Origin: Thermoanaerobaculia bacterium
GTDB taxonomy: Bacteria > Acidobacteriota > Thermoanaerobaculia > UBA5066
Direction: 5' to 3'
Assembly: GCA_963809425.1 (NCBI GenBank)
Contig: CAWEJK010000009.1
Location: forward strand, 319,982-383,981
Length of the DNA stretch: 64,000 bases
Shown here: piece by piece, positions 1-64,000 of the stretch
How the letters are laid out: the number at the start of each line of letters is the position of its first letter
Position numbering within the stretch: the first letter of the stretch is position 1
Translations under genes and position numbers: made by a program
The notes under the pieces: model-generated
What the model saw: only the letters and a program-made list of their open reading frames with translations
Told to the model about the DNA's origin: nothing
The model's database searches: none

Positions 1-1
1 G

Positions 2-950
2 GAAGCGACGCTCGTTCAGGCCTCGCGGCGCGCCGCCCTTCGGGCCCGCCGCGACGCGGGCCGCCTCGAGGCTCCGCCGTCCGAGAAACGCCGCGGCCGC
101 GTGCCGTTCCGGCTCGCGCCCGGAGGCCGGCAGGAGCTCGCGATCGTGTGGAAAAACCTTCTCGCCTGGAAACGCACGAGCCTCGCCCGCCAGGCCGTCT
201 TCCTGGGATTTCTCGCGGCCGCGTTCTTCGCGGCGTCCGCCCTGCTGACGGCGCCCTCCGCGGACTCCGCGGCCGGGATCGCGAGCATGACGTGCCTCGG
301 AACAACCGCTCTCCTCGCCCTCGTCACACCTCTCGGCTTCCGGATCGACCTGCGCGGCGATCTCGAGTACGCCGCGGTCCTCAAGACCTGGCCGCTCCCC
401 GCCGAGCGGCTCGTCGTCGCGGAGCTTTCCGCGCCGGCCCTCGTCGCGGTCCTCTACAGCTGGGGAGGCATCGCGATCGCCCTCGCGATCGCGGCGGGTC
501 GTGCGGCGCGTGCCGCATTTTTCGGAACGGTCGTGGCGGCGCCGCAGGGTTCTTTCCTGCGGTTCGAAGTGATCGTGCCCGTCGCCTTGACGGTGGCCGT
601 CCTGCTGCCGAGCTTCGTCGCGCTCGCGCTCGTGGTCCAGAACGCGTCCGTTCTCGCTTTTCCGGCCTGGTTCCCGGCGGGCCGCAAGCGCGCCGTCGGT
701 CTCGAGCAGTCGGGCCTCCGCGTGCTGTCGTTCCTCGGCACGTCTCTCGTTCTCGCCGTCGCCCTCGTCCCGGCGGCGCTCGTCGCCGGGCCGCTGATCT
801 TCTTTACCTTCAGGCCCCTCGGCTTACTGGTCCCTGTTCATCGGCGCCGTTCTCGCGGGCCTGACGGTCCTCGCCGAAGCGGCCGGAGGGGTCGTCCTCC
901 TCGCCCGTCTGTTCGAGCGATTCGATCCGGCTCGGGACCTCGGTTCCTGA
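2..950 (+). CDS. Polytopic membrane protein, putative ABC-type exporter permease. The 5' end runs off the window and there is an apparent +1 frameshift near 797-830.
   Basis: Frame of ORF 101..1642 is open back to base 2. It translates as a multi-TM protein (IVWKNLLAW..., many hydrophobic helices). Near 826-829 (a CCCC run) the hydrophobic reading continues in the +1 frame (SAYWSLFIGAVLAGLTVLAEAAGGVVLLARLFERFDPARDLGS, stop at 948-950), while the original frame turns into R/P-rich junk. The span is 949 nt, which is 3n+1. Confidence 0.4.
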
Positions 951-979
951 AAGTCCGTTTTCTGACAGAATACGCGGCC

Positions 980-1642
980 ATGCCGAGTCCGCTCTCCCTG
1001 CCCGTGCGCGACGCCCTCGAGCTCATCGCGGAATCGAAGGCTCCGGCGTACGGGATGGACCGCCACGACCGCATCGTCTTCTGGAACGAAGGCGCGGAGA
1101 AAGTTCTCGGCTGGTCCACGGAGGACGTCCTCGGAAAGGCGTGCTTCGACGTCCTCGCCGGCCGGGACGTCTTCGGCAACCTCTACTGCACGAAGGAGTG
1201 CCCCGTCGTCGGGTCCGTCATCGCCGGCGATGACGTGCGGCCCTACCTTCTCGAGGTGAAGAAGAAGGGATCGGGCTCCGTGAAGCTCATCGTCCGCGCC
1301 GTTCCGCTGCCCGCGGCGGGTCCGTCGTTCGCGGTGCTCATGCACTTCCTCGAGACGGAGGGACCGGAGCTCGACAACCTGGTCTCGTTGCTGAGGTCGG
1401 CCGTGCGCGCGCCGGCCGGTCTCCCTCCCGTCGATCCTCCGATTTCCGTTTCGCCGCTCAGCGGGCGCGAGAGGGAGATCGTGATGCTGCTCTCGAACGG
1501 CTATGCGGCGCTCAACATCGCGGCGAAGCTGAATCTGTCGCACGCGACGGTGCGAAACCACATCCAGAACGTCCTCCGGAAGCTCGAGGTGCACAGCCAG
1601 GTCGAGGCCGTCGCGCTCGCGTTCCGGCGCGGCTGGATCTGA
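980..1642 (+). CDS. PAS-sensor / LuxR-family helix-turn-helix transcriptional regulator
   Basis: An internal ATG at 980 begins MPSPLS. A PAS-like segment follows (DRHDRIVFWNEGAEKVLGWSTEDVLGKACFDVL). The C-terminus is a LuxR/GerE HTH (REREIVMLLSNGYAALNIAAKLNLSHATVRNHIQNVLRKLEVHSQVEAVALAF). The portion of ORF 101..1642 upstream of 980 belongs to the permease reading frame. Confidence 0.7.
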   Translation: MPSPLSLPVRDALELIAESKAPAYGMDRHDRIVFWNEGAEKVLGWSTEDVLGKACFDVLAGRDVFGNLYCTKECPVVGSVIAGDDVRPYLLEVKKKGSGSVKLIVRAVPLPAAGPSFAVLMHFLETEGPELDNLVSLLRSAVRAPAGLPPVDPPISVSPLSGREREIVMLLSNGYAALNIAAKLNLSHATVRNHIQNVLRKLEVHSQVEAVALAFRRGWI

Positions 1643-1663
1643 CCTCCGGATCCCGCCTCTTCT

Positions 1664-2611
1664 TCAGGTCGCGGGGCGGATTCCCGTTTGGAGGGCTTCG
1701 AGGAAGCCGGCGCGCGCGAACGCGCGGGAGTCCTCCCGCCGCTCGAGGCTCATGCTGCCCCGTACCTCCTCGAGCGAGGTATGGCCGTGGGTCTCGAGCC
1801 ACTTCTCGATCTCCCGGCGCACGACCTTCAGGTGGCCGGGACCGTTCTGGAGAAGAGCCGAGACCATCTGCACGACGTCCGCGCCGGCGAGAATCGCCTT
1901 CAACGCATCGGCGCCGGTATGGACGCCGCCCGTCACGGCGAGGGACAGGTCCACGCGGCCCGAGATCATCGCGATCCAGTAAAGGCGTGAGAGCAGCTCG
2001 GTCGAGCTCGAGAGGCGCAGGTCCGGCTTCACTTCCTGCGTCTCGAGGTCGATGTCCGGCTGGTAGCTCCGGTTGAAGAGGACGAGCCCGTTCACGCCGA
2101 TCTCCTCGAACTGCCGCGCGAGCGACGCGATCGAGGAAAAATACGGAAAGATCTTCACGGCGACCGGGATCGACACGAGCGAGCGCACGGTCCGAACCGT
2201 GTCGAGGGTGTACGCCTCGAGCGTCGCGCCGCTCGTCCAGAGATTCGTGGACAGGTGGTAGATGTTCAGCTCGAGCGCGTCGGCTCCGGCCTGCTCGAGG
2301 AGTCCCGCGAACGATGTCCAGCCTTCCTCGGTCGTCCCGTTGAGCGACGCGACGACCGGAACATGGACCGATTCCTTGACCCGGTTCAGGTGCTCGAGGT
2401 AGCCGACGGGATCCGTGGGTGTGCGCTGGGTGCGGAGGGGGTCGGCCGTGATCTGTTCCTCGAAGAGCGAGTGGAGCACGATGGCCGGCGCGCCCGCATC
2501 CTCGAGGCGCAGGATCGAATCGAGATTCGCGGTGAGGGGGCCCGCTCCCGCGACGAGCGGGTTCGCCAGCCTGAGCCCGAGGTAGGTTGTCGTGAGATCC
2601 ACTGCATTCAA
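1664..2611 (-). CDS. Class-1 dihydroorotate dehydrogenase-like FMN oxidoreductase (DHOD/DHPD TIM-barrel family)
   Basis: 315 aa with a typical DHOD family N-terminus (LANPLVAGAGPLTANLDSILRLEDAGAPAIVL) and C-terminal glycine-rich FMN-phosphate segment (VTGGVHTGADALKAILAGADVVQMVSAL). It is the last gene of the cytochrome operon. Confidence 0.7.
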   Translation of the reverse strand: MNAVDLTTTYLGLRLANPLVAGAGPLTANLDSILRLEDAGAPAIVLHSLFEEQITADPLRTQRTPTDPVGYLEHLNRVKESVHVPVVASLNGTTEEGWTSFAGLLEQAGADALELNIYHLSTNLWTSGATLEAYTLDTVRTVRSLVSIPVAVKIFPYFSSIASLARQFEEIGVNGLVLFNRSYQPDIDLETQEVKPDLRLSSSTELLSRLYWIAMISGRVDLSLAVTGGVHTGADALKAILAGADVVQMVSALLQNGPGHLKVVRREIEKWLETHGHTSLEEVRGSMSLERREDSRAFARAGFLEALQTGIRPAT

Positions 2612-2667
2612 AGAATGGCGCCTGTCAATTCACAACCCCATGATGCACATGTTTCAAAACGGAGCGG

Positions 2668-4131
2668 TCACTTGACGCCGAGCTCCGCGAGCACCTTCGG
2701 GTTCGCCTCGTCCTGCGCGAGCACGGCGTGGCAGGCGTCACACTCGGCCGAGATCACACGCCCGTCGGCCGCCTTGTGGCTGCCGTCGTGACAGCGAAAG
2801 CAGCCCGGGAAGTCCTCGTGGCCGAGGTGGTTCGGGTGCGTTCCCCAGGAGATCTTCATGTTCGGCCAGACGTTCCGGCCGTAGATCTTCTGGACCTCGC
2901 GCACCGCGGACTCGACGGTGGCGCGTCGGGCCTGGTAGACGTCCGGGTACTTCGTCTTGTAGAACTCCGTGAGGTCCGTGTCCATGCGTTGGAAGGCCTC
3001 CTCGCGGGTCGGGTACGCAATCTTGAGCACCTCGAGCGATTTCTTGTGGATGAACGGCAGGTCGGGGTTGATGCGGCCCAGGGCCATCGCCTCGTTCACC
3101 GCGCGCTCGGGAAGCTGGAACGCGTGCGTCGGCCGGTTGTGGCAATCGATGCAGTCCATCGTGCGCAGCTCGGCTTTCGGCGCCGCGGGCCCGGCCTTGG
3201 CCTCTTTCGGCGTCTCGGTCGACGCGTACTCCACCGACTTCCCGTCGTCCCCGAGGTACGTCACGGAGTCGATGACCTCGCGGCGCGGGCTCGTCGTGAG
3301 GTACGAGATCCGCTCCTTGTCGTCGAAGTGCCGCCCGTGGATGCCGACCGCCCTGGATCCCATGCGGCCGCCGAGCTTGAGCAGAAGGACGGTCTTCGTC
3401 GGCGTGTTCTTCTCGTCGTCGCCGAATTTCGAGATGATCTTGAGCCGGTCTCCGGTGAATTTCTGCGGCCAGTGGCACTGCTCGCAGGTGGCGCGCGCGG
3501 GCCGAAGCGTGTGCACGGGCGACGGGATCGGGCGCGCGTAGGTTCCGAACGCGACCGCGATGACCTGCCGCACGCCGTCGACCTTCGCCTTGACGACCCA
3601 GGGCGCGCCGGGTCCGATGTGACAGCTCGCGCACGCGATCCGCGAATGCGGCGAGTCGAGGTATGCCGTGTACTCGGGCGCCATCACCGTGTGGCACGTC
3701 AGGCCGCAGAAACGGGAGGAGTCCATGTACTCGACCCCCATATAGGCCGAGAGGCTCAGGATCACGACGTTGACCACCGTGAGGCCGGCGATGAGGATGA
3801 CCGCGCGGCGGAGGTTCGCGTCCCCGAGGTCCACCTTCGGATATTCCGTGGGAAGCGTCCCCTCCCGGCGCAGCCGGCGACGCTCGAAGAAAATCCCGAC
3901 GGGGATGAGAAGAAGACCCACGAGGAAGAAGAACGGCAGGACGAGGATGAAGACGATGCCCGAGTACGGATGGACGGGCTTCGAGTTCATCGTCTCGAAG
4001 AGCCAGAATCCGACGAGCGTCACCGCGGCGCTCGTCGTGAGTCCGACGCCGATCTGCGAAACGCGGTTCCGCCCCAGATAGAAGAGTGGCCTCAGCCACC
4101 CCGAAAGGGGGCCGGATTTCGCCTCGGTCAT
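2668..4131 (-). CDS. Membrane-anchored multihaem c-type cytochrome (NapC/NirT/ImcH-like), putative quinol dehydrogenase
   Basis: 487 aa with three N-terminal hydrophobic helices. Five canonical CxxCH motifs are present (CASCH, CEQCH, CIDCH, CFRCH, CDACH) plus one CGLTCH (CX3CH) motif. Confidence 0.8.
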   Translation of the reverse strand: MTEAKSGPLSGWLRPLFYLGRNRVSQIGVGLTTSAAVTLVGFWLFETMNSKPVHPYSGIVFILVLPFFFLVGLLLIPVGIFFERRRLRREGTLPTEYPKVDLGDANLRRAVILIAGLTVVNVVILSLSAYMGVEYMDSSRFCGLTCHTVMAPEYTAYLDSPHSRIACASCHIGPGAPWVVKAKVDGVRQVIAVAFGTYARPIPSPVHTLRPARATCEQCHWPQKFTGDRLKIISKFGDDEKNTPTKTVLLLKLGGRMGSRAVGIHGRHFDDKERISYLTTSPRREVIDSVTYLGDDGKSVEYASTETPKEAKAGPAAPKAELRTMDCIDCHNRPTHAFQLPERAVNEAMALGRINPDLPFIHKKSLEVLKIAYPTREEAFQRMDTDLTEFYKTKYPDVYQARRATVESAVREVQKIYGRNVWPNMKISWGTHPNHLGHEDFPGCFRCHDGSHKAADGRVISAECDACHAVLAQDEANPKVLAELGVK

Positions 4132-4153
4132 GTGGTTCCTCCGCGAAGAATGA

Positions 4154-4909
4154 TCAGGACAAGAGAGCGTACAGCGTCAGGGTCACGAGGAGAAGTCCGA
4201 GCAGCACCGCCGTCGTACCGATGATCCGCCCGCGCTTCAGGATCTCCGGGCCGGGCGCCGGCGCCGCGATTTCCTCGAGCGCGCCGTCCGCGACGAGGCG
4301 GGCATATTCGGCGGGACGCTCGTGCCGGACCTCGTCCAGGGGCAGAACTCCCGTGAAAATGACCGTGTCCATCGGGAACTTCTCGGGCCGAAGGTGCCCG
4401 TTGAAGAAATGAACCGTGAAGATGAAAACGGTGGCGAGAAGCGCCTCCTCGCCGTGAATGAGGAGCGCCACGTTGAAGAGATCCCCGGGCAGGAAGCGAG
4501 CCCAGAACCTCGGGAACCAGAGGATGAGGCCCGAGCCGCCGATGATCCCCATTCCCCAGAACACGGCCCAATAGTCGAATTTTTCCCAGTAGGTGAAGCG
4601 GTCGAACTCGGGCCGCGGGCCCCTGCCGACGAACCAGCGCACGTGTCCGACGAGCTGCTTGAGATCCTCGAGGCGCGGCACCATCGAGCGCGCACCCCAG
4701 AGGAGGCCGTAGTCGCGGTCGCGGAAGATCCTCTTCAGGAGGCGCGCGAGGTGCAGGCCGAACGTGAGCAGCATGCAGATGGCGAAGACGCGGTGCAGGA
4801 AGCCCGCCGCCTGGAAGCCTCCCACGACCCGCGAGAGTTTCGCGGCCCACGCGCGCTCGGAGAAGAGAAGCGGGAGCCCCGTGAAGGAGAGCCCGAGGAA
4901 GCTCGCCAT
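4154..4909 (-). CDS. Dihaem cytochrome b membrane subunit (Ni/Fe-hydrogenase/FdnI-type cytochrome b family)
   Basis: 251 aa with 4-5 predicted TM helices and conserved His-containing helices (FLHRVFAICMLL, LIHGEEALLATVFIFTVHFFNGHLRPEK). It sits directly upstream of an 11-haem cytochrome, as in Geobacter Cbc complexes. Confidence 0.6.
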   Translation of the reverse strand: MASFLGLSFTGLPLLFSERAWAAKLSRVVGGFQAAGFLHRVFAICMLLTFGLHLARLLKRIFRDRDYGLLWGARSMVPRLEDLKQLVGHVRWFVGRGPRPEFDRFTYWEKFDYWAVFWGMGIIGGSGLILWFPRFWARFLPGDLFNVALLIHGEEALLATVFIFTVHFFNGHLRPEKFPMDTVIFTGVLPLDEVRHERPAEYARLVADGALEEIAAPAPGPEILKRGRIIGTTAVLLGLLLVTLTLYALLS

Positions 4910-5010
4910 CAGGAGGACGTGGAGCGAGCGGTCGTACCCGTCGAACCGGCGGACCCAGCCCGTCGTCGCCGCCTACTCGGCGGCCGGAGGTGCGGGAGAC
5001 TCTTCGGGCA

Positions 5011-6252
5011 TCACGCTTCTCCCCCCCTCTTCGCATCGGCGTCCCGGCGCGCCTTCACCGAGCGCGGGAACCAGAGCACGGTGTGGATCCCGAAGAAGGC
5101 GAAGACGCCCACGAGCAGGATCTTCATGAAGAGCGAGGTCGCCCAGAGCAGCTGGCTTCGTCCCCGGTCGTGCGTGTCGGCGTGCGGGTCGTATTTCGCG
5201 AAGCTCGCTCCGACGCCGGGATGACATTTCTGGCAGGTCGCGACGCGCTTCGCGGGCCCGACGGACGAGCGCGCGTCGCCGGCCGGGTGAATCTCGTGCG
5301 CCGTGTGGCAGTCCGCGCAGGTCGCCACGCGGGTGAAGCCCATCGCGCTGACCTGACCGTGATAGGTGTCGCGATAGGTCTTGAGCTGGCGCTCGTGACA
5401 GCCGCCGCACTCATGGAGGATCTGGAGGCGCCGGACCTCGGGAGCCGCCGTGATCGCGTGCGCGGTATGGCAGTCGGCGCAGACGGGCACCTTCAGGTTG
5501 TTCTTCGCGAGCTGCTCGCCGTGGATCGAGGTCGCGTACTCGTCGAGAATCTTCGAGTGGCACGTGCCGCAGGTCGCGGGGATCTTCGATCGAAACACGA
5601 GGCTCTCGGGATCCGTCCTCGGATCGCGGATGGCATGCGCCCCGTGGCAGTTCGCGCAGTTCGGCGCGACCGCGAGCCCGCTCTTCTCGAGCGCCTTGCC
5701 GTGGATGCTGTCGTGGAAGAGGGCGGGCTGGTTCACCGCGGGTCCGCCCGCGCCCGGCACCACCGCGATGTTCGCGTGGCACCTCAGGCAGGTCGTCGGG
5801 AGATTGAAGTGATTCGTCCGCGAAGCGGGGTCCTTCGACGGCCGGATGTCGTGGATCCCGTGGCAGTCCGTGCAGGTCGCTGCCTTGCTGGCCTTCGATT
5901 TCCCGCGCTCTGCGGCATGCACGCTCTTCCGATACTCCTCGACCTCCGACGCGTGGCAGGAGGCGCAGTCGACCGGGGCGAGCTTCTCGGCGTGGGGAAA
6001 ATCCGTCGTCCGGGCCAGGTCCTGGTGGCAATCGACGCAGGCGGCACCGGCGGCCCCGTGCACGGAGTCGCCGAACGCTTTCTTGTCCACGAAAAGGGAG
6101 GACCCATCTGCCCTCTTGGCGGATGGGTCCTCGTGGCAGGCGAGACAGTCGTCGTTCGGCGGGAGGCTTCGGGGCGGCGGCGGGGCCGCCGCCCGGAGGG
6201 GGGCGGCCGTGAACAGAAACGCGGCGAGTACGCCCCCGAGCCTCATCCGCAT
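5011..6252 (-). CDS. Undecahaem c-type cytochrome with signal peptide and C-terminal transmembrane anchor
   Basis: 413 aa with an N-terminal signal peptide (MRMRLGGVLAAFLFTAAPLRAAA) and 11 CxxCH motifs (CLACH, CVDCH, CASCH, CTDCH, CLRCH, CANCH, CGTCH, CADCH, CGGCH, CADCH, CQKCH). A C-terminal hydrophobic helix (LLWATSLFMKILLVGVFAFFGIHTVLWF) precedes a basic tail. Confidence 0.8.
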   Translation of the reverse strand: MRMRLGGVLAAFLFTAAPLRAAAPPPPRSLPPNDDCLACHEDPSAKRADGSSLFVDKKAFGDSVHGAAGAACVDCHQDLARTTDFPHAEKLAPVDCASCHASEVEEYRKSVHAAERGKSKASKAATCTDCHGIHDIRPSKDPASRTNHFNLPTTCLRCHANIAVVPGAGGPAVNQPALFHDSIHGKALEKSGLAVAPNCANCHGAHAIRDPRTDPESLVFRSKIPATCGTCHSKILDEYATSIHGEQLAKNNLKVPVCADCHTAHAITAAPEVRRLQILHECGGCHERQLKTYRDTYHGQVSAMGFTRVATCADCHTAHEIHPAGDARSSVGPAKRVATCQKCHPGVGASFAKYDPHADTHDRGRSQLLWATSLFMKILLVGVFAFFGIHTVLWFPRSVKARRDADAKRGGEA

Positions 6253-6256
6253 CGAT

Positions 6257-6586
6257 TTACTTGGACGCGGGATCGCCGGGGTTCGTCCCCTTCTTGAGCT
6301 CGTCGCCGTTCGACACGCCGTCTCCGTCGCTGTCCAGCTTCTCGAGAGCGACGAAATCGTACTTGCCGTCCTTGCCCTTCACCTTGTTGAGGTCCGCGCC
6401 GAACTTGTTCACGGCGGCCTCGCCCTTCTTCGGCATGGCCTTCGTGTGGCAGGACCCGCATTTGACCTTTGAGTCGGGATACTTCTTCAGAACTTCCTTC
6501 TGGAGATCCATCGCGGCGAACGCCGAGCCCGCGACGAGCGCGGCGGCCGAGGCGAGGGTGACGACTGCGAGACGTGTCTTATTCAT
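6257..6586 (-). CDS. Secreted monohaem cytochrome c with an acidic DxDGDG segment
   Basis: 109 aa with a signal peptide (MNKTRLAVVTLASAAALVAGSAFA) and a single CGSCH motif. The C-terminal segment (LEKLDSDGDGVSNGDELKKGTNPGD) resembles a calcium-binding loop. Confidence 0.7.
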   Translation of the reverse strand: MNKTRLAVVTLASAAALVAGSAFAAMDLQKEVLKKYPDSKVKCGSCHTKAMPKKGEAAVNKFGADLNKVKGKDGKYDFVALEKLDSDGDGVSNGDELKKGTNPGDPASK

Positions 6587-6599
6587 GTCGCTGTTTCCT

Positions 6600-8537
6600 T
6601 CAGGGGCGCCACTTGAGGTAGACGCCGATTCGATTCGCGCGGAAGCTGCTCGATGCGATCTGATAGTCGAGATAGCGGTCGACAGACCACTCGCCGATGA
6701 GTCCGACGTTCGCCGTCGCGTCGAAGTCGACGCGGGCGCCGCCGCGATAGAGACGGTATTCGTAAGTGCCCTCGTTCGCGAAGCGGGTCCAGAAGCCGTC
6801 GATGGCCAGCTTGTCGAACTTGACGCCCAGGCCGGCTTCCAGGAGCTCGCCGTCTTCCTTGTTGACGGAGTCGAACGTCGTGAAGTCCTGCGGAGCGCGG
6901 ACGGGGATCCTGCTGTCGGCCTGCATCTTGCCGTAGGCCCCGTGGAGCCGCAGCATCTTGACCGGCGTGATCGTGACGTCGCCCGTGTACTGGCGCGACG
7001 TGCCCTTGGAGTTGATGAGAAGCGTGTCGTTCTTCTGGTCGACCCAGAGACCGGTTGCGCCGAGCGTGAGCCACGGGAAGCCCTTCCAGGTGGCGCGCAC
7101 GCGCTCGCGGTTGCGGCTCGTGAAGTCGGTCCTGAGAACCGCCACGTCCGCGTCGTCCCACGACACCTCGCCCGCGATGAAGAATCCGCCCGCCGCGTAC
7201 GTGAGGGCGCCCTCGTAACGGTTGATCGTGCGGTCGAAGTTCCCGCCCTGACCGCCCGGGACGACGATCTCGGCCGGATCCTCCGAGACGACGAGGTTCT
7301 GCTGCGTCTGCGACCATCCGGCGCGGATGCCGAAGGGCCCGAAGACCTTCGCGGACGCCTGGACGTCGTAAACGTCTTCCGTGCGCTCGATGGAGTTCTT
7401 CGCGTTCAGCAGCGTCTGGAGGTCGGCGAGCGTGAAGCCCGTGAACGTCGTGGTGCCGCTGTACAGGGTGCTCACGAGGTCCTGGCCGTCCCACGTGGCG
7501 TTGCGACGGACGAAACCGCCCGTCACGTCGACGCCCTCGAGGGCGTGCCACTCGACGCGCGCGCCGGCTCGCCAGACGGAGTTCTGGACGCGGGACGACG
7601 CACTCTCGGTGAGGCCGGTGAAGAAGCGCGAGATGGGGAACGACACGAGGGAGCCGGAAGCGCTCTCTTTTTCCGTGTCGTCTCCGGACGCGTTCGCCTT
7701 GACGTAGAAGCCGATCAGCTGAAGGGAATCGGTCGCGAAACCGCGCAGGAACACCGAGGTCGTCGGGGTGTTGATGTCGGTGACGCTCGTGCGTGAGTAG
7801 GAAGAGAGGTTCAGGTTCTTGTCGAGCACAGGACCCGGGTTGTTGCCGGCGCCCGCCCCGTTGAGGAGGCTGAGCGTCTCGGTCTCCCGGTAGCGGCGCC
7901 AGCCCTGGAGAAACTCGCCCGACACCGGTCCGGCGCGGAAGCCGGCGCCGACGCGGATCTCCTGGTCGTGGACCTTGAGATCCTGCCCGAGGCGAAATTC
8001 ATCCTGGCCGAGAAAGGTCGTCGAAAATCCCGGACCCTTCAGCTTGTTGGACGTGTACCCGACGAGAGGCGTGACGACGGCCCCGGGCAGAAGCTCGAGG
8101 TTGAGGTCCACCATGTCCCGGGTCCGATCCCAGGTCTGCTGACCGACCGGCGCGCCGAGCGGATTCGCGAAGCCGGCGAGCGCGCTGAACTGATCGAGGT
8201 GGCGATAGGAGGCACGGAGGCGATAGGCGCCCGTGAGGCCCGCATCGAGCCTCAGGGACCCGGCGGGGCCGGCCCCGAGCTCGGAGCCGTCGATCCGGAG
8301 GCGGTCGAGAATCGGGAATCCGTTCGTTTTTCCGTCCTCGCCGATGTGGATGCTGCGCACGAGAACCCCTTCGCTCTCGTTGATCTGAGAGCGATAGGAC
8401 TCTTCGCTGCCGCTGAGAGTGAGAAAGCGGTAGCCCACCTCGATGTCGAACGGAATCGCCTGGGCACGGGCGACGCCGGCCGAACCGAGGACGGAGGCGA
8501 GAGCGGCGACGAGGAAGGCGGAGCGGAATGTTCGCAT
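6600..8537 (-). CDS. Outer-membrane beta-barrel protein, MtrB/PioB-like porin partner of the decahaem cytochrome
   Basis: 645 aa with a signal peptide (MRTFRSAFLVAALASVLGSAGVARAQA). The sequence has alternating beta-strand-like character with many aromatic strand ends and C-terminal ...YLKWRP. It lies immediately downstream of the MtrA-like gene (stop 8548, start 8537), the same order as mtrA-mtrB. Confidence 0.6.
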   Translation of the reverse strand: MRTFRSAFLVAALASVLGSAGVARAQAIPFDIEVGYRFLTLSGSEESYRSQINESEGVLVRSIHIGEDGKTNGFPILDRLRIDGSELGAGPAGSLRLDAGLTGAYRLRASYRHLDQFSALAGFANPLGAPVGQQTWDRTRDMVDLNLELLPGAVVTPLVGYTSNKLKGPGFSTTFLGQDEFRLGQDLKVHDQEIRVGAGFRAGPVSGEFLQGWRRYRETETLSLLNGAGAGNNPGPVLDKNLNLSSYSRTSVTDINTPTTSVFLRGFATDSLQLIGFYVKANASGDDTEKESASGSLVSFPISRFFTGLTESASSRVQNSVWRAGARVEWHALEGVDVTGGFVRRNATWDGQDLVSTLYSGTTTFTGFTLADLQTLLNAKNSIERTEDVYDVQASAKVFGPFGIRAGWSQTQQNLVVSEDPAEIVVPGGQGGNFDRTINRYEGALTYAAGGFFIAGEVSWDDADVAVLRTDFTSRNRERVRATWKGFPWLTLGATGLWVDQKNDTLLINSKGTSRQYTGDVTITPVKMLRLHGAYGKMQADSRIPVRAPQDFTTFDSVNKEDGELLEAGLGVKFDKLAIDGFWTRFANEGTYEYRLYRGGARVDFDATANVGLIGEWSVDRYLDYQIASSSFRANRIGVYLKWRP

Positions 8538-8547
8538 CGGCCTGTCC

Positions 8548-9459
8548 TTACTTCAGCAGCTGCGGCGAGCGCTGGGAACCGTGCACGGCGATGTGACAGG
8601 TCGTGCAGTTCTTGTAGCGCGGCAGCGAGATATTGTGGAAAGAAGGCGGCTGCGAGCCCAGAGTCCCCTTCGCGAGCGTCGAGTGACACTCGAGACACTG
8701 CGAGGCGATCGTGGCCCTCTGCAGCTGGTGGGGATACGAGGAGCCATGCGGGATGTGGCAGCTCGTGCAGTCGCCGGCGACACCGTTGACGTGGGGATAG
8801 ACGAACGGACCGCGCACTTCCGCGTGACAGGAGACGCAGCCGGGCTCACCCGCCCGGGTCTCGCGCACCGCGTGCTTGGCCGAACGGCCGTGCGGGTCGT
8901 GGCAGGACACACAGGAGAGCGCCCCTTCTTTCAGCCTGTGTGCGTACGGAAGCGTCCGGAAGGAGGACGCCGCGTCCTGATGGCAGGTCGCGCAGAGCCG
9001 CGTCGGCTCGGACACGAGCAGGTTCGCCTGCTTCGGGCTCGACTTGTGGATCGCGTGGCACGAGAGGCAGTTGACCGCCTCGGACGACGCATGAACTCCC
9101 GTCTTGAACGACGAGCGCTCCGCGGACTGCTTGTGACAGGTCGCGCACGTCTCGGCGCCGGTACGGCCATGGAGCGTCCGGATGAGGGTCTTGTCCCCCC
9201 CGGCCTCCATGTGCTTCGTCCCGTCGCCGTGACACGTGGCGCAAACCTCGTTGCCCAGGGCGCCCTCGTGGGCGGCGCCGTAGGCACGCGTGTGGGGATT
9301 ACCCGCGAAAATCTTGGCCTCGTCGTGGCAGTCGGCGCACGCGGGGCCGGCCTCCACCTTCGCGGGAGCCGGGCTGGCTGGGGCCTGGGCCGTGGCCACC
9401 CCCGCCGTGAGCACGGCGAGGGCGGCGGCGGCGAATGCCCCGGGCGAGAGGTGTTTCAC
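8548..9459 (-). CDS. Periplasmic decahaem c-type cytochrome, MtrA/DmsE/PioA family
   Basis: 303 aa, GTG start, with signal peptide and exactly ten CxxCH motifs (CADCH, CATCH, CATCH, CLSCH, CATCH, CVSCH, CVSCH, CTSCH, CLECH, CTTCH). About 30 aa per haem is characteristic of the MtrA family. Confidence 0.8.
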   Translation of the reverse strand: MKHLSPGAFAAAALAVLTAGVATAQAPASPAPAKVEAGPACADCHDEAKIFAGNPHTRAYGAAHEGALGNEVCATCHGDGTKHMEAGGDKTLIRTLHGRTGAETCATCHKQSAERSSFKTGVHASSEAVNCLSCHAIHKSSPKQANLLVSEPTRLCATCHQDAASSFRTLPYAHRLKEGALSCVSCHDPHGRSAKHAVRETRAGEPGCVSCHAEVRGPFVYPHVNGVAGDCTSCHIPHGSSYPHQLQRATIASQCLECHSTLAKGTLGSQPPSFHNISLPRYKNCTTCHIAVHGSQRSPQLLK

Positions 9460-9471
9460 GGCCTCTACTCG

Positions 9472-11598
9472 TTACCGCGCGTGAACTTTCGCGACGTCGA
9501 GATCGGTTCCGGTGCCGTGGCAGGTTCCGCAGGCCTCGGCAGGAGCGGTCGGGTCTTTCGGGAAGAACGCCGTGTTGAGGAATGCGTGCGCGGCGACGTC
9601 GCGGCTGTCATGGCAGCCGGTGCATGCGGCAGTCGCCGAGCCGCGCGGGGAGAAGAAGTCGCGATCGGTGACGACCGGAACGTTCGTGAGCGGGAGCGGG
9701 AGCGCGTAGCTGGCCGCGTTCACGTGGCAGGCGAGGCAGTTCCGGCGGTCGCCGGGGTACAGAACCTCGTTGAAGCTGGCCCCGGTGCCGGAGTTGCCGA
9801 AGATCGTGAAGTCCTGCGTCAGATTCTCGCCCGTGTGGATGCGGTGGATCATGCGCGCGAACTCGATCGACTCGCCGGGGGCGTCCTCGGGCTTGGCACG
9901 ACGGGCAAGGTCGGTGCCGTTCGGGTTGTGGCAGATGACACAGTGCTCGATCGTGATGCGCTGGTTGCCGTGCGAGAAGAGGACCTTGAGGTCCTGGTGG
10001 CACGAGTTGCACTTCGTGAGAGAGACGACCGTCCTGCGCGGAACGACCGTCGTGCCCGTGACCGCGAAGGAAAACGGCTGGTTCGGGGCGCCCTCGTTGA
10101 CCGAGGTCGGGCCATTCGTCGGGGCCGGGTTCAGCACGATCGGGCGGCGCGTGTCGATCGAGACGGTGTACGAGCCCTTGGCCGCGGCCGGGAGGGCGTT
10201 CGTGAACGTGTATGTCGCGGTGCCCGTGGCCGCGTCATAAGTGACCGGTGTCCCGCCCGTGGGCGGAATGGCCGGGCTCTCACTGAACGGCTGGCCGTTC
10301 GCGGCCATGCCGGCGTTCGTGTAGTCGGTCGTCGGTCCGCCGAGTTTGATGCTGAGGGAGCCGTTCGAGGAGGTCTTGTAGATAGTCGGGTCGACGAACG
10401 AGCCGTCGCCGTTCTTGAGCTGGAATTTCACGGTGATCTTCTTGCCGGGGCCCGCGTTCGAAACCGAGAGGATCGTGGCCGTGTAGCCCTTGAGCTGGGC
10501 CGAGTGGAGCGGAACGACGTGGGCGTTCTTGATGCCGGCGTCCCACTCGACGTCGCCCTGGGGCTTATGGCAGTCCACGCACGTGCCGTCCGCGGCCGGT
10601 CCGACGTTCGAGTGGTTCGCGCCCGTGACGAAGTTCACGTCGCTGTGGCAGGAGCCGCAGGCCGCGATCGAGGGCTTCGTGTACCAGCTGTCTCCGCCGA
10701 CCGCCGTCTTGTCGTGGCAGGACTCGCAGTTGCGGATGTCCTGCGGGTACGTCATGCCCGGAACGACCTCCTCTTCCAGCCCCGCGTGGATGCGGTGCCA
10801 GAAGACCTGGCCGTTGTACCGGCCGCGGTCCTCGCCCGGCTCGCCGCCCGAGCCGGCGATCAGGCCCGTCATGTTGTTCGGGTTGTGGCACATCGTGCAC
10901 GTCTTGAGGTCACGGTAGTTGCCGCCGTGCAGCGCGAGCGGGTCGTGGCACTGGTTGCACTTCGCGAGCTTCGAGGCGTTCCACGTCGTCGCGACCGCGT
11001 TCGTGGACGGGACGAAGTCCAGGTACTGCGGCACCGCGTAGTACTGCTTGCCGATGATGTCGGTCGTGTTGCGCGCGCCCATGACGGCGAGCGTGTGCGG
11101 CTTCGTCGCGTCCATCGTCGCCGGGAGGGCGTTCGCGAACGTGTACTTGTAGTGGCCGGTCTCGAGCTCCTGGAATGTGCCCGTGTTGTCGCGGCCCGGG
11201 TTCGCGTTCTTGGCTGGGTCCGCGTTGAAGCCGATGTAGTTCGTGTAGTACTTCTTCGTCGCGTCCCAGACGGCCGGGATGAACCGGATCGAGATGACGC
11301 CCGGCGTCAGAAGGCCGTTGCGGTCCAGGGGTCCCTTCAGGTCGTCGGTCATGAAGATCTCGACGACGGGCTTCTGGCCCGCCGCGAAGTTCGTGACCGA
11401 GGCGATCTTCAGGTTGAAGCCCGGGCGGATGTACGTGAGCTGGTCCGGCGCGAGGAAGGCTTCCTTCTGGGTGGACGCGTAGGCCACCGGAACGTCGGCC
11501 GCCGCCGGGGTATGGGGGCTGGTGCGCGTCACGGGCGTCATGGGCACCGCGACGAGACCAGCGAGGAGAGTAAGAGCCGTACGTGATACCAGTGACAT
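9472..11598 (-). CDS. Large secreted/outer-surface decahaem c-type cytochrome, OmcA/MtrC-like
   Basis: 708 aa with an AAGGAGG ribosome-binding site 7 nt upstream of the ATG at 11598 and a signal peptide. Ten CxxCH motifs fall in two penta-haem groups (CNQCH, CTMCH, CESCH, CGSCH, CVDCH; then CNSCH, CVICH, CLACH, CTGCH, CGTCH). A T/S/G-rich beta-domain separates the two groups. Confidence 0.7.
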   Translation of the reverse strand: MSLVSRTALTLLAGLVAVPMTPVTRTSPHTPAAADVPVAYASTQKEAFLAPDQLTYIRPGFNLKIASVTNFAAGQKPVVEIFMTDDLKGPLDRNGLLTPGVISIRFIPAVWDATKKYYTNYIGFNADPAKNANPGRDNTGTFQELETGHYKYTFANALPATMDATKPHTLAVMGARNTTDIIGKQYYAVPQYLDFVPSTNAVATTWNASKLAKCNQCHDPLALHGGNYRDLKTCTMCHNPNNMTGLIAGSGGEPGEDRGRYNGQVFWHRIHAGLEEEVVPGMTYPQDIRNCESCHDKTAVGGDSWYTKPSIAACGSCHSDVNFVTGANHSNVGPAADGTCVDCHKPQGDVEWDAGIKNAHVVPLHSAQLKGYTATILSVSNAGPGKKITVKFQLKNGDGSFVDPTIYKTSSNGSLSIKLGGPTTDYTNAGMAANGQPFSESPAIPPTGGTPVTYDAATGTATYTFTNALPAAAKGSYTVSIDTRRPIVLNPAPTNGPTSVNEGAPNQPFSFAVTGTTVVPRRTVVSLTKCNSCHQDLKVLFSHGNQRITIEHCVICHNPNGTDLARRAKPEDAPGESIEFARMIHRIHTGENLTQDFTIFGNSGTGASFNEVLYPGDRRNCLACHVNAASYALPLPLTNVPVVTDRDFFSPRGSATAACTGCHDSRDVAAHAFLNTAFFPKDPTAPAEACGTCHGTGTDLDVAKVHAR

Positions 11599-11835
11599 CG
11601 TCAGCCTCCTTGCCGGAAATGAATTTGCGAAACGTTAACGAACAGACGTTCGAAGGAAGTGGCCGTTTTCATCCGATGGTCAGAGTAGGAGCAAGGCCAT
11701 ACCGAAGCTTTGATTCAGTTGCATCAAATTACTGCAAGGTACAAGCTTGGGGTTTGTCCGGCACATATTGATCAGAAAGAGGTAATCTCCTCCGAACAGC
11801 AGGTCCGCTTCTCGGAACTCTCGTTGGAGTACCTT

Positions 11836-13509
11836 ATGCGGCGTTTCCGCAACGCATTGCTCGCACTTGGACTTCTCGCGGCGTTCGTGCTGCCGGCCCG
11901 GGCCGACGATGCCTTTCTCCGGAGTGGAACGCTCTCCGTCGGGGTGGCCGACGACTTTTTGAACCAGAAAGCCGAATTCCAGTACGAGCTCCGGACGGAC
12001 GACGGGGAAACCCTCCGCCTTCGCTTCACGGAACCCCCGGAGGGACTCCGGACGGGAGACCGGCTCGCCGTCCACGGGCGCGCCCGCAATGGGGGCTTCG
12101 ACGTCGACGAGGTCGAGCCGCTCGTGGATTCTCGCGCTCCTCTTTCGCCTCCTTCCTCCCGCGAGGCCCTCAGCGCCTGGACCGTCGGTGCCAAACGCGT
12201 GCTCGTCATCCTGGTGAACTTCACGAACGACACCTCGCTGAACGGAACGACCGTCACGAACGCCCAGAATCTCTTCTTCGGCGCCGGCTCGAGCGTGGCG
12301 CGCCTCTACAACGAGGCCTCCTACGGCCTCGTCTCGATGACGGGCGACGTCGCCCTCGTCACGGCCACCGTCGTGAAGCCCACGACGTGCGCCACGGGCA
12401 CGATCCAGTCGCAGGGGAACACGCAGGCCGCGGCGGCCGGCTACAACCTGGCGAGCTACAACTTCGTTCTCTGGGTCTTTCCGGGGATCGGCGCGTGCGG
12501 CTGGAACGGGCTCGGGTACGTGGGCGGGTCGGGCGCGTGGATCAACGGCACGGGGTCGATGGGCCTGCTCGTCGCTGCCCACGAGCTGGGCCACAACTTC
12601 GGCGTCTACCACGCGCACTCGTGGGACTGCGGGGCCGTTCCGATCGCGCCCTCGGGCTGCTCGCGGAGCGAATACGGCGACCGATTCGACGTCATGGGGA
12701 ACTCCCGCGCGGGACACTTCAACGCGCAGTTCAAGGACACCTTCGGATGGCTGCCGGCCGGCTCCGTGAGGGTCCACGGCGGCGGCTCCGCGACGTACAC
12801 GATCGGCGCCCTCGAGGCGCCGGGCGAGTCCGCGTACGCCGTGAGGATCCCGACGGCGATGGCGGGCCGCACGTACTGGATCGAGTGGAGGAACCGGACC
12901 GGCTTCGACGCTCCGGAGCCGGCCACGATCCTGAACGGCGGGCTCATCCGGCTCGCGCCGAGCGCCGTCGGCGGGACCGACCTTCTCGACATGAAGCCCG
13001 CGACGGCGACGTTCGACGACGCCGAGCTCGACGTCGGCGCGACGTTCACGGACCCCGAGCTGTCGCTCACGATCACGGCGCTCTCGAAAACGGCGACGTC
13101 GCTGACGGTTCAGGTGAACTATGCCGCGCCGCCCCCCGCGTCGCTGTTCCACACCTTGACGCCGTGCCGCGTCCTCGACACGCGGAACCCGAGCGGCACG
13201 TACGGCGGTCCGGCGCTCTTCGCGGGCCAGGCCCGCTCGTTCGTGGTCCGCGGCCGCTGCGGCGTGCCCGCGACGGCGAAGTCCATCGCCGGGAATCTCA
13301 CCGTCACGGCCGCCTCGGCCGCCGGCTCGATCCGTCTCGTCCCGGGCGGCGCGCCGGTCACGGGCACGTCCACTTTGAACTTCCAGGCGGGCCAGACCCG
13401 CGCGAACAACGTCGCGATGGCGCTTGGCCCGAGCGGCGACGTCGTCGTCGACGGTCTCCCGACCGGAACCGCGCACGTCATCCTGGACGTCGTCGGCTGG
13501 TTCGAATAA
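11836..13509 (+). CDS. Secreted zinc metallopeptidase, gametolysin (M11)-like HEXXHXXGXXH
   Basis: Internal ATG at 11836 precedes a signal peptide (MRRFRNALLALGLLAAFVLPARA). The motif AAHELGHNFGVYHAHSW matches the HExxHxxGxxH zincin signature. Confidence 0.7.
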   Translation: MRRFRNALLALGLLAAFVLPARADDAFLRSGTLSVGVADDFLNQKAEFQYELRTDDGETLRLRFTEPPEGLRTGDRLAVHGRARNGGFDVDEVEPLVDSRAPLSPPSSREALSAWTVGAKRVLVILVNFTNDTSLNGTTVTNAQNLFFGAGSSVARLYNEASYGLVSMTGDVALVTATVVKPTTCATGTIQSQGNTQAAAAGYNLASYNFVLWVFPGIGACGWNGLGYVGGSGAWINGTGSMGLLVAAHELGHNFGVYHAHSWDCGAVPIAPSGCSRSEYGDRFDVMGNSRAGHFNAQFKDTFGWLPAGSVRVHGGGSATYTIGALEAPGESAYAVRIPTAMAGRTYWIEWRNRTGFDAPEPATILNGGLIRLAPSAVGGTDLLDMKPATATFDDAELDVGATFTDPELSLTITALSKTATSLTVQVNYAAPPPASLFHTLTPCRVLDTRNPSGTYGGPALFAGQARSFVVRGRCGVPATAKSIAGNLTVTAASAAGSIRLVPGGAPVTGTSTLNFQAGQTRANNVAMALGPSGDVVVDGLPTGTAHVILDVVGWFE

Positions 13510-13530
13510 GAGGCCGCCGGGCGGTCCCGG

Positions 13531-14805
13531 TCAGGTGACGGCCGGACCCTCGTCCGCGAAGCGCCGCCAGCGCTCCTCGTCGAGCACACGCCGGAACCGC
13601 GCGACCGCTTCGACGAGGTCGGAAAACCGCGTCGCGAGCGGCGAGAGCCCGAAACGGATCAAGTCGGGCGGCCGGAAGTCGGGAATGACGTTCATCTCCC
13701 CGATGAGCGCGCGGTCTACGGCGAGGCCCTCGGGGTGGCCGAACGAGACGTGCGCGCCGCGCCGCGCGGCGTCGCGCGGCGAACGCAGCGTCACGCCGCG
13801 CGTTTCGAGAGCCGACTCCCACAGGCGCACGAGGAACTCCCCGAGGGCCACGGTCTTCTTCCGGGCCGGCTCGATACCCGCCTCGAGCGCGAGGTCGACA
13901 CCCGCCTCCGCGCCGACGAGCGAAAGGATCGGCGGCGTGCCCACGAGGAACCGCGAGATGTCCCGCGCCGGCTCGTACCCGTCCCGGAACGAGAAGGGCT
14001 CGTGGCGCGAGAACCAGCCGGGAATCGGGTTCTGAAGAGTCTCCTGCAGCGCGCGGCGCACGTAGAGAAAGGCGGGCGCGCCCGGCCCTCCGTTCAGGTA
14101 CTTGTACGTGCAGCCGACCGCGAGATCCGCGCCGGACGCCTCGAGGTCGACCTGGACCGCGCCGACGGAATGGCTGACGTCCCAGAGAACGAGCGCGCCT
14201 TTCGCGTGGGCGCGCGCCGTGACCGCCGGGAGGTCGTGGAGGAATCCGCTCCTGTAAGCGACGTGCGACAGCGACACGAGCGCCGTGTCCTCCGTGATGG
14301 CTGCGCCGAGATCCGCGTCGTCGATCGCGATGCCGTCGCGCGACGGGACGACGACGACGCCGTGTCCCGCCTCCAGGAGGGCCGCCGCGCCTTCGAGGAC
14401 GTAGAGATCCGACGGAAAGTTCAAAGCGTCCGTGACGATCGTGCGGCGTCCGCGCCGCGCCCGGAGCGCCGCCACGGCGAGCTTGAAGAGATTCACGCTG
14501 GTGCCGTCGGACACGGCGACCTCGCCGTCCCCCGCGCCGAGGAGACGCGCGAGCTTGTCGCCGACGCGGCGCGGCGCGTCCACCCACCCGTCGTTCCAGC
14601 CCCGAACGAGGCGCGCGCCCCATTCCTCCTGGACGGCGCGCCCGACGAGAGCCGCCGACCTCTTCGGCAACCGCCCGAGCGAATTGCCGTCGAAATAGAG
14701 GAGGTCCTCGTCGTCGAACACGAACTCGTCGCGGAAGCGCGCAAGCGGGTCCGCGCGGTCGAGCGACCGGGCCTCCTCGCGGAGCGCTTCCCAGGGAATC
14801 GTCAA
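13531..14805 (-). CDS. kynU: Kynureninase-like PLP-dependent enzyme (aminotransferase class V fold)
   Basis: The N-terminal ~175 codons of ORF 13531..15321 are R/G-rich junk overlapping hemL. The real protein starts at a TTG whose last base overlaps the hemL TGA stop (TTGA, 14802-14805). Kynureninase-type motifs are present (LLYFDGNSLGRLPK, ...VGCTYKYLNGGPGAPAFLYV). Confidence 0.55.
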   Translation of the reverse strand: MTIPWEALREEARSLDRADPLARFRDEFVFDDEDLLYFDGNSLGRLPKRSAALVGRAVQEEWGARLVRGWNDGWVDAPRRVGDKLARLLGAGDGEVAVSDGTSVNLFKLAVAALRARRGRRTIVTDALNFPSDLYVLEGAAALLEAGHGVVVVPSRDGIAIDDADLGAAITEDTALVSLSHVAYRSGFLHDLPAVTARAHAKGALVLWDVSHSVGAVQVDLEASGADLAVGCTYKYLNGGPGAPAFLYVRRALQETLQNPIPGWFSRHEPFSFRDGYEPARDISRFLVGTPPILSLVGAEAGVDLALEAGIEPARKKTVALGEFLVRLWESALETRGVTLRSPRDAARRGAHVSFGHPEGLAVDRALIGEMNVIPDFRPPDLIRFGLSPLATRFSDLVEAVARFRRVLDEERWRRFADEGPAVT

Positions 14806-16163
14806 CCGCCGGCCGGAAGTGAAAAGGCCGCTCTCAGCCCGGCTTCGTGAGCCTTCACGGTGGCCGCGACGTCGCGTGCCGTGTGCGCGGTCGAGACGAA
14901 CATCGCTTCGAACTGCGCCGGAGCCACGAAGACGCCGCTCCGGAGCAGCGCGTGGAACCAGCGCTTGAACGCTTCGAGGTCGGACTTCTTCGCGTCGTCG
15001 AAGTTCTTCACGGGGCCCACGGTGAAGAACGGCGTCAGGATCGATCCCACGCGGTTGATCGAGACGCGGTCCTGGACGCCGAGCTTCTTCGCGGCGGCGT
15101 TCAGCCCGCGTTCGAGCTCCTTCGCGGTCTTCTCGAGCTTCACGTAGACGGCGGGCGTCAGGCAATCGAGCATCGCCTTCCCCGCCGCCATCGCGAGCGG
15201 GTTCCCGGAGAGCGTTCCGGCCTGGTACACGGGGCCGTCCGGCGCGATCCGCGCCATGAGGTCCGCGCGGCCGCCGTAGGCGCCGACGGGCAGTCCCCCG
15301 CCGATGATCTTGCCGAGGCACGTCAGGTCGGGCCGGATCCCGTACAGCTCCTGCGCTCCGCCTCTCGCCACCCGAAAGCCGCTGATGACCTCGTCGAAGA
15401 GCAGCAGCGCTCCTTCGCGGTCCGCGATGCGGCGGAGGCCCTCGAGAAAGCCCGGGGCAGGCGCCACGACGCCCATGTTCGCGGCGATCGGCTCGACGGC
15501 GATGACGGCGATGCGCTTCGGATGCGCCCGAAAGAGGTCCTCGACGGACTCCAGGTCGTTGTAACGCGCGGTCAGCGTGAGGCCGGCGAGAGAGCTCGGG
15601 ACGCCGGGCGAGCCCGGAATGCCGAGCGTCGCGAGACCCGAGCCCGCCGAAACGAGAAACGAGTCGGCGTGCCCGTGGTAGCAGCCCGCGAACTTCAGGA
15701 CGAGGTCGCGGCCCGTGGCGCCGCGCGCGAGGCGCAGCGCGCTCATCGCGGCCTCCGTTCCCGAGGACACGAACCGCACCTTCTCGATCGACGGGAAGGC
15801 CTTCGTGACGCGCTCGGCGAGCTCGACCTCCCCCTTCGAAGGCGCGCCGTAGGACGTGCCGCGCGGCAACGCCCTGCGGACCGCCGACAGGACCGGCCCG
15901 TACGCGTGCCCGAACACGAGCGGCCCGTACGACATGACCCAGTCGACGTACCGGTTCCCGTCCGCGTCGATCAGGGTCGCGCCGCGGCCCTTCTTCACGA
16001 AGAACGGCTGGCCGCCCACGGACGCGAACGAGCGCACCGGCGACGACACGCCGCCTGGCATGCGTTTCTTGGCTCGTTCGAAGAGCGCTTCGGATTGAAG
16101 AGTTCTGCGGTGACGCTTTCGACCGGTAGTGGCGCTTCGTGCTGATTTATCGCTCATCGTCAT
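14802..16163 (-). CDS. hemL: Glutamate-1-semialdehyde 2,1-aminomutase
   Basis: 453 aa with family hallmarks (ALFERAKKRMPGGVSSPVRSF, ...DEVISGFRV...). The exact start within the first ~30 codons is uncertain. Confidence 0.9.
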   Translation of the reverse strand: MTMSDKSARSATTGRKRHRRTLQSEALFERAKKRMPGGVSSPVRSFASVGGQPFFVKKGRGATLIDADGNRYVDWVMSYGPLVFGHAYGPVLSAVRRALPRGTSYGAPSKGEVELAERVTKAFPSIEKVRFVSSGTEAAMSALRLARGATGRDLVLKFAGCYHGHADSFLVSAGSGLATLGIPGSPGVPSSLAGLTLTARYNDLESVEDLFRAHPKRIAVIAVEPIAANMGVVAPAPGFLEGLRRIADREGALLLFDEVISGFRVARGGAQELYGIRPDLTCLGKIIGGGLPVGAYGGRADLMARIAPDGPVYQAGTLSGNPLAMAAGKAMLDCLTPAVYVKLEKTAKELERGLNAAAKKLGVQDRVSINRVGSILTPFFTVGPVKNFDDAKKSDLEAFKRWFHALLRSGVFVAPAQFEAMFVSTAHTARDVAATVKAHEAGLRAAFSLPAGG

Positions 16164-16372
16164 GTCGCATTTCTTTCTGCTATGCGGCGGCCGCTTTGCG
16201 GCCGCCGACGGAAGTCAATCTCTGCCCGAATGTCCGGTGTCAAGGGCGCGCTCGCGCGCCGCGCAGCGGTCACCGACCCTTGACATCGGACATTCGGGAG
16301 CACATTCGTTTCTTCGGGTGGCCGCGAATGCGGCCACCGATAGCAGGAACCCCCTCTTTCTTCCCTCTTCTT
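16164..16372. repeat. ~210-bp palindromic MITE/REP-like intergenic element (copy A) between hemL and hemB
   Basis: Terminal inverted repeat CTGCTAT...ATAGCAG. Internal GC hairpins are GCGGCGGCCGC-TTT-GCGGCCGCCG and GGTGGCCGC-GAAT-GCGGCCACC. The central long hairpin is CCCGAATGTCCGG-TGTCAAGGG-[32 nt]-CCCTTGACA-T-CGGACATTCGGG. The element is flanked by pyrimidine tracts (TTTCTTTCTG and CTCTTTCTTCCCTCTTCTTCTAAG). The core is ~85% identical to copy B at 44222-44436. Confidence 0.6.
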
Positions 16373-17344
16373 CTAAGCCAGCCACTCGGCGGCTTCCTTC
16401 GCGTGATACGTGAGGATGAGGTCCGCGCCCGCGCGCCGCATCGACGTGAGGATCTCGAGCGTCACGCGCTTGCCGTCGATCCAGCCGTTCGCCGCCGCGG
16501 CCTTCACCATCGCGTACTCCCCGGACACGTTGTAGCAGGCGACGGGCACGTTCGTGGCCTCCTTCGCCGCGCGGACGACGTCGAGGTACGCGAGCGCGGG
16601 CTTGACCATCACGAGGTCGGCGCCCTCCTCGACGTCCGAGAGGATCTCCTTCACGCCCTCGCGCACGTTCGCCGGATCCATCTGGTAGGAGCGCCGGTCG
16701 CCGAAGGAGGGGGTCGACCCGGCGGCCTCGCGGAACGGGCCGTAGAACCCGGACGCGTACTTCGCGGCGTACGCGAGGAGCGCGACGTCGCGAAATCCCC
16801 CGCCGTCGAGCTTCGCGCGGATCGCGCCGACGCGCCCGTCCATCATGTCGGAAGGCGCGACGACGTCCGCGCCCGCCGCCGCGTGCGCGAGCGCCTGCGC
16901 CGCGAGGAGAGGCAGCGTCGCGTCGTTGTCCACGGTGCCCTCGGCGAGCGCGCCGCAGTGGCCGTGGTCCGTGTACTCGCACAGGCAGACGTCCGTCATG
17001 ACGACCGTGGCCGGGCTCTCGGCCTTGATCGCCCGCACCGCCCGGCAGACCGGGCCCTCGGGATCGGCGCCCGAAGTGCCCATCGCGTCCTTGCGCTCGG
17101 GAATCCCGAAAAGGATCACGGAGAGGACGCCGAGGGAGGCGAGGCCCTTCGCGTCTTTCGCGGCCAGGTCGGCCGAGACCCGGTCGACGCCCGGCATCGA
17201 CGGCACCGGCTGCCGCACGCCGCGTCCCGGCACGACGAAGAGCGGCGCGATGAAGTGCGACGGAGCGAGAGACGTCTCCCGCACGAGCGTCCGCAGGCTC
17301 TCGGAGCGCCGCAGGCGGCGGTAGCGGTGGAGGGGAAAGCTCAT
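16373..17344 (-). CDS. hemB: Porphobilinogen synthase (delta-aminolevulinic acid dehydratase)
   Basis: Internal ATG (MSFPLHRYRRLRRSESLRTLVRE...) is the genuine start; the upstream 40 codons are junk. Conserved active-site lysine regions are present (VAPSDMMDGRV, ...YQMDP...). The start overlaps the hemD stop (ATGA at 17341-17344). Confidence 0.9.
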   Translation of the reverse strand: MSFPLHRYRRLRRSESLRTLVRETSLAPSHFIAPLFVVPGRGVRQPVPSMPGVDRVSADLAAKDAKGLASLGVLSVILFGIPERKDAMGTSGADPEGPVCRAVRAIKAESPATVVMTDVCLCEYTDHGHCGALAEGTVDNDATLPLLAAQALAHAAAGADVVAPSDMMDGRVGAIRAKLDGGGFRDVALLAYAAKYASGFYGPFREAAGSTPSFGDRRSYQMDPANVREGVKEILSDVEEGADLVMVKPALAYLDVVRAAKEATNVPVACYNVSGEYAMVKAAAANGWIDGKRVTLEILTSMRRAGADLILTYHAKEAAEWLA

Positions 17345-18102
17345 CGTATTTCCTTCCGGAGGAGGGCGAGGAGTTCGGAGAGGCGCGCGTGGGCGGGAAC
17401 CAAAGGCGTGGGCAGCCCCCGGGCCGTGACGGCCTTCGCGGTCTCGGGCCCGAGCACGCCCCATCTTAACGGCGGGAGAGACGCGGCCGGCGCGGCCAGG
17501 GCGGCGAGAAGCGCGTCGAGACCCGCCGTCGAGCCCACGGCCACGGCGGCGAACCGTCTGGCACGGAGGTCGGAGAGGATCGACGGATTCATCTCGGAGG
17601 CGGAGAGAGGACGTTTTTCGTAGACCACGGGGGCGACGAGCTGAATGCCGAGCGCACGAATTCCCTCGAACGCCTCCGGGGCCGAATCCGAGCCGTGTGG
17701 CCAGAGGAGGCGCATGTGCGAAGGAGCAGGGGACTTCTTCAGGTAGGCGATGACGCCCGCGGCTCCCGGTATCTCGGGAACGACGATCGGCGCCGCGTTC
17801 TGGGTCGAGGCCGCGGCGCGGCGTCCCGGGTCGCTGCCCCCCATGATCACCCTTCTCAGCAGCTCCCCGGTGCCCTCGCCGACCGCCAGCATCTGCGCGA
17901 ACGACGAGCGAAAGAGCGGAAGAAGAAACCCGATCGTCTCCTTCGACGAGACGACGAGCGTCGCGCCATCCGTGTCGAACGCGAGCGCCTCGGCAATCCC
18001 CTGGGGGCGCGGCGAGACGGCGTGCGTGTAGAGAACGGTCACGTCCCCCGAGAAGGCGTCTTCGGATCCGGCGGCGCCGGAGCGAAGGAGAAGGATCCTC
18101 AC
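17341..18102 (-). CDS. hemD: Uroporphyrinogen-III synthase
   Basis: 253 aa, GTG start, HemD-like length with weak family similarity. Position in the hemA-C-D-B order supports the call. Confidence 0.65.
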   Translation of the reverse strand: MRILLLRSGAAGSEDAFSGDVTVLYTHAVSPRPQGIAEALAFDTDGATLVVSSKETIGFLLPLFRSSFAQMLAVGEGTGELLRRVIMGGSDPGRRAAASTQNAAPIVVPEIPGAAGVIAYLKKSPAPSHMRLLWPHGSDSAPEAFEGIRALGIQLVAPVVYEKRPLSASEMNPSILSDLRARRFAAVAVGSTAGLDALLAALAAPAASLPPLRWGVLGPETAKAVTARGLPTPLVPAHARLSELLALLRKEIR

Positions 18103-18130
18103 GGCGCGAGGATACCCAGTCGCGAGCGCA

Positions 18131-19175
18131 TCACGGAGTCGTCGCTCGCGCCGCGTCGATGAGCCGCGCAGCGCCGCGCGCGAGGAGGCGCTCGGCGAGC
18201 TGGCGGCCCAGGGAGGAGGAGAAAGAAGAAGAGGAAGAGAAAGAGGAAGAGGAAGATTTCTTAGAAGGAAGAGAGAGGGGAACCTGTGGCAGAGGCGTGC
18301 TCAAATCTTCTTCCAGGCATTCGCGCCCATCGAGTGAGAGCACGCGGCCCACGAGCTTCAGCGTGCGATTTCCCTCTTCACCTTCTAAGAATCCTCGAGC
18401 GCCGACAGGCGCTCGACATCCCCCTCTTAGAACAAAACAGAAGCTCTCTCTCGGCCTCCGCCGCAACTCGTGAGCTGAAATCGTCCATTTGTTCCAGCGC
18501 CGCGATCGTCTCGGCGTCGTCCGCCCGGCAGCCGATGCCGAGCGCGCCCTGCGCCGGCGCGCCGAGCATCTCGTCCCGCTCGAGCCGGCGCGTGATGACG
18601 CCTCCCCTGTCGAGCCTGTCGAGGCCCGCGCACGCGAGGATGAGCGCGTCGGCGCGGCCCTCCTCGAGGCGCTGGAGGCGCGTGTCGACGTTGCCGGCGA
18701 TCGCGACCGTCACGAGGTCGGGCCGGATTCGGAGGAGCTGCGACACGCGCCGGGGCGACGACGTGGCCACGCGCGCGCCGGGTGGAAGCGCGCTCACGCT
18801 CGTCACGCCCGCGTGACGCGAGGCGACGACGAACGCGTCGCGCGCGTCCGCGCGTCTCGGCACGGCGGCGAGCCGGACGCCCGCGGCCACGACCGTGGGG
18901 ACGTCCTTGAGGGAGTGGACCGCGAAGTCGATCTCGTTCGCGAGGAGCGCCTCGTCGAGCGCGCGCACGAAGACGCCCGCGGCATCGCCTCCGGGAGGGG
19001 CCTTGCCCTCGCTGGAGAGCTGGTCCCCCTGGGTGCGGATGATGACGGTCTCGACGGGGCGGCCCGAGATCCGGGAAAGCTCCGCCGCGAAGGCTCCCGA
19101 CTGCGCGCGGGCGAGCGCGCTGGCGCGCGTGCCCATCCGGAGCGGCCGCGTCGGGACGGCGGGAGCCGCCGTCAT
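18131..19175 (-). CDS. hemC: Hydroxymethylbilane synthase (porphobilinogen deaminase), disrupted by an apparent +1 frameshift at a C5 run (18420-18424). It carries an ~18-aa Ser-rich insertion near the C-terminus.
   Basis: The N-terminal 250 aa lie in the frame of ORF 18378..19463 (MTAAPAVPTRPLRMGTRASALARAQS...). The conserved GGCRAPVGA...LGRQLAERLLARGAARLI C-terminus lies in the frame of ORF 18131..18466. The span is 1045 nt, which is 3n+1. The ATG at 19173-19175 overlaps the hemA TGA stop (ATGA). Confidence 0.8.
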
Positions 19176-20443
19176 TTGGAGCTTTCGTCGAGGCGGAACA
19201 GGGCGCGCACGGCCGCGGCGCGCTCCAGGCGCTCCGAGCTGTCGCCTTCCTTCAGGCCGACCGTCGGATCGTGGAGGATGTGGGCGACGAGCGTCTCCGT
19301 GAGCCGCTCGACCGCGGCGCGGTCGGGCGCGCTCAGCGCCGCGAGCTTGCCGGAGTGCTTGTCGAGCTCGGCGCGCCGGATGCTCTCGAGCTTCTCGCGA
19401 AGCCCGCGCACGACGTCGGTCTGCAGGAGTCCGCTGCGCCAGTCCTGGAACTTCAGGACGCACTCCTCGACGATGGTCTCCGCGCGCGGCACTTCGCCCG
19501 CGCGGGCCCGCGCGTTCTCGGCCGCCATCTCCTGCAGCGCGTCGAGGTCGTAGCGGTAGACGTCCGCAAGCTCGCCGACCTCGAGTTCGACGTCGCGCGG
19601 CACGGCCAGATCGAGGACGAGAAGCGGTCCGCGGCGCGGCGCCGCGTGGAGCGCGGTGCGAAGCGCCCCGGCCGTCAGGACGGGCTCGGTCGCATTCGTG
19701 GCGGAGAGAACGAGGTCCACGCCCGCCGCCGCCCGGGCGCGGTCATCCCACCGCACGGCACGCCCCCGGCTGGCCGCGGCGAGAGCCTCGCCCCTTTCGT
19801 GCGAGCGGTTCGTCACGAGGATCTCCGAGACGCCGTCCTCCGCGAGGAGGCGGGCCGTGAGCTCGGCGGTCTCGCCCGCCCCGATGAGGAGGACCTTTCG
19901 GCCCTTCAGCGACTCGAAGACGCGCGCCGCGAGGCCGAGCGCGAGACCGGCGACCGAGGTGGGCTTCTGGCCGAGCGCCGTCTCCGCCCGCACGCGTTTG
20001 CCGCATTCGAGAGCGCTCATGAACAGCCGGTTCATCACCGTTCGGATCGTTCCGGCCGCCGTCGCGAGGCGGTGCGCCTCGCGGATCTGCCCGAGGATCT
20101 GCGCCTCTCCGACGACCATGGAGTCGAGGCCCGCCGCGACGCGGAAGAGATGGCGCACCGTCGCGTCGCCGCGGCCCGAGAGCGCCGCCTGCCTCAGGAC
20201 CGCGTCGTCCACGCGGTGGAAACGCGAGAAGAATCCCGCGAGCGCGTCGAAGCTGTCCTCGTGCACGGCGATCCCGTAGATCTCGGCGCGGTTACAGGTG
20301 GACACGATCGCGCCTTCCGACAGGATGTGCTCCGCGAACAGGCCGTCGAGCGCCTCACGCGCCTTCTCGGGCGTGAAGGCGAGTCTCTCTCTCAGGTCGA
20401 GAGGCGCCGCGCGATGGTCCCAACCGACGAAGAGGAGGTTCAT
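19172..20443 (-). CDS. hemA: Glutamyl-tRNA reductase
   Basis: The genuine start is MNLLFVGWDHRAAPLDLRERLAF at 20443. Family motifs are present (STCNRAEIYG, GAGETAE NAD-binding). The ~250 upstream codons of ORF 19172..21247 are junk overlapping hemX. Confidence 0.9.
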   Translation of the reverse strand: MNLLFVGWDHRAAPLDLRERLAFTPEKAREALDGLFAEHILSEGAIVSTCNRAEIYGIAVHEDSFDALAGFFSRFHRVDDAVLRQAALSGRGDATVRHLFRVAAGLDSMVVGEAQILGQIREAHRLATAAGTIRTVMNRLFMSALECGKRVRAETALGQKPTSVAGLALGLAARVFESLKGRKVLLIGAGETAELTARLLAEDGVSEILVTNRSHERGEALAAASRGRAVRWDDRARAAAGVDLVLSATNATEPVLTAGALRTALHAAPRRGPLLVLDLAVPRDVELEVGELADVYRYDLDALQEMAAENARARAGEVPRAETIVEECVLKFQDWRSGLLQTDVVRGLREKLESIRRAELDKHSGKLAALSAPDRAAVERLTETLVAHILHDPTVGLKEGDSSERLERAAAVRALFRLDESSK

Positions 20444-21282
20444 GACGTGAAGTCGTGCAGCTTGCTGACGAAGAGGTTTACGGCGGTGTACGAAAGAAGC
20501 ACGAGCAGGAACCCCGCGACCGACAGCCGCGCCGTCGAGACGGGAGCCGCGCCGCGGTGCGCGCGCAGGATCACGAAAATGTAGAACGCGAGCGTCGCGA
20601 GCGCGAACCAGATCTTCGGATCGAGCGCCCACAGCGGATGCTCGCCCTTCCACATGCGCGACGCCCAGAAGAGCCCGAGGAAAAGCCCGACCGCGAGGGC
20701 GAGGACACCGAGAGAGAGCGACGTGCGGTTCGCGCGCTCGAGGTACGAGAGGCTCGGGAGCCGCGAGGCCGGACCCGAGAAGGCGCGCTTCTTCAGCGAT
20801 CGGCCGACCCACAGATACAGGAGCGACAGCGCGCACGCGACCGCGAACGCGGCGTACGCGAGCATGTTCAGCGTGACGTGCAGCGCGAAGACCGGGCCCT
20901 TCAGCTCGGGCGCGTCCGCGTGGACGGGCGACGTCAGGGACACGGAGAGGAGCAGGAACGCGAGGGCCGCGGGCATCAGGAACGGGCCCAGGGACCGGTC
21001 CCGGTGCCGTAACTCGAGGACGATGTTCAGGACCGCGAGAAAGAACCCGAAGAGCTTCATCGAGCCGAGGAGGTCGCGGTACGGAACCGTGTGGAGCGCG
21101 GCGGACCGCGCGTAGAGCGTGCCGAAGTTGAAGGCGGCGCCGAGGACTGCGAACGCGGTCGCCGCCCGGCCGATCGCCTGGTGCGTCCGGAAGAGCGACG
21201 TCGTGTAGAGAACCGCCGACAGGGAATAGGCCACGAGGGCCGCCCAACCGAGCGTCGTCGCGAGCTGCGCGGCATCCGTCAC
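20440..21282 (-). CDS. hemX: CcsA/ResC-like cytochrome c assembly membrane protein (HemX-type, as in Bacillus hemAXCDBL)
   Basis: Polytopic membrane protein with a W/aromatic-rich CcsA-like C-terminus (LFWASRMWKGEHPLWALDPKIWFALATLAFYIFVIL). Its stop overlaps the hemA start. The start is assigned to the GTG at 21282 (VTDAAQLATTLGW...) and is uncertain. Confidence 0.6.
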   Translation of the reverse strand: MTDAAQLATTLGWAALVAYSLSAVLYTTSLFRTHQAIGRAATAFAVLGAAFNFGTLYARSAALHTVPYRDLLGSMKLFGFFLAVLNIVLELRHRDRSLGPFLMPAALAFLLLSVSLTSPVHADAPELKGPVFALHVTLNMLAYAAFAVACALSLLYLWVGRSLKKRAFSGPASRLPSLSYLERANRTSLSLGVLALAVGLFLGLFWASRMWKGEHPLWALDPKIWFALATLAFYIFVILRAHRGAAPVSTARLSVAGFLLVLLSYTAVNLFVSKLHDFTS

Positions 21283-21362
21283 GGCCGCGATTATAGGAAC
21301 CCCGTGAGAACGACGATTTCGTGCGGATGCATCAGGCGCCCCGAACCGGCTCGCGCGGCCGA

Positions 21363-21379
21363 TGCTAACCTCCCGCGCC
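21363..21379 (+). promoter_or_regulatory. Conserved 17-mer TGCTAACCTCCCGCGCC abutting the hemE start codon
   Basis: Near-identical copies lie immediately 5' of the hemN GTG (28169-28184) and in the hemN 5' duplicate (26260-26276). A variant GATGCTAATCTCGACACGCC lies at 58284-58303. Confidence 0.3.
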
Positions 21380-22423
21380 ATGCCCGATGCCGCACGGCGT
21401 CCGTCGCGCCAGCGTTTCCTCGATGCGGCCTTCGGGCGTCCGACGGACGTCCCGCCGGTGTGGCTCATGCGCCAGGCCGGCCGCTACCTGCCCGAATATC
21501 GCGACGTCCGCAAGCGCCTCAAGTTCCTCGAGCTGTGCGCCGACGTGCCGGCCGCCATCGAAGTGACGCTCCAGCCGTTCCGGCGTTTCGGGATGGACGG
21601 CGTCGTCTTCTTCTCCGACATCCTCATCCCGCTGCCGCCGATGGGCATCGAAGTCCAGCTCGACGAGGGAGGCCCGAAGCTCCCGAACCCGATCCGCACC
21701 GCCGCCGACGTCGCGAAGCTCCGGGAATTCGACCCGCACGTCGAGACCGCGTTCGTGATGGACATCCACCGCGGCATCAGGCGCATCGTCCACGACGACG
21801 CGGCCACGATCGGCTTCTGCGGGGCGCCGTGGACGCTCGCGACGTACGCGATCGAGGGCGGCTCCTCGAAGTCGTTCACGGCGGTCAAGACGATGATGCA
21901 TCGCGAGCCGAAGGTGCTCGAGGGCCTGCTCGCGAAGCTGGCCGACGCGTGCGGCCGGTACCTCGCGGCGCAGATCGAGTCGGGCGCGGACCTCGTGCAG
22001 ATCTTCGACTCGTGGGCCGGTGAGCTCTCGCGCGCCGACTACGACCGATTCGCGCGCCCCGCGACCGAGCGGCTCCTGTCGCACCTGCCGCGGCGCGGGC
22101 AGGTGCCCGTCGTCCACTTCGCCTCGGGCTCGTCGCACCTCATCGACTCGTTCGCCCGGATGCCGGTCGACGTGCTCTCGATCGACTGGAAGCTTCCGCT
22201 CGACGAGGCGCGCAAGCGCGCGCACGGCAAGGCGCTGCAGGGCAACGTCGATCCGGGCCTCCTCCTCGGAACGCCGGAGGGAGTCCGGGAAGCCGTGTAT
22301 GCCGCGCGGCGGGCGGCGGGCCCGACCGGTCACATCGTGAACCTCGGACACGGCATCCTGCCGCCCACGCCGATCGAGAACGTCGCCGCGTTCGTCGCGG
22401 CGGCGCGCGCCCCGCTGCCGTAG
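21380..22423 (+). CDS. hemE: Uroporphyrinogen decarboxylase
   Basis: URO-D signature PPVWLMRQAGRYLPEY. The second in-frame ATG at 21380 is preferred over the ORF-track start at 21362. Confidence 0.9.
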   Translation: MPDAARRPSRQRFLDAAFGRPTDVPPVWLMRQAGRYLPEYRDVRKRLKFLELCADVPAAIEVTLQPFRRFGMDGVVFFSDILIPLPPMGIEVQLDEGGPKLPNPIRTAADVAKLREFDPHVETAFVMDIHRGIRRIVHDDAATIGFCGAPWTLATYAIEGGSSKSFTAVKTMMHREPKVLEGLLAKLADACGRYLAAQIESGADLVQIFDSWAGELSRADYDRFARPATERLLSHLPRRGQVPVVHFASGSSHLIDSFARMPVDVLSIDWKLPLDEARKRAHGKALQGNVDPGLLLGTPEGVREAVYAARRAAGPTGHIVNLGHGILPPTPIENVAAFVAAARAPLP

Positions 22424-22438
22424 CGCGCGCAGCTGGCG

Positions 22439-23062
22439 TCACTCCGCGATGTCCGTCTCCGTCGAACCGGCGGGGGTCGCGCGGAAAACAAGAGGCACGG
22501 ACCCAAGGCGGATTTCGTCGCCGTCCGCAAGCGCCGTGGGCCCGGCGATCCGGCGCCCACGAACCCAGGTGCCGTTCTTGCTGCCGAGATCCTCCAGCGT
22601 GGCCACGTCTCCCGAAACGACGATCCGCGCATGGCGCCGCGAGATGGACTTCATCGAGATTACGATGGACGCGTCGTCGTCCCGCCCCAGCACGTTCTCG
22701 CCCGGCAAGAGCTCGAATTCCCGGGCCAGGTGGGTCACGCGAAACCGTGCGGCGGGCGCGACGAACGCGTCGAAGCGAAAGGCGTAGCCGAATCCGTAAA
22801 CCGTCTTGAGGAATCGGGGGCTCCGCGCATCCTCGCGGATGGCGGCCCGTACTTCGGAGACGAGGCTCTTGAGGTTCGATTCCTCAACGAAGAGGCTCGG
22901 CCAGAGCGACTCATAGAGGCTCGCCTTGGAAACGGCCTTCGGGGCGTGCCCGATGAGCAGTTCCAATAAGCGGAAGGCCTTCGGGGAGAGATGGACTGGC
23001 ACTTTTCCGCACCGCAGCTCTCGAGCCTCCGCATCGAACAGAAACTCGCCGAATCGGATCAT
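22439..23062 (-). CDS. Transcriptional regulator with N-terminal OmpR/PhoB-type winged-helix DNA-binding domain and C-terminal FHA domain (EmbR-like architecture)
   Basis: The N-terminus is trans_reg_C-like (PKAFRLLELLIGHAPKAVSKASLYESLWP...TVYGFGYAF). The C-terminus is FHA-like (ENVLGRDDDASIVISMKSISRRHARIVVSGDVATLEDLGSKNGTWVRGRRI). Confidence 0.7.
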   Translation of the reverse strand: MIRFGEFLFDAEARELRCGKVPVHLSPKAFRLLELLIGHAPKAVSKASLYESLWPSLFVEESNLKSLVSEVRAAIREDARSPRFLKTVYGFGYAFRFDAFVAPAARFRVTHLAREFELLPGENVLGRDDDASIVISMKSISRRHARIVVSGDVATLEDLGSKNGTWVRGRRIAGPTALADGDEIRLGSVPLVFRATPAGSTETDIAE

Positions 23063-23143
23063 CGAAACCTACCAGATCCCTACCATTTGCTCACGACTTC
23101 CAGCGCGCGGGGAATGCACGTTGTCGGCAGAAAGGAGAACGCC

Positions 23144-23821
23144 ATGAATCTTCAACGAAACCGCGCGCCCGCTCTTCTTCTCTCGCTGCTCTTCCTGCTC
23201 GTTTCTCCGGCGATGCTAGCGCAGGCCATGAGGGCCGAGAACGACGACGTCCAGCTGCCGGAGGTGGTCACGGAAGGGCAGCTGCTCTTCGAGTTCGTCG
23301 GGCAGGTCTCGAACTTCACCCCGACCACCTCCGCGCAGTATGGGTACTTCACGTGGGTCAGAGGCATCGACACCCTGTTCTCGGGAAGCCCGGCGAACGA
23401 GACGTCGGCACGGTTTACGTTCTACCGCGAGATGACGAACGTCGCCGTCGTCGTCAACGGGACGCTCAAGATCATCTCCCGCGAGGGGACCACGACGCTC
23501 TATCTACAGCCGTCCGGCGGCGCCACGTTCTCGAATCCCGACTCGTTCAGGGCCGGCACGCCCATCCAGACGTCTCACTCGCACCAGCAGGTCATCGTCG
23601 ACACCGTGACCTCGGCTTTCACGGTGGTCAACTTCGAAACGGTCACGGCGACGCCGCGATTCATGCTCGACGGACACGACACGACTCTGGGCCGTGTCGG
23701 AGACGTTTACCGCACTTCCAAGCAGGGCCACCTCTTCTCGCCGAGCCCTGCCGGCTATTTCAGCGGCTACTCCGTCAGCGTCTCCCGGACGACGGGCGGC
23801 AGGGGCGCGATTCAGGAATAG
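23144..23821 (+). CDS. Secreted hypothetical protein
   Basis: An AAAGGAGAA ribosome-binding site precedes the ATG at 23144. Signal peptide is MNLQRNRAPALLLSLLFLLVSPAMLAQA. No recognisable domain. Confidence 0.5.
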   Translation: MNLQRNRAPALLLSLLFLLVSPAMLAQAMRAENDDVQLPEVVTEGQLLFEFVGQVSNFTPTTSAQYGYFTWVRGIDTLFSGSPANETSARFTFYREMTNVAVVVNGTLKIISREGTTTLYLQPSGGATFSNPDSFRAGTPIQTSHSHQQVIVDTVTSAFTVVNFETVTATPRFMLDGHDTTLGRVGDVYRTSKQGHLFSPSPAGYFSGYSVSVSRTTGGRGAIQE

Positions 23822-23833
23822 GGCCGCCCGAGC

Positions 23834-26236
23834 TCAGGACGGAAACCCGACGCGCTTGATCAACGCTTCGAAGCGGGGGTCGGAACGGATCGGCTCCCAG
23901 CGCAGGTCCCGCTTGAGCCAGACGAGCCAGTGGGTTCGTTCCTCGACTGCCTTGTCCAGCCAGGCGAAGGCCTGATCCTTGTCGCCCAGCGCCGCATGAA
24001 CGAGAGCAACGGCGTAGGCGGTTACGTACTCTTTTTTCGACCGCGCCTCCAGGTTGGAGAGAACCTGGAGCGCTTCCTGGCGCTTGCCCTGGATCCCGTA
24101 GACATACCCGATTCCCGCGACCGTCGGCACCCACTCCTTGAGCGGTCCGGTCGCCTGGTATTCGGCGATGGCCTGGTCGTAAAGACCCTTCGCCTGATAG
24201 ACCCGCCCGAGAAAGAGATGCGCGGGCGGGTACTGGGGGTTCATTTCGAGGGCCTTTCGCAATTCCTCCGCCGCCTGGTCCTGCTCGTGGCTGTAATGAA
24301 GAAGGAAACCCATGTCCGACTCGATCGGGACGGAGAGGGGATCGAGCTCGTGCGCTCGCTGGATCTGGGCGCGTGCTTCGGGAAGGCGCCCGGTCGCAGT
24401 CAAGAGGTAGGCGTACCAGTCGTGGGCCGTCGCGTAGTTTGAATTCAGCTCGATGGCTCGCCGAAATTCGCTTTCGGCTCCGGCCCAGTCCCAGTCGAAA
24501 TAGAACTTGACGTAGGCGAGCGACGCGTGCGGCTCGGCGAGCGTGGCATCGATCTCGAGCGCCCTCTCAGCGGCCGATCGCGCCTTGGGAAAAACCTCTC
24601 GGGGCGCGAGAAGGCTCAAGTAGCCGAGCTGAGTGTAGGAGTCGGCGATCCCCGAGTACGCCACCGCATAGGCCGGATCGACGTCCAGGGCCTGCTGGAA
24701 GAACCCGATCGCTTTCTTCAGGTCTTCGCCGCCGCGCTTATTCCAGAAATACCGCCCCTTCACATAGGCCTCGAAAGCGGCCGGGTCGACGCTCCTGGTC
24801 TTCGCGAGCTGCACCAGCTCCGGTGAAGCCAGCTCGAGCCGGCCGGCGCGGGCGATCGCCCCCGCAATTTCACTTTCCAGGGCGACCACGTCGCCGAGGT
24901 CGCGCTCGTACGTCTGAGCCCAGAGGTGCTTGTCCGACGCTCCGTCGATGAGCTGGGCCGTCACGCGGACCTTCCCGTCCGCGCGCGAGACCGATCCCTC
25001 CACGACCGCCTCGACGCCGAGCTCCTTTGCGATCTCGGGCAGTCGTTTTTTCGTGTCGCGGTACGACATGACTGAAGTTCGGGAGGTGACGCGGAGCCCG
25101 CTGATTCGGCCGAGACGGCCGATCAGCTCTTCGGTAATACCGTCGGCGAAATACTCCTGGCTCGGGTCACCCGAAAGATTCTGAAGGGGAAGCACGGCGA
25201 CCGATCGGATAGCGGCGCCCTTCCCACCGCCAGTCAGGCGGTTTCGCAATCCGCCGATGTCGAAGATGGCAAAGAGCGCAACGGCCAGGACGATTACGCC
25301 CGCTGCGATGGCGGCAGCCCGACCGCGGCGCACCGCCGGTCCCGCCGTCGCGACGCCGGACATCTGAATCGCCGAAGCCGACGTCGACGCAATCTCGCGG
25401 AGCGCGTAGGTCAGATCGCGGGTCGACTGAAACCTCTCGTCAGGGGCCTTCTCCAGGCAGCGCGTGATGACGCGCGCGAGCGCGAGCGGGATCGTCTTCC
25501 CCGATTCCGCGAGATCCGGCGGTGACTCCTTGAGGATGGCCGCCATCGTGTCGGCGCTGGTCTTGCCCGGGAACGCCCGCCTGCCTGTCACCATCTCGTA
25601 GAGCACGGATCCGAACGAGAAAATGTCGCTCCGCGGGTCCACCGGAAGCCCGCGGACCTGCTCGGGAGACATATAGGTGGCCGTCCCCATGACCGTTCCG
25701 GGCTCCGTCGCCGTTACCGTCGCGAGAGCGCTTTCGGCCCCGACGGCGGCATCCGGCTCGTGCCGCGCCAGACCGAAATCGAGAATCTTCACGCGCCCGT
25801 CCTCGGTCAGAAAGACGTTCTCGGGCTTCAGGTCGCGGTGGACGATGCCCCGCGCATGTGCCGCCGCGAGCCCATCGGCGATCGAAATGGCGATCTCCGT
25901 CGCCTTGCGCCACGCGAGGGACTCCCGATCGAGGCGAGCGCGCAGCGTCTCACCGCGGAGGAGCTCAGTGACCGAGTAGCAAACGTCGCCTTCGATCCCA
26001 AAGTCGTGGATCGCAAGGATGTTCGGATGGGACAGTGCCGCGACTGCGCGTGCTTCGCGTTCGAAGCGGGCGATCGCCGCCGAGTCCGAGATGAGATGCT
26101 CGCGGAGCACCTTGACGGCGACCTCACGGCCGAGACGCGTGTCACGCGCCCGGTAGATGGTGCCCATTCCCCCTGAGCCCAGCTCGCCGAGAACCTCATA
26201 GGGCCCGAACCGAGCGCCTGCGGGCAACAATTCCAA
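23834..26236 (-). CDS. Ser/Thr protein kinase with TM segment, TolB-N-like periplasmic module and C-terminal TPR repeats
   Basis: Hanks kinase motifs are present (GSGGMGTIYRA, VAVKVL, HRDLKPENVFL, DFGLAR, GTATYMSPEQ). A TM helix (AAIAAGVIVLAVALFAIF) and TPR-like C-terminal repeats follow. The start is assigned to the TTG at 26236 (LELLPAGARFGPYEV); the upstream ~175 codons of the ORF are junk. Confidence 0.8.
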   Translation of the reverse strand: MELLPAGARFGPYEVLGELGSGGMGTIYRARDTRLGREVAVKVLREHLISDSAAIARFEREARAVAALSHPNILAIHDFGIEGDVCYSVTELLRGETLRARLDRESLAWRKATEIAISIADGLAAAHARGIVHRDLKPENVFLTEDGRVKILDFGLARHEPDAAVGAESALATVTATEPGTVMGTATYMSPEQVRGLPVDPRSDIFSFGSVLYEMVTGRRAFPGKTSADTMAAILKESPPDLAESGKTIPLALARVITRCLEKAPDERFQSTRDLTYALREIASTSASAIQMSGVATAGPAVRRGRAAAIAAGVIVLAVALFAIFDIGGLRNRLTGGGKGAAIRSVAVLPLQNLSGDPSQEYFADGITEELIGRLGRISGLRVTSRTSVMSYRDTKKRLPEIAKELGVEAVVEGSVSRADGKVRVTAQLIDGASDKHLWAQTYERDLGDVVALESEIAGAIARAGRLELASPELVQLAKTRSVDPAAFEAYVKGRYFWNKRGGEDLKKAIGFFQQALDVDPAYAVAYSGIADSYTQLGYLSLLAPREVFPKARSAAERALEIDATLAEPHASLAYVKFYFDWDWAGAESEFRRAIELNSNYATAHDWYAYLLTATGRLPEARAQIQRAHELDPLSVPIESDMGFLLHYSHEQDQAAEELRKALEMNPQYPPAHLFLGRVYQAKGLYDQAIAEYQATGPLKEWVPTVAGIGYVYGIQGKRQEALQVLSNLEARSKKEYVTAYAVALVHAALGDKDQAFAWLDKAVEERTHWLVWLKRDLRWEPIRSDPRFEALIKRVGFPS

Positions 26237-26259
26237 ATCCTGAAGGCATTCTACGCCGG

Positions 26260-26359
26260 TGCTAACCTCGCGCCCGCGAGCGCCATTCCGATCCGACTCG
26301 GCGGCGAGACGCTCCCGATGACCACGGAGCTGTTCGACAAAGACAACGTCCAGTCTTAA
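26260..26359 (+). pseudogene. Decayed ~100-bp duplicate of the hemN 5' end, including the TGCTAACCTCGCGCCCG motif
   Basis: 26260-26355 is ~90% identical to 28169-28265. The copy reads (A)SAIPIRLGGETLPMTTELFDKDNVQS then stops. The GTG start is mutated to GCG. Confidence 0.6.
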
Positions 26360-26423
26360 GGACGATTCGTCAATATTGCGTCCGGCACGATCCGTGCTGT
26401 ACGTCACAAAACCGGAGGCCCCG

Positions 26424-28064
26424 ATGAAGAACTCAACGGTTGCCGGCCTGGTGCTTCTCCTCGCCGCACCTGTCCAGGCGCAGACACCGAACGCCCCGCG
26501 CCCCGTGAAGGGCTCCGTCGAGGCCGTCGCCGCCGAGGTCGAAGTGCTCGTCGTCGACAGGAAGGGCACGCCGGTCGACGGCCTCACGAGGGACGACTTC
26601 AGGCTCTTCGTGAACGGCAAGGAGATGCCGCTCGACTGGTTCGAGGCGCCGCCGGCGCCGGGCGCTTCCGCGACGCCTTCCGTTCCCGTTGCTCCAGCCG
26701 CGGCGGCGGCTCCGCCGGCAACGGCGTCGACGCTTTCGTCCCGCGCCCACAGCACGGTCTTCGTCATCTCATCCCTCCACGTCGACGCGGGCGCCCAGAG
26801 AGCAGGCCTCGATGCCCTGCGCGCGTATGCGGACCGCCTGCCGGACGGCGAACAGGCCTCCGTCTATCTCCTGGACAACGGCGCTCGCCGCCTCGTGGGA
26901 TTCACGAGCGACCGCAAGGTGCTGAAGAAGGCGATCGAACGGCCGAAACGAATCCTTCCGTCGTCGTACGCCTTCGACGCGCGGGACGACGAGTGGGTCG
27001 GCCGCTCGCGCCAGATGCTTCGAAACCTCGGGACCGTTTTCGACGGCCTCGCGAGCCGGCCCGAATCGAAGACGGTCGTCATGCTCACGGGCCCGCTCTG
27101 GCCCACGGGAAACATCGTCCCGCCGAGCGGCGCGAGCCTTTTCAAGGGGTCGCACGCCGCCCCCGCGGGCGGCCCCAGGTCTTCGGCCAGCCCTCTCGAC
27201 ACGGCCGGCGCGGTCACGCATTACAGCAACCCGGTGACGACCCGAGGCGAGCGCCAGTGGAACTTCCTGGGGGAGGCCAGAGACCTCGAGAACCAGGCTT
27301 TCCTCGCGCGCGCCACGGTCGTCGCGCTCGACCCGAGCGGCATCCTCGCGCCGGCCGGACAGGCCGACTCGAAGGAGCCCGACAACCGGGACCTTCTCGC
27401 GGCGGGCGATTCGTGGGAGTTTCGGAACGACACGTTCGCCTTGATCGCGGAGGCGACGGGCGGCTCCCGCCTCGGGTTCTCGAACAAGCCCGTCGACCTC
27501 ATCCTCGGCGCGTCGCGCCTCCTCGCAAGGCGTTACCGCCTCGGCTTCACGCCGCCGGACGGGACGTCCGCGCGGCGGGACATCCGCGTGGAGATGGCGC
27601 GCCCCGGCCTCGTCGTGCGCACGGCGAGCGGCCAGCGCTCCCTGACGGCCGAGACCGCCGCGCGCGCGCGCTTCTCGGGACTCCTCCTTTCGTCGGATGC
27701 GCCCCAGGGTGACTTCACGATCGCGGTCGAGATGAAGTCCCGGGTCTCGAAACGCACGGACGACGCGCTCCCCTTCGACATCCTCGTGCCCGTTTCCGGC
27801 GTCTACGCCGAGGAGCGGGGCGAGAGCAGGCGGGCGGAGCTGGAGCTTCTCGTCTCGGCGGTCGACGGCGAGGGACGCGCCTCGGAGCCGATCGTCATCC
27901 CGTTCTCCGTCGAGCTCGACACGGCGGCGGCCCGGGACGGCGCCTTCTTCCGCAAGGACTCGAGCTTCAGCATCGACAAGCGCTGGAAGGGGCGCCTGTT
28001 CGTCGGCGTGCGCGACACGGCCACGAACCGCCTCGGGGCGGTCGCGATGCCGATCGGAGGCTGA
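26424..28064 (+). CDS. Secreted VWA-domain protein (paralog of 59848..61482)
   Basis: A GGAGG ribosome-binding site lies 6 nt before the ATG at 26424. Signal peptide is MKNSTVAGLVLLLAAPVQAQ. The protein shares a VDG(K/L)...F(V/F)... VWA-like core and a conserved C-terminal block (...DTATNR(L/I)G...) with 59848..61482. Confidence 0.5.
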   Translation: MKNSTVAGLVLLLAAPVQAQTPNAPRPVKGSVEAVAAEVEVLVVDRKGTPVDGLTRDDFRLFVNGKEMPLDWFEAPPAPGASATPSVPVAPAAAAAPPATASTLSSRAHSTVFVISSLHVDAGAQRAGLDALRAYADRLPDGEQASVYLLDNGARRLVGFTSDRKVLKKAIERPKRILPSSYAFDARDDEWVGRSRQMLRNLGTVFDGLASRPESKTVVMLTGPLWPTGNIVPPSGASLFKGSHAAPAGGPRSSASPLDTAGAVTHYSNPVTTRGERQWNFLGEARDLENQAFLARATVVALDPSGILAPAGQADSKEPDNRDLLAAGDSWEFRNDTFALIAEATGGSRLGFSNKPVDLILGASRLLARRYRLGFTPPDGTSARRDIRVEMARPGLVVRTASGQRSLTAETAARARFSGLLLSSDAPQGDFTIAVEMKSRVSKRTDDALPFDILVPVSGVYAEERGESRRAELELLVSAVDGEGRASEPIVIPFSVELDTAAARDGAFFRKDSSFSIDKRWKGRLFVGVRDTATNRLGAVAMPIGG

Positions 28065-28168
28065 GGATGCGCGCTCGCGCCGCCGCGTGCCCGGGCGGTG
28101 ACGGTCCTCGAGTGAGCGCGGCCCCGACCTCCTGATGCAATTGAAGGACGAGACTCCGTCGCGACGAG

Positions 28169-28184
28169 TGCTAACCTCGCGCCC
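28169..28184 (+). promoter_or_regulatory. TGCTAACCTCGCGCCC motif immediately 5' of the hemN GTG start
   Basis: Same motif as 21363-21379 and 26260-26276. Confidence 0.3.
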
Positions 28185-29612
28185 GTGAGCGCCATACCGA
28201 TCCGTCTCGGCGGCGAGACGCTCCCGATGACCACGGAGCTGCTCGAGAAGTACAACGTCCAGGGTCCCCGCTACACGTCCTATCCGACGGCGCCCGAGTG
28301 GACCGACAAGGCCCCCGCGGACGCCGAGGCCGCCTGCGCGCGGGCGAACGCGAAGAAGTCGCCGGTCTCGCTGTACGTCCACCTCCCCTTCTGCGACGAG
28401 CAGTGCTGGTTCTGCGGCTGCTTCATGAAGGTCGTCCCGAAGCCCGATCGCGCCGGCGAGTCGCGCGACGAGATCGAGCCGTACCTCGCGGACCTCCACC
28501 GGGAGATCGAGGTCCTCGCCTCGCGCATCGACCGCTCGCGCCCCGTGAAGCAGATCCACTGGGGCGGCGGCACCCCCACGTACCTCTCGCCGCAGCAGGC
28601 GGACAGCCTCGCGACGCATCTCCTCGACACGTTCCGCCCCGCCGCGGACGCCGAAGTCTCGGTCGAGGTGGACCCGCGCGTGACGTCGAAGGAGCACCTC
28701 GCGGTCCTCCGCAGGCGCGGCTTCAACCGCGTCTCGATGGGCGTGCAGGACTTCGACCCCGAAGTGCAGGAGCTCGTGAACCGCGTCCAGCCCTTCGAGA
28801 TGACGAAGGCCCTCGTCGACGACGCGCGCGCCCTCGGCTACAGCTCCGTGAACCTCGACATGATCTACGGCCTCCCCGGCCAGAAACGCGCCGGGTTCGA
28901 GAAGAGCGTCGAGCAGATCCTCTCGCTGCGCCCGGACCGCGTCGCGATGTACTCCTACGCGCACGTCCCGTGGCTCAAGCGGCCCCAGCGCGTCCTCGCG
29001 GCGCACCTGCCGGAAGGCACCGAGAAGTTCGCGATCTTCGTCTCCGGCATCGAGCGCTTCGTCGCGGCGGGCTACGTCTACATCGGCATGGACCACTTCG
29101 CGCTGCCCCACGACGAGATCGTGAAGGCGCAGCGGGACCGCACGCTCCACCGCAATTTCCAGGGCTACACGACGCACGCGGGGTGCGACCTGTACGGGCT
29201 CGGCGTCTCGGCGATCGGCTCGATCGACGACATGTACGTCCAGAACACGAAGGACTACGCCGACTACCACCGGGCGACGGAGGAAGCGCGCTTCTCGACC
29301 GTGAAGGGCCACCGGTTGACGCCGGCCGATTTCCTGAGGCGGGACGTCATCACGCGGCTCCTCTGTCACTGCGTCATCGACAAGCGTGCGATCGAGCGTG
29401 CCTGGAGACTCTCCTCGTTCGACGAGACGTTCGCCTCGGCCGTGGCACGGCTCCCCGAATTCGTCCTGGACGGGATGGTCGCACTGACGCCCGACGAGAT
29501 CCGCGTGACGACGCTCGGGCGGATCTTCATCCGGAACGTCGCCATGCTGTTCGACGAGTACTTCGAGAAGAAGGCTCCGACGGCGCCGAAAATCTTCTCT
29601 CGTACCCTGTGA
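28185..29612 (+). CDS. hemN: Oxygen-independent coproporphyrinogen III oxidase (radical SAM)
   Basis: Family motifs YNVQGPRYTSYPTAPEW and the radical-SAM cysteines (LYVHLPFCDEQCWFCGC) are present; 475 aa. Confidence 0.9.
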   Translation: MSAIPIRLGGETLPMTTELLEKYNVQGPRYTSYPTAPEWTDKAPADAEAACARANAKKSPVSLYVHLPFCDEQCWFCGCFMKVVPKPDRAGESRDEIEPYLADLHREIEVLASRIDRSRPVKQIHWGGGTPTYLSPQQADSLATHLLDTFRPAADAEVSVEVDPRVTSKEHLAVLRRRGFNRVSMGVQDFDPEVQELVNRVQPFEMTKALVDDARALGYSSVNLDMIYGLPGQKRAGFEKSVEQILSLRPDRVAMYSYAHVPWLKRPQRVLAAHLPEGTEKFAIFVSGIERFVAAGYVYIGMDHFALPHDEIVKAQRDRTLHRNFQGYTTHAGCDLYGLGVSAIGSIDDMYVQNTKDYADYHRATEEARFSTVKGHRLTPADFLRRDVITRLLCHCVIDKRAIERAWRLSSFDETFASAVARLPEFVLDGMVALTPDEIRVTTLGRIFIRNVAMLFDEYFEKKAPTAPKIFSRTL

Positions 29613-29652
29613 GCGGTTCGGCAGGGGCGATATTGAATTTCTTAGAAGGCGA

Positions 29653-30639
29653 ATGAGCGACCGTCTCGGGGTTCTCCTCGTCCAGCTCGGCGGGCCCGCC
29701 TCCCGGGCCGAGCTTCGACCGTTTCTCTATGAGCTATTCGTAGACCCTGAAATCCTCGGAATCAAGTTCACCCCTCTGCGCCGCCTCGTCGCCTGGACGA
29801 TCGCGACGACGCGCGCGCCGAAGTCGGCCGCGATCTACGAGCGCATCGGATGGTCGCCGATCCGCCGCTGGTCCGAGACGCAGGCGCGCCTCCTCGAGGC
29901 CGAGCTCGCGAAGCGGTCTGCGGGAGCAGGCTCCCCGCCCGTCGTGCGGATCGGGATGACGTGCTCCTTTCCGTTCGTCGAGGACGCGCTCCTGGACCTC
30001 CGCAAGGAAGGCGCCACGCGCCTCCTCGTTCTGCCGCTCTATCCCCAGTACTCCGTGACGACGACGCGCGGGTCGTTCAACCGGGTGACGAGCGCCCTCG
30101 CGAAGCTCGGCTGGAGTCCCGAACGGACAAACGCGCCCGACGCCTGGTACGACGAGCCCGGCTTCGTCGCCGCGCACGTCGCCCGCATCCGCGCCGCGGC
30201 CGCCACGCTGCCCGACGCCGATCCGTCCCGGACGGTCGTGCTCTATTCCGCGCACTCGCTGCCGGTGAAGACGGTCGAGACGCAGAAGGACCCGTATCCC
30301 CGCCACATCGAGGCAACCGTGAGGGTGATCGACGCGGCGCTCGGGGGCCGCACCCGCTCGCGCCTCGGCTATCAGTCGAAGGTCGGCCCGGTGCCGTGGC
30401 TTGGACCGTCGACGCCCGAGGTCCTCGCGGAGCTCGCGAAGGACGGCGAGAAGCAGGTGCTCGTCGTGCCGGTCGCGTTCGTGTCCGATCACGTCGAGAC
30501 GCTTTACGAGATCCGCCTCCTCTTCGGGGGCGCGGCGGCGCGCCTCGGAATTCCCCACTACGTCGTCGCCGAAGGGCTCAACGACCACCCGGAGTTCATC
30601 CGGGGTCTCGCGGACGTCGTCCGGAAGGCGGCCCCGTGA
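29653..30639 (+). CDS. hemH: Ferrochelatase
   Basis: 328 aa with family motifs (GVLLVQLGGP, ...LPLYPQYS..., ...VPVAFVSDHVETL). Confidence 0.9.
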   Translation: MSDRLGVLLVQLGGPASRAELRPFLYELFVDPEILGIKFTPLRRLVAWTIATTRAPKSAAIYERIGWSPIRRWSETQARLLEAELAKRSAGAGSPPVVRIGMTCSFPFVEDALLDLRKEGATRLLVLPLYPQYSVTTTRGSFNRVTSALAKLGWSPERTNAPDAWYDEPGFVAAHVARIRAAAATLPDADPSRTVVLYSAHSLPVKTVETQKDPYPRHIEATVRVIDAALGGRTRSRLGYQSKVGPVPWLGPSTPEVLAELAKDGEKQVLVVPVAFVSDHVETLYEIRLLFGGAAARLGIPHYVVAEGLNDHPEFIRGLADVVRKAAP

Positions 30640-32048
30640 CGCGCGTCGTCGTCCTCGGGGGCGGGATCGCCGGCCTCACGGCCGCGTTCCGGCGGGCGGG
30701 CACGGGCGAGACGGTGGTCCTCGAGGCCGGGCCCCGCGCGGGGGGCTCGATCCGGACGATCCGGGAGGACGGATTCACCCTCGAGTGCGGACCGAACACG
30801 CTGCGCACGACGGAAGCCGCCGAGCGCCTCCTCGCCGATCTCGGCCTCGAGCCGGAGACCGTCAAGGCAGACGGCAAGGCTCCGCGGTGGATCGTGCGCG
30901 GCGGGTCGCCCCGCGCGGTCGTGCCCGGGCCGGCGGCGCTGTTCAACACGGTCTTCACGGCGAAAGGAAAGCTGCGCCTCCTCAAGGAGCCGTTCGTCGC
31001 GCCGAGGCCCGCGACTCTCGGCGACGAAAGCGTCCACTCGTTCTTCGCGCGCCGCTTCGGCGAGGAAGCCGCCCTCTACGGCGCGGGACCGATGGTCTCC
31101 GGGGTTTACGCGGGCGACCCGCGCGCGCTTTCGATCCGCTCGGCGTTTCCGCGCCTCTGGCTGGCGGAGGGAAGATCCGGAAGCGTCATAAGGGATTTTC
31201 TTAGAAGGAAAGAGAAGAAAGTAGATGCGCCGAAAGAAGGTGCAAAGGCCGGTCCGCAGCGCGCTCCGGCGCGCCATCGGGCTCGGACCCTGACGTTCGG
31301 GGGCGGCCTCTTCACCCTCATAGAAAGTCTTCAGACCCGCTTGAGCGCGCGACCCGGGTGCCGCCTCGAAACGAACGCGGGCGCAGTCGCGATCGAGGGT
31401 CCTTTCCCTTCCCCCGGCCCGCGCTGGCGCGTCCGCACGGCCGACGGCCGCGCCTTCGACGCGGATGTCCTCGTCTCGACGCTTTCGGCCCCTCAGACCG
31501 CGCGGCTCTTCGGCGACGTCCTGCCGCGCTCCGCCGCCTCCCTCGCCGCCGTGCCGTACTCCCCGGTGACGGTCGTCCTCGCGGCCTATCGGGCTCCGGC
31601 GTCGCCGGCCGACGCGCCGCGCGGGTTCGGCGGGCTCATCCCGCAGGTGGAGGGGTTCCGCTCCCTCGGAATCCTCTATCCCGCGTCGCTTTTCACGGGC
31701 CGGGCGCCCGAAGGCTTCGTGCTGACGACGTCGTTCCTCGGCGGCGCGCTCGACCGCGCGTTCGCGGGCGCGCCGGACGCCGATCTCCTCGCGGTGGCGG
31801 GCTCCGAAGTGGCCCGTTTCTTCCCGCGGCTCGGTCCGCCTTCGCGCTCGTGGATCGTGCGGTGGCCCGAGGCGATCCCGCAGATGCCGCTCGGCCATCA
31901 CCGCACGCTCGCGGCCCTCGACGCGGACCTCGCGGCCCTCGAGGCCGTGGCTCCCGGAGCACTTTTCGTGACGGGAGGCTTCCGCGACGGCATCGCGCTC
32001 GGCGAACGCATCGCGTGCGGCGAGGCGATCGGCATGGCGCTCACGTAG
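30636..32048 (+). CDS. hemY: Protoporphyrinogen oxidase (FAD, HemY-type)
   Basis: The GTG at 30636 overlaps the hemH TGA stop (GTGA). The FAD fold motif VVVLGGGIAGLTAAF is present. The upstream part of ORF 29850..32048 is junk. A K/E-rich stretch (RRKEKKVDAPKEGAKAG) is encoded by a polypurine tract at 31187-31245. Confidence 0.85.
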   Translation: MTRVVVLGGGIAGLTAAFRRAGTGETVVLEAGPRAGGSIRTIREDGFTLECGPNTLRTTEAAERLLADLGLEPETVKADGKAPRWIVRGGSPRAVVPGPAALFNTVFTAKGKLRLLKEPFVAPRPATLGDESVHSFFARRFGEEAALYGAGPMVSGVYAGDPRALSIRSAFPRLWLAEGRSGSVIRDFLRRKEKKVDAPKEGAKAGPQRAPARHRARTLTFGGGLFTLIESLQTRLSARPGCRLETNAGAVAIEGPFPSPGPRWRVRTADGRAFDADVLVSTLSAPQTARLFGDVLPRSAASLAAVPYSPVTVVLAAYRAPASPADAPRGFGGLIPQVEGFRSLGILYPASLFTGRAPEGFVLTTSFLGGALDRAFAGAPDADLLAVAGSEVARFFPRLGPPSRSWIVRWPEAIPQMPLGHHRTLAALDADLAALEAVAPGALFVTGGFRDGIALGERIACGEAIGMALT

Positions 32049-32054
32049 GATCCC

Positions 32055-32124
32055 GAGAGCAGGAAGCAGGAAAGAAAGAGGAAAAGAAAGAAAGACAAAG
32101 ATGCTTAGAAAGGAAAGAGGGAGG
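32055..32124. repeat. Polypurine tract (~70 nt, about 90% A/G on the plus strand) containing GATGCTTAGAAAGGAAAGAGGG
   Basis: Sequence AGAGCAGGAAGCAGGAAAGAAAGAGGAAAAGAAAGAAAGACAAAGATGCTTAGAAAGGAAAGAGGGAGG. It is related to the tracts at 18214-18262, 31187-31245, 55545-55600 and 44225-44250. Confidence 0.6.
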
Positions 32125-33930
32125 CCTCGCGGCCTCGGGCGCGGGGCTCGCGGGCTTTCAGCGGTCGCGCTCGCCGCGCTCCTGCTCTCGTTTCTTTCAT
32201 TCGCAGAATCCTCTTTCTCTCTCTCCCCCCATTCTTTCGATATCGACCGCAGCCCCCTGCGCGAGCACGTCGAAGCCGCCGCCAAGCGCGCGCGCTTCGA
32301 GGCCGCCGCCCGGGCGCGCGCCCTCGCCGGAGCCGTCCCGCCCTCGGTCGAGGGAACCGACCGGGGCCTCGACGTCCTGTCGTACGACATCTCCTTCGAC
32401 GTCGACCCCGCGATCCGGTTCCTCTCGGGCACGACCGTGATCCGCGTCGCGGGCTTCGCTCCCCGGACGACCGCCCTCGCGCTCGACCTCGACGACGCGT
32501 TCGCCGTGTCGTCGGTCAGGCGCGACGGGCTCGACGTGACCGCGGCGCACGCCGGAGGGAAGCTCGTGATTCCGTTCGAGCCGCCGCTCGGCGTCACGGA
32601 CCGCGCGACCCTCTCCGTCTCCTATCGCGGCATTCCCCCGGGGGCGTCCGCCCTCGACTTCCGGCTGCACCCGAGCGGATGGGCGGCGACGAGCGTGGCG
32701 GAACCGTTCCTCGCCCGCACGTTCTGGCCCTGCGTGGACGACCCGAGAGACAAGGCCGTCGCCACCGTCCACGCGACCGTCCCGGCCGGCTACGTCGTGG
32801 CGTCCGCGGGCACGGTCTCCGTCGCCGACGCGGACGGCGGCCGGAGAACGTATACGTGGAGGCTCCCGCAGGCGATCCCGACGTATCTCGTATCGCTGAA
32901 CGTCGCGAACTACGAGACCGTCGAGGATGCCTACAAGGCGATGGACGGGCGCATCATGCCGATCCGCTCGTACCTCCTGCCCGAGAACGCGGCCGCGAAC
33001 GCGCCCCGGCTCTCCGAGATCAAGAACCACATCTCGGTCCTCGCGTCCCTCTTCGGCGAGTACCCGTTCGTGGACACGAAGTACGGGATCGTCTCGGCGT
33101 TCTTCTCGGGCGGAATGGAGCACCCGACGTTGACGTCCATCGGCGAGAACATCCTCTCGGACGTCTCGCGCAACATCACGATCCTCCTCGTGCACGAGCT
33201 CGCGCACCAGTGGTGGGGTGACAGGGTCACGATGCGGACGTGGGACGACATCTGGCTCAACGAAGGCTTCGCGACGTACGGCGAGGTCCTGTACCTCGAG
33301 AAGGCGCAGGGCAGGGATCCGGGCCCGACGCTGCGCGCGTCCTACGACGACGGGCTCTACGGCGGCCGACTCGCGCAAGCGGTCGTCGCCGACCCCGCGG
33401 ACCCCTTCCGGTTCACCGGCGCCGTCTACAACAAGGGCGGCTACTTCCTCCACATGCTGCGCCGCCTCGTCGGCGACGACGCCTTCTTCTCGGGGCTGCG
33501 CGCGTACGGCGACGCGCACGCCTGGGGCACCGCGACGCGCGGCGAGCTGCGGGCGCTCTTCGAGGAGAGGACGGGCCTCGACCTCAAGCAGTTCTGGGAC
33601 CAGTGGCTCGAAACGCAATTCCGGCCGACCTTCCGGGCGACGTTCCAGACCTCCCTCGACGCCTCGACGGTGACGCTCACGATCACGCAGACGCAGGGCC
33701 ACACCGTCGTCCATCCCGCCGCGGGTCCGAACGACAAACCGTTCTACGTCTTCCCGCTTCCCGTGCGCATCACGCACCTCGACGGGACGACGTTCGACGC
33801 GACGGTGAACCTCGACGGCGTTTCGACGATCGTCGCCGTGCCGAATCCATCCAGGAAGCTCGTCGCGGGAATCCAGCTCGATCCCGGCACGGACATCCTG
33901 AAGATCGTGGAGTCGACCGGACCGGCGTGA
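32101..33930 (+). CDS. Secreted M1-family zinc aminopeptidase (aminopeptidase N-like)
   Basis: Gluzincin motifs VHELAHQWWGDRVT and WLNEGFATY are present, with a signal peptide. The N-terminal codons overlap the polypurine tract, so the true start may lie further downstream. Confidence 0.8.
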   Translation: MLRKERGRPRGLGRGARGLSAVALAALLLSFLSFAESSFSLSPHSFDIDRSPLREHVEAAAKRARFEAAARARALAGAVPPSVEGTDRGLDVLSYDISFDVDPAIRFLSGTTVIRVAGFAPRTTALALDLDDAFAVSSVRRDGLDVTAAHAGGKLVIPFEPPLGVTDRATLSVSYRGIPPGASALDFRLHPSGWAATSVAEPFLARTFWPCVDDPRDKAVATVHATVPAGYVVASAGTVSVADADGGRRTYTWRLPQAIPTYLVSLNVANYETVEDAYKAMDGRIMPIRSYLLPENAAANAPRLSEIKNHISVLASLFGEYPFVDTKYGIVSAFFSGGMEHPTLTSIGENILSDVSRNITILLVHELAHQWWGDRVTMRTWDDIWLNEGFATYGEVLYLEKAQGRDPGPTLRASYDDGLYGGRLAQAVVADPADPFRFTGAVYNKGGYFLHMLRRLVGDDAFFSGLRAYGDAHAWGTATRGELRALFEERTGLDLKQFWDQWLETQFRPTFRATFQTSLDASTVTLTITQTQGHTVVHPAAGPNDKPFYVFPLPVRITHLDGTTFDATVNLDGVSTIVAVPNPSRKLVAGIQLDPGTDILKIVESTGPA

Positions 33931-33945
33931 GCCTCTGCCCGGCGC

Positions 33946-35079
33946 TCAGGCTCCCTCCGCGACCGCCCCCCGCACCGCCGCGATCACCTCGTCCACCTGC
34001 GCGTCCGTCATCGCGGGCCAGAGCGGAATCGTGATCGTCGAGTCGCCGATGCGCTCGGCGTTCGGGAACATGCCGCGGCGGAAGCCGAAGCGCTCCTGGT
34101 AGAACTTCGTGAGGTGGACGGCGCGGTAGTTCACGGCGACGCCGACACCGCGCGCCTGGATTCCCGCGAGAACGGCGTCCCGTTTCGCGGGATCGACCCA
34201 GATCGTGAAGAGGTGCCGGCCCGACGTCATGCCCTCGGGCACGACCGGGAACGACACTCCGGGCGTCTCGCGGAACGCCGCCTCGTACTTTCGGCAGATC
34301 TCCTCGCGGCGTGCGAGCCGTCCCGCGAGCTTCGGGAGCTGCGGCAGGAGAAGCGCGGCATTCACGTCCGACAGGTTGTACTTGTATCCGAGGCGCTCCA
34401 TGTCCCAGTGCTGGTATTTCCCGGCATAGCGGTCGGCGGCGTTCTTCGACATCCCGTGCGAGCCGAGCTGCCGGAGCAGAGTCTTCTTCGCGCCGTCGCG
34501 GGCCGTGATCGCGCCGCCTTCGCCGCACGTGAGGTTCTTCGTCGCGTAGAAGCTGAAGCAGCCGTAGTCGGCGAGCTGTCCGGGCCCGAAGCCGTCGCGC
34601 CGCCCCTCGACGCAGTGCGCGGCGTCCTCGACGAGCACGAGGCCGCGCCGGTTCGCGATGGCCCGGAGCGCCACCATGTCGGCCATGAGACCGTACAGGT
34701 CGACCGCGATGATGGCCCTCGTGCGCGGCGTGATCGCGGCCTCGACGGCGGCGGGGTCGATGTTCGCGGTCGCGGGGTCGACGTCGACGAAAACGGGGGT
34801 TCCGCCCGCGTACACGATGGCGTTCGACGAGGAGAGGAACGTCATCGGCGTCGTGACGACCTCGTCGCCCGGGCCGATGCTCGCCGCGAGCATCGAAAGA
34901 TGGAGAGCAGCCGTGGCGTGCGCCGTGCAGACGACCGCGGCCACGCCGAGAAACTCCTCGAACGCGGTCTCGAACGCGTAGACCCTCTGTCCCGTCGTCA
35001 GGAAGAGCGAGTCGAGGACGGCGCGGACGGCCGACTTCTCGTCCTCGCCGAGGGAGTGCCGATAGAAGTCGACGGCCAT
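33946..35079 (-). CDS. DegT/DnrJ/EryC1/StrS-family PLP-dependent sugar aminotransferase
   Basis: 377 aa with family segments (TTGQRVYAFETAFEEFLG, ...FSFYATKNLTCGEGGAI...). Confidence 0.8.
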   Translation of the reverse strand: MAVDFYRHSLGEDEKSAVRAVLDSLFLTTGQRVYAFETAFEEFLGVAAVVCTAHATAALHLSMLAASIGPGDEVVTTPMTFLSSSNAIVYAGGTPVFVDVDPATANIDPAAVEAAITPRTRAIIAVDLYGLMADMVALRAIANRRGLVLVEDAAHCVEGRRDGFGPGQLADYGCFSFYATKNLTCGEGGAITARDGAKKTLLRQLGSHGMSKNAADRYAGKYQHWDMERLGYKYNLSDVNAALLLPQLPKLAGRLARREEICRKYEAAFRETPGVSFPVVPEGMTSGRHLFTIWVDPAKRDAVLAGIQARGVGVAVNYRAVHLTKFYQERFGFRRGMFPNAERIGDSTITIPLWPAMTDAQVDEVIAAVRGAVAEGA

Positions 35080-35086
35080 GCGTGCC

Positions 35087-36211
35087 TCAGCGCGCCACGG
35101 CGGGCGCCAGTCCGGCGAAGGCGTCGAGCGTCTCTTTCACGGCGCGCGCGGCGTCTTTCGGAAGGCCCGAGCCTGCCCCCGGCCACTCGGCGACGATGGG
35201 CCGAAGACCCTGCTGGCGGAGGACCTCGATGCCGCGCCGGCCCGCTGCGAGCTCGGCCGGCGGGGCGTCGCGCGAGAACCCCAGGAAGAGCCGCGTCCCG
35301 CGGAGCCCTGCCGGATTCGGCGCGGTCCCCGGGTCGAACGGCCCGCCGATGGACCCGACTCCCGCGAACGTGCCGGCGGGCTTGCGGGCGGCCACCCGGA
35401 TGGCTTCCGTTCCGCCACGTCCGACTCCGACGAGAAAAACGGGAAGCTTCGGGTCGGACGCCTTGGCCCGGGCCGCGGCGACGGCCGCCTCGACCGCCTT
35501 TTCGGCTCGCTCGGCCGACCCCCAGCCGAAGCGCCTCTTCGCCGAGCGCCCGGGGCCGCGCGGCGCCGCCACGAGCAGGTGATGCGAAAGCGCGACGTCG
35601 GTGAACGGGCCGCTCACGGTGAAGGGATCCGACTCCTTGTCGTGGAGAAGGAGGAGGACGGCGAGCGCCTTCTCCTTCGGCAGAAGGAACACGCCTTCCT
35701 TCACGACGGCGGCGTCCCCCGCGGCGCGGTTCTTCGCGGCGCCCGACACGATCGCGGCGAACCGCGGCTTGCCTCGGAGCGGGCCGAGGTCGGGATCCTT
35801 CTCGAGCGAGACGCCGTCGTCGAAACCGGCGGCGATCGCCCTGTCGAGCCGGGAAAGGGCCTGATCGGCGCGGCCCGAACGGGCGTCGAGACAGGCGAGG
35901 TTGTATGCCGCCGAGGGAAGCTCGCCGCGCTTCCACGCCTGCTCGAAGAGGGCGCGGGCGCGGTCGAGCTGGTTCGCGTTCACGGCCGCGAGCGCGAGGC
36001 GCTCGAGCTCGAAGGGATCGGCCACTCCTCCCTCGAGGACGCGCACGTCCTCGACCTTCGCCGGGGAGCCGCCCTTCGGAGCCGTGCTTCCCGTGGTGAC
36101 GAGGAGTCCTGGCGCCGTGGCGGGCGCGGGCGTGCGGGTCTGGGAACGAGCGGAGAGCGCGAGGACGACGGAAACCGCGAGCGCGAAGAAACCGGAGAGA
36201 ACAGCCTTCAT
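35087..36211 (-). CDS. Secreted protein with TPR-like N-domain and alpha/beta-hydrolase (esterase/depolymerase-like) C-domain
   Basis: An internal ATG precedes the signal peptide MKAVLSGFFALAVSVVLALSA. The body reads ...FLVGVGRGGTEAIRVAARKPAGTFAGVGSIGG.... It lies in the same open frame as the upstream ALDH, with no intervening stop. Confidence 0.45.
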   Translation of the reverse strand: MKAVLSGFFALAVSVVLALSARSQTRTPAPATAPGLLVTTGSTAPKGGSPAKVEDVRVLEGGVADPFELERLALAAVNANQLDRARALFEQAWKRGELPSAAYNLACLDARSGRADQALSRLDRAIAAGFDDGVSLEKDPDLGPLRGKPRFAAIVSGAAKNRAAGDAAVVKEGVFLLPKEKALAVLLLLHDKESDPFTVSGPFTDVALSHHLLVAAPRGPGRSAKRRFGWGSAERAEKAVEAAVAAARAKASDPKLPVFLVGVGRGGTEAIRVAARKPAGTFAGVGSIGGPFDPGTAPNPAGLRGTRLFLGFSRDAPPAELAAGRRGIEVLRQQGLRPIVAEWPGAGSGLPKDAARAVKETLDAFAGLAPAVAR

Positions 36212-37777
36212 TCGATCGATTGTAAGGCCGGTCGATCGACGGGAGAGCGGCGTCAGACCGGGCGGCGCAGCTTCGCGGCGAGAGTTCGCCGGTACAGGAG
36301 CCGCATCGCGGCGCGAAGAACCGCTGAGTACGCGCGGGTCGTACGGAAAGGCGAGGTTCTTCGCGAGGAAGCGATCCACGGGCGCGAGGAGCGGGCGCCG
36401 CATCGTGACCGCCTCGACGCGCGTCCACTGCCGCAGGCCTTCGATTCCGTGACGGAAACCGAGCCCGCTCGCCCGCCAGCCGCCGAGAGGAGACTCCACG
36501 ACGAAGTAGTTCACGAGGACGTCGTTCACGATCGCCTGGCCGGAGTGCAGGCGGCGCGCGAACGCCTCGGCCTCGCCGGGCGGTCCGAAGACCGTCGCGT
36601 TGAGACCGAGGTGCGTGTCGTTCGCGAGCTCGAGCGCCTCGGCGTTCTCCCAGAAGCGCATGACGGGAACGAGGGGACCGAACGTCTCCTCGCGCATGAC
36701 CTCCATGTCGTGCGTCGCGCCCGACAGGACCGTTGGCTCGAAGAAGAGGCCGGGGCCGCTTCCCCGGCGCGCGCCGCCGACGAGGACGCGCGCACCTTTC
36801 GCGACCGCGTCGGCGATCTGCCGCTCGACGACCTCGAGCTGGCGCGCGAACGTCACCGCGCCGAGGTCGTGAGAGCCCCCGGCGGGATCCGGCGGGCTCT
36901 GTCGGAGCGCCGCCACGCGCGCGACGAGGAGCTGTTCGAAACGGTCCGCGACGGAGGCGTGCACGTAGATGCGCTCCGTGCGGATGCAGACCTGGCCCGA
37001 GTGGATGAAGCTCGACCACGCCGCCGCCTCGGCCGCCCGCTCGAGATTCGCGCCCGGGAGGACGACGAACGGCGACTTTCCGCCCAGCTCGGCCACGCAT
37101 GGAATCAGACGTTCGCCGCAGCGCGCCGCGATCTTCCGCCCCGTCGCCACGGAGCCGGTGAACATGACGGCGTCCGAGAGATCCACGAGCGCGGCTCCCG
37201 CGGCGCCCCGCCCCGTCACGACCTGGAAGACGTCCGGCGGATTTCCCGCTTTCACCCAGAGGTCGATGAGGACGCGCGACGTGAGCGGCGTGATCTCCGA
37301 CGGTTTGAGGACGACCGTGTTGCCCGCAAGCAGCGGCGCGACGGCGTCGGCCGCGTTGTTCAGGATCGGAAAGTTCCAGGGACCGATGACGCCCACGACG
37401 CCGAGCGGGTGCCGCACGAGGCGGGTCTTCTTCGTGAGGAAGAGGAGCGGGTTCCGGGTCTCCTCGGCAAAGGCCCGGCGCGACAGGCGCGCCATCGCCC
37501 GGATGAGCTCGCACAGATAGAGGACCTCGATCCCTTCGGCCTCGTGACGCGGCTTGCCGCTCTCCCTCACGAGCGTCTCGGGAACGAGGGGCGTGTCGAG
37601 AACGAGGTCCCGCCACCGGAAGAGCGCGTCGACGCGCTCTTCGAGCGGCCGGGCGGCCCACGCCGGGGCTGCCGCGCGGGCGCGCGCGACCGCCTCGCCG
37701 ACCGCCGCCGCGTCGAGATCGGGAACCTCGCCCAGGAGCTCGCCCGTCGCGGGGGAATGCACGCGAATCACGCGCAC
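36212..37777 (-). CDS. Aldehyde dehydrogenase (NAD(P)+); 3' boundary undefined because no in-frame stop precedes the next gene
   Basis: GTG start. ALDH motifs are present (GPWNFP, ...VAELGGKSPFVV..., catalytic Cys in IHSGQVCIRTERIYV, EETFGP). Confidence 0.75.
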
Positions 37778-37784
37778 ATCCTAC

Positions 37785-39693
37785 TCAACGGAACGGCCCG
37801 GCCGGATACTGGATTTTCCGAAGCGTGGGTGGCCACGCGGCGATCGGCGACTCGGCAAGGCGCGCGTACTCCCGGCGCGGGCTCAGGGCGAGCACCTGCC
37901 CGAGGATCTGTCGCGCGAGCGCCTCGTTCCCCGTATCGCGTGCCGCGAGGGCGAGCACGATCCCGAGGTCCGGCGTGCTCCTCTGGGCGGAAGGCAATGC
38001 CTTCATGAAGTCGCGCAGCGCCTCGCGCCGGCCAGCCAGGCGGTAGCCCTCGGCAAGAGCGGTGATCGTTTGCGGCGAAGGAACGCGCCGGTAGAGCTCC
38101 TCGCCGAACTCGATCGCCCGGTCGCCGCGGCGCATGTCCTGGGCGCGGAGAGTCTGGTCGTAGAGGCAGTCGATGAAGGCGAGCACGGTGTCCGTCTGGC
38201 TGGCGCTCCGCGTAAGCGACATGCCGAGATGAGGCCAGCGGAACGGAGACGTCATGAAGACGAGCGCGCTCGGCGGGATCGCCTCCTCCGGCGTCGCGCC
38301 GATCTCCTGCCCCGCCACGTCCGTCCGCCACGGCGGCGTCCGCAGGGCCGCGAGGACGTCGCCTCCGGCGAGCCGCTTCCCGAGGAGCCACGCGTTGGCC
38401 CGCAGCGGCGAAAGCGCCGCGCGGTTCGCGACGTCGTGGATCGGGAGGAGCCTCACGCCGCCCGCCGGGTCGGGCTCGGTCGCGAAGGCCGGAAACGCCC
38501 GCGCCTCGTCAGCCGTCAGCGTGCGCGGCTTGACCGTCGCGTAGTACCACGTGAGGACCGCGTCGGGCTGCAGAGCGCCCAGGGCGTTCACGGCGACGCC
38601 GATTCCGAAGAGAACGCGAAAGGCGACCGGCGGGATCGGCGCCGCGACGACCACGGCGAGCGCGGCGAGCAGCGGGACGAGAGGCACGAGTAGCCGCGGG
38701 CCCCAGCCCGACGTCCCGTCCCAGGACCACCACGCCGCCGTCGTGACGAGGAGGAAGAGAGAGAAGCCGGCGAGCGCGAGCGCGAGGACGCGCCGCTCGC
38801 GGGCAAGCCGCAGGAACCCCAGGATGGCGAGAAGGGCGAGCGGGAAGAAGAGAAAGAGGCCCTTGTTCGCGCCCACCGTCAGACGCCACAGGCCGTCGAG
38901 CACGGCGTGGCTGAAGCGCTCTCCCTGATACGAGGCGAACGGGCGTCCGAAGCGCACGATCTCGAAGGCAAGCCAGAGAGCGGCGAACGGCGCGGCACCG
39001 GCGAGGAACGCCAGCGTGCGCGAACCTCGCTTCCCGCGCGGCGCCTCGAGGAAGACGACGACAAGGACGAGGGGCAGGAGAACGACGAAAATGGACTTCG
39101 TGAGAAGAGCGAAGCCCGCGAGCGCCCCGGCACCGGCCGCGAGGGGTCCCGGGCGCCGCGCGTCCGGGTGCCCCGCGAGCGCCGCGCACGCGAAGGCGCC
39201 GCCGACGCAGGCGGCCTGGAGCGGCTCGGACCAGTCCGACGACACGTAGGCCCACAGCGGCGAAGCGAGCGCCGTCGCGAGAACGGCCCGCCGGACGCCC
39301 GCAGCGCCCGCCCCGCAGGCGCGGGCCAAGAGGCCCGCCGCGAGAGCCGCGAGGAGGACGAAAATGATCTGCTCGAGGACGAAGAGCGTCTGGGACGCCC
39401 CGGTTCCAAACGCGTTCTCGAAAGCGCCCGCAACGGCCGCGACCGGCGCGCGGACGAACGACGGTCCCATCCCGTAGCGGGTCACGGCGTCGCCCGCGGG
39501 TCTCAGGATGTCGACCGGATGGCCGAGCGCGATGCCGATCTCGGAGAGCGCGGCCATCGCGTACGCCGTGCGCGTCATGATCTGGCCGTCCGTGACGAGG
39601 CCGAAGACCCGTTCGTCCGCCGTGAGGGCGAGGACGAAGGCCGAAAGGCCGAGCGAGAAGAGGAGGGGGCGGCGTTCGGCGAACCGGCGCCAT
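37785..39693 (-). CDS. GT39/ArnT-like polytopic glycosyltransferase with C-terminal TPR repeats; start disrupted by an apparent +1 frameshift at a G5 run (39666-39670)
   Basis: The ATG at 39693 is in the frame of ORF 38509..39693. The membrane protein body (RRPLLFSLGLSAFVLALTADERVFGLVTDG..., many TM helices, TPR-like tail) is in the frame of ORF 37785..41690. Removing one C from CCCCC joins them as MAPVRRTPPLLFSLGLSAFVLAL. The span is 1909 nt, which is 3n+1. Confidence 0.5.
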
Positions 39694-39700
39694 GAGCGCG

Positions 39701-41690
39701 CTAGATCGTCACTTGGATCGGGAGGATGACCGTCTGGAGCCCCTCGAACTGGAGGCGGCGCTGCACGGCGAACGGCGTCTGGTTGTGGAGAAGCCGGTTC
39801 GCCAGGTTCTCGTTCGGGAAGATCAGCTTCGACGCGAAGAAGACCGGCCGGTCGTACCGCTCCTTGACCTTGTGGCAGAGCTCGACGATCTCGTCGAGGA
39901 GGTCCGTGCCGATCGAGGAATAGTGCTCGGCGTGCATTCCGAGGCCCTCCGCGAACTCGACGTACCGGTGGAGATCCTGCTCCGTCTCCCGCGCGAGGTT
40001 CTTCGACCTCGCTCGCGCCCTTGAACTTCGCCGAGTCGAGGACGCCCACCGAAAGGAAGATGGCGTTCGTGAAGTAGCGCGGGAAGTACTTCTGGACCTG
40101 GAGGAGCGAATGGATCCCGAGCCCGTTGAAGCCCGAGACGAGGAAGACCGCCGTCGGGGTGTTGCGGAGAGGGGGCGCGGCGGCCTTCTTCGTGATTCCC
40201 GAGTCTCCGGGTTTCGGCTTGGGCAGCGTCGTGAGCACGTCGTCGGCGCGCTTCATCAGGAGACGGATCGAGTTGTAGTGGCGGCGGATTCCGAGGCACA
40301 GCGCGACGACCGCGCCCGTGATGACGACCGTCATCCACGCGCCTTCCCGGAACTTCAAGGCCGTCGAGACGATGAGAATCGTCACCGAGATGAAGAGACC
40401 GGCCCCGTTCACGGCGAAGCGCCGCCCCCAGGTGCGATCCGACTTCCGGACCTTCCACCAGTGCACGCACATCCCGAGCTGGGAGAGCGTGAACGTCAGG
40501 AAGACGTTGATCGAGTACATGAGGACGAGAACGTGGATCGAACCGCGCGCGTACACGAGCATCCCGATCGCGGCCGCACCCATGAGAATCACGCCGTTCT
40601 GCGTGACGAGCCGCTCCGAGAGCAGGCTGAAGCGGTGCGGCACCCACGAGTCGATCGCCATGTTCGCGAGGACGCGCGGACCCGCGAGGAAGCTCGACTG
40701 CGCGGCCACGAAGAGAAGCATGCCCTCCGAGACGAGAAGCACGAAGACGAACGCGGCCGAAACGGCGCCCGCGCCGAAAAGCTCTCGCGAGAGGATCTGG
40801 TAGAGCGCCGCGTTCAGCGTCGTGCCCTCGGCCCGTCGAGCATTCGCGAGGAGGTAACAGAGGATCAGCCCGCCCGCCATGAACGAGAGCGAGACCGCCA
40901 TGTACGCCATCGTGCGCTTGCCGGTCTTCACGCGCGGCTCACGCAGGATCTGGAGGCCGTTCGAGACGGCCTCGATCCCGGTGTACGTGCCGCCTCCGAG
41001 AGAGAACGCCTTCAGGAGGAGCATGACGGTGCCCCACGCGCCGAGCTCGACCCACGTCGATTGCGTCTCCCGCGCCGTCTGCGCCACGAGCTCGGGAACC
41101 GCGCCGACGTGGCGGAACACGCCGAACAGCACGATCCCGACGTGCGTCACGAGAAACGCGAGAAAGATCGGGAGCAGCACCTGGATCGACTCGCGGACCC
41201 CGCGCAGGTTCAGGACGACGAGGACGACCACGGATACCACGGCGTAGACCAGCTGGCGGGCCGGGGACACCGCGCCGAAGAACGAGCAGAGCGCCGCGAC
41301 GCCCGCGGCGCACGACGTCGAGATCGTGAGGACGTAGTCGATCAGGAGCGCGGCGCCCGAAACGAGCCCGGCCTTCTCGCCGAGGAGGTGTGTCGCGACG
41401 AGGTAGCCGCCGCCTCCCGACGGGAACAGCTCGATGAGCTGCGCGTAGGACCCCGAGATCAGGACGACCGTGAGCGCGGTGGCGACCGCGAGGAAGACGG
41501 CGAGGTGCGTGTGCGTGCCGAGGGCGAGAAACGCCTCTTCCGGGCCGTACGCGGAGGACGACAGCCCGTCCGCCCCCAGGCCGACCCACGCGAGGAAGGC
41601 GACCAGGGACATCTGATGGAAAATCTGTGGGTCGAGGGGATCGCGGCTCTTCCCGAGAAAGAACCTCTTTGTGAGTTCCCGGAAAGGCAC
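39701..41690 (-). CDS. APC-superfamily amino-acid/cation permease with cytoplasmic C-terminal domain; apparent frameshift near 40000-40020
   Basis: The N-terminal 560 aa form a polytopic permease (…LAWVGLGADGLSSSAYGPEEAF…). The C-terminal domain continues in the frame of ORF 39701..39937 (...MHAEHYSSIGTDLLDEIVELCHKVKERYDRPVFFASKLIF...), ending at the TAG at 39701. The span is 3n+1. Confidence 0.6.
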
Positions 41691-41749
41691 GGTTCGCGCG
41701 AGTATATCGAACCAGCCATGAAGCGTTCTAAACGCTACAATCGGGCCGG

Positions 41750-43414
41750 ATGACCGTCCCCGCGGGGAAATTCTCCGACCACCTGACCGAAGTCTACTTC
41801 ACCGACCTGAAGCTCCCGCACGCCGTGAGCGCGGGCATCGCGGGCTGTGGATTCATCCGGGCGACGCCCATCCAGGCCGCGACGCTCCCCATCCTCCTCG
41901 CCGGACGGGACGTCGCCGCGCAGGCGCAAACCGGGACGGGGAAGACCGCCGCCTACCTCATCGCGATCTTCACGCATTTCGTGCGGACGAGGCGCTCCAG
42001 GCCGTCGCCGAACCCGCGCGCGCTCATCGTGGCGCCGACGCGCGAGCTGGCCGTGCAGATCCAGGAGGACGCAAAGGCGCTCGGACACTTCCTCAAGCCC
42101 CGCATCGTGACCGTCTTCGGCGGCATCGACTACGGCCGCCAGCGCGACCAGCTGCGCGCGGGCTGCGACCTTCTCATCGGAACGCCCGGGCGGCTCCTGG
42201 ACTACGAGCAGCAGGGCGCGACCTCGTTCGGAGAGGTGGAATCGCTCGTCGTCGACGAGGCGGACCGCCTCTTCGACCTCGGTTTCATCAAGGATCTGCG
42301 GCGCATCCTGCGGCGCTGCCCGCCGCCCGGCCGCCGCCACTCGATGCTCTTCTCCGCCACGCTCTCGCTCCGCGTGATGGAGCTGGCGTACGAGCACCTG
42401 AACGACGCGCGGAAAATCGAGATCCGGCCCGAGCAGATCACGGCCGACCGCGTCACGCAGGTCCTCTACCACGTCTCGCAGCGCGAGAAGATCCCGCTTC
42501 TCCTCAACCTCCTGCGCCGGGAGGGCGTCGAGCGCACGATGCTCTTCGTGAACACGAAGCGCTTCGCCGAGCGCCTCGTCTCGAACCTCGAGCGGCACGG
42601 CTTCAAGATCGGCGCGCTCACCGGGGACATCCCGCAGCCGCGGCGCCTCAAGATCCTCCAGGACTTCAAGAGCGGCGTCCTTCCCCTGCTCGTCGCGACG
42701 GATGTCGCGTCGCGCGGGCTCCACATCGACGGCGTCACGCACGTCATCAACGTGGACCTTCCGCAGGATCCCGAGGACTACGTCCACCGGATCGGGCGCA
42801 CCGCGCGCGCCGGCCAGGCCGGAAAGGCGATCTCGCTCGCGGACGAGGACTACGTCTTCTCACTCGACGCGATCCAGCGCCTCATCGGCATGAAGATTCC
42901 GGTCGAGTTCGCCGACGACAAGCTCTTCGCCGCGGCGAAACCGGCGCCCGCCGTGAAGCCGGCGGCGCCGAGGAGCCCTGCAAAAGAAGAGAAGACGGCG
43001 CCTCCGGCGCCGGAGATTTCCTCGAAGGTGGTAGAGGCGGCGGTGGCGCTTCCCGCCCGGCCGCGCGCGACGGCAGCGGCGCAGCCCGAACGCGTCACGG
43101 AGCGCGAGCCGGCCGCTGCGGCTCCATCCGCTTTCGAGGAAATCCCCGTCTCTCTCCCCTCTCCCGTTTCGGCATTCGCAGAATCTTCTTCCGAATCTTC
43201 TTCCGACCCATCTTCCGAAGAATCCCCGGCCCTTCCCGCCGATTTCTGGACGCGCGAGGCGTTCGGCCTCGCGGTGCCGCCGGGCGGATTCGGGACCGAG
43301 CCCTCGGAACCTCCGCTGCCGCCCCCGGATCTCCGCGTCGCGCCTCCGAAGCGCCGCAGGCGGCGCCGCGGGCGCCGCGTGGCGGGCCGCGTCGAAGCGG
43401 GCGCGCCGGCCTGA
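41750..43414 (+). CDS. DEAD-box ATP-dependent RNA helicase with low-complexity S/E/P-rich C-terminal tail
   Basis: Motifs Q (GFIRATPIQ), I (AQTGTGKT), II (DEAD), III (SAT) and VI (HRIGRTARAG) are all present. Confidence 0.9.
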   Translation: MTVPAGKFSDHLTEVYFTDLKLPHAVSAGIAGCGFIRATPIQAATLPILLAGRDVAAQAQTGTGKTAAYLIAIFTHFVRTRRSRPSPNPRALIVAPTRELAVQIQEDAKALGHFLKPRIVTVFGGIDYGRQRDQLRAGCDLLIGTPGRLLDYEQQGATSFGEVESLVVDEADRLFDLGFIKDLRRILRRCPPPGRRHSMLFSATLSLRVMELAYEHLNDARKIEIRPEQITADRVTQVLYHVSQREKIPLLLNLLRREGVERTMLFVNTKRFAERLVSNLERHGFKIGALTGDIPQPRRLKILQDFKSGVLPLLVATDVASRGLHIDGVTHVINVDLPQDPEDYVHRIGRTARAGQAGKAISLADEDYVFSLDAIQRLIGMKIPVEFADDKLFAAAKPAPAVKPAAPRSPAKEEKTAPPAPEISSKVVEAAVALPARPRATAAAQPERVTEREPAAAAPSAFEEIPVSLPSPVSAFAESSSESSSDPSSEESPALPADFWTREAFGLAVPPGGFGTEPSEPPLPPPDLRVAPPKRRRRRRGRRVAGRVEAGAPA

Positions 43415-43423
43415 GCCGGGCCG

Positions 43424-44221
43424 ATGCCGTACGCGAGTCTCGGCGGGCACCGCTTCTACTACGAAGTCGGCGGCGAAGGCGAGACGGTGCTGCTCCTGCA
43501 TGGCTCGTTCGCCGACGCGGATCTCCTCGAGGCGCCCGCCACCGCGGTCTCTTCGGGCTTTCGCGCGCTGCGTTTCGATCGAAGGGGGCACGGGCGCTCG
43601 AGCGACGCGCCGGAACCTCTTTCGCTCGCGGACGAAGCGGCGGAGATGGCGGCCCTTCTCGACTGGTTCTCGGCGGAGAAGACGCATCTGCTCGCCCACG
43701 ACGACGGAGCCGAAGTCGCGATCCAGTTCGCGCTCGACTTCCCGGCCCGGACGCTCTCCCTCGCGCTCCTCGCTCCCACGCTGGAGGGGTTTCCGTGGAA
43801 AGACGAGACGCTCGCGGCCCGGCGCGACCTTCTCTCGGCTTTCGCGCGCTCGCCGCGGGCGGCGATCGAGGAAAAGTGGCTCGCCTCGCCGGCCTTCGAC
43901 GTGGCGCGCGCGCTCGAGGGGCCGTTCGAGCGCCTTCAGGTCGTCTACGGCCGGGCACGCGTCGCGGGCGGGTCGCTCGCGCGTCCCCCGCACACCGGGC
44001 CGACGCAGGCCGAGAGACTCGGCGCGATTCGCACGCGCACCGTCGTCCTCGTGGGCGACCGCGAGGACCCCGAGCGGCTGCGCTGCGCGGCCGCGATCGT
44101 CCAGGGGATTCACGGGGCGGAGGGGACGACGTTCGCCGGCGCGTCCCGCTTTCTCCACATGGAGGACCCGCGCCACGTCATGCGGCGGCTGACGGACTTC
44201 TACATTCCGCCAGAGGAATAG
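43424..44221 (+). CDS. Alpha/beta-fold hydrolase
   Basis: 265 aa with HGSFAD and a GxSxG-like nucleophile elbow region (LAHDDGAEV). Confidence 0.65.
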   Translation: MPYASLGGHRFYYEVGGEGETVLLLHGSFADADLLEAPATAVSSGFRALRFDRRGHGRSSDAPEPLSLADEAAEMAALLDWFSAEKTHLLAHDDGAEVAIQFALDFPARTLSLALLAPTLEGFPWKDETLAARRDLLSAFARSPRAAIEEKWLASPAFDVARALEGPFERLQVVYGRARVAGGSLARPPHTGPTQAERLGAIRTRTVVLVGDREDPERLRCAAAIVQGIHGAEGTTFAGASRFLHMEDPRHVMRRLTDFYIPPEE

Positions 44222-44436
44222 TCCAAGAGAAGAAAGAGAGAGAATACTTTCTTCTGCTATCGGTGGCCGCGTGCGCGGCCACCGGAAGGAAAAACGTGTT
44301 GCCGGGCGGCGGCTGTCAAGGACGCGCTCCGCGCGCCGCGTAGCGGTCGAAGATCCTTGACAGCCCTCGCCCGGCCCAGATTCATTCCCCGGCGGCGGCG
44401 AACTGCGGCGCCGATAGCAGAAATGAATTCTCTCTC
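44222..44436. repeat. ~215-bp palindromic MITE/REP-like element (copy B) between convergent hydrolase and rho genes
   Basis: CTGCTAT / ATAGCAG termini. GGTGGCCGC-GTGC-GCGGCCACC hairpin. Core CTGTCAAGGACGCGCTCCGCGCGCCGCGTAGCGGTCGAAGATCCTTGACAG. Purine/pyrimidine-tract flanks AGAGAAGAAAGAGAGAGAATAC and AAATGAATTCTCTCTCTTAGAGG. Confidence 0.6.
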
Positions 44437-45889
44437 TTAGAGGATGCTCTTCAGGAACTCTTTGTTCGTCTTCGTTTTCCCGAGCTTCGAGAGCAGGAGC
44501 TCCATCGCGTCGATGGGCTTCACCGAGGAAAGGGCCCGACGGAGCTTGTGGATCTTCGGCAGCTCGTCCGGCGTCGTAGAGCTTCTCCTCCTTGCGGGTG
44601 CCGGAGGCCGGGATGTTGATGCACGGGAAGATGCGCCGCTCGAAGAGGCCCCGGTCGAGGATGATCTCGCTGTTTCCCGTGCCCTTGAACTCCTCGAAGA
44701 TGACGTCGTCCATGCGGCTGCCGGTGTCGATGAGGCACGTGGCGATGATCGTGAGCGAGCCGCCGCCCTCGTGGTTCCGCGCGCCGCCGAAGAAGCGGCG
44801 GGGCTTCTCCATCGTACGGGCGTCCATGCCGCCCGAGAGGATGCGGCCGCTGCCGCGCTGCTCGTTGTTGTAGGCGCGGCTCATGCGCGTGATCGAGTCG
44901 CAGAAGATGACGGCGTCGTGCCCGATCTCGACGAGGCGCTTGGCCCTCTCGAAACAGGCTTCCGAGACCGCGATGTGGTGGGCGGCGTTCAGATCGCTCG
45001 GCGACGCGACGACCTCGCCCGTGATCGACCGCTGCATGTCCGTCACTTCCTCGGGCCGCTCGTCGACGAGGAGCATGAAGATCTTCACGTCCGGATTGTT
45101 CTTCGCGATGGCGTTCGCCATCGTCTTCAGCAGGAAGGTCTTTCCGGCTTTCGGGGGCGCGACGATGAGACAGCGCTGACCGCGGCCGATCGGGGCGACG
45201 AGGTCGAGGACCCGGCCCGAGATCTCTTCCGGCGCGGTCTCCATCCGAAGACGCTCGTCCGGATCGACCGAGATGCCCTTGTGAAACTGGATGTACTTGC
45301 CGCGATATTCCGCGGGATCCAGGCCTTCGATCGCCAGGATCTTCTGGACCATCGGACCCTTCGGTCCTCGTGACACGGCCTCGGCCTCCACGAGGAGCCC
45401 GTCCTCGAGATCTTCCGACTCCACGAGGAACTTCGGAAGGAAGGGATCCCCCCGCTCCGCGAAGTAGGTCTCGGACGAGACGAGCGTCCCGGAATGGTCG
45501 CCGTGCAGCTTGACGATGCCGCTGACCGTCGTGCGCGGTTGCTGGGCGGCGGCCACCGGCTCGACACGAGCCGCGTACCGGCCGCGCGCTTCCGGCGAGA
45601 CGGCCTCGGCGACGTTCGTGACACCGCCTTCGCCCGGGCCACCGGGCCCTCGCCCGCGGCCGCGGCGGCGCCGGCGGCGCCGCCGCCGGCGGAACGGATC
45701 GAACGCGCCCCCCTGGGACGCATCGCCCTCGCCGGCCGGCTGCCCTTCGGTCGAGCCGCCCTCCAGGGCCTCGCCCTCGTCGCTTTCACGACTGTCTCCA
45801 CCTGGGGAATCGGCTTCGAATTCGCCCTCAGCGTCGACCGCCTGCGGGTCGTCGTCGGGCGCCGTCAGGACTCTGTCCTTCGGGTCCAT
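44437..45889 (-). CDS. rho: Transcription termination factor Rho (with acidic/RG-rich N-terminal extension); apparent frameshift near 44570-44600
   Basis: Start at ATG 45889 (MDPKDRVLTAPDDDPQA), 14 nt downstream of a GGAGG ribosome-binding site; the RNA-binding (KLHGDHSGTLVSSETYFAERGDPFLPKFLV) and ATPase (APIGRGQRCLIVAPPKAGKT, ...FPCINIPASGTRKEEKL) domains are present. The conserved C-terminus (LTTPDELPKIHKLRRALSSVKPIDAMELLLSKLGKTKTNKEFLKSIL, stop at 44437) is in a different frame from the ORF-track reading. The span is 1453 nt, which is 3n+1. Confidence 0.85.
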
Positions 45890-46220
45890 CTCACTCAATC
45901 GGTCCTCCGGGGTTGGCTCCTCGTACCGAGCCAACGGACTTCCCTCGTGGCCTCCGGTCGGAGACGGCGTTCCATGGTGAACGCACGGGTCTTCCGGACT
46001 TCGGGCCCCTGACTTGGGTTCTCCCTGGCGGGGCGGCGCGGTTTCGTCGGCTTGTCGGCTTCGCTCGCCGTTCCGGTGCCGGTTCACGGCGCCGTGGGGC
46101 TCCGACGTTCGAGGCCGCCCTGCAGAAAGGAATGCTACGCCAACCGTCCGGGGCGCGTCAATCCGGCCACTTTCCGCGACAAACGGGGCGGAACGGACCG
46201 TGCATCCGGGGGTCGCTACA

Positions 46221-48857
46221 ATGCCCGACGTGACACGCATGAAGTCTCCCCGTCGTTTCCTTCGATTCGTGGTCGCGCCTGTCGTCCTTGCCGCGCTTCC
46301 AGCCCTCGGACAGACCCCGACGCCGACACCGACTCCGACACCCACGCCGAGCGCCACGCCGACGCCGACTCCGTCCGGGACGCCGACCCCCACTCCCGCT
46401 CCAACGGCGCGCCCCGTCTCGGCCGGCTCCGAGGTCTGGACGTTCACCGGCGCGGGGAACTACGACGGCTCGAACCTCGTCAAGGACTCGAGTGGCGCGA
46501 TCTGGGCCGTGTCCGCCGCGGAAAACGCGATCTCCCGCATGTCCGCGGACCGCACGAAGCTCTCGCGCTGGATCATGGCGAAAGACAGCGCCCCGAGCTC
46601 GCTTCTCCCCGACTCCGACGGTACGTTCTGGGTGACGGAGCTCGGCGGCTTCAAGGTCGCGCATTTCGACCCCGCGAGCGGGAACGTCACGGAGTACGTG
46701 GACGGCGCACGGCGCCCCACGGCCCTCCTAAAACGGCCCGACGGCAAGTTCTGGCTGCCCGAGACCGGCGGCCTGCTCGCGCTGTTCGACCCCGCCGTCC
46801 CGAACTTCGTCTATTACCAGACGCCGGGCGTCATCTACCTCTCCTATCCCTGGCAGGACGCCGATGGCACGCTCTTCTCGCTCGACTTCGTCTACGGGAT
46901 GATCGTGCGCTGGGCGCCCGACCTGTCGACGTCGCGTGTCTGGACGATTCCGACGACGTCGTTCTCCCCTTCGAAGATCGTGCGCCTCGCCGACGGCAAG
47001 CTCTGGATCTCCTTTTTCAACTCGGGGGAAATCGGGCGGTTCGACGACCAGACGGGCACGCTCGACATCTTCACGCTGAATGCGGGCTCCTTCCCCTTCG
47101 ACCTTCACAACTATCGCGGGCTCGTCCTCTACTCCGACCTCGGCGGTCAGGTCGGCTTCCTCGATCCGGCGAAGGTCGCCCCGTCGTCCTCGACGACCCT
47201 GACGCAGGCGGACGTCGTGCCGGTCGTGCGCTCGACCTTGCCGACGACGGCCGTCACGACCACGCTCCCGTTCGACGAGCAGGACATGATCCCGCCCTTT
47301 TCGGTGCTCGACGCGGGAAGCAGCGAGGCTCCCGGCCTGGCGCAGATTCTCGTGAACGGCGGGAGCGCGCTCTGGGGACTCCTGATCGACGAGGTGCGGG
47401 GCCGCATCTTCTTCGGAACGATCGGCGCGATCGGCATCCTGGGACCCCCGCCGCAGATCGACGTCCGGGACCTGTACCTCGCCTCCGCGTCCGCCGCGGC
47501 CTTCTCTTCGGAACCCGCCCGCGCGTACCGCACCGGCATCGTCACCTGGAACCGTGGGACGCCCGACGCCACGGGGGCGACGAAGACCCTCAACAGCATC
47601 CAGCGGATCCTGCCCGACGGGTGGATCGCCGGGCTGTCGGGAACCGCGACGACGGCGGTGCCGGCCGGAACGCTTCTCGCGCAGGAGGACGTCGTCGGCA
47701 CCGCCATGGACTCCGCCGGCGTCTTCGGCGGCCTTCAGATCACGTCGGACGTTCGCGACGACGCGTTCGCGTGGTCGCGCGTCTCGCTGCCGGCTCCCGG
47801 CGGCGGGACCCTGGGGTTTGCCGCGAACGCCGTGAAGGACGCGGTCGGACTCGGCGCGGGCGACACGGGCTTCCTGTTCGCCTCCCCGGACGCGGCGCAG
47901 CGCACGATCGCGGGGCTCCTCGTGACGCAATCGTCGAGGGGAACGCTCTCGATCGTCGACGCGAGCGGCGCAACGAGGGCCACCACCGCGTACGACTGGC
48001 CCGGCGGTTATCGGGTCCAGCGCACCTCGATCTTCGATTCCTTCGGCCTCCCGCCCCTCCCGTCCGCGCGCATCGTCTGCAAGGTCACGACGGGGCGTGT
48101 GCTGCTTTTCGGCACCGCCGTCGATCCGGTGAGCGGCGACGGGGCGAACCTCGACACGATCGGAGCCGCCGCCTTCTCCGCCGGGCTCCAGATCACCGGC
48201 TTTGCGCGCGGCGGGGGACTGTCGTCCACACTCCAGGTTTTCAACCCCGGGGCCGACCCGGCGCACGTCAACCTCTCCCTCCGCGTGGCCCAGCCCGTGG
48301 ACGGGCCCGCGCTCTCGCCGGCCCCGTTTTTCACGACGGCCACCGTGCCTCCGGGAGCCGTGGCGACGCTCGACCTGAGCGGCGCCGGGTCGACGGTCAC
48401 CGGTACGCTCGACGTCTACTCGGACCAGTCCGTCGCGGCCTTCGCGACGTTCCGCACGGCCCTGCCTTCGGGCGGAAACGCCGTCTTCACGGCCCCCGCC
48501 GTGTTCTTCGCGTCTCCCACGGGGGTCTCCCCCGGATCGCGCGGCGTCTTCCTCGCGGCCACGCAGAACGACTCGTTCTCGTCGACGATTCAGCTCACGT
48601 CGACGTCCCCGAATCCCGGCGACGTGACCGTGAACTTCGTGGGCGCCGACGGGACGGCCACCGGCAGCCGCACCGTGACCGTTCCTCCCTGGGGCGTCGT
48701 CTCTCTTCCGGGCTCGCCGGCCGGCGTCGCCACCGATCTCGGGCGCGTGGACGTCGTCCCGGCCGACGGCACGACCCCGTTCCTCATGGTCCTTCTCCGG
48801 CAGGACAGCAAGACGCTCGATACGGACATCATTCTGCCGCTCGTGACCGCGAAATAA
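46221..48857 (+). CDS. Large secreted protein with (Thr-Pro)n linker and beta-propeller-like body
   Basis: Signal peptide (MPDVTRMKSPRRFLRFVVAPVVLAALPALG) is followed by QTPTPTPTPTPTPSATPTPTPSGTPTPTPAPT. The remainder has repeated aromatic/Gly-rich beta-strand character. No recognisable enzyme motif. Confidence 0.5.
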   Translation: MPDVTRMKSPRRFLRFVVAPVVLAALPALGQTPTPTPTPTPTPSATPTPTPSGTPTPTPAPTARPVSAGSEVWTFTGAGNYDGSNLVKDSSGAIWAVSAAENAISRMSADRTKLSRWIMAKDSAPSSLLPDSDGTFWVTELGGFKVAHFDPASGNVTEYVDGARRPTALLKRPDGKFWLPETGGLLALFDPAVPNFVYYQTPGVIYLSYPWQDADGTLFSLDFVYGMIVRWAPDLSTSRVWTIPTTSFSPSKIVRLADGKLWISFFNSGEIGRFDDQTGTLDIFTLNAGSFPFDLHNYRGLVLYSDLGGQVGFLDPAKVAPSSSTTLTQADVVPVVRSTLPTTAVTTTLPFDEQDMIPPFSVLDAGSSEAPGLAQILVNGGSALWGLLIDEVRGRIFFGTIGAIGILGPPPQIDVRDLYLASASAAAFSSEPARAYRTGIVTWNRGTPDATGATKTLNSIQRILPDGWIAGLSGTATTAVPAGTLLAQEDVVGTAMDSAGVFGGLQITSDVRDDAFAWSRVSLPAPGGGTLGFAANAVKDAVGLGAGDTGFLFASPDAAQRTIAGLLVTQSSRGTLSIVDASGATRATTAYDWPGGYRVQRTSIFDSFGLPPLPSARIVCKVTTGRVLLFGTAVDPVSGDGANLDTIGAAAFSAGLQITGFARGGGLSSTLQVFNPGADPAHVNLSLRVAQPVDGPALSPAPFFTTATVPPGAVATLDLSGAGSTVTGTLDVYSDQSVAAFATFRTALPSGGNAVFTAPAVFFASPTGVSPGSRGVFLAATQNDSFSSTIQLTSTSPNPGDVTVNFVGADGTATGSRTVTVPPWGVVSLPGSPAGVATDLGRVDVVPADGTTPFLMVLLRQDSKTLDTDIILPLVTAK
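46312..46400 (+). repeat. Tandem ACNCCGAC(N) hexanucleotide-type repeat encoding the TP linker
   Basis: ccgacgccgacaccgactccgacacccacgccgagcgccacgccgacgccgactccgtccgggacgccgacccccactccc. Confidence 0.5.
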
Positions 48858-48876
48858 GGGAAGGTAAGGAGAATCG

Positions 48877-49785
48877 ATGCAACCGAATCTCCGGAGTGCC
48901 GCGTGCGTAGCGGCGGTTCTCCTCGCGTGGCGTGCTCCGATCGCCGCCCAGGAAGGCATCAAGGGCGTCGCCACGGACGTCGGGAACCGCTTCATCAATA
49001 CGAACACTCCCCTCACGAACGACCCGGGGGTCTTCGAGGTCGTCATCACGCACCGCTTCGACCAGCCGGTCAAGGATGCCGCCGGCAGCAACCTCTGGGG
49101 ACTCGACGGCGCCGCCGAGATCGGCCTCGGCGTCGAATACGTGCCGCTTCGGAACGTCGCGGTGCAGATCTACCGTGCCCGTTCCCATGCCGACTACGAG
49201 TTCGCCGCGAAGATCACGCTCTTCACGCCGACGAAGGACGTCCCGATCGGCATCGGCGCCCGCGGGGGCGTGAACTGGCTTTCAGGCTCCGACCTCGCGG
49301 GCTCCGGCCTCCGGAAGCAGTCCGGCGGCTTCGGGCAGCTGCTCGTCTCGGCCACGCTTCTCGACCGCGTGACGATCGCGACGGCGCCCACCTACGTCCA
49401 GCGCACGCCGATCCAGTCGAAGGTCTGGAGCGTTCCCGTGATGGCCCAGATCAGATTGACGAAGTCCGTCGCCCTCATCGGCGAGTTCATCCCGAGGTCG
49501 AAGGCCGACCTGAAGGGATTCGACGTCGGAACGGGCACGTTCGTCGACGTGGCTCCCGTTTACCAGTGGTCGGTCATGCTCGAGAAAGCCGTCTTCCACC
49601 ACAGGTTCGGGCTCTATCTCGGCAACACGGTCGCGTCCACCGTCGACCAGATGGTGGGCGGCGATTTCGGCGCGGCCCGCACACTCGACCAGGGCGGCAA
49701 CAGAGTCGTCGTCGGCGGTGTCACCGACCGGAACATCCACTTCGGTTTCAACGTGACCCGGAGCTTCGACTTCCCCGCGAAGTAG
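48877..49785 (+). CDS. Secreted/outer-membrane hypothetical protein
   Basis: AAGGAGA ribosome-binding site; signal peptide MQPNLRSAACVAAVLLAWRAPIAAQ; beta-rich composition. Confidence 0.45.
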   Translation: MQPNLRSAACVAAVLLAWRAPIAAQEGIKGVATDVGNRFINTNTPLTNDPGVFEVVITHRFDQPVKDAAGSNLWGLDGAAEIGLGVEYVPLRNVAVQIYRARSHADYEFAAKITLFTPTKDVPIGIGARGGVNWLSGSDLAGSGLRKQSGGFGQLLVSATLLDRVTIATAPTYVQRTPIQSKVWSVPVMAQIRLTKSVALIGEFIPRSKADLKGFDVGTGTFVDVAPVYQWSVMLEKAVFHHRFGLYLGNTVASTVDQMVGGDFGAARTLDQGGNRVVVGGVTDRNIHFGFNVTRSFDFPAK

Positions 49786-49851
49786 GAGCCGGAACGGAAA
49801 GGGGCCGCCCCCGAGGGAGCGGCCCCGCCGATTCGAGCGCGAAGTCGAACG

Positions 49852-52800
49852 CTAGAACGAGACGCGCGCCCCCCACTTCAGCTGGTAGCGCGAGCGGAGG
49901 TCGCTCGTGCTGTATTGCCGGTCCACGTTGACCGCGTTCGCATTGACCGTGTAGATCGGCTTGCCCGTGGCCGAGTCGATCCCCGAATAGTTGAGCGCGG
50001 TGTACGTCTGGAAGTTGACGAAACGGAGGAGCCCCGAGTTGCTGTCGATCAGATTGATCAGGTTCAGGACGTCGAAGGTGAGCTGCACCCGGACCACCGA
50101 GATCGGCAGCTCCACGTCGTAGTGGAAATCGAGCGAATGAAGCCACGGGGCGTCGAGCGCGTTGCGCGGCAGCGATCCGGCCGCGGTACTTGTCGAGGCC
50201 CGTCGTCGAGAGGAACGTGTTCCACGTCTCTTCGGTCGGAGCCCCCGCGCCCCTCCAGACGATGTCGCTGTAATTCGTCGGCACGAAGATCTGGTCGTTG
50301 CCCGAGGCTCCGTCCTTGTTCGGGTCACCGCCCATCAGGATCGAGTAGGGCTGCCCCGACTGCGCGAAGTAGACGAGCCCGACGTTGTGGTTCAGAGGGC
50401 CCGTCCGGAAGGCCTGCGACACGACGAGGTTGAAGCGATTCGGCACGTCGAAGAAGGAGCGCGTGAGCTGCTGGGTATCGATGTCGCCGTTCCCCGTCTG
50501 GAACTGCCAGTTCGAGTACGCCACGCTGGAGGTCCCCTCGAACGCGGCCTTCGCGTTCATGTAGGCGTACGTCCCGTTGACATAGAGACCGAAGGGGAAG
50601 CGCTTCTCCAGCTGCACGACGAGGTTCTGCTGCTCGCCCTTGGACGTGTTCGAAAGGAAGGTGACGTCGGAGAACGAGGTGCTGGAGTTCTTGTAGATGG
50701 GCGCGCCCCAGAACGTCGTGGTGCCGGACGGGACCTTGTTCCTGTTGTAGTAGAAGATGTCCTGCAGCGTCTTCGTGAACATCGCCTCGATGCTCCCGCG
50801 GATCCCGAACGGGAGCTCGCGGTCGTACGCCAGGGTGGCGCGAAGAACCTGGGGGAACTTGAAATTGGGATCGATGGTGTCGACCGAGACGGCGCCCGAT
50901 CCGGGCGGGAAGTTCTTCGGCGGGTTGTTCGGATCCGGGTTGAAGGTGACGTTCGTCGAGCTCAGGCCCGTGATCTCGATTCCGGTGCCGCCGTAGGCGT
51001 TGGAGATCCAGACGAACGGCGTGCGGCCCGCGAAGACGCCGACGCCGCCGCGCACCTGATCCTTGCTCGATTCGCTCGGGGTCCAGTTGAAGCCGAGGCG
51101 GGGCGAGATCATGAGCTCGTTGTTCGGGACGTTGCTCGTGTCGATCCCGAAGGTGCTGTTGACGAGCGGGTTGAAGGTCGGCTGGTCCGTGAGCCGCGGG
51201 AGATCGGCCCGGATGCCGAGGTTCAGCGTGAGGCGGTTGTTGAGCCTCCACTGGTCGCCCACGTAAAGGCCCCACTGCTGGGCACCGAACTGGGTCGGCC
51301 GGCGCGGATCGGCTCCGTTCGCGAACTTGACCTGGTACCGGGCCGCCTTGCCGGCGTCGAGGTCGTCGATGCTGTTGAAGAAGTACGTTCCGTAGACGTC
51401 CTGGATGAAGAGGTTCTCGAACTTGAAGAACTCGTCGTGAGTTCCGAGCGTGATCGTGTGGTTCCCCTTGATGAGCGTGAAGTCGTCGGTGATTTCGAGA
51501 ATGTTCTGGTTCAGCGAGTTCGCTCCGGACGAGCGCTCGGTCCCGGCGACGAGGTTGTAGGTCCCGCCGCCGGTGCAGCTCGTGTTCGGCGATTTGCAGA
51601 CGTAGACCGACGGGAAGGACACCGGCACGGCACGGGCGTCCCGGATCGTCTGGTAGCCGACGCGGCCCTGGTTGAACGAATCGGCGCCGAAGACGCTGTT
51701 GACCTGCAACACCCCCGAGTTCGTCTTGTCGGTGATCGCGTACCCGGCCGTCTCGAACGTAAAGGCGCTGGAGCTGCGGCTCTGAGAAATGATGTCGCTC
51801 AGGGCGTCGATGTAGTTGTACCGGAACGTCACCTGGTTGGAAGGCGTGGCGTTGAGGTCGAGCCGTCCGAACAGCATGGGGGTGCTGTTCGTCCTCTGGT
51901 TCGTGTCCCCGAGTCCGCCCGGGTTGTAGCCGTACTTGCTGGTCAGGATGCTCTTGAACCGGGCCGCCCCAGCCGGGTCGCCGTACGTGTTGCTCGTCGA
52001 GCCGTCGGCGGACCCGCCGGTCGGAGCCGAGAGCTTGTTCCTCTCGCCGCTGACGAAGAAAAAGAGATTGTCTCTCAGGATCGGTCCGCCCACGCGGGCG
52101 CCGATCTGGTCCGAGTTGAAGGAAGCGAGCGGCTTGTCGAGCGCATCGCCGCTGGCCTGCGGGACCTTGCTGCTGATGTAGCTCTCGTTCCGCTTCGAGC
52201 CGTAAACGGATCCGTGAAAGTCGTTCGACCCGCTCCGCGTGACCGCGTTGATCGCGCCGCCCGTGAACCCGCCCTGCTTGACGTCGTAGGGCGACACGGC
52301 GACCTGGATCTCCTGGATCGTGTCCAGCGAGATGGGCTGCGTGTCCGTCTGGCCGCCCGGGGTGCCGGTCGCGGCGAGCCCGAACAGGTCGTTGTTGACG
52401 GCGCCGTCGATCTGGATCGTGTTGTAACGATTGTTCTTTCCCGAAATGGAGATCTGGGTTTGCGTCGAATCGAAGGCCGCCACGTTGACGTAGGGGCTCA
52501 CCCGGGCGAAGTCCTGGAACTGCCGCCGAATGGTCGGCAGGGACTTGATCTCGGCGTCCGAGACCGACTGGGAGGATCCCATCCGGTCCGGGCTGATCAG
52601 CGGCATCGACTCGGCCGTCACGGCGACGGTCTCCTGCACGCCCTCGAGGTCCATCTCGAACGTCAGGTTCCGCTTTTCTCCAAGACCGATTTCAATGCCG
52701 TTCTGGGTAGGGGTCTTGAAACCGCTGAGCTTGGCGGAAACCGCATACGGGCCGCCGACGCGGACGTTCAGGATGTTGAAACGCCCGTTCGCCCCGGTGA

Positions 52801-52999
52801 CGGCGGTGTAGTGCGTGCCGGTGGGCACGTGGAGGGCCTCCACCGTGACGCCGGGCAGGGGGCTCTTGTCCGACTTCATCGTCACGAGCCCCTGGAGACC
52901 TCCGGCGGTCTCCTGGCCCATCGCCGCCGTTGCGACCCCCAGGGCGCAAACGACAGCCAAGGCGATCAGCACACCTGGTGATTTCGGTCGATCTTGCAT
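49852..52999 (-). CDS. TonB-dependent outer-membrane receptor with N-terminal carboxypeptidase-regulatory-like domain; apparent frameshift near 50160-50175
   Basis: A GAGGAG ribosome-binding site precedes the ATG at 52999 (MQDRPKSPGVLIALAVVCALGVATAAMG). Plug-region motifs are present (…ISGKNNRYNTIQIDGAVNND…). The canonical C-terminus (...DLRSRYQLKWGARVSF, ending in Phe) is in the frame of ORF 49852..50328. The span is 3n+1. Confidence 0.75.
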
Positions 53000-53086
53000 G
53001 CTCACTTCTCCTCTCATCGAAATACGTAAATGGGTATTTTGGAAACTACGGGCTGAGACGCATGGCGTGGATTTCATTCGATTTCG

Positions 53087-54763
53087 TCATTGGCGCGCCG
53101 GGACCTCGGGGGCCCAGCCGGCGTCCGGCGCGACGACCCAGTTGTGGTCCGACTGCGGGCGTATGTGGCCGACCTTCCGAAGCCGCTCGATGAGGAGCTC
53201 GCGGATCTCGTCGGGAATCTCCTTGACGACCCTGGCGCCCTTGAGCGCCTTGTATCCGCCCGAGCCCTGGGCCCGGTAGGAGTTCACCGCGAGCGTGAAC
53301 CGGTCCGACGGCTGCACGGGGCGTCCGCGGTAGGCGAGGTCCTTGATACGCGAGCCCGGAGGCGCGGTCGGGTCGATGCGGTACGTCGCGCCCTGAATGA
53401 CATCGAAGTTGTAGGGGATCATCCCTTCCTTCGGCTTCAGGACGAGCCGGCCGGCCTCCCACGCCGCGCTCCCGTAGAACTCGGCGGCGTGCTCGAGGCA
53501 GGCCTTGAGGGTCGCCCCGTCGATCTCGATCGCGACGAGCGCGTTCTCGTACGGATAGAGCGTGTAGACGTTTCGGACCTTGATCGGGCCCTTGCGGAAG
53601 CCCTCGAACCGCCCGGGGAGAAGCGACGTCATCGAGAGGTCCGCCCCGGTGGCGTCCCGCATCGTGTCGTTCACGAAGTCGAGAAGCGCCGTGTCCTCGA
53701 GCCGGGCGCGCGCGCCCGGGAAATCCTCCTCGGCGACTGCGACCTGCTCGTCCATGTAGGCACGCGCCTCGGCGTCATGGGGCGCCGCGATCGCGGCTAC
53801 GACGGGATCCGTCGCGACGGAGGCGTCCGAGGGAAGAAGCGCGGCGGAAACGTCCGCGACGCTCACCTTCCCGCCGGACGTCTCGAACGTGACGTCCACC
53901 CGCGCGAGAACGTCGCCCCAGCGGCCCGGCTGGATCATCGGAACGCCGTTGAGCCGCGTCAGCGGTATGCGCCGGTGGGTGTGCCCCGTCAGGAGAAGGT
54001 CGATCCCGGGGACCTTCGAGAGCGCGACGACGCGGTTCTCGTCGTTCGTGCCGTCGGGCTCGCCCGTCTTCAAGTCGACCTCCGGCCCGCTGTGGATGAG
54101 CGCGACGACGAAGTCGCACTTCTCCTTCACGCGCAGGACGGGCACGAGGCGGGCGGCCGCCTCCACCGGGTCCTCCCAGCGCAGGCCGGGGCGGTTGCGC
54201 GCGGGCTCCCAGTTCGGAATGTTCGGCGTCGTGAGGCCGAGAACGCCGATCCGGATACCCGCGACGGTCTTCACGAGGTACTCGGGGAACGCGGCGGAGC
54301 CGTCCGAGACGTTCCGCGTGTTCGAGGACAGCCAGGGAAACGCGGACTCCTTCTGCGCCTTGCGCAGAACCGCGAGCCCGAAGTTGAACTCGTGGTTCCC
54401 GACGGACATCGCGTCGTACTTGAGGGCGCTCATCGCCTCGGCCATCGGGTCGGGACCCTTCGAGGAGTCCTTCGCGTGCAGGAACTCGATCGGCGTGCCC
54501 TGGATCGTGTCGCCCGCGTCGAGAAGGAGGACGTTCGGCGTTTCCTTGCGGATCGCGGCGACGCGCGAGGCGACGCGGGCCAGGCCCTCGTCCGCGGGCC
54601 GGGCGCGCTGGTAGTCCCACGGCAGGAGGTGGCCGTGCAGGTCGGTCGTCTGCAGGATCGTGACGGCGACCCGGTCCGCTCCGGCCAGGGAACCCACGGC
54701 CAGAAACGCGGCCGAAGCGGCAACCGCGAGCGCGCGACGCACAAAGCGGAAAGAGAGCCTCAA
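53087..54763 (-). CDS. Bifunctional 2',3'-cyclic-nucleotide 2'-phosphodiesterase/5'-nucleotidase-family metallophosphoesterase (secreted)
   Basis: Metallophosphatase motifs are present (ILQTTDLHGHL, LLDAGDTIQGT, GNHEFNFG, GHTHRRI) together with a 5'-nucleotidase C-terminal domain. The TTG start at 54763 is uncertain. Confidence 0.7.
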   Translation of the reverse strand: MRLSFRFVRRALAVAASAAFLAVGSLAGADRVAVTILQTTDLHGHLLPWDYQRARPADEGLARVASRVAAIRKETPNVLLLDAGDTIQGTPIEFLHAKDSSKGPDPMAEAMSALKYDAMSVGNHEFNFGLAVLRKAQKESAFPWLSSNTRNVSDGSAAFPEYLVKTVAGIRIGVLGLTTPNIPNWEPARNRPGLRWEDPVEAAARLVPVLRVKEKCDFVVALIHSGPEVDLKTGEPDGTNDENRVVALSKVPGIDLLLTGHTHRRIPLTRLNGVPMIQPGRWGDVLARVDVTFETSGGKVSVADVSAALLPSDASVATDPVVAAIAAPHDAEARAYMDEQVAVAEEDFPGARARLEDTALLDFVNDTMRDATGADLSMTSLLPGRFEGFRKGPIKVRNVYTLYPYENALVAIEIDGATLKACLEHAAEFYGSAAWEAGRLVLKPKEGMIPYNFDVIQGATYRIDPTAPPGSRIKDLAYRGRPVQPSDRFTLAVNSYRAQGSGGYKALKGARVVKEIPDEIRELLIERLRKVGHIRPQSDHNWVVAPDAGWAPEVPARQ

Positions 54764-54871
54764 GACGGTGACCGTCTTAACACTACCGCAAGGGGGGATC
54801 AAGAATGCGAATTGCTTATTTCCCCGATCCACGTTTCCACCCTGACGACCTCGCGGGTATCCTCCGCCCTC

Positions 54872-55540
54872 ATGCCGGCGAAGCGTCTCCCGCCCGCGCC
54901 CGTCCCCGACGCGCTCGCCCGCCTCGAGCACCTTTACGGCGACGCGGGCTGCTCGCTCGATTTCGGACGGCCGCTCGAGCTCCTCGTCGCGACGATTCTC
55001 TCGGCACAGTGCACGGACGCGCGCGTGAACCTCGTGACGCCCGAAGTCTTCAGGCGATTCCCAGACGTGGCCGCGCTTGCCACGGCGCCTCCCGGCGCCC
55101 TCGAGGAGGTCATCCGCTCGACGGGTTTCTTCAACGCGAAGGCGAAGTCCCTGCGCGGGATGGCGCGGGCGCTCGTCGAGAAGCACGCCGGCGAGGTCCC
55201 GCGCACGATGGAGGCGCTTCTCGCCCTGCCCGGCGTGGGACGCAAGACGGCGAACGTCGTTCTCGGAAACGTCTGGGGCACGCCCGACGGCGTTGTCGTG
55301 GACACCCACGTCGGCCGGCTCGCGCGGCGTCTCGGCTGGACGCGCGAGACCGATGCCGTCAAGGCCGAGCGGGATCTCAACGCGATCATCCCGAAGGAGA
55401 GATGGACCTGGATTTCCCATGCCCTCATCCAGCACGGCCGCCGCATCTGCACCTCGCAGCGCCCGAAGTGCGACCTCTGCACGCTCGCGGACACCTGTCC
55501 GAAGGTGGGCGTGGTCTCAAGAGAGACAAATGGAAACAAA
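54872..55540 (+). CDS. nth: Endonuclease III (DNA glycosylase/AP lyase, [4Fe-4S]); 3' end uncertain because there is no in-frame stop before the repeat region
   Basis: HhH-GPD motif LPGVGRKTANVVLGNV, catalytic Lys/Asp region, and the Fe-S cluster motif CTSQRPKCDLCTLADTC are present. The frame then runs through 55541-55766 into tdk without a stop. Confidence 0.8.
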
Positions 55541-55760
55541 GCTGCTAAGAAAATTGGAGGAAAAGAGAAAGAGAAGATTTCTTTGAAAGTGAAGAGGGCA
55601 GCGGCCACAGGCGCGGTGCGCCGAGTTCGGCATGCGAAACGCCCTCCGCGCCTTCTGAGAAGTCCCCGGTTCCGAACGCGCGGCCGCAGGCCGCGTGCAG
55701 AACTCCCGTTCCCCTCGCGCGGCCGAAGGCCGCGCGCAAGTCTTTCTCCCGCAAAGGACC
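55541..55760. repeat. Polypurine tract plus GC-rich hairpin region (element C) between nth and tdk
   Basis: AAGCTGCTAAGAAAATTGGAGGAAAAGAGAAAGAGAAGATTTCTTTGAAAGTGAAGAGGG is followed by the hairpins CGCGCGGCCGCAGGCCGCGTGC and CGCGCGGCCGAAGGCCGCGCGC, then GTCTTTCTCCC. It shares the GAAGATTTCTT(A/T)GAAGG motif with 18239, 31190 and 29635. Confidence 0.4.
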
Positions 55761-55766
55761 CTCCCG

Positions 55767-56381
55767 ATGACACCACCCGGAGTCGGTTCCATCGAAGTGA
55801 TCTGCGGCTCGATGTTCTCGGGCAAGTCCGAGGAGCTGATTCGCCGCCTGACGCGCGCGCAGATCGCGCGGCGCCGCGTGCAGGTGTTCAAGCCGAGGAT
55901 CGACGACCGCTACTCGGAAGTCGAGGTGGTCTCGCACGGGGGCCTCCGGCTCGTGGCCGTCGCCGTCGCGAACTCTGCCGACGTGTTCGAGAGGACCGAC
56001 GCGCGCACGGAAGTCGTGGGGCTCGATGAAGTTCAGTTTTTCGATGCCGGAATCGTCGACGTCGCGAGCCGCCTCGCCGACCTCGGCAAGCGGGTCATCG
56101 CCGCAGGCCTCGACCAGGACTATCTCGGTAGGCCGTTCGAGCCGATGCCCGCGCTCATGGCGGCCGCCGAAGAGATCACGAAAACGCGCGCCATCTGCGT
56201 GCGCTGCGGCGCGCCCGCGAGCCGCACCCAGCGCCTCGTGGACTCGAAGGAACGCGTCGTGGTGGGCGCCGCAGGCCTGTACGAAGCGCGCTGCCGGCGC
56301 TGCTTCGAGCCAGGCGTCGCCTCGGTCGAGGGCTCGCTCCCATTTCCCGAAGACGGGGACGGGACTCGCTCAAACCCCTGA
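55767..56381 (+). CDS. tdk: Thymidine kinase
   Basis: The internal ATG at 55767 is preferred over the ORF-track start at 55695. P-loop GSMFSGKSEEL and the C-terminal zinc ribbon (CVRCGAP...RCRRCF) are present. Confidence 0.85.
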   Translation: MTPPGVGSIEVICGSMFSGKSEELIRRLTRAQIARRRVQVFKPRIDDRYSEVEVVSHGGLRLVAVAVANSADVFERTDARTEVVGLDEVQFFDAGIVDVASRLADLGKRVIAAGLDQDYLGRPFEPMPALMAAAEEITKTRAICVRCGAPASRTQRLVDSKERVVVGAAGLYEARCRRCFEPGVASVEGSLPFPEDGDGTRSNP

Positions 56382-56694
56382 CGCGGCGAGGCTTCGGATG
56401 AAACGCAGAGCTTCTGTGGGTTTCCCTGTGAATTCCGGTGTGCAAAAAGCCGAGGATTCCTCGCCGATGCGTTCTTCGGGACTTTGCACACGTTTGGGTG
56501 CAAACCCCGAAGTTGTTTTCTGACAGCTATTTGCGCTCTCGACGCCAGGTAAAGACCGCGCAAACCCTTTTTCCGTGCGGCTTCCGGCGAATTACACAAT
56601 GGCGAGACGGCTCTCCATGCGGTTCGGAGCTTCTCGCGACTCTCCAAACCCGCATGGAATGCCGGTTTGGCGCGGTTCCGGGCCGCAGCCGGAC

Positions 56695-58275
56695 TCACCA
56701 GGCCGTTGTCTCATGATGCTCGCCGAAGACCGAACGCAGGGACTCCACGATCTCTCCGAGCGTGACGAGATCCGTCACCGCTTCCAGCATCGGCGGCAGG
56801 ACGTTTCGCCCCTCGCTGGCCGCTTCGACGAGCGCCGCGCGCCGTCTTTCCACGGCAGCCGCATCGCGGCGCGCGCGCAGCGCATCGAGGCGCGCGACCT
56901 GATCGGCCTCCACGCCCGGATCGACCACGAGAGTCGGTATCGCCCGGGCTTCCGGCGAGGCGAACGCGTTGACGCCGACGACGACCTGCTCTCCCCCCTC
57001 GATCGCGCGCTGGGCACGCCACGCGCTCTCCTGGATCTCGCGCTGGAAGAACCCGGCCTCGATCGCCTTCAGGGCGCCGCCCATCGCGTCGATTTTCCGG
57101 ATGAGAGCGCCGGCTCCGTCGACGAGGCCCGCCGTAAGGGCTTCGATCGCCCACGAGCCTCCGAGCGGATCGACGACGCGCGCGACCCCCGTCTCGTGCG
57201 CGATGACCTGCTGGGTGCGGAGCGCGAGGAGCGCGGAGGCCTCGGTGGGAAGCGACAGGGCTTCGTCCTTTCCATTCGTGTGGAGCGACTGCGTCCCGCC
57301 GAGGACCGCCGCGAGGGCCTGGATCGCGACGCGGACGACGTTCACGTCGGGCTGCTGCGCGGTGAGCGTCGAGCCCGCCGTCTGGGTGTGAAAGCGCATC
57401 GCCGCCCCGCGCGGGTCCACGATCCCGAACCGCTCGCCCACGAGCCGCGCCCAGAGGGTCCGCGCGGCGCGGAACTTCGCGATCTCCTCGAGGAAATCGT
57501 TGTGAACGTTGAAGAAGAAAGACAGCCGGGGCGCGATCGCGGCGGGGTCGAGGCCCGCGGCGCGCGCCGCGGCGAGGTACTCGAGCCCGTCCGCGAGCGT
57601 GAACGCGATTTCCTGCACGGCCGTCGCCCCGGCCTCCCGGATGTGGTACCCCGAGATGGAGATCGTGTTCCAGCGCGGGACGTTCTCCAGACAGAACGCG
57701 AAGACGTCCGTCACGAGACGCATGGATGGTTTCGGTGGAAACGCGTACGTCCCCCGGGCCGCGTATTCCTTGAGGATGTCGTTCTGGATCGTTCCCGAAA
57801 GCTTCTGCCAGGAGGTTCCGCGGCCTTTCGCGACCGCGAGGAGAAACGCGAGGAGGATCGACGCGGTCGCGTTGATCGTCATGGAGATCGACACGGCGTC
57901 GAGCGGAATACCGTCGAGGAGCGTTTCCATGTCCTCGAGGGACGCGACGGGAACGCCGACCTTGCCGACCTCGCCGCGCGCGAGCGCGTGGTCCGAGTCG
58001 AAGCCGATCTGGGTCGGGAGATCGAAGGCCACGGAAAGGCCCGTCTGCCCACGGTCGAGAAGAAACCGGTATCGGCGGTTCGACTCTTTCGCGCTCGAAA
58101 ATCCCGAGTATTGCCGCATCGTCCAGAGCTTCGTGCGGTAGCCTCCGGGGAGAGGCCCGCGCGTGAAGGGGGCCACTCCCGGAAGGGAAGGCGCCCAGTC
58201 GGGCGGGACGTCCTCCGGACGGTAGACCGTCCTGAGGGGCAGACCGGGGGCCGCGGGCTCCGTGAAATCGCTCAT
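56695..58275 (-). CDS. Methylmalonyl-CoA mutase-family catalytic (N-terminal, substrate-binding) subunit, lacking a fused B12-binding domain
   Basis: The internal ATG at 58275 ([23 protein letters not shown]) is preferred; the upstream 370 codons of ORF 56695..59388 are junk. The MCM TIM-barrel sequence is present (...[53 protein letters not shown]...). The protein ends after the barrel, about 526 aa. Confidence 0.8.
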
Positions 58276-58374
58276 GACCCCGATGCTAATCTCGACACGC
58301 CGTGGTTTGAAAGGGCGGCGGGAGCGACGCGCAATCCGCGCTCCGGGCGGCTTCGTGTCAAACTCTTCGCGGCC

Positions 58375-59811
58375 GTGGCACGCACGCTCAGCGGAAACCT
58401 CGACACGTTCTCCCTCGCCGACCTTCTTCAGTGGCTGGAGATCAACGCTCTCTCCGGCCGCGTGACGGTCTGGCGCGGAGAGGTTCTGCGCACGATCGAC
58501 CTCAAGGGCGGGGCGATCGTCTTCGTCTCCTCGTCCCTGCCGAACGAGCGGCTCGGCATCTACCTGACGCGCCGGAGGATCCTGTCCGAGGCCGCGGTGT
58601 ACGAGCTTCTCGCCGAGAGCTTCGCGACCGGCAAGAACCTCACGCGCCTCATCCTGGAGCGCGACCTCCTCGCACGCGAGAAGCTCGCCGAGGCCGTCGA
58701 GGGCCTCGCGATGAAGATCCTCCTCGACCTGTTCCAGTGGGCGGGCGCCTCGTTCGAATTCGACCCGCTCTTCAAGATCGAGGACCTGATCCGGATCCAC
58801 CTGTCGTTGCGCGGGCAGGTTCTCGCGTTCCACGGCGCCAAGGCCATGGACGACTCCCGCGTGAACGTCGGAACCGCCACCGGTGCGGACGAAACGGGCG
58901 CGCGCTGGGAGAGGGAGTTCAAACCGGACGCGCTCGCCTCCCTGTTCTGGACGATCCTCGAGGGCCTTCCCGGCGAGGTGCCCGCGCCGGCCGCTCTTCG
59001 CGAGGCGTTCCAGGGCTTCACCTCGTTCGCGAACCGCGTCCACAAGCGGCTGCGCGAACCCGCGCGGCTTTTCCCGATCTACGACGACACGGCCACGATG
59101 CTGCGGGCGTCCCTCGACGAGGGCGGGGATCCCGAGCGCCTCGTCCAGGTCGCCGCGCTCGACCCTTTTCTCACCATCGATCTCCTGTACCTCGCGAACT
59201 CGCTGCGCACGGAGCCGGCCGAGCTGATCGGGACGGCTCGGGAAGCGGTCCGGGTCGCGGGACCGCCGGCCATCCGGCGCTTCGCCGGCCTCCTCGCGGA
59301 CGCGGGGTCTCCGAAGGTGCCGTCGGAGGAGAAGATGGAGCGCGTCGTCAGGCGCTCGGCGCTGTCCACCGCGGTGGCCAGCTCGCATCTCGCCGAGGAG
59401 TTCGGCCTCGAGCGGGAGGACGCGTACACGCTCGGGCTCCTCGAGCCTCTCGGCAGCTACGAGCTCCTCAAACTGTTGATTTCGGTGGCTTTTCCGCCGG
59501 GGCCAATTCGCGCCGCCGCCCTTTCGCGCTTCCGGGCGGCCGCGGGCCGCGTCCTGGCCCGGAAATTGAATCTCCCCCAGACGGTCGAGGATGTTCTCGG
59601 CTCGAGCGGGCGCGTCACGATGAAATGCCCGGTCGTCGAACGGATGATCTTTCTCGCCAAGCAGGCCGCTCCCTCGGAACAGATCGGACAGGAGTGGTCG
59701 AGCGACGATCCGCGACTGACGGAGCAGGTCGTCGCCCTCACCGCGCGCCGTGAGCGGTGCGATGTGATTTCCCGGGATGCGGCGATGCTGCGAGACATCC
59801 TGCAGCTTTGA
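58375..59811 (+). CDS. DUF4388 (PatA-N-like) domain signalling protein with C-terminal HDOD-like domain
   Basis: The motif [45 protein letters not shown] is typical of DUF4388. The C-terminal ~250 aa are helical with HDOD-like character. The GTG start at 58375 is uncertain. Confidence 0.4.
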
Positions 59812-59847
59812 GCTTCACTCTTCTCACTTCTTTCACCGAGGTCACCC

Positions 59848-61482
59848 ATGAACGTCGCCCGTCTTCCGCGGCCCGTCTTCGCCCTGCTTCTTCTCCCCGC
59901 CCTCTCGTCCGTGGCGGACGCGGTCGACGCCCCTCTCCGATCCCCGGGCGTGCGCGCGGCCGTCGACGTCACCGTGATGGACCTCGACGTGGTCGCGAGG
60001 GGGAAAGACGGCCGGAACGTGCCGGACCTCACGCGAGCCGAAATCTCGGTGACGGTGGACGGCAAGCCGCTTCCGCTCGACTATTTCGCCCGGATCGAAT
60101 CGGGCCAGCTCCACGGCCCGGACCTCGCGACCGCGTCGCCGGACTTCATCCTCGAGACGACCGCGGCGGGCCCCGACCGGTACGTGCCGCGCCAGTTCCT
60201 GGTTTTCTTCGACGACGAGCACCTCCTGCCGACCGACCGCAAGCGCGTCATCGAAGGTCTTCGCGATTTCGTCACCCGGCTTTCCCCCTCGGACAGCATG
60301 GCGATCCTGTCGTACAACAGCTCGTCGCACGTCATCACCCCGTTCACGAGCTCCAAGGAGACCCTTCTCGACGGCCTCTCGCGCCTCGAGCACGTCGCCT
60401 CGCGGGGGCTTCACTGGGAATCGCAGTTCCGCCAGGACGTGAATCTCGCGCGGCGATCGCGCGCGTCGACCCGTGACGCCATCATCCGGAGCTATGCCGA
60501 CCAGATCAGAAGCCGCGAGAAAGGCACGCTCGACGAGCTCAAGCGCGCGTTCGCGGCTCTCGCGGCGCGCTCCGGCAAGCGCGTGGCGTTCTGGGTCTCG
60601 AGCGGGATCGAGCTCCGGCCCGGGCAGACGTTCGCCCAGGCCCTCGCTTCGTCGCCGTTGAACCAGTTCGAGGTTTCCGTCGCCGAGGACTTCCGCGCCG
60701 TCGTCGCCGAGGCAAACCGGTCCGGCATCACCGTGCACGCGCTCGACGCGCGCGGCCTCGCGACCGACACGGACGCCTCCGAGCCGGATGCTCCCGTCGT
60801 GTCCTCGTTTTCGGCCGACGTGAATCGCCGCGAGGCGCTCGCAGGCCTCGCCGAAGAAACGGGCGGAATCCTCGTCCGGAATCGCAACACGTTCGGCGGT
60901 GCCCTCGAGCGCATCTATCAGGAGTCGGCGAGCTACTACTCGATCGGGGTCACGCTCACATCCCTCGACCCGAAGAAGACCGACCACACGGTGCGGGTCA
61001 CGTCGACGCGTCCGGGCGTGACGGTTCGCGCGCGCCGCGCTTACGGCGCGAAGACCGCGGACGCGAGCGCCCGCGACCGTATGGAGCTCGCGCTCGTGAC
61101 GCCGGACGCAAGCGGCGAGTTCCCCGTCACGCTCGCGATCGGCCCCGCGAAAAAGGGAGGCGGTATCGGGCGCCGGCTCGCGCCGTTCAAGGTCTCCGTC
61201 CCCCTCTCCGCGTTCACGTTCCTCGACGAGGGACAGAAGAAGAAGGCGGTCGTGGACGTCTCTCTCGCGGCCGTCGAGGACAGCGGCGCGCGTTCGAACG
61301 CGGTTCCGGATCGCAAGACGATCCTCGTGGACGCGTCGGCCCTCGCGAAGGCCGAGCACGAACCGTTCGTGTACACGGGCGAGGTCAAGTCCCGCAAGGG
61401 CAACATGCGGTTCGTGGCGACCGTGCGAGACGTGGCGACGAACCGCATCGGCGTCGGCTCGGCGAGCGTGAGGGTCGAGTAG
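59848..61482 (+). CDS. Secreted VWA-domain protein (paralog of 26424..28064)
   Basis: Signal peptide MNVARLPRPVFALLLLPALSSVADA. It shares the architecture and conserved blocks (VDGKPLPLDYF, ...ATNRIG...) with 26424..28064. Confidence 0.5.
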   Translation: MNVARLPRPVFALLLLPALSSVADAVDAPLRSPGVRAAVDVTVMDLDVVARGKDGRNVPDLTRAEISVTVDGKPLPLDYFARIESGQLHGPDLATASPDFILETTAAGPDRYVPRQFLVFFDDEHLLPTDRKRVIEGLRDFVTRLSPSDSMAILSYNSSSHVITPFTSSKETLLDGLSRLEHVASRGLHWESQFRQDVNLARRSRASTRDAIIRSYADQIRSREKGTLDELKRAFAALAARSGKRVAFWVSSGIELRPGQTFAQALASSPLNQFEVSVAEDFRAVVAEANRSGITVHALDARGLATDTDASEPDAPVVSSFSADVNRREALAGLAEETGGILVRNRNTFGGALERIYQESASYYSIGVTLTSLDPKKTDHTVRVTSTRPGVTVRARRAYGAKTADASARDRMELALVTPDASGEFPVTLAIGPAKKGGGIGRRLAPFKVSVPLSAFTFLDEGQKKKAVVDVSLAAVEDSGARSNAVPDRKTILVDASALAKAEHEPFVYTGEVKSRKGNMRFVATVRDVATNRIGVGSASVRVE

Positions 61483-61695
61483 AGCCTGTTCGAATCCATT
61501 CCCGTGGATTGAGATTCAATATCTGGCACGCGCTCTCGCGGGCGAACTAGGTATTCGCGCCTTCATCACGCTCCTGGGCCATCTCGAACCATGGCCTCGT
61601 CCTTGCGAAGCGCAGACGCGCATTTTTGAATGTTGCGATTCCAGTTCTCGAGTGTCGGCGTGCCGGTTCAATTGACGAATGGATGGAGGATTCGC

Positions 61696-64000
61696 ATGAA
61701 GAAACTCTGCCTCGCTTTGCTTCTCGTCGTCCTGTGCTCCGGGGGAATGGCCCTGGCGCAAGCAGGCGGCAGCCTCACCGGAACGATCGAAGGCATCGTC
61801 AAGGTCGGTGACAACCCCGTCCCCGGCGCCCTCGTGACGATCGCTTCGCCCGCCCTCCAGGGCAAGCGCTCGATCGCGACGGGGACGAATGGCGACTACA
61901 TCTTCCGCCAGCTTCCTCCCGGCACGTACGCCGTCACGTTCGCCCTGACCGGCATGAAGACGGTCCAGCGCTCGGTTCCCGTCACCCTCGGCGGAACGTC
62001 GCGGCAGGACGCGACGCTCGATGTCTCCGCGGCCGCCGACCGTGACCGTCTCGGGCGCGAGCATCGCCGCCGAAGCAGGAGAAGGCCGCGGTTCACAGCT
62101 CGACCTTCAGCGGCGAGACGATTCAGAATCTCCCGGTCGCCCGCACCCTCGACGCGATCGCCTCGCTCGCGCCCGGGCTGACGACGAACACGCCGAACGC
62201 GACTCCGGCCAGCTCTCGATCTCCGGCGCGTTCGCCTACGACAACAAGTTCCTCCTGAACGGCGTCGACATCAACGACAACCTGTTCGGGACCGCGACGA
62301 ACCAGCTCGTGATCGAGGAAGCGGTCCAGGAAACGCAGGTCCTGACGTCGAACATCTCCGCGGAATACGGCGGGTTCTCGGGCGGCATCATCAACGCGAT
62401 CACGAAGAGCGGCGGCAACGTCTATTCCGGATCGGCGCGCGTCGATTTCGCGAACCCGAACTGGCAGGCGTACAACCCGAACGAGGCGAAGAACCAGGTC
62501 TCGCGTCCGTCGGACCTCTCCGAGGCGTACTCCGCCACGGTTGGCGGGAAGATCATCACCGACCGCCTCTGGTTCTTCCTGGCCGGCCGCTACATCAGCC
62601 AGACGGCGAGCACGCCACGTTGCCGCTCACGAGCGAGGCGGTGTCCACGCCGACGACGGAACCCCGCGCTCGAGGGCAAGCTGACCGGCAACATCAACGA
62701 GAGTCATACGCTGCAGTTCGACTACACCTGGTCGAACAACAAGGCGACGAACCTCCCCCCGTTCGACTTCACGGCCGAGAGCGGCGCCGACTTCGTGAGC
62801 GGGGAGCAACCGACGAACCTCTGGGTCGGCCTCGTACAACGGCGTCTTCACGCCGGCGCTCCTCGGGAGCCTCCGCTACTCCGAGAAGAAATTCCAGTTC
62901 AAGGGACAGGGCGGCACCGTGACCGATCTCGTGGCGGGCTCGCCCTTCCTGTCCGACGCCTCCGGAACGCAGGACTTCGTCCACTACCACGCGCCGTACT
63001 TCGACGCGACCGACCCGGAAGACCGCAACAATCGCGACATCGCGGGCAGCCTTTCGTACTACCTCTCCGCGGGAAGGCTCGGCAACCACGAGCTGAAGGT
63101 CGGGGTCGACATCTACACGTCGATCCACACGGGCGGCAACTCCCAGTCGCCCACGAACTTCGTCTTCTACACGGACTACAAGACGGACGCGGCGGGGAAC
63201 CCCGTCTTCGACGCGAATCACCACCTCATCCCGACGTTCGTTCCCGGCACCTCCCTTCTCCAGAATTGGATCGCATCGCGGGGCGCGGAGGCGGACCTGA
63301 AGACGAACGCGTTCTACGTCAACGACTCGATGCGCATCGACCGCTTCTCGTTCAACATCGGATTTCGCTACGAGACCGTGAAAGGCACCGGGCCCGGCGG
63401 CTCGACGATCACCGACACCCATGCGTTCGTCCCGCGGCTCGGAGCCGTGTGGGACGTCAAGGGGGACGGCCGCTACCAGGTCGGGGGCTCGTACGGTCAG
63501 TACGCCGGGAAGTACAACGACTCGCAGTTCAATCAGTCGACGGTCGTCGGGAACCCGAGCCTCATCTTCGGCGTGTACACCGGTCCCGCCGGTGAGGGCT
63601 ACGGCTTCGCGCCCGGCTTCGACAGCGCGAACTACGAGACCTTCTTCGCGAGCTTCCCGCTCGCGAACGTCTTCTTCGGCACGAACGTCTCGGCGCCGAT
63701 TACGACGGAATTCACGCTGAGCGCGGGCGGGAAGCTCACCCCGACGCTCACCGCCGCCATGACGTACGTCTGGCGCGACACGAAGAACTTCGTCGAGGAC
63801 TTCATCGACAACCCGACGGCCTCGGGCAAGACGGAGATCATCAACGACGGCGTCGACTACGGAACGTTCGACAACAAGTACATCCGCGAACTCGGACGTC
63901 CCGAAGCGTCGCTACCAGGCGCTGCTGTTCCAGACGGCCTTCTCCGGCATTCGGGACCTCCAGCTCCAGGCGAGCTACACGTACATGCTGAAGTTCGAAG
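61696..64000 (+). CDS. TonB-dependent receptor-like outer-membrane protein (carboxypeptidase-regulatory-like N-domain, plug, barrel), 3'-partial; at least five apparent frameshifts
   Basis: Signal peptide MKKLCLALLLVVLCSGGMALAQA. CarbopepD_reg-like motif GDYIFRQLPPGTYAVTF. Plug motifs (FSGETIQNLPVARTLDAIASLAPG, LSISGAFAYDNKFLLNGVDINDN) and barrel segments are spread over all three plus frames (shifts near 62040, 62205, 62610, 62830, 63900). Confidence 0.6.

Follow-up and report, generated by a model that had tools for sequence, protein, structure and literature searches.

A seven-gene multihaem cytochrome operon

The window (i.e., the whole 64,000-nt stretch analyzed) comes from a soil acidobacterium MAG of the class Thermoanaerobaculia, Acidobacteriota, in keeping with the non-proteobacterial lineage proposed in the first-pass annotation. 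As described there, seven consecutive co-directional genes lie on the minus strand between 2668 and 11598, with the first three in the order mtrC-mtrA-mtrB and with haem-biosynthesis genes close by (Table 1). Intergenic spacers across the seven genes are 12, 10, 13, 4, -1 (overlap) and 22 nt, and each gene can be assigned, judging from its sequence, to an already known family or architecture. The earlier estimate of ~48 haems has to be lowered, as the motif count is 38 for c-type haems (10 + 10 + 1 + 11 + 6), to which two inferred b-haems would be added (~40).

Table 1. Positions of the operon genes, upstream elements and nearby haem-biosynthesis genes in the window.
Feature	Positions	Strand	Description
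imcH-like	2668..4131	-	487-aa inner-membrane NapC/NirT/NrfH-type cytochrome
cytochrome b gene	4154..5011	-	FdnI/HydC-type, CbcB-like, 285 codons, 5 predicted TM helices
11-haem cytochrome	5011..6252	-	413-aa, signal peptide, 11 CXXCH, CbcA-like c subunit
monohaem cytochrome	6257..6586	-	109-aa, signal peptide, C-terminal TSP3-type Ca-binding repeat
mtrB-like	6600..8537	-	645-aa, predicted 26-strand outer-membrane beta-barrel, remote MtrB homologue
mtrA-like	8548..9459	-	303-aa periplasmic decahaem cytochrome, MtrA/DmsE family
mtrC-like	9472..11598	-	708-aa OmcA/MtrC-family decahaem cytochrome, signal-like N-terminus
palindrome CGAAC-N4-GTTCG	11639..11652	-	~40-55 nt upstream of mtrC ATG
inverted repeat TTTGATGCAACTGAATCAAA (TTGAT-N8-ATCAA)	11709..11728	-	~110-130 nt upstream of mtrC
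hemX-like/hemA/hemC/hemD/hemB/hemL	14802-21468	-	haem biosynthesis, near operon
hemE	21362-22423		haem biosynthesis, near operon
radical-SAM gene + hemH	28185-30639		haem biosynthesis, near operon

Upstream of the operon, the inverted repeat TTTGATGCAACTGAATCAAA has one copy in the window, where none is expected by chance, and each of 14 close-clade loci also has exactly one, identically placed; no Rfam match was found for it. This invariant non-coding sequence is a candidate operator or promoter element. The palindrome nearer to mtrC retains its arms across 12 aligned upstream regions (one substitution in 1 of the 12 loci), with a variable spacer, and an AAGGAGG motif stands 6 nt 5' of the mtrC-like ATG.

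Two decahaem cytochromes and a cryptic barrel

The MtrC-like protein carries 10 CXXCH motifs in two groups of five (residues 214-340 and 530-690), the two penta-haem groups noted in the first-pass annotation. Its proposed identity is upheld by a match to TIGR03507 well above the cut-off (421.7 vs. 209.3 bits, residues 75-706 on profile positions 6-672 of 672), together with Pfam PF22113 (168.8 bits), and by MtrF as top PDB match (3pmq, E = 4.6e-42, residues 139-706). Shewanella MtrC is anchored via a lipobox. No lipobox Cys occurs in the N-terminus of the protein encoded here, whose first Cys is residue 214, and its homologues likewise have no N-terminal Cys; since the lipobox is absent, attachment of this cytochrome at its presumed surface location is only putative.

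The MtrA-like protein has 10 CXXCH motifs behind a signal peptide ending in ATAQA. It aligns over its full length with TIGR03508 (184.3 bits, positions 4-256 of 258), 8 bits under the NCBIfam cut-off of 192.2, and matches MtrA of the solved Mtr complex (PDB 6r2q_A, E = 3.9e-23), which confirms the earlier assignment. JGI uses the name "DmsE family decaheme c-type cytochrome" for members of its cluster.

The third protein, without any CXXCH, was expected to form a barrel of about 26 strands, and it is indeed predicted with 26 strands and with MtrB as its top match by two structure-comparison methods. The profile check proposed for it gave a split answer: profile-profile homology to MtrB reached 97.7% (E = 2e-12), but the curated MtrB/PioB models (Pfam PF11854, NCBIfam) miss the protein. 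With hhalign against one single MtrB sequence the value is 1.9% only. The protein also lacks the N-terminal CxxC found invariably in Shewanella MtrB, a motif that MtoB and PioB are not known to carry either. As modelled, then, this is an outer-membrane barrel and a remote homologue of MtrB.

Candidate periplasmic carrier and inner-membrane modules

The monohaem cytochrome (one CXXCH at residue 43, signal peptide ending in AFA) matches PF18884 TSP3_bac at 26.5 bits and, partially, NF041762. It holds the same slot in most close-clade loci, and in the distant locus L081 this slot is taken by a different 109-aa cytochrome c. It is a candidate periplasmic carrier.

The 11-haem cytochrome combines multihaem, NrfB-like and NapC-like Pfam domains with a single C-terminal TM helix (371-389). 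Two relatives (L024 and L048) have the counterpart of this region and a cytochrome b domain in one polypeptide, and these fused CbcL-type proteins score 57-63 bits on PF01292, a family that the neighboring cytochrome b approaches with 22.6 bits in truncated and 28.1 bits in restored form (cut-off 30.1; TIGR01583 E = 6e-7). By its predicted domains and helices, the pair is a split version of the CbcL/MtrH/MtoC architecture, laid out as Geobacter CbcBA.

The last gene encodes a protein with three N-terminal TM helices (27-45, 58-76 and 110-128), a CX3CH at 142 and CXXCH motifs at 167, 216, 327, 444 and 464, none of which varies in A4, and matches PF03264 at 45.2 bits (cut-off 24.1). Residues conserved in Geobacter ImcH (10.1101/2023.05.03.539133) map onto it at a constant +10 offset, including the reported heme-1 ligands and their neighbors. 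Its predicted layout is that of the published ImcH definition (three TM helices, CX3CH beside the TM domain, 5-9 CXXCH; PMC6295460), a protein implicated so far in quinol oxidation only (PMC6295460). The AlphaFold2 model was poor (pLDDT 58). The first-pass descriptions of a monohaem cytochrome, an 11-haem cytochrome with a C-terminal membrane anchor and a membrane-anchored multihaem NapC/ImcH-like cytochrome all hold; for the dihaem cytochrome b, an FdnI-type family member is present, but its gene is interrupted by a TAG in the assembly.

This in-frame TAG (4975-4973) is codon 13 of a gene whose natural ATG, at 5011, shares bases with the stop codon of the 11-haem gene. As a result, the longest uninterrupted cytochrome b ORF (4154-4909, 251 aa) starts too late to include the conserved His of TM1 and the first half of that helix. 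The longer, Arg-rich ORF in this slot, 4128-5036 (302 aa), is an artefact that lies off the frame of the true gene.

It is possible, but doubtful, that the operon is partly decayed in this genome, with a real amber codon, a truncated or non-functional Cbc-type branch and the ImcH-type cytochrome as sole entry. The position of the TAG, between the natural ATG and the TM1 His and with no ATG, GTG or TTG between it and Met35, would fit such decay, as would the public annotation of the contig, which calls the 251-aa product only. However, the gene is uninterrupted in 18 of 18 close relatives (ATG ~22 codons before WVRRFDxxDRSLH) and intact, at 285-290 aa, in cluster members at ≥90% identity (the L080 sequence stops short of the TAG site), shows no further damage and a normal GC3 (0.88), and has its TAG within a variable, low-complexity N-terminal tail with a 3-nt length difference from L004. 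Because the relatives are intact, the gene is otherwise undamaged and the tail is variable, a single-base or assembly error in the MAG is an equally plausible source of the TAG. Partial decay would leave the main explanation intact for the remaining operon genes; if the TAG is real, the ImcH branch alone would work.

Conservation of the trio and its linkage

The MtrC-MtrA-barrel trio is conserved in 79 of 79 related loci wherever the contig reaches, and its linkage to ImcH-like and Cbc-like genes is recurrent. Among the 46 loci with full flanks (≥8 kb), an ImcH-like gene lies ≤10 kb from the trio in 26, in three arrangements, both inner-membrane modules are near it in 21, and ~20 have no inner-membrane module within 10 kb; L067-type loci hold the trio alone. 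The order decahaem-decahaem-barrel-monohaem persists in the distant locus L081, where the barrel is ~23% identical. The first-pass suggestion of horizontal transfer gains no support for a recent event, since the flanking genes are syntenic in 12-20 species-level relatives and operon GC is normal (0.667 vs. 0.681 for the window).

Proposed electron path

Given spacers of -1 to 22 nt and the conserved upstream elements, we consider it likely that the seven genes are transcribed together and encode an extracellular-electron-transfer chain along an outward path. In this scheme, two alternative inner-membrane dehydrogenases would take electrons from menaquinol: the ImcH-type cytochrome (three TM helices, six c-haems) and the Cbc-type complex of the 11-haem c subunit, on its one TM helix, and the FdnI-like dihaem b subunit. 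The long multihaem domains, probably together with the small monohaem cytochrome, would carry the electrons across the periplasm to the decahaem MtrA-like cytochrome sheathed by the 26-strand MtrB-like barrel. From there, the MtrC-like decahaem at the cell surface would pass them on to external acceptors such as insoluble Fe(III)/Mn(IV) oxides or humics. The path is drawn from homology, and the quinol-oxidising activity, the outward direction and the physiological acceptor are all presumed.

Mtr-type and Cbc-type modules work in either direction. Electrons might flow inward, which we regard as unlikely: an outside donor (Fe(II), Mn(II), reduced humics, a cathode or another cell acting as partner) would feed them through MtrC, MtrA and the barrel to the Cbc-type module and the quinone pool. 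Such a route is modelled on proposals for MtoAB/MtoC and PioAB, and a barrel devoid of the N-terminal CxxC, a motif not known from MtoB or PioB either, would suit it. CbcL/MtoC/MtrH homologues, moreover, occur in Fe(II) oxidisers and Fe(III) reducers alike, and no sequence feature tells the direction apart (PMC6295460). Against inward flow, a surface MtrC-type decahaem cytochrome is encoded here, whereas the oxidiser clusters named in PMC6295460 (mtoA, mtoB, mtoC, mtoD) list no mtrC, and a cultured class member, Thermoanaerobaculum aquaticum, reduces Fe(III) and Mn(IV) oxides (PMC8528874, PMC9671151), with a syntenic cytochrome/barrel cluster proposed as its only candidate for this activity (PMC8528874).

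It is highly improbable that there is no trans-outer-membrane conduit at all, with an ordinary porin or transporter as barrel and the cytochromes forming a periplasmic chain, e.g., to a soluble acceptor (modelled on DmsEF serving DMSO reductase), even if the barrel fails PF11854 and NCBIfam, the best curated family of the MtrA-like protein is named after DmsE, and at least one remote relative in the barrel superfamily, L082, has no cytochrome genes around it.

Comparison with known systems

The outward chain proposed here shares with Shewanella MtrCAB, which works with CymA (PDB 6r2q), the mtrC-mtrA-mtrB order, an OmcA/MtrC-family surface decahaem, an MtrA-type decahaem and a 26-strand barrel. 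Its inner-membrane modules resemble those of Geobacter. The ImcH-like protein is similar to G. sulfurreducens ImcH in architecture (three TM helices, CX3CH beside the membrane domain), in its NapC/NirT/NrfH-like quinol site and in conserved His, Gln, Lys, Tyr and acidic residues, with 6 c-haems vs. 7 in Geobacter. The Cbc-type pair is built like CbcBA, in which a dihaem b subunit partners a multihaem c subunit that has one TM helix at its C-terminus; Geobacter CbcL is the fused form, as in L024 and L048. The pair differs in c-haem number (11 vs. 7 in CbcA or 9 in CbcL) and in a fifth, C-terminal TM helix of the b subunit.

The first-pass contrast with known systems is right for Geobacter, where ImcH/Cbc genes are unlinked from the porin-cytochrome genes, themselves Pcc/Ext-type rather than Mtr-type, but a contiguous quinone-to-surface wire has precedents. 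In Rhodoferax ferrireducens, a single cluster unites two cymA genes with mtrH and mtrABC (PMC6295460), and in many Mtr groups, including Vibrio/Aeromonas clusters, cymA/netBCD/pdsA adjoin mtrCAB (PMC8805035). These systems, too, cluster an outer-membrane conduit with two or more inner-membrane quinol oxidases, among them a CbcL-family member (PMC6295460, PMC8805035); they use CymA or NetBCD, whereas in the acidobacterial operon ImcH is linked and the CbcL-type protein is split in two genes. A 2018 survey found no mtrAB/mtoAB adjoining any imcH (PMC6295460).

Within Acidobacteriota, Group 5 MtrCAB of Acidobacteriia/Bryobacterales (Baker et al., 2022, PMC8805035) are also Mtr-type conduits, but belong to a different class, and their mtrCAB genes have no inner-membrane quinol oxidase gene nearby. 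That survey does not list Thermoanaerobaculia among its classes, possibly because its search required an MtrB match. A role in metal-oxide reduction is already known as a proposal for the multihaem-cytochrome and beta-barrel clusters of Ca. Sulfomarinibacter and T. aquaticum (Flieder et al., 2021, PMC8528874), although the cluster was not classed there as MtrCAB-type, nor the barrel called MtrB-like. A Ca. Sulfomarinibacter MAG of the same class (L067) has the homologous decahaem-decahaem-barrel trio alone; in the window's clade, the same operon also contains the monohaem, Cbc-type and ImcH-type genes. We found no description in the literature of this ImcH/Cbc linkage to the trio or of the cryptic MtrB family. 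What appears to be new is thus the combination, in one operon, of an Mtr-type conduit whose barrel is missed by standard models with two Geobacter-type quinol oxidases.

Organization of the operon

Seven minus-strand genes occupy positions 2668-11598 of the window, which is GC-rich (0.68), and their spacers of 12, 10, 13, 4, -1 and 22 nt mark out an operon that is both real and coherent (see table). The first-pass annotation had recognized its parts as a surface cytochrome, an MtrA-like decahaem cytochrome, a barrel and inner-membrane quinol-oxidizing modules, and matches in family, fold and architecture show this identification to be correct; the lineage is also non-proteobacterial as proposed, the names of homologues and related loci being those of Thermoanaerobaculia and Acidobacteriota. 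The haem content was put too high, since the motifs amount to 38 c-type haems which, with two putative b-haems, makes ~40 rather than ~48.

Genes of the cytochrome operon, in operon order
Gene	Position	Strand	Product and motifs
mtrC-like	9472-11598	-	708 aa; 10 CXXCH, two groups of five
mtrA-like	8548-9459	-	303 aa; 10 CXXCH
barrel (mtrB-like)	6600-8537	-	645 aa; no haem motif, no Cys
monohaem cytochrome	6257-6586	-	109 aa; 1 CXXCH
11-haem cytochrome	5011-6252	-	413 aa; 11 CXXCH; one C-terminal TM helix 371-389
cytochrome b	4154-5011	-	5 predicted TM helices
imcH-like	2668-4131	-	487 aa; three N-terminal TM helices; one CX3CH; five CXXCH

Within the window's clade the flanks of the operon are kept, with hemB, hemL, kynureninase and M11-like peptidase genes to one side and genes for a dihydroorotate (DHO)-dehydrogenase-like protein and a PAS-LuxR regulator to the other, and the GC content of the operon (0.667 vs. 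0.681 for the window) is unremarkable. Syntenic flanks and ordinary GC indicate that the locus has been vertically inherited in this clade, which rules out a recently transferred island and leaves the mobility earlier ascribed to the operon overstated. The DHO-dehydrogenase-like gene (1664-2611, minus strand) encodes an FMN protein and follows the imcH-like gene, in the same orientation, after 56 nt; it holds that position in 17 loci and, judged from this placement, could be an eighth gene of the operon.

Several other features of the window were recorded alongside. A Bacillus-like haem operon, hemX(CcsA-family)-hemA-hemC-hemD-hemB-hemL, runs from 14802 to 21468 (minus strand), with hemE at 21362-22423 (plus strand) and a radical-SAM (HemN-like?) gene and ferrochelatase at 28185-30639 (plus strand); hemB and hemL still adjoin the cytochrome operon in 14 related loci. 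Three small adjacent ORFs of 117, 93 and 82 aa (26864-27781, minus strand) have an unusually high second-codon-position GC (0.64-0.67) and no Pfam match. At 48877-53077, a DUF5777 membrane beta-barrel gene adjoins a large CarboxypepD_reg/Plug/OMP_b-brl_4 TonB-dependent-type receptor, a pair that appears unrelated to the cytochrome operon.

A remote MtrB homologue missed by curated models

The barrel is labeled “hypothetical protein” in public records, and the profile search suggested by the first-pass annotation does not retrieve it: its score against PF11854 is 15.8 bits (cut-off 23), no NCBIfam MtrB/PioB model matches at E<=0.1, a Pfam scan of ten distant full-length relatives found no PF11854 match, and PDB sequences searched with a profile built from 30 close barrels yielded no MtrB. 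Its identity is settled by structure, at the level of a predicted model. The AlphaFold2 model (pLDDT 80, pTM 0.73) contains 26 beta-strands in an MtrB-like fold, the number anticipated in the first-pass annotation, and its best PDB match in Foldseek is MtrB of the solved Shewanella Mtr complex (6r2q_B, E=9.4e-15, TM 0.65), as against about 1e-8 and TM 0.44 for 22-strand TonB-dependent transporters.

Homology at the sequence level surfaced only once both alignments were widened. The MtrB query was checked against 6r2q_B (1399 bits), and the 6r2q_B sequence and its Shewanella homologues were used afterwards. Aligning the 30 close barrels to a single MtrB sequence with hhalign gave 1.9%; aligning 54 barrel-family sequences to 20 Shewanella MtrB gave a probability of 97.7% (E=2.1e-12, 530 columns), and on this profile comparison the barrel is a remote MtrB homologue, not merely an analogue. 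The N-terminal CxxC of Shewanella MtrB, whose two cysteines (C42 and C45) are invariant among the 20 Shewanella sequences, is absent from the barrel. An exhaustive HMM search of the barrel family returned 1,136 clusters at 50% identity.

Genomic context was assessed in 79 species-level loci retrieved with the barrel, and the barrel adjoins a decahaem MtrA-type gene in every one of these where the contig reaches upstream. Farther out, a 738-aa member of the barrel superfamily (locus L082, 6001-8217, protein P0249; E=2.5e-49 to the profile) sits on a 52%-GC contig among a Big/dockerin/EF-hand protein, a luciferase-like protein and a copper ATPase, with no multihaem cytochrome neighbors, and the wider superfamily is therefore not exclusively cytochrome-associated.

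Predicted outer-membrane cytochromes

By its sequence, the 708-aa protein is a full-length member of the OmcA/MtrC family: it scores 421.7 bits against TIGR03507 (cut-off 209.3), with residues 75-706 covering positions 6-672 of the 672 in the profile, and its best solved relative is MtrF (3pmq, E=4.6e-42). Its CXXCH motifs fall at 214-340 and 530-690, giving two pentahaem domains set apart by non-haem domains, and the PF22113 domain II/IV model is matched twice.

MtrC and OmcA of Shewanella carry a lipoprotein signal with a lipobox Cys. The MtrC-like protein has no such residue, its first Cys being at position 214, and none is found in homologues across the family where the start is clear. In the close clade (loci L002-L079 compared), the N-terminal 25 residues, MSLVSRTALTLLAGLVAVPMTPV (in the N-terminal region at 11500-11598), are near-invariant, and the mature protein is held more loosely, at 59-83% identity; in more distant homologues the stretch has a common ending, A-G-x-x-(A/S)-(V/F)-P, again with no lipobox Cys. 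Instead of an ordinary signal peptide, this N-terminus may represent a sorting signal.

The MtrA-like protein carries a signal peptide, aligns with MtrA of the solved Mtr complex (6r2q_A) over residues 71-297 (E=3.9e-23) and scores 184.3 bits against the DmsE/MtrA model TIGR03508 (cut-off 192.2), covering positions 4-256 of 258; in JGI records, proteins of its 90% cluster carry the name “DmsE family.” A DmsEF-type system was rejected, as no reductase genes are present. A Geobacter Pcc/Ext-type conduit was likewise rejected, the GSU2203-family score of 141.9 bits lying far below its cut-off (325) and also below the DmsE-family score.

Inner-membrane modules

ImcH is defined by three N-terminal TM helices, an atypical CX3CH adjoining the membrane domain and 5-9 CX2CH motifs (PMC6295460), and the ImcH-like protein has this architecture, with helices at residues 27-45, 58-76 and 110-128, CX3CH at 142 and five CXXCH. 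All six haem motifs are invariant in 33 homologues. Its NapC/NirT/NrfH-like quinol-interacting domain matches PF03264 over residues 111-198 (45.2 bits, cut-off 24.1), and its 47.7 bits against NrfH (TIGR03153) fall below the equivalog cut-off, as expected of a protein related to NrfH without itself being one. The conserved heme-1 ligands and residues of Geobacter sulfurreducens ImcH, E127, H137, K173, Q179 and Y188 (10.1101/2023.05.03.539133), correspond by spacing and at a constant +10 offset to D137, H147, K183, Q189 and Y198, each invariant or at least 90% conserved in the 33 homologues. The best 120 homologues are all acidobacterial. The AlphaFold2 model of this protein is poor (pLDDT 58, pTM 0.37).

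The 11-haem cytochrome and cytochrome b reproduce the CbcBA architecture of Geobacter, a likeness in architecture only: a 413-aa c subunit with 11 CXXCH and a single C-terminal helix, next to a separate FdnI-like b gene, for a total of 1+5 = 6 TM helices. The one-polypeptide layout of CbcL, in which an N-terminal multihaem c domain leads into a C-terminal HydC/FdnI-type dihaem b domain, with about six TM helices, is not that of the window, where c and b parts are two genes. In some relatives these parts are fused, as in L024 (742 aa, 12 CXXCH) and L048 (631 aa, 11 CXXCH), whose b domains reach 62.7 and 57.6 bits against PF01292 and whose architecture is that of CbcL/MtrH/MtoC. Fused 12-haem c-b cytochromes of 736-750 aa were located in L024 (12987-15215), L057 (12900-15152) and L059 (12975-15185); with them come two or three tandem monohaem genes and extra 18-19-haem cytochromes of 616-948 aa downstream of the MtrC-like, MtrA-like and barrel genes (L024 16919-19765, L057 16591-19386).

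Reading the cytochrome b gene requires some care. The long ORF at 4128-5036 is an Arg-rich off-frame artefact, and the true frame starts with the ATG at 5011, overlapping the stop codon of the 11-haem gene by 1 nt. It reads MPEESPAPPAAE, then an in-frame TAG at 4975-4973 (codon 13), ahead of the conserved TM1 motif WVRRFDGYDRSLH and the conserved His of TM1. The frame is open here in all 18 close relatives, proteins in its 90%-identity cluster are intact at 285-290 aa, and the public annotation of the source contig has only a truncated 251-aa product. A second 251-aa call (P0571 in L080) is no evidence on the TAG, being merely cut by a contig end. The TAG may be a real nonsense allele, or it may be an assembly error. 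Against PF01292 (cut-off 30.1), the protein scores 22.6 bits as it stands, and replacing the TAG raises this to 28.1 bits.

Distribution among relatives

The decahaem-decahaem-barrel trio is kept in all 79 loci wherever the contig reaches, and even in L081, a locus on a 59%-GC contig, a barrel of ~23% identity comes after two decahaem genes and before a monohaem gene. Among the 46 loci flanked on each side by 8 kb or more, an ImcH-like gene occurs within 10 kb of the trio in 26, and in 21 of the 46 cytochrome b does as well. Three arrangements were distinguished: the ImcH-like gene directly downstream of the trio, as in the window (~18 loci); downstream and accompanied by additional cytochromes and a fused c-b protein with 12 haems (L024, L057 and L059); or divergent and upstream (a dozen loci). 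That linkage is kept across these rearrangements argues for a functional connection between the trio and the ImcH- and Cbc-type inner-membrane modules.

Candidate regulatory elements

Two palindromes upstream of mtrC are candidate operator sites by their pattern of conservation. The first, a 20-nt inverted repeat TTTGATGCAACTGAATCAAA (TTGAT-N8-ATCAA; 11709-11728, minus strand), has one copy in the window and one per locus, invariant and in the same place, in 14 related loci, where chance would lead one to expect none. The second, CGAAC-N4-GTTCG (11639-11652, minus strand), has conserved arms around a variable spacer, with one substitution in the arms in one of 12 aligned loci. There was no real Rfam match in the region upstream of mtrC, both palindromes included; a scan for sigma-70 consensus promoters was negative, and terminator-like sites were no more frequent than expected from shuffled sequence.

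A PAS + LuxR/GerE-type regulator is encoded convergently just past the operon (~980-1642, plus strand) and is a candidate operon regulator. It is kept at this place in 18 close-clade loci, with weaker relatives close to the trio in L075 and L077. The ORF listed as 101-1642 continues upstream of the regulator into a hydrophobic segment, probably another gene.

Proposed electron path

The best-supported reading of the operon is an outward extracellular-electron-transfer chain, its parts identified by homology, fold and genomic linkage and its activities, localization, direction and acceptor being those we infer. Menaquinol would be oxidized by the ImcH-type and Cbc-type dehydrogenases; electrons would then pass the periplasm via multihaem domains, perhaps also the monohaem cytochrome, be carried across the outer membrane by MtrA enclosed in the barrel and exit at the surface through MtrC. 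Inward flow through the same chain is less likely. The outward direction is favored because a predicted MtrC-type surface cytochrome is present, because quinol oxidation is the only role known for ImcH (PMC6295460) and because the only cultured member of the class reduces Fe(III) and Mn(IV) (PMC8528874, PMC9671151).

The operon is a concrete candidate for metal-oxide respiration in Thermoanaerobaculia, which are abundant and widespread in soils and sediments. With ImcH- and Cbc-type oxidases linked to an Mtr-type conduit on a single 9-kb fragment, the coupling of these modules to the conduit becomes testable. Since the curated models do not recognize the barrel, an HMM survey in which an MtrB match is required would overlook this lineage, and iron-cycling gene inventories may be too low.

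Comparison with known systems

MtrCAB has been reported in Acidobacteriia, without neighboring quinol oxidases, in a survey where Thermoanaerobaculia were not among the classes reported (PMC8805035). Within Thermoanaerobaculia, MtrC and MtrA were flagged in a Thermoanaerobaculum aquaticum MAG by FeGenie-based work (PMC9671151), and for Ca. Sulfomarinibacter and T. aquaticum Flieder et al. reported syntenic clusters of multihaem cytochromes with a beta-barrel, which they proposed to serve metal-oxide reduction (PMC8528874). A homologous trio is present in L067, a Ca. Sulfomarinibacter MAG, and taken with those clusters this means that the trio is not new. Nor is the operon as singular as first claimed, given the all-in-one Mtr clusters of Rhodoferax, Vibrio and Aeromonas (PMC6295460, PMC8805035).

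As for the inner-membrane entry, a 2018 survey states that no imcH linked to an Mtr-type conduit was found (PMC6295460), and in the searchable literature we found no description of such a linkage, of a split or fused Cbc-type partner in an Mtr operon, or of the barrel as a cryptic MtrB family. The system differs from that of Shewanella in that its MtrC-like protein is without a lipobox and its barrel without CxxC. No new principle is involved: the families of all the components are known, and Proteobacteria also have all-in-one Mtr clusters.

Our tentative view, held with slightly more doubt than confidence, is that this Thermoanaerobaculia operon is self-contained and joins a Shewanella-type conduit to a Geobacter-type entry (ImcH, Cbc-type), with a barrel from a large MtrB-related family (>1,100 clusters at 50% identity) invisible to the MtrB/PioB models of Pfam and NCBIfam. 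If true, Mtr-type capacity is systematically under-counted in environmental genomes, and the operon would be a compact candidate if an entire quinol-to-surface pathway were to be transplanted.

Follow-up and report, generated by a model that had tools for sequence, protein, structure and literature searches.

The locus and its cytochrome genes

The window is the whole 64,000-nucleotide stretch of Thermoanaerobaculia DNA that was analysed. It carries on its minus strand a tightly packed cluster with the order mtrC-like gene, mtrA-like gene, barrel gene, monohaem cytochrome c gene, 11-haem cytochrome c gene, cytochrome b gene and ImcH-like gene (Table 1). The intergenic gaps calculated from the coordinates range from -1 to 22 nt, which is consistent with one operon, and from this spacing the cluster is predicted to be a single transcriptional unit. 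A promoter and terminator scan of the cluster revealed nothing above chance.

Table 1. Features of the cytochrome cluster in the window
Feature	Coordinates	Strand	Basis
OmcA/MtrC-family surface decahaem cytochrome	9472..11598	-	TIGR03507, MtrF match
MtrA/DmsE-like periplasmic decahaem cytochrome	8548..9459	-	motifs, MtrA match
Outer-membrane barrel candidate in the MtrB position, 645 aa	6600..8537	-	mainly position and size
Monohaem cytochrome c, 109 aa, with signal peptide and bacterial TSP3 calcium-binding repeat	6257..6586	-	domain search
c subunit of a split CbcL/MtrH/MtoC-type complex (putative)	5011..6252	-	motifs, helix, homology, conserved pairing
b subunit, dihaem cytochrome b of the FdnI fold, five membrane helices	4154..5011	-	frame, fold, homology
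In-frame TAG stop within the variable N-terminal stretch of the b subunit	4973..4975	-	reading frame
ImcH-family inner-membrane quinol dehydrogenase	2668..4131	-	homology to a listed member, motifs, helices

The first two proteins of the cluster each contain 10 CXXCH motifs. The MtrC-like protein scored 421.7 bits against TIGR03507 (cut-off 209.3) and matched MtrF (3pmq_A) with an E-value of 4.6e-42, and the MtrA-like protein scored 184.3 bits against TIGR03508, just below the cut-off of 192.2, and matched the MtrA chain 6r2q_A with an E-value of 3.9e-23. The barrel candidate gave a weak, below-cut-off match to PF11854 (E-value 0.0054), which was found in one of seven homologues, and no sequence match in the PDB. 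The first-pass annotation of this DNA had described a cytochrome b and c module in the same operon as an MtrCAB-type conduit. The MtrC-like and MtrA-like genes and the tight gaps support this description, while the barrel resembles MtrB weakly. The module was also said to be embedded inside mtrCAB; we found that it lies 3′ of mtrCAB. Between the two, the monohaem cytochrome c is a candidate periplasmic carrier. It is 81-84% identical to proteins encoded at the same position in three related contigs (L001, L003 and L036), and a 109-aa gene occupies that position in a fourth (L082).

Two overlapping genes encode a probable CbcL-type pair

Translation of the c-subunit ORF gave a 413-aa product in which a signal peptide precedes exactly 11 CXXCH motifs; its one hydrophobic helix is located at the C-terminus (residues ~367-396). 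The first-pass annotation had recognized both the haem count and the single C-terminal helix. The 11 motifs fall within the range of 3 to 23 in the published CbcL/MtrH/MtoC family. Their spacing is nearly the same as that of published fused family members with 11 and 19 haems, and is unlike that of Geobacter CbcL.

The c and b genes are two ORFs in different frames. The b gene starts with an ATG at position 5011 that overlaps the TGA of the c gene (TGATG), and the two genes are predicted to be translationally coupled via this overlap. Profile searches and PDB sequence searches both identified the b subunit as an FdnI/Ni_hydr_CYTB-like cytochrome b, with FdnI as the top PDB sequence match. Its AlphaFold model (pLDDT 85.6) had FdnI (1kqf_C) as the sole significant fold match in the PDB, with TM-scores of 0.61 and 0.74. 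In agreement with the original proposal, an FdnI/HydC-type cytochrome b is thus encoded next to the c gene. The residues His18, His57, His155 and His169 of FdnI aligned with H31, H73, H186 and H201 of the b subunit, which are the candidate haem ligands, and these four histidines were invariant in alignments of 78-81 sequences. The histidine of the anchor helix is invariant as well.

We found that the c and b proteins are collinear with one fused 910-aa protein (P0336; A3C47_05160, OGW82754.1). The c subunit aligned with its residues 257-626 at 41% identity (E-value 9e-87) and the b subunit with its residues 642-906 at 51% identity (E-value 2e-92). Table S2 of Zhong and Shi 2018 (PMC6295460) includes OGW82754.1 among the CbcL/MtrH/MtoC homologues. 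Together, the pair has six helices, of which the c subunit contributes its terminal one and the b subunit the other five, and their spacing fits the positions tabulated for GSU0274: counted from the start of the anchor helix, the following helices start at +71, +109, +187, +222 and +302 in the window and at +66, +114, +192, +226 and +304 in GSU0274. The C-terminal anchor of the c subunit corresponds, as judged from sequence, to helix 1 of the six helices of CbcL. The histidines of the split pair are located in the anchor, TM1 and TM2, with two more in TM4. Likeness to the type proteins CbcL and ImcH was drawn from the published family list and the tabulated motif positions, not from direct alignment, and no Geobacter protein appeared among the top matches of the homologue searches and the cluster look-up. 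Collinearity, helix spacing and the four FdnI histidines in the reading frame all uphold the CbcL-type pairing suggested at the outset. We assign a probability of roughly 0.7 to the reading that each of the two genes encodes one half of an inner-membrane quinol:cytochrome c oxidoreductase of the CbcL/MtrH/MtoC type. The pair is a split-gene version of this already described family, which carries electrons from the quinone pool towards the outer-membrane metal-reducing machinery.

An in-frame TAG interrupts the b gene

From the ATG at 5011, the b frame runs through 12 codons to a TAG (codon 13), and is followed by the conserved motif RRFDxxDRxLH, which contains the first haem-ligand histidine. 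The next canonical in-frame start after the TAG is an ATG at 4909 (M35), which lies 3′ of the invariant residues R22, F23, R28 and H31. The limits first given for the b gene (4154-4909) cover only the part 3′ of this TAG. Lack of the four haem-ligating histidines in the cytochrome b had been named as a refuting result: the full frame has all four, while the ORF at 4154-4909 lacks one because of the TAG. The first-pass annotation mentioned neither the b start at 5011 and the TAG, nor the ImcH homologue at 2668-4131, nor the omission of the split form from the 2018 survey.

Full-length b homologues are 275-290 aa in length and carry no stop at the TAG site. No stop was found there in the close relatives L082 and L001. 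The homologue P0016, whose start is that internal Met as well, also lacks the stop, and its contig has a run of N at that site. A b allele with or without the TAG gave no match in the metagenome contig collection. Reassignment of TAG was rejected because this codon is the ordinary stop for 8 of the 33 well-supported genes in the window. Given the in-frame TAG, the complex may not function in the window organism; that is, the window copy of the CbcL-type module may be broken.

The pairing is conserved among related loci

Upstream sequence was available for 78 related genome loci, and in 77 of these a c-type partner lies directly upstream of the b gene. These partners are encoded by a separate gene in 57 loci and are fused with the b domain in one reading frame in the other 20, and many fused c-b proteins of ~680-1000 aa are present in databases. 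Haem counts of 11-13 are found in most of the 77 adjacent partners, and all 77 keep the anchor-helix histidine (His390 in the window), so that, contrary to what had been supposed, neither the 11 haems nor the C-terminal anchor is unusual.

The order mtrC, mtrA, barrel, (monohaem c), c subunit, b subunit and imcH is kept in five related Thermoanaerobaculia/Acidobacteriota contigs (L001, L002, L006, L008 and L036), and three further contigs (L003, L081 and L082) are partial or gapped. The closest relatives of the locus are from Thermoanaerobaculia MAGs, and Burkholderiales and Casimicrobiaceae are also among the loci. At a broader scale, hundreds of species-level genomes from many phyla carry the split cbcL pair, and imcH often comes next. 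This split form was missed by the 2018 survey of Zhong and Shi. With its conserved anchor histidine, it may be the dominant form in Acidobacteriota.

An ImcH-type gene follows the pair

The ImcH-like gene starts 22 nt downstream of the b gene. Its product is 49% identical over the full length (E-value 4e-154) to OFW24447.1, as read from contig L012, and OFW24447.1 is an ImcH homologue in the published family table. Three hydrophobic segments (residues 27-45, 52-85 and 106-133) match Table S3 entries such as 27-46, 61-83 and 113-135. The first haem motif is of the CX3CH type (CGLTCH, residue 142) and is followed by five CXXCH motifs. The protein also matched Pfam Cytochrom_NNT over residues 111-198 (E-value 1.1e-11) and the NrfH structure 2j7a_C (E-value 1.2e-5).

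Proposed electron path

We propose that the dihaem b domain would oxidise menaquinol, with the quinone site of FdnI suggesting the cytoplasmic side as the probable place of this reaction, and that electrons would traverse the membrane via the two b haems to the 11-haem chain. From there, the MtrA-like/barrel/MtrC-like conduit could receive them, perhaps through the small monohaem protein, and deliver them to extracellular Fe(III)/Mn(IV). The ImcH-type enzyme is of the NrfH/NapC kind, and its quinol site would be periplasmic. The location of an ImcH-type gene beside the CbcL-type pair therefore suggests two energetically different entries from the quinone pool into one outer-membrane conduit, given the energetic roles of CbcL and ImcH in the literature.

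These considerations lead to a wider and quite tentative proposal, which we hold to be doubtful as a whole. The seven-gene unit of mtrC, mtrA, barrel, monohaem c, split cbcL and imcH might be a self-contained, redox-potential-adapting EET cassette of Thermoanaerobaculia and other Acidobacteriota. It would contain two quinol oxidases of opposite energetics, ImcH with a periplasmic site and the CbcL-type enzyme with a probably cytoplasmic one, and the split form would be the dominant one.

Alternative readings

We considered whether the pair belongs to another family. JGI names and automatic annotation call the b protein "cytochrome b subunit of formate dehydrogenase", and its best family and structure matches are indeed FdnI-type, so it might serve as membrane subunit in a formate dehydrogenase or a hydrogenase. 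However, the FdnI-family scores are all far under the curated cut-offs (TIGR01583, 29.5 bits versus 115.85), the neighbours are multihaem cytochromes with no molybdopterin or NiFe subunit genes nearby, and the conserved partner in 77 of 78 loci is a multihaem cytochrome c, often fused. We rejected this annotation on the basis of the sub-cut-off scores, the absence of catalytic-subunit genes nearby and the multihaem c partner, and regard it as hardly credible. Orthology with the Geobacter two-gene bc complex CbcBA would explain the gene order (multihaem c, then b), the C-terminal anchor helix with its histidine, and the Ni_hydr_CYTB-type b subunit. CbcB, however, has four helices and three haem histidines and CbcA seven haems, while the window pair has 5 helices, 4 FdnI-type histidines and 11 haems. 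Moreover, CbcBA and CbcL have been reported to lack sequence homology with each other, whereas the two window proteins reach 41-51% identity with a CbcL/MtrH/MtoC member of the published list. A sigma-54 BccR-like regulator was also not found: the flanking genes examined, namely those for a PAS-LuxR regulator, a DHO_dh-family protein, an M11 peptidase, a class III aminotransferase and ALAD, showed no sigma-54 activator domain. Since the helix, histidine and haem counts differ and the pair aligns with the CbcL/MtrH/MtoC member, CbcBA orthology was rejected as very improbable, and we retain the CbcL/MtrH/MtoC assignment.

Two further alternatives accept this assignment and concern what the module does. 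The b gene could be a pseudogene here: if the TAG is a real nonsense mutation, the b subunit would be unmade or would lack its first haem ligand, the CbcL-type complex would be inactive, and the conduit would be fed by the ImcH homologue alone as the only working quinol oxidase of the operon. This alternative bears on function in the window organism and not on the type of module. The stop itself points this way, being a normal stop in this genome, seen at this site in no close homologue and followed by no in-frame ATG, GTG or TTG before M35; a product starting at M35 would lack R22, F23, R28 and H31, four residues that 78 homologues keep without exception or almost so. Nevertheless, the gene is otherwise intact, is 96% identical to an intact homologue and has a GC3 of 0.88 that matches its neighbour genes, so any inactivation would be very recent. 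An error in the assembly or consensus would explain a one-base change (e.g. GAG to TAG) equally well, and the metagenome collection held the allele in neither form. We therefore consider inactivation possible, but the less likely case. Still more improbable, in our view, is that the module runs in reverse in the manner of MtoC, with quinone being reduced by electrons that extracellular Fe(II), or some other donor, feeds in through the conduit. Because MtoC from Dechloromonas and Gallionella, both Fe(II) oxidisers, also belongs to the family, the sequence does not reveal the direction of flow; Zhong and Shi found no sequence feature dividing oxidising from reducing members (PMC6295460). Relatives from Burkholderiales and Casimicrobiaceae among the loci are a further point in favour of reverse flow. 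Against it, the cluster carries an OmcA/MtrC-type surface decahaem. Such a cytochrome is typical of reducers, and we know of no MtoAB cluster that has one. In addition, the ImcH family, of which a homologue is present here, has so far been found only in Fe(III) reducers, and the nearest relatives are Thermoanaerobaculia MAGs. We thus favour quinol oxidation towards the outer membrane as the probable direction of the CbcL-type pair.

Significance

CbcL homologues next to mtr genes are already known. The first-pass annotation had regarded the joining of a CbcL-type module with an MtrCAB-type conduit as a hybrid wiring not previously described, but Rhodoferax, Dechloromonas, Gallionella and others encode MtrH or MtoC within their mtrABC/mtoAB clusters, according to publications of 2012 and 2018. 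In Acidobacteria, one published survey included five Acidobacteriia genomes and saw no inner-membrane oxidoreductase next to mtrCAB in any of them, and another found only two CbcL homologues. Since the split cbcL pair is present in hundreds of species-level genomes, it could be a better marker of metal respiration in uncultured soil and sediment bacteria. The findings on split cbcL and imcH do not change the accepted working of such systems.

Comparison with known systems

FdnH-FdnI of E. coli formate dehydrogenase-N resembles the window pair in the FdnI fold of the b subunit and in the four haem histidines, which align. FdnH is likewise fixed next to the b subunit by one C-terminal helix (1KQF). 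The window pair differs in that the partner is an 11-haem cytochrome c and not an iron-sulfur protein, in the extra fifth, C-terminal helix of the b subunit, and in its electron flow, which is presumably opposite, as quinol oxidation. CbcBA of G. sulfurreducens (GSU0593-0594; Joshi 2021) is similarly a two-gene bc complex with a histidine-bearing C-terminal helix on the c subunit and a dihaem b subunit; the window pair is set apart by the description of CbcBA, namely its 7 haems, its four-helix, three-histidine b subunit and its sigma-54/BccR control.

The ImcH (GSU3259) family shares with the window protein three N-terminal helices, a CX3CH first motif and an NrfH-like region, and the spacing of the haem motifs is 25/49/111/117/20 in the window protein and 24/49/106/117/20 in ImcH. 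The window protein has six haem motifs, as in members from Anaeromyxobacter and Acidobacteria, while ImcH has seven. The window imcH also adjoins mtrAB-like genes, which the 2018 survey found for no imcH.

MtrH of Rhodoferax ferrireducens and MtoC of Dechloromonas/Gallionella are, like the window pair, CbcL homologues clustered with mtrAB(C)/mtoAB (Shi 2012; PMC6295460). They are fused 9-haem proteins of Betaproteobacteria that occur with cymA and not imcH, whereas the window form is split, has 11 haems, occurs with imcH and belongs to an Acidobacteriota lineage. Finally, CbcL itself (GSU0274; Zacharoff 2016; PMC6295460) has the same plan as the window pair: several c haems in a periplasmic domain, then six helices that include a dihaem b core like that of FdnI/HydC, with the same helix spacing and with histidines distributed one each in helices 1-3 and two in helix 5. 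Geobacter CbcL is a single polypeptide with 9 haems, whereas the window pair has 11 and is encoded by two coupled genes that are split between helix 1 and helix 2. Unlike GSU0274, the window copy carries a premature TAG, and its genes are clustered with mtrCAB-like and imcH-like genes, whereas GSU0274 and GSU3259 are distant locus tags in G. sulfurreducens.

Organisation of the cytochrome cluster

We found seven closely spaced genes on the minus strand from 11598 to 2668, separated by 12, 10, 13 and 4 nt, an overlap and 22 nt. Family and PDB scans matched the first product, of 708 aa, to TIGR03507 (421.7 bits; cut-off, 209.3) and MtrF (3pmq, E 4.6e-42), while the second, of 303 aa, scored 184.3 bits with TIGR03508 (cut-off, 192.2) and matched MtrA (6r2q_A, E 3.9e-23). 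The 645-aa barrel is faintly MtrB-like (PF11854, E 0.0054); among seven homologues scanned, this model recognised one, and one matched Porin_4 rather than PF11854. A PDB sequence search with the barrel (6600-8537) returned no match, and by its sequence it may belong to a divergent barrel family barely recognisable as MtrB/PioB. In the 109-aa monohaem protein (6257-6586), a signal peptide is accompanied by a calcium-binding repeat of the bacterial thrombospondin-type-3 kind (PF18884, E 5.6e-6). The related loci L001, L003 and L036 keep this protein between the barrel and 11-haem genes, at 81-84% identity; L082 has a 109-aa gene in the equivalent slot. This protein may be a periplasmic electron carrier.

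Motif, helix and family scans agree with the first-pass annotation that the MtrCAB-like cluster contains an 11-haem, C-terminally anchored cytochrome c and, beside it, a cytochrome b of the FdnI type. That annotation had placed the module inside the MtrCAB genes; in minus-strand order, the pair comes after them.

Coordinates and features of the cytochrome cluster and its surroundings
Feature	Position	Strand	Remarks
OmcA/MtrC-family protein, 708 aa	11598-9472	-	10 CXXCH motifs
MtrA/DmsE-near protein, 303 aa	9459-8548	-	10 CXXCH motifs
Barrel in MtrB position, 645 aa	8537-6600	-	no haem motifs
Monohaem protein, 109 aa	6586-6257	-	one haem motif
c subunit, 413 aa	6252-5011	-	11 CXXCH motifs, one C-terminal hydrophobic helix
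Cytochrome b-resembling ORF, 251 aa	4909-4154	-	sequence resemblance
ImcH homologue, 487 aa	4131-2668	-	three N-terminal helices, one CX3CH and five CXXCH
ALAD/HemB	16373-17464	-	Pfam E 3.4e-144
Class III aminotransferase, possible HemL	14802-16163	-	domain scan
HemN-like ORF	28185-29612	+	N-terminal sequence alone
HemH-like ORF	29653-30639	+	N-terminal sequence alone
Dihydroorotate-dehydrogenase-family gene	1664-2611	-	56 nt after imcH-like gene, same strand
PAS + LuxR/GerE regulator	101-1642	+	adjoins dihydroorotate-dehydrogenase-family gene

Near the cytochromes are genes for haem biosynthesis. The synteny of the dihydroorotate-dehydrogenase-family gene and the PAS/LuxR regulator also occurs in metagenome contigs L081 and L082. 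Elsewhere, two antiparallel, fully overlapping ORFs of more than 1000 aa with equal GC3 were noted (56524-59811, plus strand; 56695-59814, minus strand), one presumably being the other's shadow.

The pair is a split-gene member of the CbcL/MtrH/MtoC family

The label of a CbcL-type module is right, as the pair aligns to a listed member of the family. This protein, P0336 (fused hypothetical protein A3C47_05160, 910 aa, Omnitrophica bacterium RIFCSPHIGHO2_02_FULL_51_18), has motif positions equal to those tabulated for OGW82754.1 in the published CbcL/MtrH/MtoC homologue list (Table S2, Zhong & Shi 2018, PMC6295460). The c subunit matched its residues 257-626, first helix included (41% identity, E 9e-87), and the b subunit its residues 642-906 (51% identity, E 2e-92). 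Likeness to Geobacter sulfurreducens CbcL (GSU0274) was judged from tabulated positions: helices of the concatenated window proteins start at +71, +109, +187, +222 and +302 from the anchor, against +66, +114, +192, +226 and +304 in CbcL (PMC6295460). The pair has one histidine each in the anchor, TM1 and TM2, and two FdnI-like histidines in TM4. The c-subunit anchor is CbcL's first helix, through a gene split here or a fusion elsewhere.

The haem spacing of the c subunit (36-24-31-28-44-29-30-24-30-28) almost equals that of published 11-haem members, such as Opitutae PAW67162.1 (37-21-29-29-44-28-30-25-34-28), whose first helix at 372-394 is placed as in the window. Two features flagged earlier as unusual, the count of 11 haems and the anchoring at the C terminus, are therefore what this branch of the family normally has.

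Scanning species-representative genomes with the b subunit yielded at least 590 loci, of which the best 80 were examined. These 80 came from Thermoanaerobaculia, Vicinamibacteria, other Acidobacteriota, Burkholderiales, Rokubacteria, Eisenbacteria, Nitrospirota, Ignavibacteria, Planctomycetota and others. A homologue of the 11-haem protein lay directly upstream of the b gene in 77 of the 78 with upstream sequence, and in 20 of these 77 both parts formed one unbroken reading frame. Most of the 77 partners carried 11-13 haems, and the anchor-helix motif G-x-H-T-x-L-W-x-P-R-S, whose histidine is His390 in the window, was conserved among them. Database searches also returned numerous fusions, about 680-1000 aa long, that combine cytochrome c with Ni_hydr_CYTB domains.

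A premature stop interrupts the cytochrome b gene

Domain profile scans showed that family models cover the 251-aa ORF (4154-4909) only from about profile position 17-25, indicating that it begins partway through the first helix. Upstream in the same frame, an ATG at 5011 overlaps the TGA stop of the cytochrome c gene by one base, the A (TGATG), coupling the two genes translationally. From this ATG, the frame reads MPEESPAPPAAE, a TAG at 4973-4975, AATTGWVRRFDGYDRSLHVLL and then the Met at 4909. Numbered from the ATG at 5011, the b subunit contains H31, H73, H186 and H201, which align to the haem ligands His18, His57, His155 and His169 of FdnI (1kqf_C), its top PDB sequence match. All four histidines of the proposed FdnI-type cytochrome b are therefore in the reading frame, and they are invariant across the window and the 80 loci where the region is present. 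In an AlphaFold model (pLDDT 85.6, pTM 0.80), which has a fifth, C-terminal helix, FdnI was the sole significant fold match (TM-scores 0.61/0.74).

The TAG may be a real nonsense allele or an assembly error. TAG is a usual stop codon here, terminating 8 of 33 genes, and this one lies within a short variable N-terminal tail; depending on the alignment, it could have arisen by one base change (e.g. GAG to TAG) or a 3-nt insertion. Full-length homologues, of 275-290 aa, have the equivalent ATG start and no stop through this region; the nearest, P0001, is 96% identical. One homologue, P0016, appeared to start at the same Met as the window ORF because a scaffold gap truncates it. No in-frame ATG, GTG or TTG occurs between the TAG and Met35, and neither TAG-bearing nor TAG-free versions of the allele were found in metagenome contigs. 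As written, the gene would therefore give no product, or one without R22, F23, R28 and H31.

An ImcH homologue adjoins the pair

The seventh product has three N-terminal helices, a CGLTCH and then five CXXCH motifs, and an NrfH/NapC-like region (Pfam E 1.1e-11; NrfH 2j7a_C, E 1.2e-5), features equal to those published for ImcH, a second inner-membrane quinol dehydrogenase. The motifs are spaced 25/49/111/117/20, compared with 24/49/106/117/20 for Geobacter GSU3259, and the six-motif form is that of Anaeromyxobacter and Acidobacteria members (PMC6295460). It is 49% identical over its full length (E 4e-154) to a 455-aa ORF of locus L012 (Acidobacteria bacterium RIFCSPLOWO2_12_FULL_66_21, MELC01000030.1, 8533-12319), which equals the listed ImcH homologue OFW24447.1 in length and motif positions.

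Among the best 80 of at least 590 loci, an ImcH-like gene directly followed the b gene in 30, and in 9 more it was immediately upstream or at another position within 10 kb. In L012, a split cbcL-like pair directly precedes imcH; the 2018 tables enter ImcH and no CbcL for this genome, and two CbcL homologues against 19 ImcH for all Acidobacteria (PMC6295460). That survey seems to have overlooked the split form. Several MAGs of Desulfuromonadales and Syntrophus, as well as Desulfuromonas acetexigens, have neighbouring locus tags or accession numbers that imply cbcL/imcH adjacency. Tag pairs placing cbcL next to or near imcH (PMC6295460, tables S2 and S3) include A2X92_08560/08565, A2X96_02390/02395, A2X79_01185/01190 and A2X80_11560/11570.

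Proposed electron path

By analogy with FdnI and published work on CbcL and ImcH, we propose that the b subunit and anchor helix would form a dihaem membrane module oxidising menaquinol, probably on the cytoplasmic side. A positively charged tail follows the anchor helix; this topology signal, like the domain content, the conserved histidines, the translational coupling and the fused relatives, is an observation rather than part of the proposal. His390 is near the cytoplasmic end of this helix, level with the inner b haem and the FdnI quinone site; we speculate that it is an alternative ligand or part of the quinone pocket. Electrons would leave the b haems for the 11-haem chain and move outward, reaching the MtrA-like protein, perhaps by way of the 109-aa monohaem cytochrome, and then the barrel and the MtrC-like surface cytochrome. 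Judged from sequence, the module may, less probably, run in reverse, reducing quinone as proposed for MtoC. The ImcH homologue would oxidise menaquinol on the periplasmic side. In Geobacter, CbcL serves low-potential and ImcH high-potential acceptors, and the presence of both types in one putative operon suggests, by analogy, that the same division of labour may apply here.

Relation to known systems

A minority of the loci, namely L001, L002, L006, L008 and L036, have a full mtrC-mtrA-barrel set beside the pair; the set is partial in L003, L081 and L082. The cbcL-imcH unit is therefore the widespread element, and since all these loci belong to Thermoanaerobaculia or unclassified Acidobacteriota, the junction with mtrCAB is lineage-specific. 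In 18 of the 80 loci (including L016, L017, L018, L020, L025, L031, L040, L043 and L077), an MtrA-like decahaem gene alone lies within 10 kb, with no MtrC-like gene near; such loci may carry systems of the MtoAB/PioAB or porin-cytochrome type.

Our literature search, incomplete in coverage, found no description of the seven-gene arrangement. The 2018 survey had mtrAB beside imcH in none of its genomes (PMC6295460), and Baker et al. 2022 reported five Acidobacteriia genomes without an inner-membrane oxidoreductase beside mtrCAB. Taken together, the finding is real, and our analysis adds three points: the b gene has a premature stop, an ImcH homologue lies next to the pair, and the split cbcL form is broadly distributed. 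The hybrid wiring had been put forward as undescribed; its general idea is known from Rhodoferax, where MtrH sits with mtrABC and cymA, from MtoC with mtoAB, and from seven more species with a CbcL homologue beside mtr/mto genes (PMC6295460). Both the family of this split-gene pair and the kind of neighbourhood it sits in are thus already known.

Follow-up and report, generated by a model that had tools for sequence, protein, structure and literature searches.

A putative kynureninase gene overlapping hemL at the end of a haem biosynthesis operon in an acidobacterial lineage

The haem operon and its neighbourhood

The window (the whole 64-kb stretch of DNA that was analysed, from a genome of the Thermoanaerobaculia, Acidobacteriota) carries six hem genes and a kynU gene, all assigned by HMM calls and all on the minus strand, in the order hemX-hemA-hemC-hemD-hemB-209-nt spacer-hemL-kynU. 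Four further haem genes are located on the plus strand. The features are as follows.

20440–21282, minus strand: hemX-like gene, the first of the operon, encoding a membrane protein of the CcsA/ResC family; GTG start (PF01578, 88.6 bits)
19172–20443, minus strand: hemA, glutamyl-tRNA reductase (TIGR01035, 378 bits, cut-off 209.6; domains GlutR_N, Shikimate_DH and GlutR_dimer)
18131–19175, minus strand: hemC, hydroxymethylbilane synthase (TIGR00212, 235 bits up to a frameshift; PF03900 in the second frame)
17341–18102, minus strand: hemD, uroporphyrinogen-III synthase; GTG start (PF02602, 46.6 bits)
16373–17344, minus strand: hemB, porphobilinogen synthase (NF006762, 490.5 bits; PF00490, 480.9 bits)
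16164–16372, minus strand: hemB-hemL spacer of 209 nt, GA-rich next to the hemB stop and then occupied by a palindromic element of 170 nt
14802–16163, minus strand: hemL, glutamate-1-semialdehyde 2,1-aminomutase (TIGR00713, 574.6 bits, cut-off 527.3; NF000818, 612.9 bits)
13531–14805, minus strand: kynU, kynureninase, with a TTG start overlapping the hemL stop (TTGA) (TIGR01814, PF22580 (KYNU_C), PF00266)
21362–22423, plus strand: hemE, uroporphyrinogen decarboxylase (TIGR01464, 388 bits, cut-off 303; PF01208)
28185–29612, plus strand: hemN (TIGR00538, 520 bits, cut-off 325)
29653–30639, plus strand: hemH (TIGR00109, 262.6 bits, cut-off 124.6)
30636–32048, plus strand: hemY (TIGR00562, 206.6 bits, cut-off 97.9)

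Read straight from the sequence, the hemX/hemA, hemA/hemC and hemD/hemB junctions are ATGA overlaps and the hemL/kynU junction is a TTGA overlap. Gene identities, gene order and these overlaps had all been proposed in a sequence-only reading of the same DNA, and both the HMM scores and the junction sequences bore them out. Four-base stop/start overlaps are frequent in bacterial operons and are therefore unremarkable on their own. The hemC stop and the GTG start of hemD are separated by 29 nt in the window, whereas the two genes share a GTGA overlap in relatives; the hemD product is 61–77% identical to its orthologues there. The hemX-like product scored 93.9 bits against the CcsB model TIGR03144 (cut-off 187.6) and, being under the cut-off, is not a true CcsB. 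Its orthologues in relatives are 280–287 aa long and share its start. No promoter was found by a sigma-70 scan of the region, and terminator-like matches there were no more frequent than expected by chance. Neither the operon (E up to 1) nor, at gathering thresholds, the complete window had a relevant Rfam match, and the window showed no tRNA genes.

hemE is divergent from hemX across a gap of 79 nt. The products of hemE, hemN, hemH and hemY all score over the NCBIfam equivalog cut-offs, and with them the route from glutamyl-tRNA to protohaem is whole, in agreement with the earlier claim of a near-complete protohaem pathway at this locus. The neighbouring cytochrome operon had been credited with about 48 haems; we counted 36 CXXCH motifs, the cytochrome ORFs being located at 2668–11598. 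Most of the related loci described below share the gene order of the window all the way from hemE to the cytochrome cluster.

Partway through hemC the reading frame is shifted by a single additional T in the T4 run at 18434–18437, so that the gene occupies two frames; the sequence-only reading did not mention this. The extra T is absent at that site from the four relatives whose sequence was read. Deletion of one T restores an intact HemC of 347 aa, which aligns with orthologues of 326–356 aa and has a lineage-specific Ser-rich insert in its C-terminal domain. The downstream frame is fully conserved at the protein level. Indels in homopolymers are a typical assembly error, and the frameshift is probably one, to judge from these alignments; it is flagged here because hemC is an essential gene. 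That the frameshift is real and the operon of this genome defective, with hemC either a pseudogene or a gene read by programmed frameshifting, would account for the split frame, and we regard it as highly improbable. No other hem gene is disrupted, the 36 or more c-type haem sites encoded nearby point to a need for haem, and a decayed gene does not fit the conservation of the second frame or the unshifted sequence of the relatives. Programmed frameshifting was rejected, as the sole Shine-Dalgarno-like element lies downstream of the T run, the wrong side for +1 stimulation, and the relatives are unshifted.

Repeated elements in the spacer and in the haem genes

The palindromic element of the hemB-hemL spacer (16346 to 16177) has the terminal inverted repeats CTGCTATCGGTGGCCGC and GCGGCCGCCGCATAGCAG and an overall dyad symmetry. 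The spacer RNA is predicted to fold with −111.8 kcal/mol (z = −6.6). A second copy of like architecture is located at 44237–44437, making two copies in the window. The element is missing from the hemB-hemL site in relatives: the two genes overlap in L001, are separated by about 33–60 nt in L083 and by 135 nt in L085, and the site in L090 is likewise empty or different. The spacer had no Rfam match and no promoter-like or terminator-like site. No clear target-site duplication was found at either copy and no transposase in the window. From the empty sites we infer a lineage-specific insertion of a MITE-like palindromic repeat, which we take to be non-essential to the operon. The sequence-only reading had correctly marked a repeat at 16164–16372 but had not recognised it as a palindromic insertion lacking in relatives.

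Inverted pairs of a 20-nt motif were found within three haem genes, hemC, hemD and hemY, and also in the hemB-hemL spacer. The pair in hemC is as follows.

18250–18399, minus strand: inverted motif pair GATTTCTTAGAAGG(T)GAAGAGGG in hemC, arms at 18371–18399 and 18250–18278 (PWM 34.9 and 34.3 bits)

The predicted stem closed by this pair has z = −3.4, and the pair is also present in hemC of L001, L083 and L090. Where the motif lies inside genes it is translated. Several roles were considered for it. A transcription-factor operator is unlikely, since the region of the divergent hemE and hemX promoters lacks the motif. An extended Shine-Dalgarno sequence or an anti-SD complement would be a poor match, and many copies are antisense. 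Plain MITE insertions were rejected because the pairs in hemC and hemD enclose genuine coding sequence, and a strictly conserved RNA structure because the arms are decayed in hemD of the window and in hemC of L085, L089 and L093. The motif might conceivably act in cis, as RNA or DNA, to coordinate haem-gene expression, which we consider improbable. In practical terms, a short-repeat family that inserts into haem genes, or evolves within them, is flagged.

The kynU product and its linkage to hemL

The product of kynU scored 263.4 bits against the kynureninase equivalog TIGR01814 (cut-off 246.4) and 84.7 bits against PF22580 (KYNU_C; cut-off 27), and it also matched PF00266, so that among class-V aminotransferase families it is assigned to kynureninase. 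It aligns over its full length with Pseudomonas fluorescens kynureninase 1QZ9 (E = 7.4e-111; 407 residues), residues 9–415 corresponding to residues 4–406 of the 1QZ9 chain. Ser36, Trp64, Asp201, Tyr226-Lys227, Gly281-Thr282 and the arginine of the RFG motif (P. fluorescens numbering) are all conserved. Y234-K235, D209 and the RFG arginine of the window protein align with Y226-K227, D201 and the RFG arginine of 1QZ9; the PLP-binding lysine in its YKYLN motif, the aspartate facing PLP-N1 and the arginine for the substrate carboxylate are thus present. W70 and G289-T290 align with W64 and G281-T282, which we take to mark the kynurenine-preferring bacterial type, the human 3-hydroxykynurenine type having His102 and Ser332-Asn333 instead. 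These specificity residues were reportedly defined by Lima et al. in 2009. In an alignment of 12 KynU sequences (59–100% identity), the catalytic and specificity residues are invariant. The assignment of specificity residues is partly echoed in PMC9191678.

The gene thus apparently encodes an ordinary kynureninase, of the kynurenine-preferring type by its residues. The suggestion that it might be a class-V PLP enzyme assigned wrongly and working in tetrapyrrole metabolism does not agree with the TIGR01814 score, the KYNU_C domain or the residues shared with 1QZ9, nor with the finding that the closest kynU relatives without hemL linkage adjoin tryptophan 2,3-dioxygenase (TDO). We know of no tetrapyrrole intermediate of the C5 pathway that resembles a kynureninase substrate, and nothing suggests that KynU acts on haem precursors.

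Relatives of kynU were collected by scans of genomes and metagenome contigs. The matches listed were mostly distant kynU loci, which served as the negative control, and close relatives were few. Among the matches listed, hemL lies directly upstream of kynU in 12/12 related loci with a kynU identity of at least 63%, mostly from Thermoanaerobaculia; in none of 121 listed loci with kynU below 62% identity was hemL found within the upstream flank. The overlap in the 12 loci is almost always 4 nt. In L001, L083, L085, L088, L089, L090–L093 and one JGI contig, the kynU start either overlaps the stop of hemL or directly adjoins it. The junction reads TTGA in the window and six further kynU sequences; two have GTGA, and in one TGA is directly followed by GTG. 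kynU starts with TTG or GTG in all loci compared, and no Shine-Dalgarno-like sequence was found before it in the window or in these loci. Across two or more genomic contexts, the 4-nt overlap persists down to about 69% identity, and direct adjacency is still seen at 64%. The linkage of hemL and kynU is, on these sequence comparisons, conserved but lineage-specific. The sequence-only reading had named chance proximity of a generic aminotransferase to hemL as the finding that would count against it; what was found is a kynureninase by HMM whose linkage is kept in relatives. Its statement that kynureninase and hemL are not a known pairing also held, in that no paper in the library searched mentions it.

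In most clade loci the pair adjoins an MtrC-like multihaem cytochrome cluster. In L089 the pair is kept without that cluster: both flanks are changed, with other genes downstream and one additional gene between hemC and hemD. In L088 only hemL and kynU are left, the 5′ end of hemL is cut at a breakpoint and the contig may be chimeric; because of the truncation, L088 was downgraded as evidence for linkage. In the nearest outgroup, the Chloroflexi contig L094 (kynU 59% identical), TDO lies directly upstream of kynU. No TDO or formamidase gene was found within 10 kb of kynU in any clade locus or anywhere in the 64-kb window, and kynA, kynB, KMO and HAAO were absent from both the window and the roughly 21-kb clade loci. 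A protein search with TDO gave only Chloroflexi-like sequences among its best 120 matches, which is uninformative on TDOs of Thermoanaerobaculia.

Origin of the pairing and comparison with known systems

On balance, the pairing probably arose when a canonical kynureninase gene was captured at the 3′ end of a complete C5 hem operon and became translationally coupled to hemL. Having a weak start codon, TTG or GTG, and neither a recognisable Shine-Dalgarno sequence nor a promoter of its own, kynU would be translated through reinitiation by ribosomes ending on hemL, so that its expression would be slaved to the haem operon. The genes are predicted to be co-transcribed and translationally coupled, and the enzyme to be active, from their arrangement and sequences. 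KynU would most likely have the usual kynureninase activity, releasing anthranilate and alanine from kynurenine, either in tryptophan catabolism or for NAD/anthranilate supply. The linkage might have come about by neutral operon capture fixed in the ancestor of the clade. Otherwise kynU may be co-regulated with haem supply, which is conceivable because TDO, the upstream enzyme of the pathway, is a haem protein. Counting against the capture of a canonical kynureninase, the lack of kynA, kynB, KMO and HAAO in the window and clade loci leaves the supply of kynurenine unproven. Some relatives of the lineage are described as anaerobic, and O2 is required by the kynurenine pathway, which also counts against a canonical role. 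A further point against this reading is that the tight overlap and the adjacency are kept to such divergence and in more than one context; passive synteny does not easily account for this, and it hints at selection for co-expression.

Inheritance of synteny in a narrow lineage, with kynU expressed independently and the overlap incidental, is an unlikely explanation. With gene order shared from hemE to the cytochromes by most clade loci, conserved adjacency is in itself weak evidence; 4-nt overlaps are common, and the locus where only the pair is left is the possibly chimeric L088 with its truncated hemL. However, the overlapping frames would confine an independent promoter to the inside of hemL, and no promoter-like sites were found in the region. 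Neither the TTG or GTG start without a Shine-Dalgarno-like sequence in every locus nor the adjacency kept in L089 between two different flanks is expected of independent expression.

It is quite unlikely that a kynureninase-family enzyme was recruited to a haem- or cytochrome-linked job, its coupling to hemL then being adaptive. The substrate might be a γ-keto-α-amino acid other than kynurenine, or anthranilate or 3-hydroxyanthranilate might act as a redox shuttle for the neighbouring extracellular-electron-transfer cytochromes. A job of this kind would suit the junction found in 12/12 clade loci among the matches listed, in differing contexts, the cytochrome clusters beside most of the pairs, the lack of nearby kynA and kynB, which outgroups have, and the silence of the literature searched. 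All residues checked are nevertheless those of the kynurenine-preferring P. fluorescens enzyme, with no sequence sign of a new substrate; L089 has the pair without the cytochromes; and, by established C5 chemistry, tetrapyrrole intermediates are unlike kynureninase substrates. We likewise give little credence to the broader proposal that in this metal-respiring clade of Acidobacteria kynureninase is integrated with haem and cytochrome physiology, by tying haem-dependent tryptophan oxidation to haem supply or through anthranilate-type shuttles, although this would explain why kynU translation stayed slaved to hemL over a long divergence.

A haem operon and a kynureninase are each textbook material; the novelty lies in the fixed pairing of the two, coupled by an overlap, in a single acidobacterial lineage. 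If kynU only hitch-hikes in the operon, the pairing is a small curiosity, yet a warning that operon context can mislead when function is guessed from it. Selected co-expression, if that is the case, would point to an unrecognised metabolic or regulatory link from tryptophan breakdown to haem supply in heavy users of multihaem cytochromes.

The 170-nt spacer element shares terminal inverted repeats, dyad symmetry, a second copy and an empty orthologous site with MITEs and REP-like elements, but only two copies were seen and neither a target-site duplication nor a transposase partner was identified. The 20-nt motif differs from simple MITE insertions in that its pairs in hemC and hemD enclose genuine coding sequence and no obvious insertion. 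Rickettsia palindromic elements insert in-frame into genes, and the motif resembles them in its inverted pairs and its translation inside genes.

Window KynU, a predicted kynureninase, aligns at full length with P. fluorescens KynU (1QZ9) and conserves its residues. It also belongs to the same enzyme family as the products of kynA-kynB-kynU clusters. Proteobacterial and Chloroflexi kynU genes neighbour kynA (TDO), kynB or an Lrp-type regulator, whereas the clade loci are without TDO or formamidase within 10 kb and the window gene, with no kyn partner in view, lies in a haem operon.

That operon had been said to mirror the Firmicute hemAXCDBL operon of Bacillus subtilis and Staphylococcus aureus (Hansson 1991 and Schroder 1994, both cited by PMC5801465). 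Six genes are shared, including a HemX of the PF01578 "cytochrome c assembly" family, contiguous and tightly packed, and the C-D-B-L order is common to both; the likeness is approximate, as hemX precedes hemA in the window and follows it in Bacillus. In B. subtilis and S. aureus, HemX lowers the abundance of glutamyl-tRNA reductase (PMC5801465); the window protein is called HemX by family membership only. Unlike the hosts of hemAXCDBL, the present host is an acidobacterium with the protoporphyrin branch (hemN, hemY and hemH nearby), and its operon has a seventh gene, kynU, coupled to hemL.

Genes and junctions of the haem operon

The real genes of window 13531-21282 were identified by NCBIfam and Pfam scans, and all of them are on the minus strand. 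Since the G+C content of the window is ~69%, long spurious ORFs are abundant.

Genes of the haem operon (identified by NCBIfam/Pfam) and the other protohaem genes of the window
21282..20440, minus, HemX-like protein, PF01578 (CcsB score 93.9 bits, below the 187.6 cut-off)
20443..19172, minus, hemA
19175..18131, minus, hemC
18102..17341, minus, hemD
17344..16373, minus, hemB
16163..14802, minus, hemL
14805..13531, minus, kynureninase gene (kynU)
21362-22423, hemE, above equivalog cut-off
28185-29612, hemN, above equivalog cut-off
29653-30639, hemH, above equivalog cut-off
30636-32048, hemY, above equivalog cut-off

Read from the sequence, the junction bases are ATGA at hemX/hemA, hemA/hemC and hemD/hemB and TTGA at hemL/kynU, so the coordinates and overlaps of the sequence-only reading were correct. 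Its placing of the protohaem pathway in this neighbourhood was borne out as well, with hemE, hemN, hemH and hemY each exceeding their equivalog cut-offs. Together with the operon genes, every step from glutamyl-tRNA to protohaem is encoded within ~19 kb. A perfect TATAAT is located 7 nt before the GTG with which hemX starts (window 21283-21300, minus), within the 79-nt divergent hemE/hemX gap, where no good -35 element was found. It suggests that the predicted hemX mRNA is leaderless or nearly leaderless.

In the window hemE and hemN are ~5.7 kb apart, separated by an FHA/winged-helix regulator, a Ser/Thr kinase with TPR repeats and a VWA gene, unlike in the relative's contig L001, where they are adjacent. 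The gene at 26376-28064, near the operon, matches an acidobacterial VWA-domain model and is bracketed by a 95-nt direct repeat (93% identical) at 26259-26353 and 28168-28262. hemN starts within the second copy, and a 13-codon hemN-like stub is left at the first.

The hemC gene is broken in the window sequence: its frame meets a stop at 18378 after residue ~246, and the C-terminal domain lies in another frame. DNA alignment with three relatives showed that one extra T in the T-run 18434-18437 (minus strand) splits the gene. Further relatives read at this site were also intact, and the extra T occurred only in the window sequence (about 4-5 relatives compared). Deleting one T gives a 347-aa HemC, collinear with the 326-356-aa orthologues. 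Because the organism plainly needs haem and no other sequence has the extra base, the frameshift is probably a homopolymer assembly error. The hemC and hemD genes overlap by GTGA in relatives, while in the window the hemD start follows the hemC stop after ~29-32 additional bases (18103-18133). These bases have CCGTGA at either side, and a hairpin at 18113-18095 spans the hemD start.

The neighbouring cytochrome operon had been credited with ~48 haems; we counted 36 CXXCH motifs (10 + 10 + 11 + 5) in ORFs 2668-11598 (minus). The cluster looks like a porin-cytochrome-type conduit. Its region (2668-11598 minus, 11710-13509 plus) also encodes a protein of 645 aa, with no Pfam match recorded for its orthologues, and one of 251 aa, for which the relatives' orthologues match cytochrome b (Ni_hydr_CYTB) weakly. 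The cluster and a convergent M11 peptidase are kept beside kynU in most clade loci (the clade being mostly Thermoanaerobaculia loci with kynU at least 63% identical to that of the window).

Identity of kynU and its linkage to hemL

The 424-aa kynU product scored 263.4 bits with the kynureninase equivalog model (cut-off 246.4 bits) and has the C-terminal domain of kynureninases. After that model, the best-scoring NCBIfam models were cysteine desulfurases at ~60 bits, far under their cut-offs. In a comparison with solved structures, KynU residues 9-415 aligned with Pseudomonas fluorescens kynureninase 1QZ9 (E = 7.4e-111). KynU keeps Ser36, Trp64, Asp201, Tyr226-Lys227, Gly281-Thr282 and the RFG arginine (P. 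fluorescens numbering), all invariant across a 12-sequence alignment (59-100% identity). Trp64 with Gly281-Thr282 is characteristic of a kynurenine-preferring bacterial kynureninase. Wild-type human kynureninase is said, after Lima et al. 2009, to have His102 and Ser332-Asn333 at those positions. H102 is critical in substrate binding and N333 is a key PLP-interacting residue (PMC9191678). Nothing in the domain models, the 1QZ9 alignment or the 12-sequence alignment points to a changed substrate. The suggestion that the gene is a mis-assigned class-V enzyme is unsupported, given the equivalog score, the C-terminal domain and the retained catalytic and specificity residues of 1QZ9. All sequence criteria tested place kynU in the kynureninase family, and its predicted catalytic machinery indicates ordinary kynurenine hydrolysis.

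Annotations of close KynU homologues name them as MAG proteins of Thermoanaerobaculia or Acidobacteriota. Contigs with 87%, 75%, 72% and 69% identical homologues share the order hemE, divergent hemX-A-C-D-B-L-kynU, convergent M11 peptidase and MtrC-like multihaem cluster, and each has a 4-nt overlap between the hemL stop and the kynU start. L089, the most distant clade member (kynU 64% identical), has different flanks, with an M1 peptidase upstream of hemX and unrelated genes downstream, and an extra 423-aa multi-pass membrane protein without a Pfam match (5516-6787) between hemC and hemD. Despite the changed flanks its kynU begins one base past the hemL stop. L088 (69%) contains only hemL-kynU, beside an unrelated divergent GH94 gene; its hemL breaks off ~10 nt short of the MPGG motif, where unrelated AT-rich sequence adjoins it (8690-8760). 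A rearrangement may have left a truncated pair here, or the contig may be chimeric, and L088 is given little weight for this reason.

Among all loci fetched, hemL was immediately upstream in 12 of the 12 with kynU at least 63% identical and upstream sequence available (11 distinct kynU sequences, window included). Among the matches listed, it was upstream in none of the 121 loci with kynU below 62% identity, each having more than 1.5 kb of upstream sequence. The hemL/kynU junction was TTGA in 7 distinct sequences, GTGA in 2 and TGA|GTG in 1. The commonest recognisable neighbours of unlinked kynU among the matches listed include tryptophan 2,3-dioxygenase (TDO), kynurenine formamidase and an Lrp-type regulator, and the closest outgroup there is a Chloroflexi contig with a 59% identical kynU and TDO directly upstream. 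A generic aminotransferase lying next to hemL by chance, the outcome that would have counted against the sequence-only reading, fails on both counts, because the kynureninase identity holds and the linkage is conserved in the clade. As an operon arrangement the hemL-kynU pairing is real and conserved in the clade, and full-text searches of the literature covered found no mention of it.

Repeats within the operon

In the 209-nt hemB-hemL spacer, a GA-rich tract at the hemB stop is followed by a 170-nt element (16346..16177). The element carries terminal inverted repeats CTGCTATCGGTGGCCGC / GCGGCCGCCGCATAGCAG and has two hairpins at its termini besides a long central one. Its predicted fold is much more stable than that of shuffled sequence (z = -6.6). 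A second copy of this palindromic element (~170-190 nt), of the same architecture and with the same terminal repeats (TTCTGCTATCGG...) and central GTCAAGG...CCTTGAC hairpin, is located at window 44237-44437. The relatives' loci showed no copy. At the orthologous site hemB and hemL overlap in L001, are ~33-60 nt apart in L083, and are separated by another inverted-repeat element of ~95 nt in L085 and L090. No Rfam family matches the element, and neither promoter-like nor terminator-like signals are present in the spacer. The most fitting description is a MITE-like insertion into a site that varies among relatives; transcription probably runs through it, and it is no essential part of the operon.

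A dispersed motif of ~20 nt is strongly enriched, with 7 matches in the window vs 0.3 expected. Its consensus is GATTTTCTTAGAAGG(G)TGAAgaggg, and a GA-rich tract often comes before it. The motif core occurred 1.26 times per 10 kb in clade loci vs 0.055 times per 10 kb in loci from other phyla totalling 2.0 Mb (~23-fold). Most copies are within haem genes or between them.

Sites of the ~20-nt motif in the window
18250-18278, plus
18371-18399, minus
29631-29659, plus
31190-31218, plus
31305-31333, minus
32094-32122, plus
55571-55599, plus
55651-55665, minus

Copies often form inverted pairs 75-125 nt apart, with predicted closing stems of 15-25 bp. Pairs were found within hemC (window, L001, L083, L090), within hemD (L083, L085, L001, L089), within window hemY (31190/31305), in the hemB-hemL spacer of L085 and L090, and once between genes (55.57-55.67 kb). 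In the relatives' ~21-kb loci, hemC, hemD and the spacer hold nearly all copies and the cytochrome genes hold none. Intragenic copies are translated in several frames (sense GFLEGE, DFLRR or ELLRRV; antisense PSKK or LLRK) and force rare codons in a ~70%-G+C genome. The pairs in hemC and hemD are not simple insertions, because they flank authentic, conserved coding sequence; the arms are not under uniform constraint, since they have decayed in some lineages. The motif may be of mobile-repeat origin with in-frame tolerance, or may act in cis as RNA or DNA. In the inner clade (window 18210-18285; L001, L083, L085) the C-terminal domain of HemC has a Ser-rich insert of variable length, PSSPSKKS...SSS. 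The antisense DNA of this insert is a GA-rich tract plus the motif. L089 HemC has no such insert.

Expression and origin of the pairing

The hemL and kynU reading frames overlap and kynU starts with TTG or GTG. No Shine-Dalgarno-like sequence, consensus promoter or terminator was found between the two genes. We infer that kynU would share a transcript with the hem genes and that ribosomes terminating on hemL would reinitiate on it, in which case the KynU level would track haem-operon expression.

No kynA, kynB, KMO or HAAO was found as a source of kynurenine within the 64-kb window or the clade loci, and the best 120 matches of a TDO protein search were all Chloroflexi-like. In the simplest account of the pairing, kynU, possibly acquired horizontally, was captured neutrally at the end of the operon. 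Among the matches listed, clade kynU is 54-59% identical to Chloroflexi kynU vs 47-51% to that of other Acidobacteriota (such as Bryobacterales and Holophagae), and this closeness to Chloroflexi hints at horizontal acquisition. As TDO is a haem enzyme, an adaptive version, in which kynU is co-regulated with haem supply, is plausible. A direct role of KynU in tetrapyrrole chemistry has no support.

The window operon corresponds, in a Gram-negative phylum, to the Firmicute hemAXCDBL operon and likewise has a PF01578 HemX, a protein that reduces glutamyl-tRNA reductase levels in S. aureus and B. subtilis (PMC5801465). It differs from the Firmicute operon in having hemX first and kynU appended.
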